Assembly: GCA_044892525.1 (NCBI GenBank)
Contig: CM097885.1
Location: 241,738,001 to 241,802,000 of the forward strand
Reading direction: 5' to 3'
DNA length: 64,000 bases
Source of the DNA: Schmidtea polychroa
Lineage: Eukaryota
The first letter of the stretch is position 1. Each line of letters begins with the position of its first letter. This document shows positions 1 to 64,000 of the stretch, piece by piece. The translations under genes and the position numbers were made by a program. The notes under the pieces are model-generated. The model saw only the letters and a program-made list of their open reading frames with translations. It was not told the origin of the DNA and did no database searches.

Positions 1-553
1 TATTTTCTTAATGTCTTTTCTAGCGTAGTAATAGAAAGTGTTGGCAGCGTATACTTGTTTATTATATTTAATATTTTTATTAAAACAATATTCATTTTTA
101 AAAATTTATACACGTTTTCGCTAACTCATTTTAGTTTCATTAACTAAACTTCATTAAAATTAATGAATTTCGGTTTATTGAAATTTCTTCCACAAAAGAA
201 GTAATTTTACATTTCAAAAAAATATAAAAATTTATTATTTATTTTAAAATAAACATTAAAATTTCGAATTAATTGAATAAATATTTTGACTAATTGAAAT
301 TTTAGTCTCAAATTATCTTGAAATATCATTGACCTTTTTTATTTTCGAGAGAATATGCCTTTAACATACAAAGAGATTCAACCGAATCCTCGACGAGAGA
401 AGACCTACGTTTGGTGACTATTACCTAAAGTGATTTTCATATTTACTATATTTGTCATAATTAAAAATGAAATTATAATTAAAATCTGTTAATTCAAATA
501 ATAATCCATATAATAAAATAAATAATTTAATTTATTAATTTAATTGATTTTCC

Positions 554-642
554 ATTTATTAAAAAACTTGACTATGAATCAGTAAAGATATCGATGTTTT
601 TTTTATATCTTTACTGATTCATAGTCAAATTTTTTAATAAAT
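554..642. repeat. Near-perfect hairpin (38-bp arms, 13-nt loop) made of two abutting ends of a dispersed repeat family, probably Merlin TIRs
   Basis: Left arm 554-591 atttattaaaaaacttgactatgaatcagtaaagatat matches the reverse complement of 605-642 at 37/38 positions. Related sequence occurs at ~9180-9300, ~36500-36588 and ~51060-51130. Confidence 0.85.
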
Positions 643-1899
643 ACAATGTCAATTGAAAAGAAATTAGTTGTGGAAATTGAAAAAGGTTTTTATAATTGAT
701 TTTGTTTAAATTAAAAGTAAAAATTCAAAATGATCGAAGAGATTCAATGGTAAGGATTTTAGACAATATGAATTAAAATGGTAATCACTATCACTCAGAA
801 TACTTCAGGTAACTGGAATCAATATTGAAGAATTTAAACAAAGTTCCGGTTGGAATTGTTGGAAGACTGTGGTTTTTATTGATTCTGTAAATATTCCTTG
901 TCCATTCCGTTATTGCTGCCATCAAGAATTTAAGAAAAAAGAAGTAGTACTGCCTAACACTGAAGTGAGTCTAAAATACTCCCACATTATAGTGTGACTG
1001 AAAATCCCAGTGTTTTTAGCATCAGTGTAAAATCCATGTAAAAAATAATGAACCTTATTAGATCACAAAAATACTGTACAAAAATACTGTACAACAATAC
1101 CAAGTCCAAATTCTCTATGTAAAAATGCCTGACACTAAAGTAAAACCAAAATTTCCTTTGCTATAGTTTGATCGCTTCACACTGACATAGTAGTAGTAAC
1201 CCACTGCCACAGCTTCTCATTAACATAATGAGGTAAGAGGGTACAGGAAAATAAATAACTCAGTCTTATAAAATTAAATAATCAGGTTAATTTCATGTAG
1301 AAAATGGTGTTTATGGATGCTTTAGATTTTTTTGAAAACAAATAATTTTGTCTATCTTAAGGGATAATCTGTTCCTCACATATTTTCATATGGTTGTACT
1401 ACTGAAAATATTGTATTTTTAAATATAATAAGTTATTTCTTGTTTAACTTTCCCACGTAAGTCTGCAATTTCACTTGTTAATTAAATGTATTATAATGTT
1501 AACAATAATATATTATTATTATGAGGTTTGTACAGGCTATGTGGAAAAGAAATTGTAAAGTCCAGCCGAGTCACCAGTAAAATAAGTCAACAGACAGCTG
1601 AGGTGTCTGTATGTATATGTAGTGAATTGTCTGTGTGTATGTGTAATAGTTTACATAATTAACTAAAAATAATAACAGATATTAACAAGTTTTAAACAAT
1701 TGTTTTATTAAACATAAATTAATACTTTAGAGTCAGTATTGTTCAAAATGGCCAAATTATTTATCTTAAATTTCAGATGTTAAATTTCATTTAAACGTTA
1801 AAAATTAATCTTTTTCTATTCTTAATATTAATTTTTTTAATCAATTCTTTTCTGACTTTTGATTTTCAATTTAAAACCTATTTTAATTTATCATAAAGC

Positions 1900-2193
1900 C
1901 AGTGTCGGTTTTAGGTATAGGCGACATAGGCGGCTGCCTTGAGCAGCATTATTTAAAGGGGCGGCAAAATTATGAAAAATTAAAATTTAAAAATATTTTT
2001 TATATTATGAAAATTATTTGTTGTACTTTTAACTACTAATATTACTTTTATATATCACAAAAAATATATTGCTTTTTTATGTAGCACTCAATTGTCTAAG
2101 GCCGGCACTGCGATCACCCCGTGGAAACAGATCAACCAAGCTGATTACTTGCCTAGAGCGGCATAATTTCAAAATTGTCTAAAGCTGGCAATG
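1900..2193. mobile_element. hAT-type MITE
   Basis: Left end cagtgtcggttttag. Degenerate right ends at 2096-2110 (ctaaggccggcactg) and 2179-2193. The 8-bp flanks cataaagc / catagagc differ by one base. Another hAT-like end (cagcggttcttaaa) starts at 2201. Confidence 0.6.
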
Positions 2194-3395
2194 CATAGAG
2201 CAGCGGTTCTTAAATTTTTACTTCATGGGCCACGCGTTAAAATATCTGCAATCTGCGATTCATCATATAATATTTCGACTTTTTATATTGGAATAACAAA
2301 GACCCAAATATTTGACAGATGTAATTGATAATTAGATAATTACACAATAAATGAGCACATCGAAAACAAAAAAAATAACATTTATTTAAATAGAAAAAAC
2401 TACTTTCAATTGAGTGTAAAAACTTATTCAAATAAGTATAAGGAATTAGGCTCAACGCTAAATTTTGACATAATTTCGTGTTGAAATCAGAGATTCGGAC
2501 TTGTATCTTTACCTCAGGAAAATCACAATTGCATCAACACCAAAATTAAACATTGCTAATAACATGTTCCATGAATATCTGAAAATTCACTATCTAGAAA
2601 CTAGAACTTTAATTAATGGATTTACCCATTAGTTACTGTAATCCCCAAATAAAGATTAGTGTATTTTACAGTTCTAATTTTAAAATTTGGCATCACTGGA
2701 CCTTTGCAGTTGGTAGATACTAGCAACATAACCTAACTTATCAGTTCACAGTCCTTTTTCGTATTGTGAAAGTTTTTAGAAGTGTACTCATCAATATTAA
2801 GTAAATTTGAAAAAATATTAATTTTAATCTGGGAGTTAATAGGTTAAAATTAAAATGATTATTACATAAATTCGTTGAAACAAATATAAATTTTGTTTTA
2901 TAGATTTAGATTTATTGAAATTTTATTGTTTTATTGTTTGTATCAATTTAACTTTTTTATCATCCATCTTTTTTTATATTTATTCTATTTTCATTTTTAA
3001 CATTCTTTATTTTCTATTCTTTTCAGATTATATTTTCGAATATAAAAATATATTTATCGTTAATCTGAAAAAGAAAAATTTTAATAAAAGTTATTATTAA
3101 TTAATCCGTTTGTTTTCTATAAATACTTTATTTAATACATAACAAATAAAATTTATGAAATTTAAATTTAAAAAAATGACTGCAGTAAAACAAAATCAAT
3201 ATTTTTCAACCATTTTACCAATTAAATGAGTAGACAATTTTGCTTACCATAGCTACAAGTTTAAAACAAAATTTCTGTTAATAAAAAGATATTTATAAAA
3301 ATACAATTGTTTCTCACCAGTGAATTAATCAACTGTGAAAATTGATAATTTATGTTTGAGTGAATTTCATTTTAATCAATTCATTTCATCAGAAA

Positions 3396-5817
3396 ATGTC
3401 AGAGAAAAATGAAAGAAAATCAGCCTTTGAAAAACTCGAAATCACTCTTTCAACACTGAACAACAGCACTGGTCAAGAAATAGTTCCAGGAGACTTACTG
3501 ATGATTCTTAGAAGTTGTGGATTTTTAATTTCATCTTTGTCGATGCAATTAATTTCAGAAAATTTATCGAAAAAATTAATAAATTTCAGAGAATTATCTG
3601 CTTCTCTAAATTTATATAAAATTCCTGTATCTGGTGAGCCTTTGGATGAAATTGAGAAATTCGAGGTAAAAGTTTAATTATGTTATCTAATTTTGAATAA
3701 ATTAATGTGGAACTCTTATAACGGAGGACTCTCAAAGTTCTAGTACCAAAAGATAGACCCTATTAATATAGAGTATGAATAGATAATATGAATAGATTCC
3801 TCTGAGCTATCTAGGTTGTGGATATTTCTCATTTTATTACGCTTTAAATATTTATTCGTCTTAAAACTTACAGATTTTATAGTTTTATAGAGTAGATATT
3901 ATAGAGTAGATAATAATAATAATAATAAATTAATGTGGAACTCTTATAACGGAGGACTCTCAAAGTTTGTATNNNNNNNNNNNNNNNNNNNNNNNNNNNN
4001 NNNNNNNNNNNNNNNNNNNNNNNNNNNNNNNNNNNNNNNNNNNNNNNNNNNNNNNNNNNNNNNNNNNNNNNNNNNNNNNNNNNNNNNNNNNNNNNNNNNN
4101 NNNNNNNNNNNNNNNNNNNNNNNNNNNNNNNNNNNNNNNNNNNNNNNNNNNNNNNNNNNNNNNNNNNNNNNNNNNNNNNNNNNNNNNNNNNNNNNNNNNN
4201 NNNNNNNNNNNNNNNNNNNNNNNNNNNNNNNNNNNNNNNNNNNNNNNNAGCATTACCGTATTTGTCCGAATATAACGCGACAATTTTTAACATTTTATTT
4301 TTATTAAATTTTGGTTTAAATTAATTAAATTTATTGTCATGAATATAACTTATGTATTACTTTTAATTACCTAACCAAACGCTTATCTGATTGAATTTCC
4401 CTTAATTTTAATTTTTTATGAGTATTTTTTTTCTAAATTCGCGTCGCGTTATATTCGGGCTAATACGGTAATTAAATTTTAAACAATTAAATGACAATTT
4501 AAGCCTTTTGCAGCGAATAATATATTTAATACAAATGAAAAAAGTTTTAACTATAAAATACTCTTTGTTTATTTTCTCTCGATTAATTGACAGGGTCTAT
4601 CTTTTGGTACTAGAACAAAATGTCCGAGGTAAAAATTTCCCAGGTCGAAAAATCCAAGGTCAATAATGTCCCGGTCAAATTGTCCCAGATCCCTATTTTT
4701 CACACCTGTTTATTTTTAGTGGTTGCCTGTTGTGTGGGCGTGACGAAAAGAGTAAACTCTGGACCATTCAGGTAGTAGATTCTGGTGTAGGACATGAAAA
4801 AGTGAAAAATAATCTGGCTTTATGCGATTCGCTTACGCAAGGAGAGGGGACATGTCATCGCAAGTGTCAGTTTAACTAAACGAGCGTATCTATGCTGAGC
4901 CGAGGTTTGACATAGGTCTATGGAATCAATTCGATAGAGTTGTGAATGAGCTTCCTCTAAGCAACAACTAAGTCGAAAGTTGGCATAATGCATTTAATAA
5001 CTCGGTTGCAATCGCACATCAATCACCTGCTAAACTTGCAAGAAAGCTTCAGATGGAACAACACAGTATGGCCGTTTTCCGTAGTCAGAAAATGGATCTT
5101 GATCAACCACAACCGAAAATAGAAATTGTGTCAAATAAATCTATGAAACATTATTTACAGTGCTTTCTGATTACAGCAATCGTGATCATCTGCAATAGCT
5201 AACAGATACGATTTAGATACGATTTAAAATAACTTCCCAACGAGTACACGAATTTTTTGATTGTTTATTGTATAGGACAAACTGTTAGCAATAATGTTCT
5301 TTCGTATTTCTAGACTTTAAGTTCCACTAACCGCACCTCATTATGTCTATTCCTCAAATCATGACTTTTTTGATGCGACGTTTGTGTTCTTCTTTATTGG
5401 ACATAAGCTTTTTGTCGTACTACGCTCCTATAAATGATCATATTTCATTCTCAACACTCAACTTACCAAAACCAACTTATAGATACTTAACCAAACAATT
5501 TGGATTCAAACATCAACCTCTAAATGTTGTCAAAGCCTGCAATACCAAAATTTGATTCCAATTTCACTAGATGTTAAATTGGGATTCAGTCAATCAGTGT
5601 CCTGAGAACTTTAGTATTATCATCCAAAGATGTATTTTTAGAATGAATTATTTAATAACATATATAATATGCTGAGAATAATGTATATCACCAATTCAAT
5701 CTGTAATTATACAAGTCGAAACTAAGTCAAATAAGTAATAAATAATAATAACTAAATACTCAAAATTATAAAATTTCTTAAAAATATAAGGAAATTAGGA
5801 GTGACTTTTTCAATTAA

Positions 5818-5885
<68 letters not shown>

Positions 5886-6397
5886 TACTATTATTATTAG
5901 TTTCAAATTTATAAATTAATTATTTAAATAAAGTTTTTAATATGATGTTCAATAAACTATTTGAATTACATAAAATGTTAGCAATGTTTATGCAAAATAT
6001 ATTTTAAATTATAAAAAATAAATAATCATGTATATTCATGGTTTGTAACTCATACGCCATTTAATGGGATTAATCATATTATTAGAATTTTTGTTTGATA
6101 AAATTTCTGTAATAAGAAATTTGTTTTAATAATATCGAAAGAGAATTAATAATAATTAAATACAGTGAGATTAATTAATAATAATTCCAGTCTATTCGAG
6201 AAGCCTTTTTCGTTCTCAGTAACTCAATAGATGATCGAAGAGAAATTATAAGAGAAAAGCTGAAAAAGATAATGATTGAATTGGGAGATAAAGACGTAAA
6301 TGACGACGACATTGAAAATATGATGCAATATGCGAATCAGCAATTTGGTGGTGATTTGGACTTTTCTCAGTTTATGAAACTAATTATTACTCCATAA
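3396..6397 (+). CDS. Divergent calmodulin/centrin-like EF-hand protein, 158 aa (exons 3396-3665, 6191-6397)
   Basis: AAAATG start; phase-0 intron GAG|gtaaaa ... ttccag|TCT. Exon 2 translates SIREAFFVLSNSIDDRREIIREKLKKIMIELGDKDVNDDDIENMMQYANQQFGGDLDFSQFMKLIITP*, which parallels the calmodulin C-lobe (EIREAF...[21 protein letters not shown]...NYEEFV). Exon 1 has GDLLMILRSCG, like EL..VMRSLG. Confidence 0.8.
3737..4616. repeat. Perfect 25-bp inverted repeat pair spanning a gap (possible MITE ends)
   Basis: gttctagtaccaaaagatagaccct at 3737-3761 and its exact reverse complement at 4592-4616. No clear TSD. Confidence 0.55.
4256..4468. mobile_element. pogo/Tigger-type MITE, 213 bp
   Basis: TA|ccgtatttgtccgaatataacgcgac ... 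gtcgcgttatattcgggctaatacgg|TA: 26-bp TIRs with 2 mismatches and a TA target site. Confidence 0.85.
4620..5160 (+). mobile_element. MULE (Mutator-like) transposase C-terminal relic
   Basis: ~4897-5090 translates EPRFDIGLWNQFDRVVNELPLSNN*VESWHNAFNNSVAIAHQSPAKLARKLQMEQ, matching the animal MULE motif LWN...LPRTNNxxEGWHN. Short ggtcaaaa/tgtccc subterminal-type repeats at 4620-4693. Confidence 0.8.
5818..5898. repeat. (ATT)n microsatellite in the EF-hand gene intron
   Basis: More than 20 uninterrupted ATT units, then act variants. Confidence 0.95.
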
Positions 6398-7887
6398 TTA
6401 TAATTTTTGAAATTTTGTTTTACTAATTTTAGAATGTAATAAAATAAATTATCAAACACATTCTTTGAAATATTTATTTAAGNNNNNNNNNNNNNNNNNN
6501 NNNNNNNNNNNNNNNNNNNNNNNNNNNNNNNNNNNNNNNNNNNNNNNNNNNNNNNNNNNNNNNNNNNNNNNNNNNNNNNNNNNNNNNNNNNNNNNNNNNN
6601 NNNNNNNNNNNNNNNNNNNNNNNNNNNNNNNNNNNNNNNNNNNNNACTTATATATTTCGACACAATATATCACACAATATATTTCGACAAGTTCACGGCC
6701 ATCATCATGTAAAAAAGAAAACCTATATGGATTTTTAATTGCTTATTCGAAGAAAAAAAATCTTAAAAATCTTAAATCAAATAATAAGTTAAATTTTAAA
6801 ACTTATTTAAAATTTATTTATAAATTATTTTCTTTTCACTATAATTAATCAGTTGAAAGTAATCAAGAACTTGAGTAAGTAAAATTACATATTTTCTAAT
6901 GCAACTGCTTTAAGTTATTAAAGATTATTTAAAAAAAAACTATATAACGGTCTTCGTTGTGGTATTATATGTTTGAAATGCAATATGATTACACTCATTG
7001 CCAAATTTATTCTTTCGTAGGCCCTTTATAAATTCTATCACTAAGATGAGACACATACGGTTACTGAAATTGTCCTGTGAAAAGTCTAAAAAAATTGCAA
7101 CGTAATAAAATTTCATAAGTTTTGATAAAGTAAATTTCCTCCGGATTTTCCATACGGATTTTCTGCATTCCTTTTATTAAATACGAGCGTTATAAATTAA
7201 GTAGTTTCAAAAATGTCAATAGTAAACAAAAACAGATCAAAAGTAAAGAAAATGGTTTTAATGAAAATGAAAGTTTTTTTAAAACTAATTGATATTTATT
7301 TGTTTACTTTATTTTATTGCTGTATGATAATTTTGTTTTTTACGTATTAGCTCCAGTTCTGATATTGTGTCGATATATTATAGGTATTAATCTTTATGAC
7401 GGTCATGAGACACATGTGTCTCCCATTAAAATCTTGGTCGTGTAAGTATACCAAAATTATTTCAATATTTCTTTTTCCAAATAATCCGGAAGTATTTTCG
7501 ATATTACAATAAAAATTATTTTCAGCGCGAGTTATTATTTTGTAGTGATCTTTTATCGTAACGATGATTGGTTCCGAATCAGTTAAATCTTCATTTTCAC
7601 AATGTATACAATCTAGGTTCAATGGATTTGATATGGTTTTCTAAACAATACATTTTGCGTCCATCAATAATTCAGAGAGTTCTTTTCTATTATCAGGAAA
7701 TGAAATTTCTTCAATTCGCAAAAGATTTAAAATAAGGTTAACCTACTTTCTGTAATTGTTAGCCCTATGAATTGTCTACCCCGAATTTTAGGTAGTCGCC
7801 AGATTGATCAAAATTTATTAACATTAGTTATGAAAAATTAATGAGCTTGAGTTAAAACAAAATTAATTTTATTAACAAGTAAAAATA

Positions 7888-8251
7888 TATATTATAAAGG
7901 CCCAACACTCACTCACTCACTCACTGATTCTGTAACGCTCAATTTATTTTTCAGTTATATTATATTAAATTTAACTACCTATTGTTATAAGTAACTTAAA
8001 TGAATAAATAAATAATAATTATTTTTTATTATATTATATATAAATATTTATTCATTTACTCATCGATAATCGTATTTTCACGCATAATATTGTGTATAGA
8101 GACATTTTGTAATAAATATATAATTTTTATGAACTGAAAATTTTTTAATCATTCTTTTTACTGAACTCATTCACATACCAATTTTTGTTTTCGAATGGAT
8201 GCAATAACATTAACGCGAAGGACTTGGGATTTTTTTTTAGTAAAACCTAGT
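7888..8251 (+). mobile_element. Possible non-autonomous Helitron/DINE-like element
   Basis: Starts tatattataaagg followed by an (ACTC)n tract and ends in CTAG|T, the typical layout of such elements. No coding evidence. Confidence 0.35.
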
Positions 8252-8262
8252 TATATATTTAT

Positions 8263-8720
8263 TGTTGAAAGAATTAATTCCAATTTTTCAATAAGATTTA
8301 TTTAACTAAAATACAAAATACTATTATTATAAAATAAAAATTATGGCATTAACAATAACAATTATAACAATCAACTAAATTTAAATAAGTTTATATAAAC
8401 TGTATAAATAAACAAATACATAAATTCACTACATTCACTACATTCTCCCCTTCTTACAGATCAAGCCTCAAACGAGATTCATGATGTCTTTGGGATCGAC
8501 GAATTTATTAATTTTCACTGAGCTATTTGACAATAGTTAAGGATTACTTTGTGAAGCAATTCATTTATTTTTGCACCTAATAAATCTGACCCTTCTACTT
8601 GAGGTGTTTCTAAAAAAGAAGTGTTTCTAAAAGTTTACGGTTTTAGTATGAGCGATGATAAGATTTCTAAGAAAGTTGTATAGTTCTATTTTATACTACA
8701 ATTTGTTCAAAAATATTTGA
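8263..8720 (-). mobile_element. Gypsy-type LTR retrotransposon 3' relic
   Basis: Minus strand reads RRSQRHHESRLRLDL* (typical pol end), then polypurine tract aagaaggggagaa (8443-8455), then TGTAGTG LTR start at 8442. The LTR end near 8263 (CAACA) is tentative. Confidence 0.6.
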
Positions 8721-10199
8721 TTCTTTGACAAAATGAAATAAAATTCATTAAAAGCAGAAGTTTTTCTTTACAAATAGCTTTGTTGTAAACTAAAAGTTCT
8801 CGAAACAGCAAAATGAATATTTCCCACTTTGATTATTATTAAACAATTGTGAAATTTTTTTATTAAATCTATAATATCTATAGTTGATCCTACCTAGTAA
8901 TGACAGGAAAACTACCGATATATATCGTGAAATATATATATATATATATATATATTTTATTCACATTAATTTTATTTTTATATTTTAAATCTTTTGATAA
9001 CCATCATTTTAAAACTACAATTTTTATTGATAGATCTAAAATAATACTAAATCAATACAATTTATTAAAATAAAATTAATTTTATTGTTAACATAATTTA
9101 TAAAATCGTTTGTTTTTATCAGCTGTAATACAAAAAAATGTAAACACTTTATATATAATAGATAATTATTATAAGAACTTTTATTTTTTCCAATTTCACC
9201 ACTGATTACTTTTTCCATTGAATTTATTAAAAAGAGGGCTTGAAGACTATAAATCAGTAATATATCGATGTGTGTTGATACTCACGAATTTTCGGCACTG
9301 CCTTTTTCAAGCGAATTTGAACATTATTACATTTAATAATTATTGTTGGAAAAACATTAATTTATTTCGTATTTTATAATAAATTTATTGGTTTAATTAT
9401 ATTTTATTTATATAAATAAATATAAATAAAATATAATTAAACCAATAAATAGATAATTTTTTATATTTTTAGAAATGTTATATTTATGAGCAAATTCACT
9501 AATATTAAGGCGTTTTGTACTAGTTTTACAATGATTTTGATAGACTTATTATTAAATCCAAGTTTTTAATCAATGACTTAAACGTATCTGCACTTCATAA
9601 AAAATCGCAAAATAATTTTATTTTCTAAATTTTCAATTGGAGAGATTTTCCATTTACCAACAAAATTTGTTGTAAAAATATATCAACCAGAATTTATCAA
9701 AACATTTCAAATTTATCTTTTTACCAATAAGAAATTCATAATTATTATAAATTCATTTTCATATTCATTCACATTTATGTTATTAAAAATTAAATTAAAT
9801 TAAACATTTAATTAATTTAATAAATTTTAAAATTTAATAAAAAAATATTTTAGAAGTATTTTAAAGGGGTAATTTTTATAAATAATAATAGTGAATAAAA
9901 TATTGACTATATTTAAAATAATATTTTTGTAGTGTTCGATGTTTAATATTTTGAAATTATTTGTACGAATCAATATACAGAATACGCTGCCTAATTATCG
10001 CCCCTCATTTTCCTCATCTCTATAATATCCTATAATTTTTTGGAACACAAATTTAAATATTTTGAATACAATTTTAATTTTGTTCAAAAAATTACATAAT
10101 TTATTCACATGATGAAATGAGCAAAAATAAATCTTACTATATAATTATAATATATATTTCTTTAAATTCATTGTGAATATTGAGATGAAGTTGGTAATT

Positions 10200-10730
10200 A
10201 GTAGTGAAATTCTATCATACAGGACAATTGCTAACTGTTGGAAAAGTCTGACTACCCCAGAAAAATCAGATGAAGAAATCCCAATTAAAATAACAGAAAT
10301 CAGTTATGTTTAAGATGCAATTCCTTTTACCCAGGTACATTTTATAACTAGTTGCATCAATATCGGGTAATGTGGCACGGTGTCCTCCTTGCTTACTTAG
10401 TGGTACAGAGTGATAATATAACATCTAAAGTTTTAATAAAAGAAGGGCACAAAAAACGTTTAGACGTTATTAAGGACAACAGACCAAAATGGTTAAGAAA
10501 CATTCTTTTAAATAATCGTTTTCGACATCTACAAATATTAAATGAAATTAGTGATCAAGTTAAACTGATTTCTACAATACTTAAAAACGAAACAAGCATT
10601 CAATTACCAGCAATATGAAAACTGGTAAGTAGAGAACTTTAGTGATTAGGAAAGGAAATGAGCTGAAATGCATCCAGAACATCTCGTTTGGGTCAGATAA
10701 ATATGAAGCAATTAAAAGCCCATAGTTGAC
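10200..10730 (+). mobile_element. Possible Copia-type gag/pre-integrase relic
   Basis: Frameshifted GHIANCW zinc-knuckle-like end near 10225 and SRLGQINMKQLK (GAG-pre-integrase WHxRLGHxN-like) near 10683-10720. Many stops. Confidence 0.35.
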
Positions 10731-11829
10731 TGAGTAATATCTATAATTGAAGTAATTGGATTATATTAAAATTTAATTCATTTACGGTTAATATAGTGAA
10801 CTCACTTGAATTTGCTTATTTTTTGACATTTTACGAAATTATTATAACTAATTAAGTAATTTATTTATAGATAAATAAAAAACATTTACAACCAATAAAA
10901 ACTTGATATTAAATTTATATTAGGAATATATTTTGTATTCAAAACTTTAATCAGCTGTTTCTTAACCATTTTCAATAGTTTTGGCATTAATGACAGGCAA
11001 CAACTCCAATTGGGATATTATTATGAGACAGTAAAAATAATATTTAAATTAAAATTTATAAATCTGTCAAATAAATAGACAAATTTCACATTAATTCATT
11101 TATATAATTAGATATTCATTTTTCTGTTCGTCTGAAAATTTTGATGTTTCTCATTTTGTCTCGAATAACAATTAATTTAAATATATATTAAATTAATAAA
11201 ATCCAATAAAATATTTAATAAATTCGAATGGTCTGGTTAGTAGTGACATGTGAGGAATATAAACCAAGCCAATTATCCCAGGATATGCTTTATTACCAAA
11301 ATTTGTAAGGGTACCCCGAAAGTGGGGCATAACATAATTTTATAAAGTTGCGTAATTCAAATATGATGATATAACAATAATTGTAATTGCATAATAGTAG
11401 TAGAATGTGTTCCCACCATTACATATCCCCTCCAGGACACTACTCCTACCCCTTCACCCTCTGTTGAGGAAAAAACATATATTTTTATGTTGGTTACCTT
11501 AATTTCAATGATTTTCATGAAAATTTTCAAAATATTTATGTAGGTCATATACACACACATCTTCTAAAAAATCTTATGTCCCTTCCAGGTCATACACCAA
11601 AGCGCATTTAATTATCATAAATGAGACATTCATTTAGCTTTGTCAAATAAGCTTTGTTCTGGATTTTAGTTAATTTTAAGATTTTTTTAAAAATAATGAA
11701 TAAAGAAGTAAGATATTTATTAATTTATTATAATATACATTAAATTTTTCATAATTTTATTAAAATATCAAGAATTTAGGGAAGAATCTTTAATATGATT
11801 ATTAATATGATTTTTGAAATTATTATGAT

Positions 11830-12200
11830 CTGGTTTTCGAAGTTCCTCGTTAACTGCTTGGAATATTGCAGTAAATCATTCATTGAAGGTAAATCTGTCT
11901 GGAAAACCCATCAACCGAAGAAACTTTAGTCCTTACCCCATTTTTAATTTTGCTCAACACTTTCGATGGGGTTCAAAAATGGATTATATGGCAATTTTTC
12001 TATTTGAATAGTCAATGAAGATATATTATTGTAAATGGATTAGCTCATCTTTGAAAATTGAGACCTCGATTTGTTGGTATATTGTTATAAATTCTATTGT
12101 CTACTCGTGATCTACCGAAGCTCTTGTTCGTCCATCTATTGAAGAGCATTCATCTATGTATTTCTTGAAATGAAATAGTCGATTCTGATGAAGTTTCTGA
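11830..12200 (-). mobile_element. Tc1/IS630-like transposase relic
   Basis: Minus strand KLPYNPFLNPIES..SKIKNGVR matches the LPPYSPxLNPIE catalytic-E motif. Upstream VDNRIYN resembles DNARIH. Confidence 0.6.
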
Positions 12201-13954
12201 CATATTCTTGTATATTTTTTTATAATTAATTAATTTTAAATGGAAAATCTTTAGCTAATTGAATGTCCGCATGATAAATCAATGTCCTATAGTGTGTATT
12301 TTTTATTATAGAACCGTGTTTGTATGTATTTATTTATTTTTCTTCCAACAGCGATTTTTTCTATCTTTCTATAGTGTAAGAGCTAATTGAATGTCACCTA
12401 GCTAATTCAATGTCCCTTCTGGCTATGACACACATACATTTATTATAAGTAAGTTAATATTTATATTATTAAATATGCAAATCAATGGCCATTTGATGAT
12501 AATCAAATGCCGGTTGGTGTATAGATTTTATTAATTAATAAGTAGATCATAGACACACACACACGATATAGTTTTTAAAATATGTAAGTCACATACACAT
12601 TTCCTCATAAAAACATGTATCCCCTCCAGGACAGTCTATATAAAAATAAAAACTATTGTATAGTTTTCGTTTTATAATTATTAGTTTTATTTATTGTATT
12701 GAAGTAATTAATATTATTATTTAATAATTTGATGTGTAAAAGTNNNNNNNNNNNNNNNNNNNNNNNNNNNNNNNNNNNNNNNNNNNNNNNNNNNNNNNNN
12801 NNNNNNNNNNNNNNNNNNNNNNNNNNNNNNNNNNNNNNNNNNNNNNNNNNNNNNNNNNNNNNNNNNNNNNNNNNNNNNNNNNNNNNNNNNNNNNNNNNNT
12901 TCTGATACTAAAAATAATTCAGTATGTAATAAAAATGAGAAAGAAATCAAAATTTATTTTGGGAAATTTGCAGAATTGTTTGCACGTGATATTTGTTTGG
13001 GAAAATTTACTTTGTAAATTAAAACCGGTAAAATTAAATTAAAATCCATTATCAAAACGAATGAATTATGGGATTTTCGTTATTGTCGAAAGGAAAATTA
13101 TTCAAAATAATAATTTCTAGTAGTCAGTTTTGGGAATTTTAAGATTTATTGTCTGCTCCAATGACTGCAATTTAATGAATATGGATTTTAAAGCAGTTTA
13201 TTTAGAAAATTATCAAAAAGAATTTATTTCTGATAATCTTTTAGAATCAAAAAAATAAAACATAATCGAAAAGTTAAATTAATTTTAGATTTTATTAAAA
13301 TTATGAATTTCAGATATATTATAAATAATAATATAACAATATTATTGATATTCTCGGTAGCAATATATTTTAAAATAGTTTTTAAAATAGTTCTTAATAA
13401 TATAATATTCTAATTATATAATTTTATATTCTTTATCTTCTCTTTTAAATTACTTTCGATCAACATTTGATTTACATTTAACATGAAATTTTGGCATTGC
13501 TTCTTTTTTAAGAAACACTTGAAAAAATTCATGTTAAATTTAAAACAAAATAATAAATGCTACTACTAAGAAATCATCTCTTTATACTTTAAAACAAAAT
13601 AATTATTGAAAATATTTAAAAAAATAAAAGATTTTACTGATAAATTTATGCTTGGAATTTAATGATAATTATTTAGAAATTTCTTGTGTCGATTGACGAC
13701 TTTGATAATTTGTAAATGAATTTATATTGAATTTTCTAAATAATTTGAGCAATCAGTCAATCAATTTGAGTATATATGTGATAAGTTTACTTATGAGTAA
13801 TTTTTAAAATTAATTTATTTCAATTAATTTATTCAATCTTAATTAATTATTTACTAGATTTTATTAGAAAATTCTTATTCACTTGAAGGAAGACCTTTGT
13901 TGATTCATATTTAAATTAATTAATAAATTGAATGATCAGTATTTAAGATAAATT

Positions 13955-16884
13955 TGTTGATAGCTGGTTGTTATTACCTAGTTGTAAGTACTTGGTACTC
14001 GGCAGTTGGTACTTATTTGTTATTACATGGTTATTAATACTTAGTAGCAAATAGTTGGTACCCGGATGTTGGTACTTGGTATCTGCTTGTAAATACTTAG
14101 TCGTTAGTGTCTGGTTATTTGTAACTTGGTTGTTACACCAAACACCATTGAGATACATTCTCTATAGTGGTGGTTTGCGTGTAGAGCGATTGCTCACTCA
14201 CCAGTTTACTACTGATAATTTTCTACTGATGTTTATGATAAATAAAGCAAAGTTGTCAGTAATTTTTTTATGTATGAATTGCTCACCATGAAATTTATTT
14301 TAGCCATTTTAGAAATGGTTTTCAGGTAAGATATTAAATTTAAAGTGAATTTTAAGACTTGAATTTTGATCCATATGGATATGAGATCATTTTTCAAGTT
14401 CTTAAATATTACTTTTAATCAACAATATAATTATAAATTATTTTTAATTAATTTTCAGGGTTTTTTTAGGAATTTAATGACATTTATCATGGAATTATTT
14501 CGAAAAAATGTGAGTCCGATATATTTTTAATTATAATTAATTAAATAAATCAATCAATGTAGTTTTTTAAAACATTTTAGGAAAAATCGCTGATTAGAAA
14601 AATTTTTTTAATTTTTGTAATTTTTTTCTGAGCTCAATATAAGGGGATTCTTAAAGGAAATCATATCTGGAGTAAAAAGGATTTTGAACCAAATTCATCT
14701 GCGCTTGATATTTTCATTAAAAATATAATTTAAAAAATTTTCAACGATCTTTTTTTTCTAAAAATTGTCTAAAATAGAATTATTAAAGAAACGTATCTCA
14801 TCGTTACAATTTTACGAATCAAAAGTTTGTATGTGTTTTTTATTATGTGTTGTACTTGTGTGTATTTTTTAATTTTCCTTCCACTTTTCAGATTTCTATA
14901 ATATAAGATGTATCTCATTGAGCTATAAATGAGAACATCAACATGAAATCAAAGTAAGTATGTATGTTTCTATAATGTAAGATTATTGATTTTTTTGTTA
15001 TATTATAGGAAATGGTTCTCAGGTGTGATTGGTGTAGTACCTAGTTATTGGTACTTATCTGTTAGCACCTTGTTGTTTGGTATCTAGTTATTAGCTTGTT
15101 GTTAGTAATCAATTCAAAGAAGGTGATTCCAAGTATCAGATTCAAGACTTGCAAATTCAATATCTTAGTATCGTGATTAAATATTTAGTTAAGTGGTTGT
15201 AAGGATCATTTTATACGAAAATATTTATTTCAAAAATAACAACTTTATTTAATTAATTTAATGTGTCCTAACGATCTGAAAATTTATTCAAAGTACTATC
15301 AAATTTATTTAAAGTACTATAAAATTAACAAATTAATTAACAAGTTTAAAAAGTTTATTCAAAGATTGGTTGATTTCAATTTAGGGTTATATACTTGAAA
15401 ATATACTGAAATTAAAATCGATTTATTTATTATAATAAAAATCTTTAAAATAATTAGTCCTTGATAAACATCATTATATGAATAATTTAGTTGGTTGGTT
15501 ATTAATAATTTAGTATTATATTAATTGGTTGTTAACTAGTTATCAATTCAAAGAAGGAAGTTAAGCAGATCTTTTGTGAATAAAAATTAGAATTCTATAT
15601 TTTATGTCTTTCTTTGAAATTTTGAAATATTAAAATTATTTTACTTAATTTTCATTTTAGCGTGGTGTTTTATTATTTCTAAAGTGGTTGAATTATTATT
15701 CTCAATTATTATTAACAATTATTCTCATTTACCTTTCATTCTTTGACGAAAGACATCATTTTTGTAAAATTTAAATTATACATTTTACTTAATCAGACAA
15801 AGTCTTCTTATCTACTAATTGCAATTTTATTCAAAATATTTTTGAATTCTAACATAAAAAAACTAATTTATTTAAAAAAAAAATTGATAAAATGCACTTA
15901 AGAAATAACATTTTTGTTGGTTGTAAGTACTTCGTTCTTAGTTGCAGTTACGTGGTTGTAAGTAATTGGTTGTAAGTAATTGGTTGTAAGTTGTAAATAT
16001 ATAGTTGTAGGTATCTGGTAGGTAACTTGGTACCTAGTTGTTAGTACTTAGTACCTAGTTGTATGTATCTAGTGGTTAGCTGGTTGTTAGTACATAGTTA
16101 GTTGTACTTAGGATTTAGTAGTTGGTACTTATTTGTTAGTATCTGGTTGTAAGCACTTTGTACTGGTTGTTGGTACCTAGTTATATATCCTTAGTAGTTG
16201 GTACTTGGTTGTTGGTTGTTAGTACCTAGTTGTAAGTACTTGGTTGATAGTGTTTAGTTGTTAATACTTGGTTGTTGGTTGTTAGTATCTAGTTGTTGGT
16301 AGCTGGTATCTAGTTGCAGGTATCTGTTTGTTGAATTATTATTATTATCAAGTTGTAAATAATTAATTTAATTAATTGTGTTTTAATCTTTGAATTATTG
16401 CCAAAACCAAAAATTCAAAAATGAATGATGAGCAACAAGCATATATCTTGCAAACAGTATTATTGAAGATGGAAGAACTGTTGCCAAATATGAAGAACCA
16501 GCTTTCATGTTATGCTCCAGAAGTGTTGGCTTATGGAATAAAGCAATTCACAGGAATCAACACCAGGGAAATTATTCATATGCATTGATTGAAATTTTGT
16601 TTGACAATTTTGTGGTCTGTACACATCCTGTAAAATTAACTTGTCCTTTTAGATGTAGATTTTGTCAAGAATATTTATGTGTTATAAGTACTTGGTATTT
16701 GGTTGTTAGTACCTAGTTGTTAGTACTCGATTTTTAGTTGCAGGTTGTTAGTACAATGGTTCTTCGTTGTAATTACTTGGTTGATAGTGTTTAGTACTTG
16801 GTATTTGGTACTATTTGTTAGTACTTGGTATTTGGTACTATTTGTTAGTACTTGGTATTTAGTTGAGGATATCTAATTGTAAGT
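13955..16884 (+). repeat. Four blocks of degenerate 7-nt-period G/T-rich repeat (13955-14140, 15030-15110, 15915-16335, 16680-16884)
   Basis: For example, from 16201: gtacttg gttgttg gttgtta gtaccta gttgtaa gtacttg gttgata gtgttta. A 27-bp higher-order tandem occurs at ~16794-16860. Confidence 0.85.
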
Positions 16885-17711
16885 NNNNNNNNNNNNNNNN
16901 NNNNNNNNNNNNNNNNNNNNNNNNNNNNNNNNNNNNNNNNNNNNNNNNNNNNNNNNNNNNNNNNNNNNNNNNNNNNNNNNNNNNNNNNNNNNNNNNNNNN
17001 NNNNNNNNNNNNNNNNNNNNNNNNNNNNNNNNNNNNNNNNNNNNNNNNNNNNNNNNNNNNNNNNNNNNNNNNNNNNNNNNNNNNNNNNNNNNNNNNNNNN
17101 NNNNNNNNNNNNNNNNNNNNNNNNNNNNNNNNNNNNNNNNNNNNNNNNNNNNNNNNNAAATTTTCATTCAAAATTATCTTTAAAATATGTTTCATAAAAA
17201 TTTTTATTTAAAATTGTCTTTGAAAATTAATTCATAAAAATTTCTTTACTTTTTTAAAATTCTCAGAGGCCATTGGATTTTTGAAATATCTGACAATAAA
17301 TTTTAAATTATTACTTTAATTTACTTATTTTAAAAATGTGCTTTACTTATTTAAAATCTATTACTTAATTTTAAAATATTACACTAATTTAATTCAATTT
17401 ACTTTAATTTTTAATTACAATCTCCATTTCTCGAATGTTATCGATTCTTGAAAAGGTTTCACCTTTGCGTTAAATGCTCTTTGCAAAGGGATTAAAAATT
17501 TATATAGTGATTGTGAATTAAACTAATTGTTTAATAAATCCCCTCAGTAATTAATTCAGAAAAGTAAAATAAGTCCTGCCGATATAATAATAAATAATTT
17601 TGAAACCAAATCAAATTGTTAATTAGGAATCATAAAACATTTTTATTTCACAGACGGTGATACAATAGAATATTGTTATACGAAATATTAATTGAAACAA
17701 GAAACACAGGA

Positions 17712-19548
17712 TCAAAACTGATTTAGAATGTCACGAAAATCATATTTCTGTCGTTTCCCCAGTCTAAATTAAAACAAAATTCAAATTAATTTCAAATTTA
17801 ACTTTGATATATAAAAATAAATAAATAATATATTAGATTGTAATATCTGCGTAATATCTGTCATGTTTTGTGCTCTTATCTGTGATCAGTTAAACCTTTT
17901 TAACTACCTTTTAATTTAACACAATGTTAGAAACTATTTATAAAATTTTGTAAAGTACATATGTTAAAAATAAAAATAATTAAAAAATAATAATTTAAAA
18001 TGAATAATAAAATCAAATATAATTTTGTTAAATCAAAAGAGATTATTGCAATCTCAAAAATAAAATTATATACAAACCTGCGTTTTGTATTCGGTGATAT
18101 CATAAAATATGGAAGCCTACTATTTTCTACAAATATTATTAGAATTAAAATAACAGAGCCATTTCAATTGGAAAATGTAAGAAAAATCTTTACAAATCTT
18201 TAGTTTCCTAAAGAATAGTTCCCATTCTAGCATGAATTATAAAATGAGGAAATTTAAAGAAAATTTATATTTATGCATTAAAACAAACTATTACATATTC
18301 CGAATTTTACTAAAGCATTTTTTGTTGAAAATGATTATAATGAAAGTGAAACAATGTGTCATAATTGCTCCATTATAGAAATTAGATTATATGCAAATAA
18401 AATTGTCTTCTCAAACTGCAATCTTATTTTTATGTCATTCAGCAGAGGTTAGGATCTGACAAGTTTAGAAAACCTTTTATTATCAATGATCTGAGGTGAT
18501 TTCCCTTTATATATAACTATAAACTATTTTGAGCTTTATAATACTATATCAGGTAGGCCTTACCGTTATTAAATTTTTTTTTGTAAAAAAAGAATTTTTA
18601 TGTTTTTTTTTAAAATAAGTTGTTCCTGTAAAATTGTCTGAATAGATTTTAACGAGTAAATAAAGAAACCCTTAATTTGTATGTTAAACTTTACGAAATG
18701 CATTAAAAAATAATTATTTACTCAGTATTGTACCAATGGAGGTACTATTATTACTACCGTGACATGTGGATTGAATAAGTTTAATTATTTCGTAAAATAA
18801 TAATTTCATGCAATTTGATATTATTTTTATTTCTTGACTGAAAACTAAATTCTTTCATTGAAATACATGAAAAACCAAAGTTTCCTCTCTAATATAGATT
18901 TTCATATTTCATTTTATTTCATTAATACTATTTATCAATCCTTTTCCTAATGTAACACAAATTTTCGTTACTACTCTTTTCAAGTGCTTTTAATGTTATA
19001 TTAAAAAATTGATTTGTAGTCGTAATGAAATTAACCGAAATATTAAAAGAAAACAAAAACAGATCAAAGGGAAGCAAAAAAAATAAAGGATTTGACTTAA
19101 ATTATATATATTATTTGACAGCTCCCAAGCTGTTGGATAACCAATTTATATCTATGCACCATTTCCAAAACAAAAGTAAAGGTAATATAATATCTTTTTC
19201 TAAATTTAAATGTAACAAAAATTTGTGGCCAGCTTCATTTATACTAGACATAGAGTGGGATCAGAGGTCTAAATTTACTAACATATATAGATATATATAT
19301 ATATATATATATATACTCCAATTGAAAAAAAAATAATTATTAAATAAAAAATTTTACCTTGGTCTACTAACGATTTGAAAATATAAATTTAGATGATGAA
19401 TGTAATCTTTGATTTCATCTGAGGTTGCGTGAGGATTTAGAGGAATCGGAGGTTTATTTGGATCTATCGAATGTGAAGGCATGATAAAATAACATTGACA
19501 GTCTTGAAGTGCAAATATTAATGCACCTAATAAGCATGGAATCAACAT
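17712..19548 (-). CDS. npy: Neuropeptide Y/F family prohormone, 80 aa (coding exons 19548-19358 and 17763-17712)
   Basis: Signal-peptide-like MLIPCLLGALIFALQDCQC; PNKPPIP prolines; Tyr at positions 10 and 17 from the peptide C-terminus. Phase-2 intron inside the last Arg codon (CCA AG|gtaaaa ... tttag|A CTG GGG AAA CGA) gives ...SRPRL-GKR-QKYDFRDILNQF*. A probable 5'-UTR intron lies at 19553-19697. Confidence 0.92.
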
Positions 19549-20479
19549 TTCACTAAATATTTAAAGAAAGTAATAAATATCAAATTTTTATTATTAATTT
19601 ATATGCTGACAGAAAGTTGTCATACAGCAATAATATGTTGATAACTCTAAACATCTTTCACTGAACGACATTTCCGTTTTTCTTTTTTCTTATTTACCCA
19701 CCAACAATCATTTGGATTTCATGTTTACACAAATTCTATTCACGCGTTTTTAGAATATTTTTCACAATAACATTTAATTTAACGCTTTTCTAATAAATAC
19801 TTAATCTTTATTCCATTATTATTCATTTAATTAATTTAAACAAAATATCAAGATATTATAATGTAAATCAAAACTAAGTTTGATCAGTTTTTAAAATTTA
19901 CATTTAGAACTTTTGTACAAAACATATAAAAATAATTAATATAAACCATTCAAAAGTTTGGAACTCAAGTTTTTTCGGGGGTGGAGGGGGGAGAGTTGAA
20001 CCAGTTAGCCAACGAAAAGATGTGAATGTATATATATATATATATATATATATAGTGAAAAAAAATTTTAAAAAGAAAAATTTGAAAAAAGGAGGAAAAT
20101 GACTTGAACAGATTTATTAATAAACAAGGTTGATCTTTTATTTGTTTTTTTTATTATTTTGTTCANNNNNNNNNNNNNNNNNNNNNNNNNNNNNNNNNNN
20201 NNNNNNNNNNNNNNNNNNNNNNNNNNNNNNNNNNNNNNNNNNNNNNNNNNNNNNNNNNNNNNNNNNNNNNNNNNNNNNNNNNNNNNNNNNNNNNNNNNNN
20301 NNNNNNNNNNNNNNNNNNNNNNNNNNNNNNNNNNNNNNNNNNNNNNNNNNNNNNNNNNNNNNNNNNNNNNNNNNNNNNNNNNNNNNNTCGGTATAACTGT
20401 CTGACTCCTTTGTGTTCTTTTTAAAATAAATAAACGACCCAATACAAAATCTTCATTTAAGACCGATATAGTTACACTT

Positions 20480-21130
20480 TAGTTACACTTTTTATTAATT
20501 CAACCACACTTGATACAACCATTTTGGTCTGCACTTTTCAATAGACTACCAATCTCACGCAGGGATAAATCTTCCAACGGGAGATGACCCTTTCTAGTAC
20601 GTTCGATTTAAATGATTTATTTGCTACTAACTTTAACGTTTTCTGATCGCACTCACTGAACTTTTTGTTTTCTTTTTCTTCGACCAACTGGCAATTTTTT
20701 TTCTAGCCAGTCGCTTTTATACACATTTTTTAATTGATTTTACTTTGACAAATTAGTCTGGATCTAACGTTCCCCCGGGCTTCCTCTTGTAGCTCTAATT
20801 CACTTTAAGGAAATTGCCCCTTTTTCTTTGACGGCTCGCTTCAATTTAATTTTATTCGGCTAATTTAATTGGTTTTCTTAATTTGATGGGTAATTCAGAT
20901 TCTGCCAAATCGCTCGGGTTCTCCATTAGTTAATTAATTTTTGTTTTTTGTAATTTATTCCTTCTATGGACCCCCCCCCCCCATTGATTTTATTTTATTA
21001 TAGGTGAATTCATCTCATCATTTAGCATCCGCACATACCAGTTTCCTCCGGAAATATTCATTTTTAAATTTTTTTGATTTTTTTAATTAACTCGTTTGCT
21101 ACCAAGGTCTTCTGGAGAAAACATCCACCA
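20480..21130 (-). mobile_element. Gypsy-type 3' relic: integrase tail, G12 polypurine tract, LTR
   Basis: Minus strand FSPEDL..ANEL..KKFKNEY integrase-tail-like stretch, G run at 20971-20982, then ~500 bp containing gtataaaag (TATA, 20715-20722) and AATAAA. Confidence 0.5.
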
Positions 21131-21239
21131 TAGCCCAATTTTTTTTCATAGTTATACGAAATCAATTGGAATAGATTTTACGTATGTGTATTTAGAACAG
21201 TCAAATAAAGTAAAATAAGTATTCTTTTAAACTGACACA

Positions 21240-21407
21240 AATATGTGACGCTGGGCAATAGATAGAAACTACATGCCGTGGCCCACGTGTCACATTAAAT
21301 TAGAAGAAATTGATTATAAGCCAAAAAATATATGTCACATATGTGTGACGTTGGGCTGTGGTAGTAAAAGGCCGTGTGACATATATGTGACTTTTGGTAG
21401 GAACGGG
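21240..21407. mobile_element. piggyBac-type element end
   Basis: Ends ...ggtaggaacggg|TTAA, with palindromic gtcacatatgtgtgac subterminal repeats. The other end was not found. Confidence 0.55.
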
Positions 21408-22048
21408 TTAATATTTTGTACTTTAAATTTTTATTGTGAACTAGGTGTTTTTATTAATTTTTCACCTCATTTNNNNNNNNNNNNNNNNNNNNNNNNNNNN
21501 NNNNNNNNNNNNNNNNNNNNNNNNNNNNNNNNNNNNNNNNNNNNNNNNNNNNNNNNNNNNNNNNNNNNNNNNNNNNNNNNNNNNNNNNNNNNNNNNNNNN
21601 NNNNNNNNNNCAAAATATAATATAAATAGTCTAGAGAGATTATTTAAATCATATACTGTAATAAAAATGAAAATACAGATGAAATATATTGCAAAGTTTA
21701 TTAAAACAATAAATTTAGTTTTCTCTAGAAATCTCAGACAATTTAATTAAAAAAAAGGACGATTATTCCTTTAGTGTTGATGAAAAGAAATGTTTTCATT
21801 ATACTTTCACTCTGGCTGGAGTGTTAATTGTAAAATTTAACGGTAAGTTTGTTTTAATAATCATAAAACAATTTGATTTTGACAGCATCGGACATATGCA
21901 TCATTTTCTTAAATGTGAGAAAACACTTCTATTTGTTAAAGTCTATTGTTGACCCTATCAGCAAATGAAATAGAAAAAATGTTATAAATATACAATGAAG
22001 ATAATTACTGCCATTAATTAGATGAAAGACGTTTAGTCTCAAGGGTAA

Positions 22049-22534
22049 ATGACCGCTTTGAATTTGTTCAATCAATCCAATGACTACAAAACCTACTTAA
22101 AAATATTGCGAGACAAAGTAAATGCAGAAAAGCTACGAATAGAAAATCATAATCAAAGTCAATTTGTTCATCCAAATCCAAAATCGGAAAATGCCGTATT
22201 GAAAGCGCCAATAGAAAACGTGATTATTGCGTATCAAAATCACCAAAACCGGCAATCAATTAACCAATTAGAAACGAATTTTCATCGGTGTAAGCAGTGC
22301 CGGATGTGCAGAAATCAATTATTTCAAAGAAAATCATTGGAGAAACTAAACAGCAGCCTCTATAAGTCGGCAAATCAAACGTTGCATGCTAAATATTTAT
22401 TAAACGATCAGCAATTAATCACAAAATTTCAATTTCAAAAATATTTTCGTAATTCAAGGCTTTCTCCCATTCCTCCTCCCAATTCTAGAATGGCAGTCTA
22501 TAGAAATTCTGGCACTCCAAGTAATATTTTTTGA
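22049..22534 (+). CDS. Single-exon ORF, 161 aa, unknown function
   Basis: Long open frame in very AT-rich DNA, with an in-frame TAA just upstream of the ATG, non-repetitive composition and a CxxCxxC motif (HRCKQCRMC). An upstream GT-AG pair (21843/21885) could be a 5'-UTR intron. No family recognised. Confidence 0.55.
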   Translation: MTALNLFNQSNDYKTYLKILRDKVNAEKLRIENHNQSQFVHPNPKSENAVLKAPIENVIIAYQNHQNRQSINQLETNFHRCKQCRMCRNQLFQRKSLEKLNSSLYKSANQTLHAKYLLNDQQLITKFQFQKYFRNSRLSPIPPPNSRMAVYRNSGTPSNIF

Positions 22535-22879
22535 TAATTCATTGAAGTACCATTTACCTCTATTTATATGCCTGATGCCTGCAATACAAATAATTTTTGC
22601 ATTTGAAGTAAAATTTTAAATTAAACAATTTTAAAAACCATTTCTTATAAAGGTACGATGAAACTAAAATTAAAATCCTAAAGAGTCCTAAAAGTTGGGT
22701 TTACTAAAGTTTTTGATTCGAAAACCTCAATGTCTACCTCTTGTCCAATTCTACATTAACAACGTCAAACATTTAAAACATTTATTTCTTAACATAACTA
22801 CACACGGTGTGCAAACATTTAATCACGCGACAGATAATCACAGGACAATTAAACACAAACCAATTATCATAAGGACATT

Positions 22880-23510
22880 ACTGGCCCATCGGGTAGTAGC
22901 TGAAATAAATAATAAGATAGACGAAACGCCTGCTACCTCTGGTGTCATCATGGGAACGGTATCGAATAGTTAACCTAATCATGCATAGACGACATTACCA
23001 AAATGGTCATAACTCGTTCATAATCTCCATCTCCACCGAATGACATTACGAGATAAAAATGAAGACGTAATCGTATTCCTTCTGAATCATGTATGATTCA
23101 GAAGCATCAACTGATGGAAAGCAGGTGTTGATCCTGGGATGCCATGAATTGCTCGACAGGCTTGCTCATGCCAAGTTGTGACTGACAAATGGAACTTTTA
23201 AAGTTGATTCTTCGATATTTTTCCAGCTTTACACTGGCTCATCCAGGACAAAGGACTCTACGAACTAATGATTTTATCCTTCAACAGCTGATTCTTATTC
23301 CAGCGACAAATCCAAAACGAATTCTAATTGATTTCGAGACGACAGCCATGCCCGCCTTCCAGACACCATATCTAAACGCAGTTATAGACGGCTGAAATTT
23401 CCAACCATGTCAGTGTGTCCTTCCAAATGCTAACGAGATTGGAATGAAACAAGACTGACAACGACGTTCATGGAGCTGTTCGACATCTACCTACGCATTT
23501 TGCTCGTTCT
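22880..23510 (+). mobile_element. MULE transposase core relic
   Basis: NPKRILIDFETTAMPAFQTPYLNAVIDG*NF matches MULE P..I.xDFExA...AF...FP.....GCxFH. Confidence 0.75.
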
Positions 23511-23734
23511 GTGTTGTGGTTATGTCACCAGAAATGGTTTTAGTTCTTGTTTTGATTTCAAAATTTCTTAAAATCGATTTCGGTTTGGCTCAAGACCATT
23601 TTTACTTTGGCCTTTTGAATTCATAAAATATGTTATGGTTCACTTATTACAAAGGTTCTTCTGTATTTGAAGGCAGGTTGTGTATTATTATTAGATACGT
23701 CTGACCACATTCTAATCTTATTTAATATGTATTT

Positions 23735-26281
23735 CAGTGTTTCCCAAACTTTTGGTACTGCGTACCACCTTGATCGTTTTCATTATATAATTTGCTTTAA
23801 AATTTTATATAATGATTAAATTTTTTTATAATATCTTTTTTAAAATATACGACCTTTAAATTAATAGCATTAATGAAAAATTAGATACTTTTATAACTGA
23901 AATATTGTAAAATAAAAAATACTATACTTAATTTATTGTAATTAATGAGAAGGATGAAATTGCTTATGCTCAGATAATAATTCATCATAATTTGGTTCTC
24001 TGTTGGTTAATTTTAATCTTAGATGAGATTCAACATCTAAAAGCCTATTTCTTTTTTCGATTTAATATCTACAAATGTAGAAAAAGCAACTTCACATAAG
24101 TATGATGTTGGAAAAGGAAAGATGCATTTCAGGGCCTTTTCTGATAAAGAAGGATATGTTGATTGCAGGTGTAACCAGAATGATGGCAAAGAGCATTTCA
24201 TATGCTTATTTTTCAAGAAACCATCTGAAAATATTTCTAATAAGCTTTCTTCTTCTGCATATGATAATTCTTCTGGCATCAATGTTATATTAATATCAAA
24301 TGGATATCTTATCCATTCTATATTTTTCTTTAAATCAGGGAAATATTTTTCGAGACCAACTTGCAAATTCTTCAAATGCTGAGCTATACAGCTCAGAATA
24401 TCACCATCAATTGTATTACCCGAATTAATTATAAAATAATGAAGAGATGAAAATGAATCCACTTCTTTATTAAGAATTCGTCTTTGCCAAAACTTTAATT
24501 TTTCTATAGTAGCTTTTACTTTATCGTGAACCTGAAATGTTGAAACTTCTTTGCCTTGCAATGCTAGGTTGAGATAATTTAAAACAGAAAATATATATGC
24601 TAAGTATGCCAATTTACAAAGCCATTTCCAATCATGCAAGCAATTTTTGAGAGTAAATTTGTCATCAAGAAAAGCTAGAAGAAGTTTTCGCCTCTAAGCT
24701 CAAATAATCGATTTACTACTTTTCCTCTCGAAATCCAACGAACATCAGTATGAAAAAGAAGTTGAGTATGGTTACTTCCCATTTCTTCGTATATTTCAGT
24801 AAAAAGCCGTGAAGTTAAAGGTCGGCCTTTAATATAATTTATAATTTGAATACTTTCATCTAAAACTTTCTGCAAATCATTTGGCATTTTCCGTGTTGCT
24901 AATGCTTCTCTATGTATGCAGCAATGTGTAAATATAGAATTTGGTGCTACATTCTGAATTCTTGTAACGAGACCTTTATGAATACCAATTATGCATTTTG
25001 CTCCATTTTATTCCAATCAATTTTATGTTCTAATATAAATTTATTTATAAGATCAAAAATATCTTCTCCTGTTGTGTGGCCTGATGAAGGTTGGCAAATT
25101 GAAAGCTCATCGTGGATTTCCACATATTTTTCAAATCTTATAAAAGCCATAAGATTCGCAAAATTTGCAATATCAGTTGACTCATCAAATTGTAATGCAA
25201 AATAACGACTCTGATAAATATCCAATAATAGCATATTTTTTACATTATTTGACATATCAGTGATTTGTTGATGGACAATATTATTAGAAAGTGTTATTCT
25301 TTGAAAAAGTTGCTTTGCATCATCACCGTTCAATTTTTCAGCCATTGGGTTAGCTGCAGGTTTAATCAGAGTTTCACCAACCGTATCGGCTACACCACAT
25401 TTTGCGATTAAAAGTGAAACCCGATGAGACTTCTACGATTTTTTCATTATCACAACCTCTAAATCCCCGTATTACTTTTTGAGACCGATGTAAATTTTTA
25501 CATAAATTTTCAAAAAAATCAATTGGTTTATCCTTGTATTGATTAGGATTTTTTTCAAAGTGCCTTTTTAAATTTGAAGGCTGTATGCTTTCATTAACTA
25601 GGCTTTGTTCGCAAATAACACATAATGGTGCAGGCTTTTTTTTGATCACCTGCCCATGTAAATCCAAATTTAAGATATTCTTTGTCATATTTACGATTTT
25701 TTTAGTGGATGTTTTAAAATTCGTAGTTGATTCTCTCTGGTTTGATTTGATTTTAAAATCATTATTTTCTCGTTCTTCATTACTTTGATCGTTATTTTCT
25801 GTTAAAGTTCCCGATTTGAGCCAACGATCCATAATGTTAAAATTGGGATATAAAAAAATATTCGGCGTGACTATCAAAATCAATAAGACTTAACAATCTA
25901 AAAAAAAATTTTTCTGGTTAATATCTAAAATTAAAGTTGAAAAGGAATTATTATGAAACAGGTAGTTTAAATTTAAATAAAGATTAAATTTATAAATTAA
26001 TTCTAAAAATAAATTTAAAACGAAGCGATTTACATTTTAATTACATTTATATAAAAGATTTACTTTATGCTTTGATTTTTAAACTTAGTTTATTTTTAAA
26101 AATATATTATTGATTCGAAAATATAAACAATAAATAAAAATCAAGATTATATTTATATTTTTCTGTATTAATAAAATTTTAATAAGACATTTTAATCTAA
26201 TTAATTTTTTTTATTTATCTTTTAAAATTTTAGAGAATAGAATATTGAAAAGACCTGCGTACCCCGGTTTGGGAAACACTG
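23735..26281 (-). mobile_element. Full-length hAT (Buster/Charlie, ZBED5/FAM200-like) transposon, 2547 bp, inactivated
   Basis: Perfect 15-bp TIR cagtgtttcccaaac and perfect 8-bp TSD ATGTATTT. Transposase broken into ORFs 25374-25883, 24989-25345, 24675-24887 and 24037-24639, with a BED-like CVIC..LKRH motif, FALQFDESTD, HTDVRWISRG and FPFPTSYLCEVAFS. Confidence 0.95.
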
Positions 26282-26659
26282 ATGTATTTGAATTCCACAA
26301 AATCTTAGTCACANNNNNNNNNNNNNNNNNNNNNNNNNNNNNNNNNNNNNNNNNNNNNNNNNNNNNNNNNNNNNNNNNNNNNNNNNNNNNNNNNNNNNNN
26401 NNNNNNNNNNNNNNNNNNNNNNNNNNNNNNNNNNNNNNNNNNNNNNNNNNNNNNNNNNNNNNNNNNNNNNNNNNNNNNNNNNNNNNNNNNNNNNNNNNNN
26501 NNNNNNNNNNNNNNNNNNNNNNNNNNNNNNNNNNNNNNNNNNNNNNNNNNNNNNNNNNNNNNNNNNNNNNNNNNNNNNNNNNNNNNNNNNNNNNNNNNNN
26601 NNNNNNNNNNNNNNNNNNNNNNNNNNNNNNNNNATAGAAATTTTATTAACTGTTTAAAA

Positions 26660-27360
26660 TAGTTAATAATATGCCTTCAAATAGGTTACCTTCTAGGTTA
26701 TTGGGTAAAAAATTTTAAAGAAGAAAAATCTCCCTCAACTGTTATATCAGCTGCAAACACTGCGTATACAATTCTAGCTATGCAAATCATTCTTTTTGTT
26801 TTTTTATTGCTTCTCATTACTTCCTCCCATTCGTTGTCTGCTAAGGTCTCACTAATAAATGTTAAAATGTTGAGATGTGCAGCATTACTGATGTTATTAA
26901 AGTTGTTTTCACTTTTGGATTAATATTGTTGTTTTATGCAAAAATGAATTTTTAGCAAATCTGTCTTAGCTTGTTTACTTTGAAAATCATCTAAACTAAT
27001 TTGGAACCTTGGATCCAGGTACATACCATTTCTGATTTTGAGTATTGTTATCATACTTATTGTCCATGTACTTTAAAAATCTTACTAGGTCAATCTTTTC
27101 CTCTGAAACTCAGTAAATTTGCTGGTTCCAAAACAGTTATAATTGTGCTAACAATATCCCAATCATTGGAACTTAAAACACTTTTTTAAAATCGTTTGAA
27201 AATCTTTAGTAAAATTACTTCATCTCTGACTAATCCCAAATAAATTTTATTTATCGAATTCGATCTAGTGATAAAATCCAAAAGATTCAGTGGTTCTTTG
27301 GTTCGGTCCTAGAACCGGTTTGCATCTTTGTCACTCTGAATTTTTTATTTACAGCGTCAT
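26660..27360 (-). mobile_element. Second hAT transposase relic (C-terminal half)
   Basis: ITRSNS (TRWNS-like) near 27260-27280 and IARIVYAVFAADITVEGDFSSLKF (hAT dimerisation domain) near 26720-26790. Confidence 0.7.
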
Positions 27361-27365
27361 TATTA

Positions 27366-27853
27366 GAATTCTTTCAACACCAGCAAACATTCCAATCAGA
27401 GCACGAGTTGAAGATGACAGCAATTTCTTTTGACCACTTGGTAATTTTATAAGTGTTTTTCCAGTTTCAGTGTTATGCGCGAGAACGATAGCTGAATTTT
27501 CACGTGTACAAGCAATATGTCCTCTATCAAGATATGTTCAAGATTGCAGACGACAGTACCTTCTGGGATTGATTGAAGAGGTAAAAAAATTCTCGGCTTT
27601 TTTTCCACAGTATACAAATTGAATAGTTGACATTTCTTTGGCAGCAATAAATGTTTAAATTATTATAAGCATCTTTTAAATTCAACTTGAGCAAATGGGG
27701 CACATCTTCCAGGATCATGGATAATCATGGATCTCTAACACATTTTAAAAATTAATTTCAGCTCTCAATTTAAGTGTTTCTATACAACGCTTGGGATATG
27801 CCTTGAATAATAAATCCCTTGCCTTTTCTTTAATTTAAATTAACTCGATCAAT
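27366..27853 (-). pseudogene. RPL8: 60S ribosomal protein L8 (uL2) pseudogene fragment, N-terminal ~185 codons
   Basis: Frameshifted but clear: xDRVI..RKGKG, IHDPGRCAPFAQVEF, QFVYCGKKA, LQSIPEGTVVCNLE, DRGHIA, HNTETGKTLIKLPSGQKKLLSSSTRALIGMFAGVERI. No intron seen; the C-terminal third is absent. Confidence 0.9.
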
Positions 27854-27919
27854 TTCAATGATACAAATTTCAGTGTTTTATTAGTATAAATGAAGCAACA
27901 ATAGTTTATTCAAAATTTG

Positions 27920-29690
27920 TGTTATGACAATTTTAAATTCAATTAAAAAAATAAGTTCCAAAAGGAACAAAACACACATTGTAAAGGATAAAGCTAAGTG
28001 ACCAATAATATGCACACACACATATATAATACACACATATAAACACAAATATTAAAGGCATGTACACACACGATAAAATCAACAGCATATAAACAGACAC
28101 GCAGACGCGAGTATCAATTTGAGCTCTCATCTGCCGAAACAATCCCAATTTAACTGCATTTTGAATTTATGAAATGTTATATATCTATAAAATTATAAAA
28201 TAAGAAATAGTTCAAAATATATATTCCAATAAATAAGTATTATTGAAACAATTTAAAATTATGTTAATTTTAAATTCTTTATAATAAAAACTTTAAATTA
28301 TAATATATGAATTAAATATAAATTTAATCCATATAACATTCCACTCGCCGACAATCGAAACGGTCTCGTGGGTTTGGATTTCTTGTCTCTATCTTTGGAT
28401 ATATCTTTCTCTTTTATGTTTTAACGCTCGATTTTATTGACCAAATATTGGTATTCTACATCTCGAATTTCTTACCTATGTCCTTGATTACTTTAATTTG
28501 ATTGAAGTTTCTTCTTATTGTTTTCCTTAATTTATCACTATATAGTATAAATGTCCATTTGTTTATTATTTCCTGAATAATAAATGGGCCTACGAATTTC
28601 CTTTCAAAACCTTTTCTGTCTTCGTTTCTAACCATCACTAGGTCTCCAACCCGTGCATCCTTATTCCATTGATTTAAAAATTATATCTTTCTGCAGTTTT
28701 CTTCAAACTTTCTTCAGTAATACGTCTAACTTTCTCTTGAATTGTCTGTATATCTGTCTGTAGTTGTTCTACATAGTCATCATAATTTGTGACTTTCACT
28801 TCTAGTACTCGTGTCGGTCCGATTTGGAGTCTTGCTTTCTTTCCGAATACAATTTCGTATGGGGAATGCGTTATGGTTTTTTGTTTAGTGGTTCTTATTC
28901 CAAATTCTATGGTTGGTAGAATCGTGTTACAATCCCTCGTCTTCTTTATTTCCAACATCGCGCCTATCATACTTTTAGCCATTCAAAACAATCTTTCCAC
29001 CAGACCATCACTTTGAAGATAATATGGTGAAGTAAAGGTTTTTTGTATACCCAAGATTTTACACTATTCGAGAAAAAGTTGTTTCCACAATCCGAGTGTA
29101 TTCTTTCTGGGACACCGAATTTCGATATGCAGTTTCTCCATAGTTCTTGTGCAACCTTCGGTACTTCTGTCGTTGCCATTGATATTAAACTTATATACTT
29201 CGAGAAATAATTGATAATTCCAAGTATATATTTGTAAATCCCCATTGTTGCTTTAAAGGATCCTGTTATGTCGATTCCAATAATCTGGAAAGGTCTTTCA
29301 CCCACAATGTTTTGTAAAGGTGCTTTAACTCACCGTTTAAGATCTTATTATGCAAACGTTCCTTACCGTAACTTTCCGTATCTCTTTATCCATGGCTGGC
29401 CAATAAAATTCATTTTTAATGGCTCCAATTGTCTTTTCAATACATGTATGCCCTAAACAGGAATGAAACTGCCTAATGATGAAATCTCTTTCCGTTCTTG
29501 GTACCACCAATACATATTTATCATCCGGCATATATATAGTAAATCACCTCGCAATCTCCAATGTGTTTTAAGAGCCCATAATTTTTTCAGTTCTTTACTG
29601 CCATTCTTTAAATTACTTGGATTTTCTTCAGTTAAAATATCACCTTTCTCCATCAAATTAATTATAAACCGAATATCTGCTTCCTATTAA
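27920..29690 (-). mobile_element. Gypsy retrotransposon 3' half: integrase relic plus 419-bp 3' LTR (27920-28338)
   Basis: H2C2-type HSCLGHTCIEKT..FYWP; core PFQIIGIDITG...FSKY...FGVPERIHSD; SPYEIVFG; KFVGPF. PPT ggcgagtggaa precedes an LTR bounded by TGTTAT...ATAACA. Confidence 0.9.
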
Positions 29691-30074
29691 TTAATCGATT
29701 GGTATTTAATATTTTAGTTTTACTATTTAGTGTTTCATTATTGGAAATTCATTCCTAATTTCCACAAATCGTGTTTTTCAATTCAAATCGTGGTGCAATA
29801 TCTACCTTTTTGTAATGTTAACTTTTTTGGCGAATTGACTGAAAGATTTGCTTGATTATATATTAAATCTCTGGGACTGGCCATAACCATGATTTATCAA
29901 AACTTATTTCATATTGGTTTTTAATTTGCATCCAAAATTATGTTTCACATAATTCTATATTTAATTTAATATTATCACAATCAATATCTTTATCGACCTT
30001 AACCTATTAAAACAAAATATTTAAATAATCAATTTCAATGATAAAATTATTGTTTTAAGAATCTTCTTTTAACG

Positions 30075-30522
30075 CAGTGTTGTCCATACTGCGTGCCGCG
30101 ACACACAGGTGTGCCGTAAAATTTTTTAAAAAAAAAAGTCAAAAAATCCCTTTTTTTCCAAACAACTTAATAAAAGGAAATTGAATTGTGGATATTTTAA
30201 CAGTTATTTCAAATTTAAATGGTATTCAGTCAATTAAGTACGAAATTTGTTTGTTTACAATCATATTTATATTTCTTACTAGAAATATTGACTATCTAAA
30301 ATACGTATGTTTATTTATGTTTAATTTATGTTTAATTATGTTTATTTAGAATCTTAAATATTAAATAATATTTTTTAGTTTATAAGTTTTTCATTTCTTA
30401 TTAAAAGATTAGTAAAAGTGCAATAAAAAATTGCAAATAAAGCAAAAAAAAATTTAGGTGTGCCGCGAAAATTTTTAATTCAGCCAAGTGTGCCGTGGCT
30501 CAAAAAAGTTTGGGTAACACTG
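30075..30522. mobile_element. hAT (Buster-type) MITE, 448 bp
   Basis: TIRs cagtgttgtccatact / cagtgttacccaaact and perfect 8-bp TSD TTTTAACG. Confidence 0.9.
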
Positions 30523-32132
30523 TTTTAACGGATATTTTTTTGACTTATTTATTTATTTTTAATTAATTTTACTAATAAATTCAGATTAGAAATTCTCTTT
30601 GGCATTTGAATTTCCAATTTTATTAAAAATTTATAGTTTTCAAAAAATGATACATTTTTATTATTAATATACTTTTATAAAATGACAATTAATTAATATT
30701 AATTTTTATTATTATTAATAATAATTTTTATTTTCAATTATTTTATCAGTATGGATAAAATTGTTCCAAATTATTCACGTCAGTGACAACTGAACCATTA
30801 AGAAAATTTCTTGATTATTAAATATTTCATGTTATTATTAAATTTCTTATTATTTTAGAAACTCAGTGTCATTATTAAAATTTATTATGGATGATTTTCA
30901 ATAATTCCACCTCAAATAACAAGAATTTAAAATATAAATTTTTGATAATCTCGAGTTGGGTTTTCTATGCTTCAAAACTCGTCGAATAATATCACATTAA
31001 ATTGTGACATGCATTTATTCAACCAATCAGAATTCGATGTGCCATTTTGACTCATAATTATTTACTTTTGTTAATAAAAATAATTTTTAATTATTTCTAT
31101 AAAAATTAATTATATTTTTTAGGTAATTTAGCAAACGATTCAATGAAATACCAGTGGAATTATGTAAAAGATAAAAACGAAATTCTGTTTTAATAATTGG
31201 ATTTTTTGTTTATCCATAAGCGATATATAATGAGAAATATAATTTTCATAACATTAACAATGTCCTTATTACCAAAACATCTGTCTACCAAAAGAAATGA
31301 TATTTATCTTCTTTGATCACATGCCTCCCTAATGAGTCCATCTACACATACTCTTGCTTTGATATCCGAAAATAAAATTGGGCATTTATAGGCAGTCGTC
31401 ATTAACAATGGAATGAAAATTTCTTGAATTTCGCCTAGAATTATAAAAATGTGATTAAATTACACTGATTTTCTATTATTTACTATGTGAAACCTATGTT
31501 ATTATTTTATTATTGTTTAATAACCAATAACTATATCCGACGCAATGATGTAGATATATTTCATTTTGTCCCGAAATTATATATTTATGTTTTGTGTTAT
31601 AATATAAAAAATATTTTATTGATACTTATTTGTATTTAATATATTTTTTCTCACATTTGTCAAAGGTTTTTAAACAAGTACCAAATAAAAACTCGAATAA
31701 ATAAATTAGTCAAATATCCAAAATAAAATTTTTTATAATATTCGATGGAATTTCAAACGGCACAGTAGATTTAGTAGTAGGGTAGCAAGGGAACTAGGGG
31801 GTCTATTATAACCCAGAAGCCACTAACAAAGAGGCACCAAATGATCCCTGTTGAGTGTTCCGGATATTTTATGTCTTAGATTGTTAGTTTTTATTGGCAG
31901 TTAATGACGAAAAATTTTGTAGAACCCGATAGAGTCACTTATAAAAATATGTGGCGGGACAATCGGGGTGCGTGTATGTAGTGAGTATTACAATACCAAT
32001 AAAAATAAAATCAAAATATAAATATCAAAACGACTAACAAACTATAAACATAAAATTGTAATTTTATTAATGAACATAAGCTACTTTAAATATACCAAGG
32101 AGATTGACTTCGAATACCGATTAGTATAATTC

Positions 32133-32340
32133 TAATTGTCTTTTGTATGACAATCTCTTTGTACGATTATCTTTCCAATTTTCTCTTCGGATAATAATCT
32201 TCTCTAATACAGTCTCACTTTGTTCAATTCTAATTTTCCTTTGTAAGACAATCTCTTTGTACGGTTATATTTTCAATTTTCTATTCAGACAACAATTTGC
32301 TCTGGTACTATCTAGCTTTGTTCGATTCTAATTTTCTTTT
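32133..32340. repeat. Two diverged ~100-bp tandem units
   Basis: The motif gacaatctctttgtacg...ctttgttc.attctaattttc occurs twice, ~98 bp apart. Confidence 0.7.
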
Positions 32341-33599
32341 GTATTCTAATTTATATTTAAAATATATTATTAAAATCTTATTTATTTTTTTAATTATTTT
32401 TAATTTTAATCCTTTATTATTTTGTTTTATTTTCAAAAAGATATTTTTTAAACTTTACTAATCAAATTAATAAAAATTTATTTTAAATTGCTACTTAAAA
32501 GCTTTAAAATAAGAATTTCTGAACTAGTTCTGTAATGATTTCGAACAAAATATAAGTACCTTGATATAAATTACAGCCATTTATTATAGGAAAGTAGAAA
32601 AATAATTCTGTTGAGAAAAATGAAATACAAAAACACATACACTACACATAACAACCCTATAACAAAAATACACATTTGGACAAAAACTATGGGTAGTAAT
32701 CATATATTACGAGCATTTTTAATTATAAAAATTTCCAATTTAAGGAATTTTCAAGTATCTTATCATTTCCCACTTTTCTACATGTAGTAGAGACGCAAAA
32801 AGGGACAATGTAAATTATAATTTATTTAAAATATTCCAATTTAAATTTTTTTGAAATTTGGAAAGTGAACATAAATTACCGGAAATTATGGAAAATATAG
32901 AAGAAAAAGCACTGAAAATGTAATTTATAATTGATATTAAATTTAAAGTTATTTATTTTTAAATACTCAGAAATTCATAAAAAGAATTGATCTCAATTAC
33001 TTCAACCCCACAAATAAAACTTTCCACGAATTATTTGTAATTGAAAACATTTTAGAATACCTTCAAAAATGTATTTAAATGACAACTTAATAAATATTAA
33101 TAAATATTACAAAAATTATTTTGTAATTCATAATAAATAAGAAATAAATACCATAAAAGATCAAAATATTTTGAAAAACATTAGAAAAATGTAAATTTAA
33201 TAAAAATTATAATTTTTTATTTTATATAAATTCCTTTTTTTATATTTAAAATGAGGTTCTTACTTATTGCAAAAGTACATGTGTATGAATTTATTTTCTT
33301 CTCTGCATTTTTCTATTTTTTTACCACCAAAGCGCAATTGATAATCATTTTATAGACATTAAATAAGATAGATCAATTGAATTTTGCTTTGGTTTTAATA
33401 TTAATATTAAATTTAATGTTAAAATTTATGTATTTTAAATGATTTATTTTGAATTTCATTCATTTATTATAACTATTATAAATTATCCTTTAGATTTTAT
33501 GATAAATTTATGATAAAAAAGTGTGTGATTTTTGTTTGAAAATATAACATAAACTATATTTATTTTGATAATATACGAATCTCTAATTTCGGGATATTT

Positions 33600-33680
33600 T
33601 TCGGGACATATATTCATGCTGGACATAGAGTTAGAATCCGATACTGTCCCACATGATCCGGGAGGTATGGTCACCCTACC
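33600..33680 (-). mobile_element. hAT-type element end (TAGGGTGACCA family)
   Basis: Minus strand tagggtgaccatacctcccgg...gggacagt with tcccgaa subterminal repeats. Partner end not found. Confidence 0.55.
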
Positions 33681-34446
33681 CTAGACTAGTAACAGTTAAA
33701 TTGAATCGGGCCAACTATTTAAATGCATTCAGTACCAAGTTATCCCATAAATAATTTAGAGCAATAAAATATGTAATAATAAAAAAGGTATTTGTTAATC
33801 TCAACAGTAATTTCTTTCGTACTGAATCAAGAATAAAGAAATACTTAAAGAATAAAGTTATGTGATAAATAAATTAAATTTATTTATAATAAAATGGTAA
33901 ATTATTAACTATTATTTTAAAATCTAAATAATTCCTGTGAGGTGTTTTCAGCTGAGAATTAAATATTTCAATGATTTATTAAAATAACTTTTAAAAACAT
34001 TTTTAAATTGAATTTTTTGAATTGAAATTTTGAAATTTTGAAATTAAAAAATCTTTTATCATTTTAATCATTTTTAAATAAATATATTTCAAATATCAAA
34101 ATTTTAATAAATGGTTTTTAAAATATTTTATTCAACGCTAAAAATTTGTTTAGAAATTATACAATATTTCATTAAATAAATACTTGGAATTATGACGTTA
34201 ACTTTTGAACCAGATTTAAAAAATAAGTTATAAGATGTGTTAGCAGCTTCTAATAATTCCAATTAATGATATAATAATTATTAACATTACATAAACCTAA
34301 GCAAGTATTTCTAAATTTCAAATGCATTATAAATAAAAATAAATAAAAATATTAATGATTAATGTACACTGAAAAGCTTGTACAAAAATCTCATATTCAT
34401 ATTTTCAAAAATTAATATATTTATATTTGCATTGTTTAATTAGAAA

Positions 34447-37400
34447 CTATGAGTAATTTTTTTCACTCGTCTCACCTTCAATTATTTGTTCAACTTGTAT
34501 TAATTTACCACTCTGGACCATACCAATACTCCTATTTATAATATCCCAAGTTTCAGTCTCTGCTAGTTCTTTACGCATTTGTTCTTCTACTTTGAGAACT
34601 TCAAAACTTTCTTTGTCATCTATCTCTACTAATCGTCGTCTAATTTCTTCGGTTCTTCTATAAGTTTCTTCAAGTCTTCTGTTTACTTCAACTCTTTCAG
34701 GAGCGACTATTTCATTGAATCTTTTATTGGCCTTTCTTCTTAAAATTACTTCTTCTTCGGATTCTATTTCGGTCATCGCTAACTCTATTGTATAACCAAC
34801 AAGTCTTTCGAGAATCGGAATAACTTCAATATAGAAATAATAAACCTAAAATAAAAAGTATTTTGTTACATTTGTTATAAATCCTTATTTTAAATATTTT
34901 ATTAAGATTTTCAGAGATGCACTTTATAAATTCATGCAAATGTAACTCCAGATCCGACAACACAAATATATACAAATATGTTTACATTGTATATTTGTTT
35001 GCCTAGACATGAGACACAATATGATAATTGTGAATGGTTTTCAATAATAACTTATAAATCGTTAGACCATCTAATAGTATTTATTATTATAAATTAATCA
35101 AGAGTAATAATTTTTTAAAATTTTTATAAAATTAAAATTTTTAAATTACTTTTAGTTTCTTATTTAAATAGTTTTGAATGTTTACTATTAGAATTCTTTA
35201 ACAGTCCGATTACGTTGTTTTATTTTAAAAAGAAAAAAAAATTATTTTTTGCCTTATAGTATTAAATATTTGGACTAAATAAATACTTAATATTTTATTA
35301 AATTAAATAAAATAATAATAATAATAATAATGATCAACTAATTAATTTTATTCGCTGTAAATTAAATTAAAATGCTAAATCAACACTGTAGTGCCTTTGA
35401 CTTTCAACTTAAAAAATACATCAATTTAATAATTAAATTTATAATACATTATTGAATTAGTTAAATTAAAATTATTGTTAAAATATTCAAAAAATATTCC
35501 TTTAATTCATATATGCTTCTTTCGAACACTGTCACTGTTTATTCTCATTAAAAATCTATTTAAAAAATGTCAAACATTCGTGAAGCTAAAACTATTGCTT
35601 TCCAAGCTGAGATCTCTCGATTAATGAGTTCGACCATCAACACCTTCTATTCAAACAAAGAAATCTCCCTTAGAGGATTGATTTCCAATGCCAGTGATGT
35701 CCTTGATAAAGTTCGTTACAAGAACTTGACAGACCTATCAGTCTTAGATGGCCAAAAGGATCTAATGATTTAAGTTATTCCAGATAAAGATTCCAATACT
35801 TTGATTTTCTCTTTCTCATAACTTTCAATATCAATTCTTTTTTTTTCCTATTTTTCCTAAAACCCAATATTTCCTCAAAATATTTCCTATTGGTTGCCAT
35901 CTGTAATGTTTTAATTTAGTGAATTTTGATTTGTACAACAATATAACTACCACATAAAACTACAGGTAATCTTTAATTTAACTTGCAGCAAAGTTTTCAT
36001 ATTTTTTGTATCATTTAACGGCATTAACCATAACTCCATAATTCATAAATCCATTCAAAATAATATTAAAACTTGCTTTTAAGACATTTTGCATTTTTTA
36101 AATATTAAATCTGATGTAAATCCTTTTTGGCAATTATTGTTTTCATTTTTATTCACAACTTGACATTTCCATATATATTTAGATTGCTTTCTTTACTGTT
36201 AAATTCATTGCTTTAAAACAATAATTGCATATTTGAATAGTTTTGATAATTTTATTTTCCATGAACCAATATTTTCAACATCACCTAAACCTTTGCTATT
36301 TTTAATTGAACTGTTTAAACTTGTTTATAAAATTATTTTGGTAACTTTCAAGTTTTTTGAAACTTTTATTTTGAATTTTCTATATTATTTTTTGTTCAAA
36401 TTTTTATTATTAAAAAATGCTGATAAAGTATATTGATAAAGATTATTTTGCAATCATAAAATGTCGCTTAATAAAACACACAGAAAAGGTTTGTCAATTA
36501 ATATTTCTTTTATTTCTTTTTTTATTTCTTACTGATTCATAATCAAGCTTAATAAATACAATGTCAATTGAAAAGAAATCAGTTGTGANNNNNNNNNNNN
36601 NNNNNNNNNNNNNNNNNNNNNNNNNNNNNNNNNNNNNNNNNNNNNNNNNNNNNNNNNNNNNNNNNNNNNNNNNNNNNNNNNNNNNNNNNNNNNNNNNNNN
36701 NNNNNNNNNNNNNNNNNNNNNNNNNNNNNNNNNNNNNNNNNNNNNNNNNNNNNNNNNNNNNNNNNNNNNNNNNNNNNNNNNNNNNNNNNNNNNNNNNNNN
36801 NNNNNNNNNNNNNNNNNNNNNNNNNNNNNNNNNNNNNNNNNNNNNNNNNNNNNNNNNNNNNNNNNNNNNNNNNNNNNNNNNNNNNNNNNNNNNNNNNNNN
36901 NNNNNNNNNNNNNNNNNNNNNNNNNNNNNNNNNNNNNNNNNNNNNNNNNNNNNNNNNNNNNNNNNNNNNNNNNNNNNNNNNNNNNNNNNNNTTATTAATT
37001 TCGTCATTAGTTTAACAAATCACAATGTTTTGATAAGGATATGTAACAGGAAATTAGAATTCCTATTTTTGCTTCGATAAAAATCAATTAGTCCAAAACT
37101 CTCGTGGAATATTCGTCTTTATAAAATATTAAATAAATGGCCCCTTACTAAAATCTTCCTTCCTGATGAAACAGCAAATATAATATATTACCTAACAATT
37201 AATTTTTCCTTGAAAATTTATTAAATTCGCGTGAATAAAATTGTGATATTAGAAATGATTGTATATTTTATTTTATGAAAATAAAATGTATTTATTTCCA
37301 AAAAGCAATAATATATTAATCTTATATTTTGTTTTCCTTACTTACAACAAATCCATAATTTTAATTTAATTTAATTTATTGATATTTTGTCATTCGGAAA

Positions 37401-40400
37401 AATATCACATTTTTACATTTTTAATTATCCTTAAAATTTTTATTATTATATTTTCATTTAAATACAAAAAATCTATTTATTTATGTCAAAAATAATTAGA
37501 AGATTTGCTGATTATTTTTAACAATATTTTAGAAAAAAATTGAAAATTCAATTCTTGAATATAAAAATAAAAAAAAACTTTAAATTATTTAACATTTTAA
37601 TAGATACTAAATTTATGTATACTACCTTTTAAAATATATTTCAATAGCTTGGATGTCATCAAGCATTTACAACATCAATAAAAACGATTATACTAATAGG
37701 TTTATTAGTAATTACATAATTATATGTGCTGAATCCAATATAATTAATTAATCCTTATAAAATTAATTAAACATCCAAAATACACATAAATAATGCATTT
37801 TTGTAGTTGTTTTCGGGGTTAAATGAATATTTATTGAAGGCTCACAAGTAATACGTTCACAATAGTTTTTTAAACCTTAGAATAACACTTTAAATTTGAA
37901 AATTGAAAATATCAACTTCAATGTATTATTATACTCAGAGTGATGTTATTGTTTTATGGATTATTTTATTTCTNNNNNNNNNNNNNNNNNNNNNNNNNNN
38001 NNNNNNNNNNNNNNNNNNNNNNNNNNNNNNNNNNNNNNNNNNNNNNNNNNNNNNNNNNNNNNNNNNNNNNNNNNNNNNNNNNNNNNNNNNNNNNNNNNNN
38101 NNNNNNNNNNNNNNNNNNNNNNNNNNNNNNNNNNNNNNNNNNNNNNNNNNNNNNNNNNNNNNNNNNNNNNNNNNNNNNNNNNNNNNNNNAGATTCGGAAA
38201 TTAAAAAATACCGATTAAAAAAATTAATGAAATGTTTGTAAAAAAAGGAATTTTTATCAGTTATTATTTTATTATTTTCTTATTAAAAATTCATACCGGT
38301 AATCCAGAGACATGATTTAAAAAAGACTATACCGGGTTCTTACAAACTAATAAAATACTATAAAACATACAACAAATATTTACTCATAATAAATTAATAG
38401 AGAAGCATTAAGGAATACTCATTAATATTAATATATTTTTCAACCATTTCACATACTATTCGATGCAAGTAAGATTTTGAATATCTGTTACATTGAAACA
38501 ATTTATTCCTTTTATAAATACTTATACTTCCTTTACAATGGCCGCATACCTCGGAAAGACTGCCCGTCATATGTATACATCACTTCAAGGTCATGCTCGA
38601 TTAATTAGAAAAATCAATATTATTAAGCATAATAATAGATGCAAGTATTATCTAAGTATTATTTAAATAAGAAATATATAATAAAATTATAATATAATTA
38701 AAATATAATATAATAAATATAATAAAAATATATTTAATAATAAAAAGTGTAATAACATCTAACGACAATCATTTGTCAAATCTTCTTCAATCTTTAATAA
38801 CTCCAATTTCCAAACCGTTTTTCGGTAAGTATTATTTAAGAAATTGGAAATCCATCTTCAATAATGTCACAAATAAATGTGTTCACAAAATACGTAAATG
38901 TAGATTTCAAACTTTTCAATTCTGTGTTTGAAATTTTCTTGTAATTCTTTCGAGTTTTCATTATATTCATCTAACTTTATTTTTATATTAATTACATTTT
39001 ATTTTACTCATGGAAAATGATTAAACATTTTGTTTTAAGATTGTAGACAAACTGTCAACAAATACAAGAATTTTTTTTCATTTTTGTAGAGTTAGCCTTG
39101 TATTCGACCGGGATCTACTTGTTCAGAAAGGCACGGGGTATTTTAGATACTCCTATTACTAGAAAAAAAAACCTTTCGCTCCCACTCATATATTTTCCCC
39201 AACTAAATGAATGATTTTTTGCGTACTTTTCTTTCCTCCTTTACACTGATCTCCTCTGAAAGCCATGGTCTTGTTCGGAAGTAGTTACCAGAAGAGTCCT
39301 GTCTCATACAGGTTGAAGACGTCGTCTGCAGAGAACTGTGTGAGTAATGGCCGGAGAATTTGCTGTTGCCACTCAAGAAGATATTGTAAATCTACTGCGC
39401 CATCTTTGCCTTGCGTTGCCTTGAATGTGATGCTGTGGTGCTTTTTAAAAATGTCTAACCAACCATCGCTCGCAATGAAGTCTGGAATATACATCAGCTC
39501 GACCAGTTTCGTCGCCTTTTTGATCAAATCACCGCTGACAAGTAAATTCTGTTCTCTTGCTTGCTTCAGCCATATGAACACTTCCTCATCAAGCTTCGGG
39601 TCGTGTGCTTGTGTCAACTTCATGCGCTTCGATGGAACACCAGATTAACTTCGATGCCCCATTTCCTGTTTATCTCCCTGGCCAACTTAGTTTGATTCAG
39701 CTACCTCTTCGCAGTATCGTTGATTTCTTTTTTTCCTTTGGAGTAAAGTTAGTTCGTTTGTGTTTCTGAGCTGACATTATGGGTTAAATTGAAAGATAAT
39801 TACGTCACTATTATGCGAGTGTTTATGTATACTTTTATATTCTCTAATTAGCTTCGGTTGTAGACTTGGAGCTGTACATCTTGTGATTGGCTAATTTTAG
39901 TTGTTATCTGCGAGAAGCGTCACGAGCTTGACCTTGACACAGTCATACTATGCGCATACATATTAAGTGTTTAGTGCAGTTAGACTTAATTTATCGCTTC
40001 ACTTTTGAGACGTGAGTGATAATAGAGCATTGTGCAAAAACATAAACTTTTAAAAACTCTTGCCTTTTTACAGTTACACAATATAGGCATAATAGCGAGA
40101 GTAGAGAGTGGTATAGTAAATTTATTTTATATTTAATTTTGTAGGAACCTAGTAAAGGTGGTATAATAGCGAGAGTGTCATAGTAACAAGATTTGACCGA
40201 ATTTAAATTAAAATTACATATGCATTATTATTGATGAAATCAACAAAAAATTGGTTGTTTAAATATTATCATTATCTGCGACCTTTTTTATTTCTAAACT
40301 AACAAACTTTGTACTCAAAACAATTTGTGGAACATGGAACCACTTCATCTCTATATCATACGTATAATTGCATCAACATCACACTTTCGGTTCTTCATAT

Positions 40401-41409
40401 ATTTCTGTGCTATCAGTGTTCAAAGTTCATCTAATGGAAATATCAGATCGCATTTCAAATTTAAAAAAGAAAATAAAATGTATTCAAAACTCTGGAATGA
40501 CAACAATTTGTGGAGCATGGAACCGCTTTACTTCTATATCGAATGTATATTACAAATGATACATTTTGTAAAGCTACTGCTGATATGTCTACTTGTCGTT
40601 GGATCATAGGATGTCCCGTCAATGGATATGACAAAGGCAAATCAACAATTACACTTAGATAATGGAGACTACTCAATCGCAATTGAATATTGAAACAACC
40701 CGAAAATAAGAGAATTGTATTCAATTAAATGTATAGCGAAGCAAAACCTCCTAAACTCCGAATACATTTGGTACTACGATGTGGAATTCGATCATCCAAT
40801 GGAAATGGGAACTTGAATCTACTCGATTTACTTATGTAGAAATTGATAAAACCAATAATGATGAATATATTTTACTTATTCGTCTTAGGTTCATACAATT
40901 AGCACTGTTATTTGATAGGTTATAGTGAATTATTAAATAGATAGTGAAATGAACCAAATTATGAAATTAATTCCAAAAAAGTCCTTAAAATCCATATAAT
41001 GATTCCAGAATATACTTATCAGTTAAAATTTGCATAATTTATTAATATTTCATTGTATTCTCTAACTCAGTGGTTCTCAATTAATATAAAAGCGCGGAAC
41101 ACCATTCACATAATTTTTTTACGCGGAACACTGACAAAAACATACTTGCCCACAATGAGTGACCAATCACAAATTACTATAAATCTGTCGTAAACATAAA
41201 CAATGCCTTCTTATAAGCAACAATAGCAAGCAATAAAAACACTTTTATATTTATATGTTTATATTCAGTGTTTCGCGTAAATAAAATCATGTGAATGGTG
41301 TTCCGCGCTTTTTTATTAATTGAGAACCACTGAGTTAGAGAATATAATGAAATATTGACGGCTTTCTTATTGAATCATCTTATAAAAACATTAATTGAGG
41401 TTTATGATG

Positions 41410-41461
<52 letters not shown>

Positions 41462-42292
41462 TGCAAATTTAAAGATAAAATGTCATTTTTTTCGCGGAAC
41501 ACTGGAAGCGTAATCGCGGAACACGGGTTGAGAACCACTGCTCTAATTACAGCTCCGAGAATTACTGAAATATCCACTCGCCATTTCATAACGAGTAAAC
41601 CAATTTCCATAAGAAAAGGGGGAAATTACTACATGTTTTCTTTCTCCTGTTTATTGAACTATTTGTGGTGGGTATTTTGATTAAGAAACAAGATTGTAGA
41701 CGTCATAAAATGTCAGTAGTATATTGAAGTTGGTTTAAATGCATAAAAATATTGAAAACAGTATTAAACCAGCTCATTATATAAAATTTGCCAAATTATC
41801 TGAAAAGGTGTCACAATGTAGATGATATATTATTATCCTATTAAGAACTAACATATTTCACGGGATTTATATCACAAGTTTCCGTTTGAGTTGCCACATC
41901 TTTCATTTTAACTCGGTTGATGAACTTCGGAAAATACGGAGACAGCTGAGTCTCTTCAACATCCGTAGGAAGAAAATGGCTCATTATCTTTCTATCCGTA
42001 ATCTCCTCATATTCTGGCTCGTAAACCTCAGGAATCACCTGACGAAATCTCGTTTTCTTGCACGGGAAATAAAAGGTATCTTCAGTCACTTCATTGAAAT
42101 GGGAATTGGTATTTCTCTGTTTGGATATAACTAGAATTATTAATATTAATAAAATATAATTAACAATTATTGCAAAATTATTATAATTTTTGAAATCAAA
42201 AGAAAATTACCTTTTGATTTCATACTGATTTCGGATGTTGGAGGGCTATGAAATTGATATTTTTTATTAACCGATGTCACATATTTAAACAT
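34447..42292 (-). CDS. RSPH3: Divergent radial spoke protein 3-like gene, 249 aa (exons 42292-42211, 42130-41862, 34845-34447)
   Basis: GT-AG introns of 80 bp (phase 1) and ~7.0 kb (phase 0) join into a stop-free 750-nt frame. EEITDR...[14 protein letters not shown]|[32 protein letters not shown]...[15 protein letters not shown] aligns by eye with RSPH3 EEIADR...KDVATQILEGELFDFDLEVKPVLEVLVGKTIEQSLLEVMEEEE...ERAEVQRLEEQERR. Confidence 0.82.
35567..35803 (+). pseudogene. HSP90: HSP90 N-terminal fragment (copy 1, ~79 codons)
   Basis: [51 protein letters not shown]...[12 protein letters not shown]. One stop; truncated after ~79 codons; antisense within the RSPH3-like intron. Confidence 0.93.
35804..36588 (-). 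mobile_element. Merlin (IS1016/IS1595-like) transposon 5' half
   Basis: Minus strand [11 protein letters not shown]...YIWKC...C zinc ribbon, ITD(W), and [12 protein letters not shown] (GG.G..VEIDES-like). The dispersed terminal repeat lies at 36500-36588 pointing inward. Confidence 0.6.
38440..38650 (+). mobile_element. Penelope-like GIY-YIG endonuclease relic
   Basis: ~38546-38600 translates [17 protein letters not shown], matching YIGKTxRxLxxRxxEH. Confidence 0.6.
39225..40199 (-). mobile_element. Tigger/pogo (CENP-B-like) transposon 5' part
   Basis: ATG at 39777 (MSAQKHKR); [28 protein letters not shown]...[15 protein letters not shown]...[12 protein letters not shown]. Terminal-like cggtcaaatc at 40199. 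Confidence 0.85.
41068..41540. mobile_element. hAT (Buster-type) MITE containing an inverted copy of its own left end plus flank
   Basis: 13-bp TIR cagtggttctcaa at 41068 and 41540; TSD ctctaact / ctctaatt. An extra inverted TIR ends at 41332 and is followed by the reverse complement of the left flank. A (TA)n tract lies at ~41413-41457. Confidence 0.85.
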
Positions 42293-42665
42293 ATTATCGC
42301 ATTATATGTTTTCCTGTTGCGTTTAAACAATTTAGAAATATAATTAATATATAGTTAATTTTAATAATTTAATAATTTATAATACTAATAATGATAGAAT
42401 TAACATAATAATTTCTAATAATAAAATATTGCAAATTTTGCTTTTATTTCAAAAAAATTTCCTTCATTAATTTGGAATGATTATCAAATAGGAAAATAAT
42501 TAAGAATAATATTTGTAAAAAATCAATAAATCATATTTGAAATTTAATTTAACTTTTTGACCATTTTTTGTAAGCGCAAAATTTATTTATTAATTTAAAT
42601 AACTTATCTTTAATGTAAAAAATTTTCAAAGTTTTTAAATATTAAATATGGGTACCATATAAGTA

Positions 42666-43104
42666 CATGGGCGTCCGCAAGGGGGGGGGCAAGTGGGGGC
42701 ACTTGCCCCACCTTAATTTCCCAAACCATTCTATTTTTCGAATAATTTAAACACATTTTAATAGATGCGCTCAAATAATGTTGGAAAAACCCAAGACAAA
42801 AAAAATTAATAAAAAATTTTATTTAAAGAGGCTTCCTGTTTTTTTATGTTATTAATAATATCAGGAAATCAATGATTTAAAATCATCTTATTTGTATAAA
42901 TACTTTCAATATTAAATGACGTTCAGATTTTAAAAAGAGTGTTCTATTTTGTAAATAAACGGAAAAAAAGTCTTATTTTGCATAATTCCCCAAATATTTA
43001 TTATACACATGAATTTTTTCAACTCTCTTCCCGCCTAGAAAAATTGTCTACTTGGTAAAAAAAATTTTTTGGCCCCCTTGGAAAAATTCCTGCGGACGCC
43101 CATG
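42666..43104. mobile_element. hAT-type MITE, 439 bp
   Basis: Perfect 14-bp TIR catgggcgtccgca and perfect 8-bp TSD TATAAGTA. Confidence 0.92.
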
Positions 43105-45078
43105 TATAAGTACTATATAAATATATAGTTTTAAATACATTTGCTTATCAAATTAGACATTAACTAATGAAAGCANNNNNNNNNNNNNNNNNNNNNNNNN
43201 NNNNNNNNNNNNNNNNNNNNNNNNNNNNNNNNNNNNNNNNNNNNNNNNNNNNNNNNNNNNNNNNNNNNNNNNNNNNNNNNNNNNNNNNNNNNNNNNNNNN
43301 NNNNNNNNNNNNNNNNNNNNNNNNNNNNNNNNNNNNNNNNNNNNNNNNNNNNNNNNCAAATTCCATAATTTCTCAGCAAAGATGTCAATTATTTTAGATT
43401 TTATTTGGAAAATTGCAAAAATTAACAACAATTCAGAATATATAATAAATTTCAATGTTCTAATTTATATGATACACCAGTATGATACATTGAAATACTG
43501 CAATTTCCATTATTTTAGCATTATAAATGTTCCTACTGATAATATTTTCAACGGGAATTTTATTATTATTATTTTAGGATATTTTGTGAAATGTATATCT
43601 TTATAAGTTGTGTTGAAATTCATTAAATTCTTAGATTTGTGTTCACTAGATTGAACTTGTTCGTTGAGATTCGAATCCAGCAAACCCTTTCACCGACCGC
43701 TTCTCACTCTCTTTCTCATTGAATTCTGATTGATATTATTTCCGTTCAACGATTCAATGCTCGAATCACTAAAAGAACCTTTCATATCACACTTCATTAA
43801 TTTTATCTTCTCTGTATTCATTACAGTTTCTGTTATATGCATTGGTATCAAAATTGGTTCACTTTTTTTTTATATCAAAAATCTTTCTCAAATCTTTCTC
43901 ATATCAAAAATCTCAGATGATAAAAGAAAAGCAGCTTTATAAATTTCAGAAACAATTTATTTCATCCACAAAACATAAAGACAACTCCAAATTTCGAAAT
44001 CAGCGGGAAAATCCAATTGATACACTCAAATCACCGGAAAAAACACCAATACAATCACATCAGAAAATCGAAACCTAAAACTCCACCAATTATCAAAGGA
44101 AAAGACGCACACAAAAAAATCTAGTTAAACTGGATCGGCCGAAACAAAAAATGTTGTAGATATTAACTAATTTTATTCAATAAAATTAACTTAAATATTC
44201 TATTTAATAACATGAACTATTTATTTAAAATTATAAATAGGATTTGTTGCAAATTTAAATAATGTTTTTAAAATATTTTTGTACTTTTACATTTCATTTT
44301 TTTATCGCTGAATAATGAATATAAATAGAATATAGTAGAATATAATCCAGAGTAATTATTCTGTATAATTCCATAATGAAGATTTTCAATATTATTTAAT
44401 TATTTTATAATACAAAATATTATATGATAAAATGACCATCAATGTAATAATGGTTTGTACACAAGTTACGTAATCGTGTAAGAGTACAAGCCTAAAGGAC
44501 TTCCGCACCTGGATTTGAAATTGTAACAGGAAATTTTATTAAAAAGCTGTTACAATTATTATTAATATAACAATTATTATTAACAATTATTATTAACAAT
44601 TATTATTAATATTATTATTAAATATTAATATATTTGTAGAACATATTGAATTGACTAATTGTTAATAGTGACATGAATCAATCAATCAATCACAATTGAG
44701 TATACATGTGAGTTGACTTTTATGACATTATTTTACTTATTTGACAATTCTTATTTCAATTGATTGAAATCTTTAACACTAGAATTACGGGTAAAAATAG
44801 CCGTAAAAATAGGTATACCTAATTCGATATGCGAATTGAGGGAGTCGGTAGAGGGAGCAATTAATATTTACCTATATTTCATGACGTATCTAAAAGCAAC
44901 ATGTATTCANNNNNNNNNNNNNNNNNNNNNNNNNNNNNNNNNNNNNNNNNNNNNNNNNNNNNNNNNNNNNNNNNNNNNNNNNNNNNNNNNNNNNNNNNNN
45001 NNNNNNNNNNNNNNNNNNNNNNNNNNNNNNNNNNNNNNNNNNNNNNNNNNNNNNNNNNNNNNNNNNNNNNNNNNNNNN

Positions 45079-47118
45079 AGCGGTGGATGCAAAGCATCGG
45101 GGCGCCTCTCGGAAAGGGCGCTAAAAAATTTAGAATTTTAGTTTCTTTTTAATATTTAACAAAAAAACCATTAACAAATTTTTTTTTAATAAGAATTTTT
45201 TTTTTTTAAATAAAATTTCCTTGAAAAACTACTGGCCTACTAGTTTTCGAAGTGTTTAAGAATTGTTTAATTATTTCGCAAAACAAAATAAATTATACAT
45301 GCATAAATTTATTTTGAAACGGCCTGCTATATTCGGTTTAGTTATTTCGAATAAAAAAATTAATGCTAAAAAAATTATTTTAAAAGTCTACCAGTTCTAT
45401 TCAGTTTTCAATCAGTTCAGTTGTTATTTGGTAAACTTTTTTCGCTAATAAAAAAAAATTTAATATTAAAATTTTAATAGTAAAATAAAAAAGTGTTAAG
45501 TACAGTTTAATAGTAAAAAAGTGTTTTGTTTCAGTACATTAGTTATTTTGCGGAATTGAATCATTGTACGGTGGTAGGTATTATTTAATTATTTTTATCT
45601 TTACTTCTAAAATTTATATTTTTTTAATTAAAAAAATTTTTATTAGCTTACCTATATCATAAAATATGAATTCAAAGACAAAATTATCCGGGTGTGAAAA
45701 TCGAAAACGAAAGGCGAAGAGAGAGTTGGAGGAACAAAAAAATCAGGGAAGCCTTAACCAATATTTAAAAAAAGCAAATTTGACAATACCTACAATAACG
45801 TTAACGGATGATCAGATTATTCCAGAGGATAGCACAAATGGTGAAGTTAGAAATAATGCCACTAATGAGACACAATCTTTAAATTTACAAACAGAAATAA
45901 CATCTTCATCTAACAAAGAGCTTCAAACCATACATTTAACTGAAACTATAAGTAATAGTGCTGATTTTCATTCAATTGATCCCGCAACTTGGCCTAAATT
46001 TATTAATGATAAAATTAGAAAAATTATTATACAGCAAGGACCAATGCAAATAAGGAAAGAAGTTTATCCCCGTGATGATGATGGACGAAGTTTTACTAAT
46101 TATTATTACAATCGTAAATTACCTAATAATGAAATTATACCAAGATCATGGTTAGTTTATTCAAGTTCAGTAAACCGTGTTTTCTGTTTTTGTTGTAAAT
46201 TGTTTATAAATCAAATAGAAGGAAACCAGAATTTGATTATAAATGGTTTTAGTTGCTGGAGAAATTTGTCAAAAACACTTGCAGCTCATGAAGTTAGTAC
46301 ATTACATGTTAATTGTTTTTTAAAGTGGACTCAATTAAAAAAGAAAATGAACAACTTAACTACAATAGATGCTGAACTCGTAAAAGTATACGCAGTTGAA
46401 AAGAAACATTGGTACGCTGTTTTGGAGAGAATTGTTGAAATCATAAAATATCTTGCCAGACAATGCCTGTCTCTGCGTGGCTCGTCAGATACTATCTATG
46501 AAAAAAATAACGGTAACTTTTTAAAATTTGTAGAACTTTTTTCTAAATTTGACATAGTAATAGCAAATCATTTAGCAAAGATACAAAAAAAGGAGACACA
46601 AACAGTTCATTATTTAGGCAAAACTATACAAAATGAAATAATATCGTTGATCTCTTCGAAAATTTTGCAAAATATTATTCAAATGATAATTAATGCCAAA
46701 TATTTTTCTCTAATATTAGATTGCACTCCTGATATTAGTCATAACGAACAAATGACATTTATAGCCAGATTTGTCAATAAAGATGAAAATAATGAAGTTG
46801 CAATAAGCGAACATTTTTTGGGATTTTTAAAAGTATCTGACTCCACAGGAAAGGGTTTAGCAACTTATCTTATTGACAACATTAAAGATTTAGGTTTGAA
46901 TATTAATGATCTACGTGGACAAGGTTACGATAATGGCGCAAATATGCATGGGAAAAATAATGGGGTCCAAAAACGTATTTTAAATTTGAATTCTCGTGCA
47001 TTTTTCGTCCCATGTGCTGCACATACACTTAATTTAGTAGTGAATGATGCAGCCAAAATTAACACAGAATCATTTAGTTTCTTTTCCACTATTCAAACAA
47101 TTTATAATTTCTTTTCAA
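45079..47118 (+). mobile_element. hAT (Tip100/ZMYM1-like) transposon, 3'-truncated; 489-aa open ORF at 45666-47135
   Basis: TTF-type zinc finger (WLVYS..NRVFCFCCKLF...HEVSTLHVNC), LSLRG, LILDCTPDISHNEQM, GQGYDNGANM, and CxxH (PCAAHTLNLV). Lacks the C-terminal region. GC-rich subterminal sequence sits next to the gap. Confidence 0.92.
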
Positions 47119-47143
47119 ATTGGCTCAGTCCGTAAATCTAGTG
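47119..47143. mobile_element. piggyBac terminal stub
   Basis: ...gtaaatctagtg|TTAA, the same CACTAGATTTAC terminus as the element at 57088-59154. Another such end starts at 55521. Confidence 0.7.
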
Positions 47144-48264
47144 TTAATAATTTATATTTAATTGATTATTAATGACTAGAATTTTATTATCCTTTTATTA
47201 TCATTTTAATAGTTTAATAGTTTAACCTTTTATGATATGGGAGTGTTTTGAATAATTCAAATTTTTACTTCTTATTTTTTTCATTTTCTTTATTTTTATT
47301 GGGAAATTATACATTTACTGATGACCTTAAGTACAGTTAGTCACGACTTTTTTCATAATTTTTCGTCAATGAGTGCCACTTCCTTAACAATTCACCGAAA
47401 TCCAAATGTTTTTGGCTGTAAAAATATCGAATCTCATTCAACCAAAAAATTTTGACACCATAAATTACCCGTGGAAAATCTTGAGGCTGCATTTCGCCTA
47501 AAAATATACTGTGATCACAAAATCTTATTCAAAAAAACATACCACTTTTACATGTAGAAAATGTCAAATTTCATTCGATCACAAAATCCTGTAACCAAAA
47601 TTTCTTATTCAAAATAATTGCACATGTTGTTTATTGTAATTGTAAAATCACAATATGACTGAGACCAAATTACCCAATTCAAATACTATATCTCCACAAA
47701 ATCATGAGACCAGCAATTCACTATATAAAATACTGAGCCCATTTTCTTATTGAAACTTCTATACAAGCAAAAATCTCTGGGCTAAAAGACTTACACAATA
47801 AATTCCTTAGAGTTTTTATCGATAATTTATTTTGAGGCTTTTGTAGTAAAAATTTTATTTTTAAGATTTTAAATGAGAAAAAGTTCAGCATTTTAATATT
47901 GAATACAAATGTATAATAAAAATTGAAAATTAAAAATATAAATTTTATAAGAACTTTTCATTAAAACAAAATATAAAATGAAAATCACTTCATTTAAATA
48001 AATCGTTTTGAAATTTTACATAACTTATTAATTCCGTAAAAATCTCATCTACAAATTGATAAAATCGATTTAAAAGATAAAAATTTATTAAGATTTTTTT
48101 TTATTAATAATTTATTATTATTAATTTTTATTCCAATTTTCTCATCAAAATTTTTCTCACCTATTTTTTTTGTGAACTTTTTTATTGAATCGATTTTAAA
48201 CAAATACATTTTTTCATGAAATTCATCTACTTATTGTTTAGTACTAAGTGTAGAGAAATGAAAC

Positions 48265-49165
48265 TGTTGGGTTATTGAGTTTGAGATAAAATTAGAATTC
48301 TTACTCTGACTCCAAGCCTGCCTTTGACTGTCCCACAAATAACAATTAACACTGGAAACTTTATTGAATATCACATATTTTCACAATGATACAATTGGCT
48401 CAAAAGTTAACTATCGATTAAACCGTGCTTATTACAACACTATGGTGAGTAACCTTGATTTGACAATTCTCTCACAACTGAGGAGTGTAATAATTGGTAA
48501 TTTTAACTGGTTGTTTTCTGATTTGACTTGGATTTACTCGCCGAACCTTACTCTATTATCACTAAATAAACTCTTGCTGCTTCTAATTATTTCTGTTTTC
48601 TCTTAAATTTCTCCGCTTCAATTTTATTCAACTTCTCCAAATAAATTATTATATCTCCAAATTATTCCTCAAATTTCCTCTAACTGGTCCTTCCCAAATT
48701 GTTTTATCGATTGTTCCTTCTAAGTTTTCTTCTAAATTGCTCTCTCTCTATCGTTCTGCCTGCTCCTGCTGTGCTACCTCCTTTTATACCTCGTAAATTT
48801 GTAGCACTTGAGTTTATCTTCCATTTCCCATTTTTTCCTTCCACCTAATTTCCCAACTTTTCCCTGCTACTGAGTTATCTTTGACAGCTGTCGAGATATT
48901 TTCTAATTTTCCCTTTTGTGGCTCCGGCCTGTTTTTGTTTTGTTGACCGTTATCTCTGACAAGCTGTTGAGATATTGTTCTTTTTTCTATTTTTTCCGAT
49001 TTTGAAATTCTTTTTCCTTTTGTACTAATTAATTAGTACTGACCTTTGTTTTGTTTTCATGTCTGATTTCTTTTGTTTCATTTCTCTTTCTCATTTCTTT
49101 TTACTTCCGTTTTCTTTTCTCAGTTCCCATAGAATGCCCCGCTTGTCATGACGATCTTCCCCCAA
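48265..49165 (-). mobile_element. ~890-bp LTR with upstream polypurine tract
   Basis: Minus strand PPT ttgggggaaga (49155-49165), LTR start T(C)GTCATGAC, TATA ggtataaaag near 48785, AATAAA near 48360, and a tentative end ...CCAACA at 48265. Confidence 0.6.
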
Positions 49166-49239
49166 GTAATTTTATTTATTTATTTATAAATTTGTTAACA
49201 AAACTTCAACAAAACTAATTTGAATTAAGATTTTATTGT

Positions 49240-49615
49240 AAACGACATTAAAAGCGATCATGGAAATATTTGTTCCAGCAGTCAATGTTCCAACGAAAGT
49301 ATGTGCACTTGATCTGGTGATTGTACTGAGATTTTTGATGAACTTGCATTTGGACATGTAGACTCCAGTATCGTACGATGTGAAAGTATTGGAATCTTTA
49401 TCTGGAATAACTTTGTTCAATAACTCCTTTTGACTGAAGACGGATGGGTCAGTCCAGTTCTCGTAACAAACTTTATCAGGGGAATTGCTAGAATCTCGAA
49501 GTAGTATTCCAAGGAAAATTTCTTTGGTTGAATAAAAGTTGTTGATGATCAAACTCATCAACAGAGAAAACACAGCTAGGAAAACAAAGTCTTAAGCTTC
49601 TTGAATGTTTGGCAT
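49240..49615 (-). pseudogene. HSP90: HSP90 N-terminal fragment (copy 2, ~125 codons)
   Basis: MPNIQEA*DFVFLAVFSLLMSLIINNFYSTKEIFL...[32 protein letters not shown]...AGTNISMIA. Homology stops at the GQFGVGFY motif. Confidence 0.92.
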
Positions 49616-50599
49616 ATTTTCTTTATTGGTTTTGATGAGAGTTAACGCTTGGGATGTCGAATGATACAGGAATTGTTTTATATCGTTAGTTTTTTTTTGA
49701 AAGAAAAGATTATTTAAACAATAATTTTAATTTGATTTAGTTATAATTAGTTTAATAATATATTTTAAGTTTAATTATTAAATTGATATTTTTATTAATG
49801 TGTAAATCAGAAGCTCCACACTAAGTACCTAAGAAAAATGTCTAAAACTGATTTAAAGAAAAGTTAATTGAAAATAATTATCAATATTAATTCAAGAAGA
49901 ATTAATAATATTCAGGAGAATTAAAACATTTATTCAATTAACTCAAATCATTATTTGACAAATTTTGCTGGTAAATTAATTATTTAATTACGTAATGTTT
50001 CACATTCTCAGTTTCCTAACTAAAAGAATTAAAATAATCAAATTTGATTTTATTTGGTAGAATTAATTTGCAAATAAAGTTTTATTTTAATTATCGGTGT
50101 TAATTTTTGATGAGAAAATTGGAATAGTAATTAAATGTTTGTCTTTTCTAATAAATTTTTATTTATTTATTAATTTTTTTATTTTGTAAATCGATATCAT
50201 CAATTTCTAAATGAGATTGTTACGAATTGAATCAGCTATAAATCTTTGAAATCATCAAGTAGACTAATGGGAAATTTATAAATGAAAAATAATTTAGGGT
50301 GAGGTAGAAACGTTTTTGAAAATTAAGTAAGAAAAATGGAGCACCGACGATTGAGCGCAGAATCGTAGCGCGAAGTACAACTGCGACGTGTGCGCGAAAA
50401 ATTATTTGTTTTAATATTCCAAGTTATTTTTAAGAAAAATCTCCAATAATATTGAAATTTGATATATATATATATATATTTATAGTTTTAATGTTTAAAA
50501 ATAAAAGTTTTAATTTAGTATTAATGGAGTTTTTTTAACTATAAATTAATTATTTGCGCATATTCGTCGTTACAGGAAGAAAAATATGGTACCTTCCTC

Positions 50600-51130
50600 T
50601 TGGAAGGAAGTATTATCGAGGCTTTCGGCGAAATTTTCATTTTGGTGTTACGAGCTTACATATACCACTATGATTGACTAATGAAACTTTTTCAACAGTT
50701 TGTAACAAAATGTACTGGAACACTAATGTGATTATCTGAGTTGCTAGTGATTGTCCAAATATTTGAAAAATGTTGAAAAAGTAAATGACAGTGGTGACAA
50801 TATTGCTTCAATTATTATCACCATAAACCAGTCTCACAGACTTTTGAAATAAATATCGGGCTTAGTTTTCTGCAATTAACTTAACAAAATTTGTTCTAGA
50901 AACCAAATTGAAAGTCAAATGTTGTGCAAAACATGCAAAGCAAAAAGAGGTAAAATTCAATATTTCATACTCACAATTACAAACTTTCATTTATCTAAAT
51001 TATTTTAGTATTATAAGAACTTCTTTCGATTTTCACCTCTGATTTTGCAAATGAAGCCTATATCGAAAATTCGTGAATATCAAAAAAACATCGATATCTT
51101 TATTGATTCATAGTTAATTTTTAATAAATA
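50600..51130 (+). mobile_element. Merlin transposon 3' part
   Basis: VASDC (I.SD.W-like), ITINQS (TVNHS-like) and RNQIES...KAKRG (TNxIESxW..K...G-like), followed by the shared terminal repeat at ~51060-51130 in inverted orientation. Confidence 0.55.
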
Positions 51131-53374
51131 ACCTTTTAAACGCTAGTCATTTGAACAATGTAATTTCTTGAGATTTATTGAAAAATAATAAAAAAACAAT
51201 TTTCTTTTTCGATAATTATAATAATAATTATTATTTATTTATATTTATATTTACAGATATCTATAATAAATAAATGAAAATAAAAATTATTTATCATTGT
51301 TACTGCATAATTTATTTCATAATCTTTTATAGCAACTGCAATAAATTCTTAATTTTTTCAAATAAACAAGAATAGGAAATGTTTTAGAACATTTATTAAC
51401 TATCTGCTGTTATTACCAAAAACATAAAGATTTGACAAAAACATTTAATAATCCAAAATATTTAGAGTTAAGTACAAAATCTCAAATGTATTATTTGTTC
51501 ATTTTATTTCTATTTTTTTTGCTAACAATAAATAAACATTTCGCACAAAACGAAACGAAGAAGAGAATTATTAATTAGTGTTATAAAAAAAACAATAAGA
51601 TTTATATATCATAAGATTTATATATCATAAGATTTATATATCATTCATAAGAAACAAGCTAAAATATTTAAATAAAACTGTTTTATACAATCTTACTTAA
51701 GGAAATAAAATGAAATTGTACATGTATTTACTTTTTTGACACATTGGATGTTGATAATTAAGTTAACAAGTTAACAAGAGTTTCTTGGAAATTATAATAA
51801 ACCAATATAATTATTGAGTAGGTGGAATAATAATCACTGGACCAACGTTCCCTTAGAAAATATCTAGGTCAACTCAGAATTTTATGTAGATCAGTAAAAC
51901 ATATGATGTATATATACAAAAAATGCATTCTTCCCATGAAAATGAGCTCCAAAGTCTTTATATTAAAATGTAGGTCACGCCATAATATTACAACTTCTAT
52001 AAATTATGAAAGTCAGACCACTTTTATATTATAGAATTATAATAGTATTCTTTTACACATGGCGAGACAGTGAATAACAACATCATCAAATGACATAATA
52101 TAACAACTTTTCTTATATTATCAATCATATATAAATTTATATTTTAGAATTAAAATCGTATTCTTTAACACATGGAGAGACAGTGAAGAACAGCATAAAA
52201 AATAAATATGTAGGTGAACTCGAAATACTGACAAAATCTTTGAAAAATATGTAAGTCAACTTATTGAGTTTGTACGAAATGTCTTTGCACGGAATAAACA
52301 ATAAAAACACGTTTTCAAAACACAATTAAACTTAAATACAATCAAAACATGTATCTAATATCACACAATAAAAACCAAAACTGATTTTTTGTAAAAGATA
52401 TAATAAATAAAACTTATTTTTTTATTTACATTATCATTTTTCATTGCGATTCGAATCATCATCATCCATCTGAACTACTTGGTCAACATCCATGGTATAA
52501 ATTTCTAAATAATGTCCAAATATGAGATTAGTATTTGACCCCACTGATAATTACTTGTCATCATTGTTGGAAAATGCGATTTTATTATTTTTAATCGTAT
52601 ATAGTTGGTGGTTTTGCCTCCCTATACTAGTCTGTAGCACCGCAAATATGCTATTGTTATTATAACAATCTAAATAAAATATTTTATGAAGATTTTAATA
52701 AAAATGAATTAAATATCAATAAATAAATGATGATACTATAAAGACTAAATGTTGATAGAGATTTATAACAATAATTACTAAAATATATAGATATTTTATG
52801 AGAATGATAATTATTATCATTTATAATCATTTCTGTAATAAAAATGAATTAAATAATTACAATTAATATTAATATTGAATAAAGACATTGCAAGAAATAT
52901 GCAATATGAATGCGCTATTTTATGACTAATATTTGAAATAACAATTTATATTTTGTTAATAATTTATAAATATGTATATTAAATTATCAGACTGATACTG
53001 CGTTTCGTCAATCGGAAACCGTAGAAATATGGAACTAAATTCAAGTCATATATTCGTTGGCACCAAATTCTTTATTTGTCGAAAATGCTATATTTCCCAG
53101 GAAATAAATTATATAGATTTTATATAACACATTATACACATTTTAAGACTTTAGTAAAATAAATAAATAAAGTAATTTAAATATTATAAATAATAATAAA
53201 ATTANNNNNNNNNNNNNNNNNNNNNNNNNNNNNNNNNNNNNNNNNNNNNNNNNNNNNNNNNNNNNNNNNNNNNNNNNNNNNNNNNNNNNNNNNNNNNNNN
53301 NNNNNNNNNNNNNNNNNNNNNNNNNNNNNNNNNNNNNNNNNNNNNNTATAAATATTAAAATAGATCCAATTATT

Positions 53375-54608
53375 ATGAGCGACGGTGAAGATGATTTTCT
53401 CTTAAATAAGATTCAAGTAAGTGTTTCGGTCGATATTGACGCTAAAACTTAAATTGAACTAGATTTTAAGAGGGTCAGAAAAAGAAAATTTATTGTAGAA
53501 ATGAAAGGAACGTGTTCAGTGAAAATTCAATTAGCAGTTCTTATACAGTTTGAGAAAGACGGGAATATTAGAGACAATTACTTCTCTAATAGTGCCGAGG
53601 TTTTCTCAGATAATTTTGTAATAAAATCGAAAAATGCACATATTTGGATAGCGGATGGAGGGTGGTTAAAATCAAAGAAATAGATTGCATAATAAAAAAA
53701 ATTAATATATAAATATGTGAGCTGGCCATAGTAATATGTCTACACCAGCGACTTTAGTTTCTAAAAAAGTTGTACATGTCTTGTGAATCTACAGAAACTA
53801 GAAATAATTCATGTGTTATTTGTTGAATTGCATAAAATGTATTGTTTTAATATTTCGGATAAAATTAAAAATGTTTAAAATTATATTTATTTTGTATTAA
53901 TTTCACCTTTGTCTACAATAAATCATGTCAGATTTTGGTAATTAGCATAAAAATGGAATAGGTGATGTGTTTACAATGGAAACAGTATAAATATCTGGTT
54001 CAAATCATTACTAAATACAACTACAAATGGATCATCAAAATATAGGTTTGTTTTTCTTTGTGGAAATTCCATTTTATAATATTTAATTTAAAAATATTGA
54101 AAACAAAGAATGCTTATGTCTCTCAACAATATGTAAAATAAATTTAAAGAAGTGACTTTATCGCTGGGTACTTTATTCACTTTTTGAGTAGATACGAAAA
54201 GGCCAGTCGAATTTTTACAATACAAACTAAATTATTTGTATTGTCCAATTACTTATATATTTAAGGTAAGTTTGTATAAATTACTTTATTTATTTATTTA
54301 TTTTTCTATTAGGAAAGAGTGACTCTGGATAAAGGCTTTTATAATATTAGATTTTCATAAATCAAGTTTGATGATAAGGTTATATTGGGCCAATTTCTTC
54401 AATGAATGAAGATATTGAATTTAATGAAGAAAACATATTTATGAAATGCGATTTGGAAGTAATTCCCAATGGAGAGAAGATGAGTAAAATAACTTGTATG
54501 ATTACCGTGCTCAATCAAGGATATAGTGTGACAAGAGATCAAATCAAGCCAATTTGGAGGATTATAAATGCTGAAGAAAAGTTTAATGACAATCGTTGTG
54601 TAGTTTAA
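53375..54608 (+). pseudogene. Five-exon decayed (unprocessed) gene, family not recognised
   Basis: ATG at 53375; GT-AG introns 53417-53470, 53839-53931, 54046-54108 and 54266-54312 (47-93 bp). Exons read as protein (MSDGEDDFLLNKIQ|RVRKRK..., HIWIADGGW, GIGDVFTME, MKCDLEVIPNGEK) but contain frameshifts and several TAA/TAG/TGA stops. Confidence 0.6.
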
Positions 54609-55559
54609 TAACGTTTCACTATTGTTATAATTTTATTTCAAAAAATCTTAATTAGTNNNNNNNNNNNNNNNNNNNNNNNNNNNNNNNNNNNNNNNNNNNN
54701 NNNNNNNNNNNNNNNNNNNNNNNNNNNNNNNNNNNNNNNNNNNNNNNNNNNNNNNNNNNNNNNNNNNNNNNNNNNNNNNNNNNNNNNNNNNNNNNNNNNN
54801 NNNNNNNNNNNNNNNNNNNNNNACTAATTATTAGAAGTAAACTGACACTAAATTAATATTTATCTTACTTTTCGAACAGTTTAAGCAAAAATTTCTATTT
54901 GTATACAACGAACCTTCGTAAATTCACATTATTTATCATTTGTCACGAGTGATTGATGTTGTTTTAAACGAATAACATTTATTTATCAAAAATAAACGAT
55001 GATTTGAATTTATTTGACTTTGTCGAACTTCATAATTAATAATATAATAAATAATTCAAATGATTAAGATTAAGTAAATTAGGATATTAAATGTCGAAAT
55101 TATTCCTTTGCGCTATAAATTTTCCTATAAATAAATTATAATAAACTATAGAAAATATTTAAAGCAGGGCTACTCACCATACAGTCACGGGCCGCTTGAA
55201 TGCCTGCGGAAGTTAGGTTGTGACCCACCACCGGTTTCAGAAGGATATCTATTTATGAACAGAATTACAATTAAGAAAGTAATTAAAATGACAAAAAATT
55301 ATGTGTCCTTTTGTAATAATAAACTTTTGTAATAGTAAGCCTACATCGAATAATGCAGTACTATAAATTTTGTTTATATAAAATTTTCTTTTAATTTTTT
55401 ATCAATGGATAAAGAATTCGGAATAATTTATAAATATTTAATTTATTTCGAAAATTCTTGGTAAAAAAAAGAAACCAATTAACCACGTAATTCGAAGGTT
55501 GACTGTATATTATATTTGAACACTAGATTTACTGACATTAAATGTATACCTATTTTTAT

Positions 55560-55960
55560 TGAAACCTCTTATCGGGATCATCTCCTTCCATTGCTTAATT
55601 AAAAGAATATTTGAAAGGTTTAGTTTTTTCTTCCTTGAGATATCTGTGAACAGAAATTTGCATTTTCTCGTTGATTTGTGTCATTTTACAAAATTTACTA
55701 CCTTTTCCTTCATGGTTTTATCAGACCGTCTTTCTAATCGCAACCTAGTGGATAAGTTTCCAGTTTCTTTAAACTTCTGTTTCCAGTATTGCACTGTTGT
55801 CCTAGCTGGTGGTGCACGATTGAAATGTTGTTGAAATTTTTGCCAACCTTCTGCACTACTCTGGTACACTATTGCATGCCTAACTGTATACACTATCCGC
55901 AAGCGAAAATATAACATCAACAGCTGCTTCTCCCGTATTGTTAATCAGTGAATAATAATT
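55560..55960 (-). mobile_element. Tc1/mariner N-terminal HTH (DUF4817-like) relic
   Basis: YQSS...QKFQQHFNRAPPARTTVQYWKQKFKETGNL...HKSTRK. Confidence 0.7.
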
Positions 55961-57087
55961 AATAATAATGAGTATAAATATGTGAGTATAATTATATTGT
56001 GTTTTGTTGTTTTATTTTAGTTTTAGAGACGGAGACTTATAAATCGCACGGTATATTGATATAAACACGTAAATAAATATATAATATTAATTTATGCACA
56101 TTTCTTTCCTATTGCAATAGCAAACTATGAATCCAAAAAACAGAAAATAAATAAATAGTAATTTTTTTCCATTTCATTATTTATTAATTTTCAAGTTTTA
56201 CAATATTCAAAACTCTCGCTTTATATAAAAATTTCTTTCAAATATGTTAACCTTTAAACCTTACATGTGTTTACATGAACTACCGCTAGTTCACTCCCAA
56301 ATCGGTGACATTTAGGGCAGTATTTAAGGGAAACTTTATATGAGAACAGTGACACTTAGCACATTAATAATAATGAAACTAAATATTTACATCCAACATA
56401 GATAATAGTTTGTAGGGTAAATTTTTTATTTTTTATTCAGATGATAATGAGAATAAATTACCATTTACCAATTTAAAAAAGATGTTAATACGCACAAAAT
56501 AGAATATTTTAAAATCTTTTTTAATATCATTCTCCAAAATGGCGTTGACCAACCTTGTTACTCTATGGACAGTTTCAAAAATTTGGTACTTAATATTATT
56601 TAATTTTTTTATTTCCATAAATTTTGTTTTAATCATCATTTGAATCCAACAAGTTCTTTTCAATTGTTTCCAACTAACTTAATTGGTAATCCTTTATTTT
56701 TCTTGATGAAATGGGCTTTTAAAATACCACTAGAAAATTTCAAGTGCCAATTTAAAATATATTATATTTAAAGTATGTAATTAAAATTTCTTTTAAAAAT
56801 ATACATAATTTTTGATAATTTTGAAACTTATTCACGTTTAGATACAGAATATATTAAAAAATTATGTTTTTCTTAGGTTTCACAGTTCGTTGCACCTGAT
56901 GACAGAATCTGATATTTGAGAATTGTCAGATTAAAAGTAATATATTAAATTAAATTTCTTTTTGATCTTAACTATCTTTTTTTACCTACAATGCCCTACA
57001 TCAATAAACATTTTATATATTAAATGAATATTGAGCGTTTCTTCTTTGCGTTGCGATAAAATTGCGATAAAATTGAATTTATTTTAA

Positions 57088-59154
57088 CACTAGATATACC
57101 AGCTGTTTACGTATACCTATTTGTACCAAACCAGTCAAAATGACAGGTGCATTAGAAATAAGGCTTATTGTGGTTTCCAGTCTATATTTACTCATAAAAA
57201 AGATAAAAATAAAGTTGAACAATATTAAGTATAATAGATAAATGGATTTATAGACATTGACAAATAACAAAACATTTAATTGTTTTACAGTTTAAAGCTC
57301 ACAATTTCTACATATGTAGATTTTGCTGCGTGTACACTTTCCACATAGACTTTTTTTGCATTTATTGCAAATATTTGTAGTTTTCTTGTTATTGCAATAT
57401 CCTATTTGACACCATTTTCGTACAGGAACAGTGGAATTTGTGGTTGGTGTATTGATTTCGGCTGGTTTTTGCCTTGAAGTTTGATATTTTGCAGCAAGTT
57501 CTTCTGCTAATCGAAACAGAAAGTCTTTTCGTGAGACATTTTCTCCTGTAGTGTTTTTGTACAATATCCAGCTATTTATTGCGGCTAAATCTAAAATATT
57601 GAAAAATACTTGTAGTGGCCACCTTCTGGATCCTGATTTCACCGTATATTTTCGTGCCATTTGATCAGTAATATCGACGCCAAATTTAGTATTATTATAA
57701 AACGATACGGTTTCCGGTAATTTCTTTGCAGCTTTATCAATTTTGATGTGTTTATGTTTTGTACTTAGTATAAGTACTTTTACCACATATTTCGTCTCTA
57801 CATCGGACGCTAACCAAAGTTTTATGCCAAATTTTTGAGGTTTGTTTGGCATATATTGAGTAAACCTGCATCTGGCCTTTGATGGAAATAGTTGCTCATC
57901 CACGGTAATATAAGCTCCTGGTTTGAAGCAATTTTTACTGTTTTCAATAAATTTATCCCAAACTGCTGAGACTAAAGCAAACTTGTCTGTCTGCAAACGA
58001 TGACTCCTCTGATTTTTTTGTTGAAACGAATGTATCGCAGAATCTCAGTAAAATCACGTCTACTCATAGTGTTAGAGAAAAATGATGGTCCCCACTTGTT
58101 ATTCCACAAATATTGAAGCCTCAAATTATTTCCTTCGTACGCTCCACGTGCATATAATATTGCTAGAAAATCCTTCAATTTTTCTTCCGTAATTGTCCAG
58201 TTTTTCACCAAAACTCGAGAGGCTTCTAACTCAGTACAAATTCGAATATGTTCCAAAATGTGGTTGTCAATCAATAATAGGAACGCACTACTTAGATTCC
58301 CGTTCATAATGTTTCTTTTAGCATGTGCTGTTGGCCCGTGTACATCTTTGAAAACACTATGAAGTGGTAATCTACCAGCAATACCTCCTTCTTCAATTCT
58401 CGTCCAAATAGTTCCATCGGAAGCAATTTCAGTTTGCTGATTTGGTATGATACTTCCACATTCATCTTCAGAACTGGAAGGGAATCGCATACATCGTCGT
58501 GTGCGTTTGTTTAGAATATTTTCGCAATCACTGTCACTTGACTGATCTATATTGTCTTTATCAGAAATTTCCTCATCGTCACTTTCGATAATAGCACTAC
58601 TATTATCACCATTACTATCACACAATTCACTCTCTACATCTGAACATTCCTGAGGTATGTTAGTTGCATTTTCTAAATATGTAGAAAGTTTTGCTTTTTT
58701 TGACATTTTTTGGGCCTCACAATTACTATAAAAACTTTGTCTATAAGAAAAATGTGCGAGTTGAACAAAGCTAGAAACAAGACTGAACATGTCTAGAGCA
58801 TTTACAAAACAAATGCTTATTAAAATGACGTCATCAACACAATGACGATAGTGAAAGAAAACAAAAGACGATAACGAAAGATACAAAAGACGCTTCTGTG
58901 CTGTATGTACTGCAACGGTCTCATGATTCACCCAAAATCATACATTTTTTCATAAAAACACAACCTGTCATTTTGACTGGTACTGGTATAAATGTCAATA
59001 ATGTATAAAAAATAACATTAACTTTATAAAACGTGTTCTCTAATTATAGCAACAAAAGTCATAAATTCATTTGTGAAAAAAAAGTTTTATTTTGTAGGAA
59101 TTTTGAATTGAAATTGCACGACCAGTCTAAATGACTGGTCTGGTAAATCTAGTG
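57088..59154 (-). mobile_element. piggyBac (PGBD4-like) element, 2067 bp, internally deleted and frameshifted
   Basis: TTAA at both ends; TIR cactagata/ttaccag (14/15); perfect internal inverted repeat ccagtcaaaatgacaggt. Transposase ATG at 58706, with TVDEQL, NNTKFGVD, RRWP and a C-terminal Cys-rich domain. The DN(W/F)FTS segment is missing. Confidence 0.95.
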
Positions 59155-59354
59155 TTAAGTGCATTGTCGAGAAATTTACGTCAAATTTTCAAGTCAAAAT
59201 AGCCACTTCGACTTATACCCGGGTCAAAAAACGTACAAATTAATTTTTAATGAAATCATTAAACCTTTTTTTATTTTTGTTACTTCGATTTATACGCGGG
59301 TTTCCAATTTAGGACTTAAAAACCTCTTAAAATTTATTCGACAGTAGATGGATT

Positions 59355-60137
59355 GGGCACCGCTGGCACAGGGCACCGCTAGCACAGTACCCCCCCTCCC
59401 CCTCCCCCGGTCGTAAAATTTTTAAAAAATTCTAAGTCTAAAAGTACTTTTTTTTCAAGGTCAAATTTAAACAAAGACATATGACTCATCAAGGTCATTG
59501 AAACAAAGACCATGACTCATCCGATGACTCATCAAATTTCTCAAGGACATTTAAACAAAGACCATGAATCATCCTATGACTCATCAAGGTCATTTTCAAG
59601 GTCATATGACTCATAATATGACTCACCAAGGCCAAAAAAAATTTCAAGGTCATTTAAACAAAGGCCATGACTCATCAAGGTCATTCTCAAGGTCATATGA
59701 CTCATCCGATGAGTCATACAAATTTTCAAGGTCATTTAAACAAAGACCATGACTCATTCTCAAGGTCATATGACTCATTCAAGGTCATTCTCAAGGTCAT
59801 ATGACTCATTCAAGGGCATTCTCAAGGTCATATGACTCATTCAAGGTCATTCTCAAGGTCATATGACTCATACTATGACTCATCAAATTTTTTTCAAAGC
59901 CATATGACTCATACTATGACTCATCAAAAAATTTTCAAGGTCATATGACTCATACTATGACTCATCAAAAATTTTCAAGGTCATCCGAGTCACCCTATGA
60001 CTCATCCAAGGTCATTCTCAAGGTCACATGAGTCATCGCGATGATTCATCAAGGTCATATTATTATTTTTAAAAAATAGTATTATTTTTATTATTATTTT
60101 TTCAAAATATTATTAAGTGTGCTAGCGGTGCCCTACT
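59355..60137. mobile_element. TIR-bounded element filled with an ATGACTCAT/TCAAGGTCA satellite
   Basis: 16-bp perfect inverted repeat gggcaccgctagcaca (59371-59386 and 60118-60133); the left copy is tandemly duplicated. Interior 59455-60060 is an array of the two 9-mers. No TSD found. Confidence 0.75.
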
Positions 60138-60659
60138 ATTTGGCATGCCAAAATTTATCGTTCCCATCATTTTATTTCATCGATCGATAGCTTGTTTTGA
60201 AGTTTGGTGCAAGACCTTTCGAATGAGTTATAATGGTCATCACCATCATTAATATTGGCAAAGTTATTAACATTTTCCCGAGACCATTTTCAAGGTCATT
60301 TGACTATTTTATTATTATTTTTTAAAATATTATTTTTTTTTCAAGGTCATTTATTATTTCAAGGTCAAATTTTTTTCAAGGTCAAATTTATTTTTAAGGT
60401 CATATTTTAAAATTTAAATTTACAGAGTTCCCGCCAACGAACATTATTCAACGATAGCTCATTTGAAAGCCCAATCCAGGACCTTTCGATTGAGCCATAC
60501 ATCTCATTATTAACATTATTATTTCTAAAGATATTATTATTATTATAATTATTATTATTATTTTTCAAAATATTATTATTTTTCAAAATATTATTATTTT
60601 CAAGGTCATATTATTATTTTTCAAAATATTATTATTTTCAAGGTCATATTATTATTTTA

Positions 60660-61325
60660 TTTTTGTTTTAATTATCGATTACGTAATAATTTAATTTTGT
60701 TTAAATCGTTGATTATATGATAATATCATTATTTTTTGTTTTAATTATCGATTACATAATAATTTAATTTTGTTTAAATCGTTAATTATATATATTTTTT
60801 TAAATTATCGATTACTTAATAATTTAATTTTGTTTAAATCGTTGATTATATAATAATATTTTTATTTTTGTTTTAATTATCAATTACATAATATTTTAAT
60901 TTTGTTTAAATCGTCGATTATATAATAATATTTTTATTTTTGTTTTAATTATCAATTACATAATAATTTAATTTTGTTTAAATCGTTGATTATATAATAA
61001 TATTTTTATTTTTGTTTTAATTATCGATTATGTAATAATTTAATTTTGTTTAAATCGTCGATTATATAATTTTATTTTTGTTTTAATTATCAATTACATA
61101 ATAATTTAATTTTGTTTAAATCGTTGATTATATAATAATATTTTTATTTTTGTTTTAATTATCAATTACATAATAATTTAATTTTGTTTAAATCGTCGAT
61201 TATATAATTTTATTTTTGTTTTAATTATCAATTACATAATAATTTAATTTTGTTTAAATCGTTGATTATATAATAATATTTTTATTTTTGTTTTAATTAT
61301 CGATTACTTAATAATTTAATTTAGT
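60660..61325. repeat. AT-rich minisatellite, ~72-bp unit, about 9 copies
   Basis: Unit ttttaattatc(g/a)attacataataatttaattttgtttaaatcg(t/c)tgattatataataatatttttatttttg, with shorter variants. Confidence 0.92.
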
Positions 61326-61499
61326 TAGAAATCAATAAAAACCATAGCATATTGTAAGTATTTATATATAGTCTGAATTTTTCCGACAAAATATTCTGTT
61401 CCCCTATGTGTATTTGTCGTAAGGGTACTGGTCATATTCAATATGTCGCAAGGGTATATTAATTAAGGTATATGTATATTAGTTAAACATTCTTAGGTA

Positions 61500-62930
61500 A
61501 TTTAGTGAGAAATGCATAATCATTAATAACAACATATATTCATGATAATTTTGGTAGAAAGTCTTTATCATTTGGAGTAAATTTCTGTCTTTGTTCGAGT
61601 CTAAAAAGGAGTCATAATAGAAACATGATCATTTGGTTATCATCTAACCAATTAAGGTGCTTATTAGTTAGAAATATAGAGTTACAATTCTTTTCTAATT
61701 TAATGAGATGATCATTGGGTGTAATATATCTTTGTGAGAAATATATGGTTAACATTTTTAAATAGGGATTTTTGAATAACCAAAACAGGGATATTTTGTG
61801 TGAATAATTTAAGAATATTGGTTAATATTCTCTTTTTTAGTCATTTAAAATAATATTTAACAAAGGTAATTTAGCAAAATATCATTGAAAGATTTATCCA
61901 TCCAATAACAATATTCCTTCAATAGATTTTACCCTTTATTCAACCGATTTAATTTCTAGAAATCTAATTAAAATCATAAAATTCCTTCAATAAAGATCAA
62001 TTTTCTTTAACTGTTGTCGATTTCCAACTTTTAAGTCATTATTTCTCAAGTTTTGTCACTGATATCCCCACAATGAATAAAATAACTTCTTAAATAAAAT
62101 AATTTAAAGCAATAACCTTTGATATCAATCCCAATTAATTCTAAAGATTTCAAATATTTCATTGTCAAAACCAAGTAAATTGATCATCAACCCTAAACGA
62201 CTTAATAAAACAGTGGATAATTAATAAAAAACTGGTTCTAAAACATAAATCTAAATTACTGTGCAATAACATTCATCACAACCTAATAAACCTCTAAGAC
62301 GATATAATTTCACAGGAACTATTAATAATTCATAGCTAAATACTGACTATTTCCCTTTAAAATTTTACCAATACATTGTCGGTTTAAATAAAGATTTCAA
62401 ACATTTCCACCTTAACCGATCCCTCACTAAATATTTCTACCATTTTTAACACCCCCTTAAAATCATATATTCCCATCTTAACTGAACCTTCACTAAATCC
62501 AACCGACTTTAATATATCAGCCCTTTAATATATCAATTCTCTTAAAATCCATAGAAATTTCTTCAAAATATGAATTTTATTTAATTGTTACAGACATCCT
62601 TCCATTGAAATAATGTCGTATCTAAGAGCCCACTAAAAGATCAAAATTCACTAAAATCAATATTTTCTACAAATATTTCACCACATTTACCATCAAATAC
62701 CTAACTAGAGGTGAAATATATTGATTGATCATAATTCTTCATCGATTCAGCCAATTATATAGCAATTATAACGTGATATATCCTTCAAAATCACAAATTG
62801 CAGTTTTTTTTTACAATAATTTTCTAGTAGATTTCAAATATATCATCATGATAAAATTAGCTGGTTTCAACTTTAGATTTTCAATATTTAAAAGTTCATC
62901 AATATTCGTAGAAAATATATGAAAAAATTA
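61500..62930 (-). pseudogene. Possible decayed leucine-rich-repeat (F-box/RNI-like) gene
   Basis: Fragments such as MKYLKSLELIGIDIKGYCF..LRSYFIHCGDI, LKKIDL and FAKLPLL across frames, with many stops. Confidence 0.35.
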
Positions 62931-64000
62931 TTTAGTCAAATTCAATATCATTACAAAGTCATCATAAAAATTAAATAATAATAATCACTTGATTATTGTA
63001 AAAACTCTAATTATTAACCTAACTGTCATTAAAAATAATTTTTATTTAAAATTAAATTTAAAAATAAGTCAATAAAATATAGCAAATTATCAAGAAATTA
63101 ATTAAAAATGTCTTAGAATTAACACTAAAACCTTATATTTCAAAATATTCTTTCAATTATTCACAAAAAGGTTAGTAATAATGTTAGTAAAATCCGACTA
63201 ACTCTAAAAATTACCAATGAATTTAATGCTAAATAATAACCACAAATTTGCCTAAATAAAATCATTAAAACACCCCAGTACCTTTACGACCAGTACCTTT
63301 ACGATTGTGAACAGTACCAATAGAGGGAGAAAATATCTTGTCGGATAAACTCAGAGTATATATAATAAAACGAATTAACAATAACTCCATCAAATTGAAT
63401 CAGTCAAATTAACACAAATTTTGATAAAAAATCTTATTCTAAAATGGTAAGAAGCGTAAAGTCGAAAGATAATATTAATAACACCGAAATAAATTAACAA
63501 TATTATTCTCAGGTGGTAAGGATCTTCATTAAAGTGAGGAAATTATAAGAACTAACAATTGCTGTAAAGTATTTAATCGAATTTGGTTTTGTTGTTTTAT
63601 GTCTTTCGGTTATATTCGAGTAAGTTTTCGTGTGTCCCTTTTAACTTTGAGTGCTTATTTTCATTGAAAAGAGTAATGTATCTTAAATTATCTTTAAGAA
63701 TATTTGTTTTTGAAAATGAAATATTTAGTGTAAAATAGTAAATTTAATAATAAATTGCTAATATTAAAGGACTTAATCAAAATTTAAAATAAGAATTTAT
63801 CATAATTACTCAGTCAAATACCATTCACGGTTTCTTATGTGATAAAATAATCATTTGGAGATTAAATTCTTTATTAAATAAAAGTTTATCACATTATTAA
63901 AATATTTTAATTCGCTAGTAACTCATATAATAGAAATAATTTTATTTATATATCCTCATCACTTATAGCCGTCGATTCTCGATTTCCCACTAACTATTAT

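Follow-up and report, generated by a model that had tools for sequence, protein, structure and literature searches.

In animals, LTR-mediated retroposition by template switching brings part of a spliced host mRNA into an LTR retrotransposon, where it replaces internal ORFs, and template switching onto a co-packaged mRNA is a known route of such capture (PMC5131818). In the maize element Bs1, a captured host mRNA replaces part of the internal ORFs (PMC13317346). The elements that we describe in Schmidtea polychroa are similar to both, in that a spliced partial mRNA has been amplified with fixed switch points. However, the earlier examples are non-autonomous in behaviour, as far as the available excerpts of these sources extend, whereas in S. 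polychroa the captured piece of HSP90 resides in the LTR of elements that retain gag-pol, and it appears to supply the start codon of the Gag frame.

In yeast Ty1, which is a copia-type element, the Gag frame starts within the 5' LTR and continues across the primer site. The Ty1 LTR is not known to contain a ubiquitin-like unit or coding sequence captured from the host. The Gag frame of the HSP90-bearing elements likewise begins inside the 5' LTR. The CsRn1 clade is defined by the CHCC Gag motif CX2HX9CX3C, and has a 4-bp target-site duplication (TSD) and a tRNA-Trp primer site (PMC2582038). The S. polychroa elements resemble this clade in their CHCC Gag, PR-RT-RH-INT order, lack of env, total length of ~5.3 kb and TGT...ACA termini. 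However, the excerpted CsRn1 description (PMC2582038) mentions no leader or ubiquitin-like domain before Gag, and because the TSD is 5 bp rather than 4 bp, we call the elements CsRn1-like and not members of CsRn1.

The planarian Gypsy giants Burro and GYPSM1 exceed 30 kb, have env, and carry host-like domains in an internal ORF, some of them linked to ubiquitination (PMC6431247, in the part available). The HSP90-bearing elements are also planarian Gypsy elements with host-like domains, but are ~5 kb in length, are without env, and hold their cargo in the LTR. In cytopathogenic pestiviruses, ubiquitin is inserted in the polyprotein and host hydrolases cleave behind it, so that ubiquitin is there a proven captured processing signal (PMC8310069). 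The S. polychroa elements likewise have a Gly-Gly-ending ubiquitin-type unit in a polyprotein, with a host gene fragment ahead of it. According to the excerpted account, pestiviruses are RNA viruses with authentic ubiquitin and proven cleavage, whereas the unit in our elements is a very diverged domain before a retrotransposon Gag, and its cleavage is putative. A search of literature listings and abstract openings, in sources other than subscription journals and Repbase, found no prior description of an HSP90-bearing LTR family or of a leader-ubiquitin-Gag layout.

An LTR family with HSP90 sequence

The window, i.e., the whole 64-kb stretch of S. polychroa DNA that was analysed, contains two HSP90-like fragments, here called copy A and copy B (Table 1). 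They are solo or truncated LTRs of one Ty3/gypsy family and belong to different subfamilies (A and B). A preliminary description of the window stated that both begin at the HSP90 ATG, which is borne out, and that they share upstream DNA. The motifs quoted for the shared DNA are present, but the common 5' end is the LTR terminus at 35387/49820, not position 35420. Truncation at different points was also proposed; copy A is indeed cut at 35804, but copy B reaches the end of the captured piece that is fixed throughout the family, at codon ~128. Independent decay of the two copies is not confirmed: in their shared codons, 27 of 59 nucleotide differences are subfamily-diagnostic rather than private.

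The two copies align over 444 nt (35387-35802 versus 49820-49383; 71% identity, E 9e-52), and the 5' part of the LTR is common to all four subfamilies described below, at ~80-92%. Copy A is 85% identical to the full type-A LTR across LTR positions 1-409 and clusters with type-A copies in a tree. Copy B is 87% identical to the full type-B LTR across positions 1-603 of 614, and lies in the B clade (100/100); its frame has a single stop at 49592-49594 (-) and is otherwise open, with 135 codons. No tRNA gene was found in the window.

Table 1. Features of the two HSP90-bearing LTR copies in the 64-kb window
Feature	Position	Strand	Basis or remark
Copy A, 3'-truncated type-A LTR of a Ty3/gypsy element (full length ~590 nt)	35387..35804	+	starts TGTAGTG
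Copy A, 5' part of LTR	35387..35500	+	putatively U3-like, by position; holds the upstream motifs at 35420 and 35463
Copy A, end of hsp90 5'-UTR exon, directly followed by ATG, with the 45-nt intron missing	35544..35566	+	junction test
Copy A, HSP90 codons 1-79	35567..35804	+	84.9% to host gene, 238 nt
Copy A, stop codon within HSP90 codons	35771-35773	+	translation
Copy B, near-complete type-B LTR, ~12 nt of 3' terminus missing	49200..49820	-	
Copy B, hsp90 5'-UTR-derived segment adjoining ATG	49616..49639	-	
Copy B, HSP90-derived codons 1 to ~125, subfamily-B form, codons 10-24 hydrophobic	49240..49615	-	75% to host gene, 365 nt
Copy B, AATAAA polyadenylation-like signal, close to LTR 3' end	49232..49237	-	position

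Copies of the family have fixed ends, from TGTAG to CTACA. Their anatomy was studied in 151 distinct copies from best-hit loci, a sample that leans to well-preserved ones, and both TG...CA termini are present in 76 of them. Among solo copies, i.e., those with neither a primer site nor a purine tract (n=41), an exact 5-bp TSD is found in 20 and a TSD with at most one mismatch in 32, compared with 0.3% and 2.7%, respectively, in shuffled pairs. Exact duplications of 4 bp and 6 bp occur in 0/41 and 1/41 solo copies. A primer-binding-type sequence follows 36 of the 151 copies and a polypurine tract precedes 19. Of 110 sampled LTRs, 98 have AATAAA close to their 3' end.

Direct LTR pairs surround gag-pol in loci L064, L066, L068, L069 and L071, with an internal region of ~4.1-4.5 kb between paired LTRs. 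Pfam matches in consecutive open stretches of L047 and L065 give the order PR-RT-RNase H-integrase, which is that of Ty3/gypsy, and the Gag motif CX2HX9CX3C occurs in eight distinct instances. The integrase frame of L065 stops 67 nt before the 3' LTR, and there is therefore no room for env. A non-HSP90 5' LTR was considered for L047 and rejected, as other full-length copies carry eroded HSP90 derivatives instead; the 5' LTR of this locus is probably mostly lost.

We searched the 781-Mb assembly with several queries. The cassette DNA from the window yielded 818 candidate loci, of which the best 40 were scored, and an HSP90 N-terminal peptide gave at least 150 matches when the best 150 of 847 candidates were scored. 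An HSP90 C-terminus query detected 11 matches, and only three loci are cytosolic-type genes (87-100%). A 20-nt element-specific motif has 328 genomic matches with at most one mismatch (control, 0); it is present in 29 of 61 sampled A/B copies, and absent from all 49 sampled C/D copies and from each of the three host genes. By extrapolation, ~690-700 HSP90-bearing copies are present genome-wide, a figure in which eroded subfamilies are not counted.

HSP90-derived copies are 75-85% identical to host hsp90. The LTRs fall into four subfamilies, A, B, C and D, with lengths of ~591, 623, 415 and 390 nt and mean within-type identities of 86, 88, 91 and 93%. They form a nested series, A to B to C to D, along which the HSP90 piece is shortened only in frame; C and D, the younger subfamilies, have lost more and more of it.

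Capture from a spliced hsp90 mRNA

The captured piece derives from a single capture from one identifiable host gene, L041, which encodes 707 amino acids in one coding exon and whose best named full-length animal relative is Dugesia japonica HSP90 (82%). Over codons 1-128, the full type-A LTR is 85% identical to L041 and 70-71% identical to the two paralogs, and the captured piece ends at HSP90 codon ~128 throughout the family. A tree of 30 copies and the three host genes places all copies in a single clade (95/91), which joins L041 to the exclusion of the two paralogs (100/100); within this clade, the B copies form a subclade with a long stem (100/100). Independent processed pseudogenes are ruled out by this monophyly, the fixed ends and the LTR termini.

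L041 has a 45-nt GT..AG intron directly before its ATG. A contig of sequencing run X1, which is presumed to represent RNA, skips exactly these 45 nt, and run X4 reads through them. In spliced hsp90, the exon anchor lies 17 nt from the ATG, compared with 62 nt in the genome. Among 110 LTRs, 52 copies could be scored, and in all 52 this distance is 16-19 nt. The 25 nt before the ATG of a full type-A copy are 88% identical to host exon 1, and these ~25 nt are the only securely aligned UTR, the next ~40 nt being ambiguous. When the last 65 nt before the ATG of type-A copies were compared with host sequences, a match at z>2 was obtained with the exon in 13 of 14 copies, with the intron in one, and with the 300 nt farther upstream in none.

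The first ~110 nt of the LTR have no match to host upstream DNA, and none of 14 type-A copies reached z>2 when the 5' part of the LTR was compared with the 300 nt upstream of the host exon. This part may have a weak likeness to the AT-rich host exon (mean z ~1). Because the intron is absent and the 5' part of the LTR is unmatched in host upstream DNA, it was hsp90 mRNA, not genomic DNA, that was captured, and capture into the LTR took place from RNA. A search for pre-capture LTRs gave none similar enough to locate the switch points.

These results revise several proposals of the preliminary description. Its expectation of many further copies of an amplified cassette agrees with the genome search, and the cassette has no poly(A) tail, as stated. 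DNA-level capture, however, conflicts with the missing intron in all 52 scorable copies. The supposed hsp90 promoter is spliced 5' UTR where it derives from hsp90, and the motifs at 35420 and 35463 both reside in the LTR's own 5' part, unmatched in host upstream DNA. Where terminal inverted repeats or Helitron ends were to be sought, LTR ends with 5-bp TSDs are found. As to the idea that stress-responsive promoters were spread, a 3-unit heat-shock element upstream of the ATG is absent from all 110 LTRs. The one 3-unit heat-shock-like motif of host hsp90 is at -120, inside the 5' UTR exon, and a 2-unit TTCnnGAA-type motif occurs in 15 of 30 type-B LTRs (2.6 expected).

The X1 contig stops at an AG located 127 nt before the hsp90 ATG, where it carries 23 foreign letters. 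This 23-nt end has 38 exact genomic matches, none less than 1.7 Mb from the gene, and one of three inspected matches is then followed by a donor-like GGT. Trans-splicing is reported in planarians (PMC10899757, in the part available), and the 23-nt end fits a trans-spliced leader; it was not found in the published papers searched.

A reading frame from the LTR into Gag

The HSP90 frame passes the LTR end and the primer site into a ubiquitin-like domain that ends in Gly-Gly, and from there into Gag. The modal length from the ATG to the LTR end is 422, 416, 209 and 125 nt in A, B, C and D, respectively, in each case 2 mod 3, and this phase is seen in 14/31, 14/30, 17/21 and 25/28 copies. Upstream ATGs that were added in C and D are all in frame (21/21 and 28/28). 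Where the primer site is crossed, 24 of 36 copies stay in frame (p 4e-5); L102, with its different internal sequence, was retained among the 36. At later anchors downstream of the LTR, 28/33, 18/29, 19/22, 7/14 and 8/12 copies are in frame, the low value of 7/14 belonging to an interval near the Gly-Gly. Of the inherited indels of the ORF (three between subfamilies and two shared by at least three copies), 5/5 are in frame, compared with 1/15 shared upstream indels (p 4e-4), and 20/101 private indels are in frame.

Frames free of stops across the primer site are found in all four types. In the type-B copy L092, an unbroken frame of 280 amino acids starts at the HSP90 ATG, crosses the primer site and extends into the ubiquitin-like domain. 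The frame of the type-D copy L181 is unbroken for 465 amino acids and reaches Gag, as does that of L177; none of the type-A copies is open all the way from the ATG to Gag. The HSP90 fragment likely served as the translated front end of the Gag frame. A Met in the linker after the primer site could serve as an alternative start.

Net dN/dS values, calculated as between-group minus within-group, differ along the series and along the frame. The value is 0.09 from host to A (CI 0.04-0.18) and 0.74 from A to B (CI 0.44-1.28). The ubiquitin-like domain has a value of 0.21 (0.06-0.58), the Gag N-terminus one of 0.07, and the linker one of 0.57, with a wide interval of 0.22-2.28. Within subfamilies, dN/dS is 0.6-0.8, near decay, and net dS from host to B is 0.53. 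With the paralogs as outgroup, polarised changes comprise 8 synonymous and 5 non-synonymous on the LTR stem (p 0.004) and 5 synonymous in the host; 6 changes have no assigned branch. A lost donor paralog or allele would partly explain the low host-to-A dN/dS and would weaken the synonymous excess on the LTR stem.

Judged from its sequence, the captured part of HSP90 cannot act as a functional ATPase. The host HATPase domain spans residues 32-183, and the captured fragment ends at ~128, inside the domain. E37, which we take to be the catalytic glutamate, is replaced by G in 19 of 29 A copies and by I in 27 B copies. This glutamate was lost early, and codons 10-24 became hydrophobic afterwards. 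Changes from A to B that raise hydrophobicity make up 5 of 6 in codons 9-24 versus 15 of 38 elsewhere, and mean hydropathy of codons 10-24 is 1.34 in the host, 1.22 in A, 2.78 in B, 2.32 in C and 2.26 in D. The hydrophobic segment is possibly a membrane anchor, which is a guess from hydropathy alone.

The ubiquitin-like unit is 74 amino acids long and ends in Arg-Gly-Gly directly before Gag, and its Gly-Gly is conserved. By sequence, Pfam and PDB searches detected no match to ubiquitin, and ESM Atlas gave only leads below 0.9. A structure model of the family's own unit is of poor quality (pLDDT 59.6) and retrieves mostly ubiquitins in Foldseek (best E 0.32); VIA gave a best Z of 3.9 for this model, with no ubiquitin among the 50 matches listed. 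A similar unit is present in L221 and L229, two of 12 Gag loci that are more distant, with no HSP90 match within ~2.3 kb upstream. The model of the unit from L221, which represents a sister lineage, has a pLDDT of 76.5 and matches ubiquitin, ISG15 and SUMO in Foldseek with probability 0.95-1.00 and E 0.007-0.08; for neither model does a Foldseek match reach E 0.001. In VIA, all seven matches of the L221 model at Z of at least 5 are ubiquitin-like (best Z 5.6, rmsd 3.2, 68 aligned), and the sister-lineage domain is thus predicted to have a beta-grasp ubiquitin-like fold. P0244, a public relative that is 44% identical over 281 amino acids, has a unit that ends in RLRGG with only ~40 amino acids ahead of it. 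The unit therefore predates HSP90 capture. Another candidate relative, P0243, is an unrelated repeat protein.

Proposed mechanism and its alternatives

We regard it as probable that these elements have an LTR with the end of the spliced hsp90 5' UTR and ~128 codons, in frame with a ubiquitin-like domain and Gag, and that the leader is likely translated and cut off at the Gly-Gly. Sequence evidence is strong for LTR identity and RNA capture, and good for a translated leader. In this mechanism, reverse transcriptase would have switched template onto a co-packaged hsp90 mRNA, and normal LTR copying would then have put the captured piece into both repeats. Transcription would start in the LTR upstream of the ATG, translation would begin at the hsp90 start codon, and a putative host enzyme of deubiquitinase type would cut the leader from Gag after the Gly-Gly. 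Solo LTRs presumably arose through LTR-LTR recombination, and the HSP90 piece was later turned into a hydrophobic segment that may serve as a membrane anchor.

A more speculative extension, which we put forward tentatively and consider rather doubtful, is that the LTR acts as an evolvable cargo slot before a self-removing ubiquitin tag. The element would have taken the translation start of a chaperone mRNA, selection would have made the first helix of HSP90 (A11V, Q13L, E15V, Q18L) into a membrane anchor that tethers nascent Gag, and a host deubiquitinase would release the capsid. If true, a fragment of a host enzyme was re-purposed stepwise inside a transposon, with every intermediate kept in hundreds of dated copies.

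The hsp90 mRNA could instead have been captured without ever being usefully translated, with Gag starting at the Met after the primer site and conservation of the frame being incidental. Such a history would accommodate the progressive deletion of the HSP90 piece in C and D, the compatibility of the A-to-B dN/dS with neutrality, and the sister protein that has only ~40 amino acids ahead of its ubiquitin-like domain. However, it seems improbable given that inherited indels in the ORF preserve the frame while those upstream almost never do, that new upstream ATGs are always in frame, that stop-free frames span the primer site in all four types, and that synonymous changes are in excess on the LTR stem.

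The value of the piece might also lie in hsp90-like RNA, either as a source of small RNAs against hsp90 or as protection from silencing by likeness, with translation being secondary. HSP90 has a role in piRNA loading, ~700 copies resemble an essential gene at 75-85% identity, and each element transcript would carry the piece at both ends. We nevertheless consider this quite improbable, since the lineage diverged fast from the host sequence (see net dS from host to B), the youngest subfamilies dropped most of the HSP90 piece, and the pattern of change is governed by codons and not by nucleotide identity. That a DNA transposon or Helitron captured an hsp90 promoter and N-terminal cassette at the DNA level and spread it is extremely improbable. 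The intron is missing and host upstream DNA is unmatched, the copies have LTR termini, TSDs, a primer site, a purine tract and gag-pol between paired LTRs, and the 110 LTRs have no 3-unit heat-shock element, although the shared upstream DNA, the high copy number, the possible weak likeness between the AT-rich exon and the 5' part of the LTR, and the excess of 2-unit motifs in type-B LTRs are features that such a cassette might show.

Capture into the LTR followed by translation of the leader would give retroelements a route to gain and remodel host genes without losing gag-pol, and a ubiquitin-like joint would make the captured cargo disposable. The nested subfamilies record the fate of the captured gene, with purifying selection, loss of a catalytic residue, hydrophobic conversion and in-frame trimming. 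For S. polychroa itself, the ~700 HSP90-like fragments will look like false hsp90 pseudogenes, and can confound hsp90 read mapping, RNAi design and small-RNA analysis.

Sister lineages and LTR subfamilies

In sister lineages of the HSP90-bearing Ty3/gypsy retrotransposon, a ubiquitin-like unit is found 5' of Gag in elements without HSP90 sequence. One of these loci, L229, has the terminus TGTAGTGCC, which is identical to that of the HSP90-bearing element; its LTR is apparently very short, and it contains a long open frame that is hydrophobic.

Among the LTR subfamilies of the HSP90-bearing element, 15 of 30 type-B LTRs carry a two-unit TTCnnGAA-type motif 5' of the ATG, versus 2.6 expected from shuffling. 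Type-D LTRs have gained an acidic N-terminal extension (MSNEVTEVV...), in frame and 5' of the HSP90-derived ATG. A putative splice donor, the donor-like sequence AAG/GTAAAT, lies directly 3' of the primer site in most copies.

The 5' exon of host hsp90

The mRNA of the host hsp90 gene, donor of the piece captured in the LTR, appears to be trans-spliced at -127. The sole three-unit heat-shock-like motif of this gene, at -120, resides within the 5' exon, not 5' of it.

Neighboring repeats

Judged by eye, open frames at five places in the window resemble transposases of the hAT, piggyBac and pogo types, as well as a piece of a Gypsy integrase. Three satellite arrays are also present.

Features and their coordinates (L, genome loci)
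Feature	Location
Sister lineages with ubiquitin-like unit 5' of Gag	L229:1857-2540; L221:2239-2808
Two-unit motif, type-B examples	L120, L121, L143
Acidic extension, type-D example	L181:1611-1703
Putative splice donor, example	L044:1752-1762
Host hsp90 5' exon	L041:4240-4321
Flank of copy B	window 48600-49180 (-)
Open frames	window 45663-47132 (+); 24040-25889 (-); 57295-58937 (-); 39288-39644 (-); 28970-29329 (-)
Palindromic MITE-like repeat, including partial copies; separate 77-nt inverted repeat (95%)	window 528-666, 36517-36587, 51064-51130, 41044-41356
Satellite, 7/14-nt units	window 13950-16880
Satellite, 31-nt units, TGACTCA-rich	window 59452-60060
Satellite, ~66-72-nt units	window 60500-61360

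Elsewhere in the genome, long pol open frames on the opposite strand at L076 and L079 (902 and 653 aa, respectively) belong to a different Gypsy family, nested beside the HSP90-bearing element. Past the damaged 3' end of copy B, the near-complete type-B LTR in the window, the flank is similar to sequence that interrupts the element in L088, and what the two have in common is probably another repeat family.
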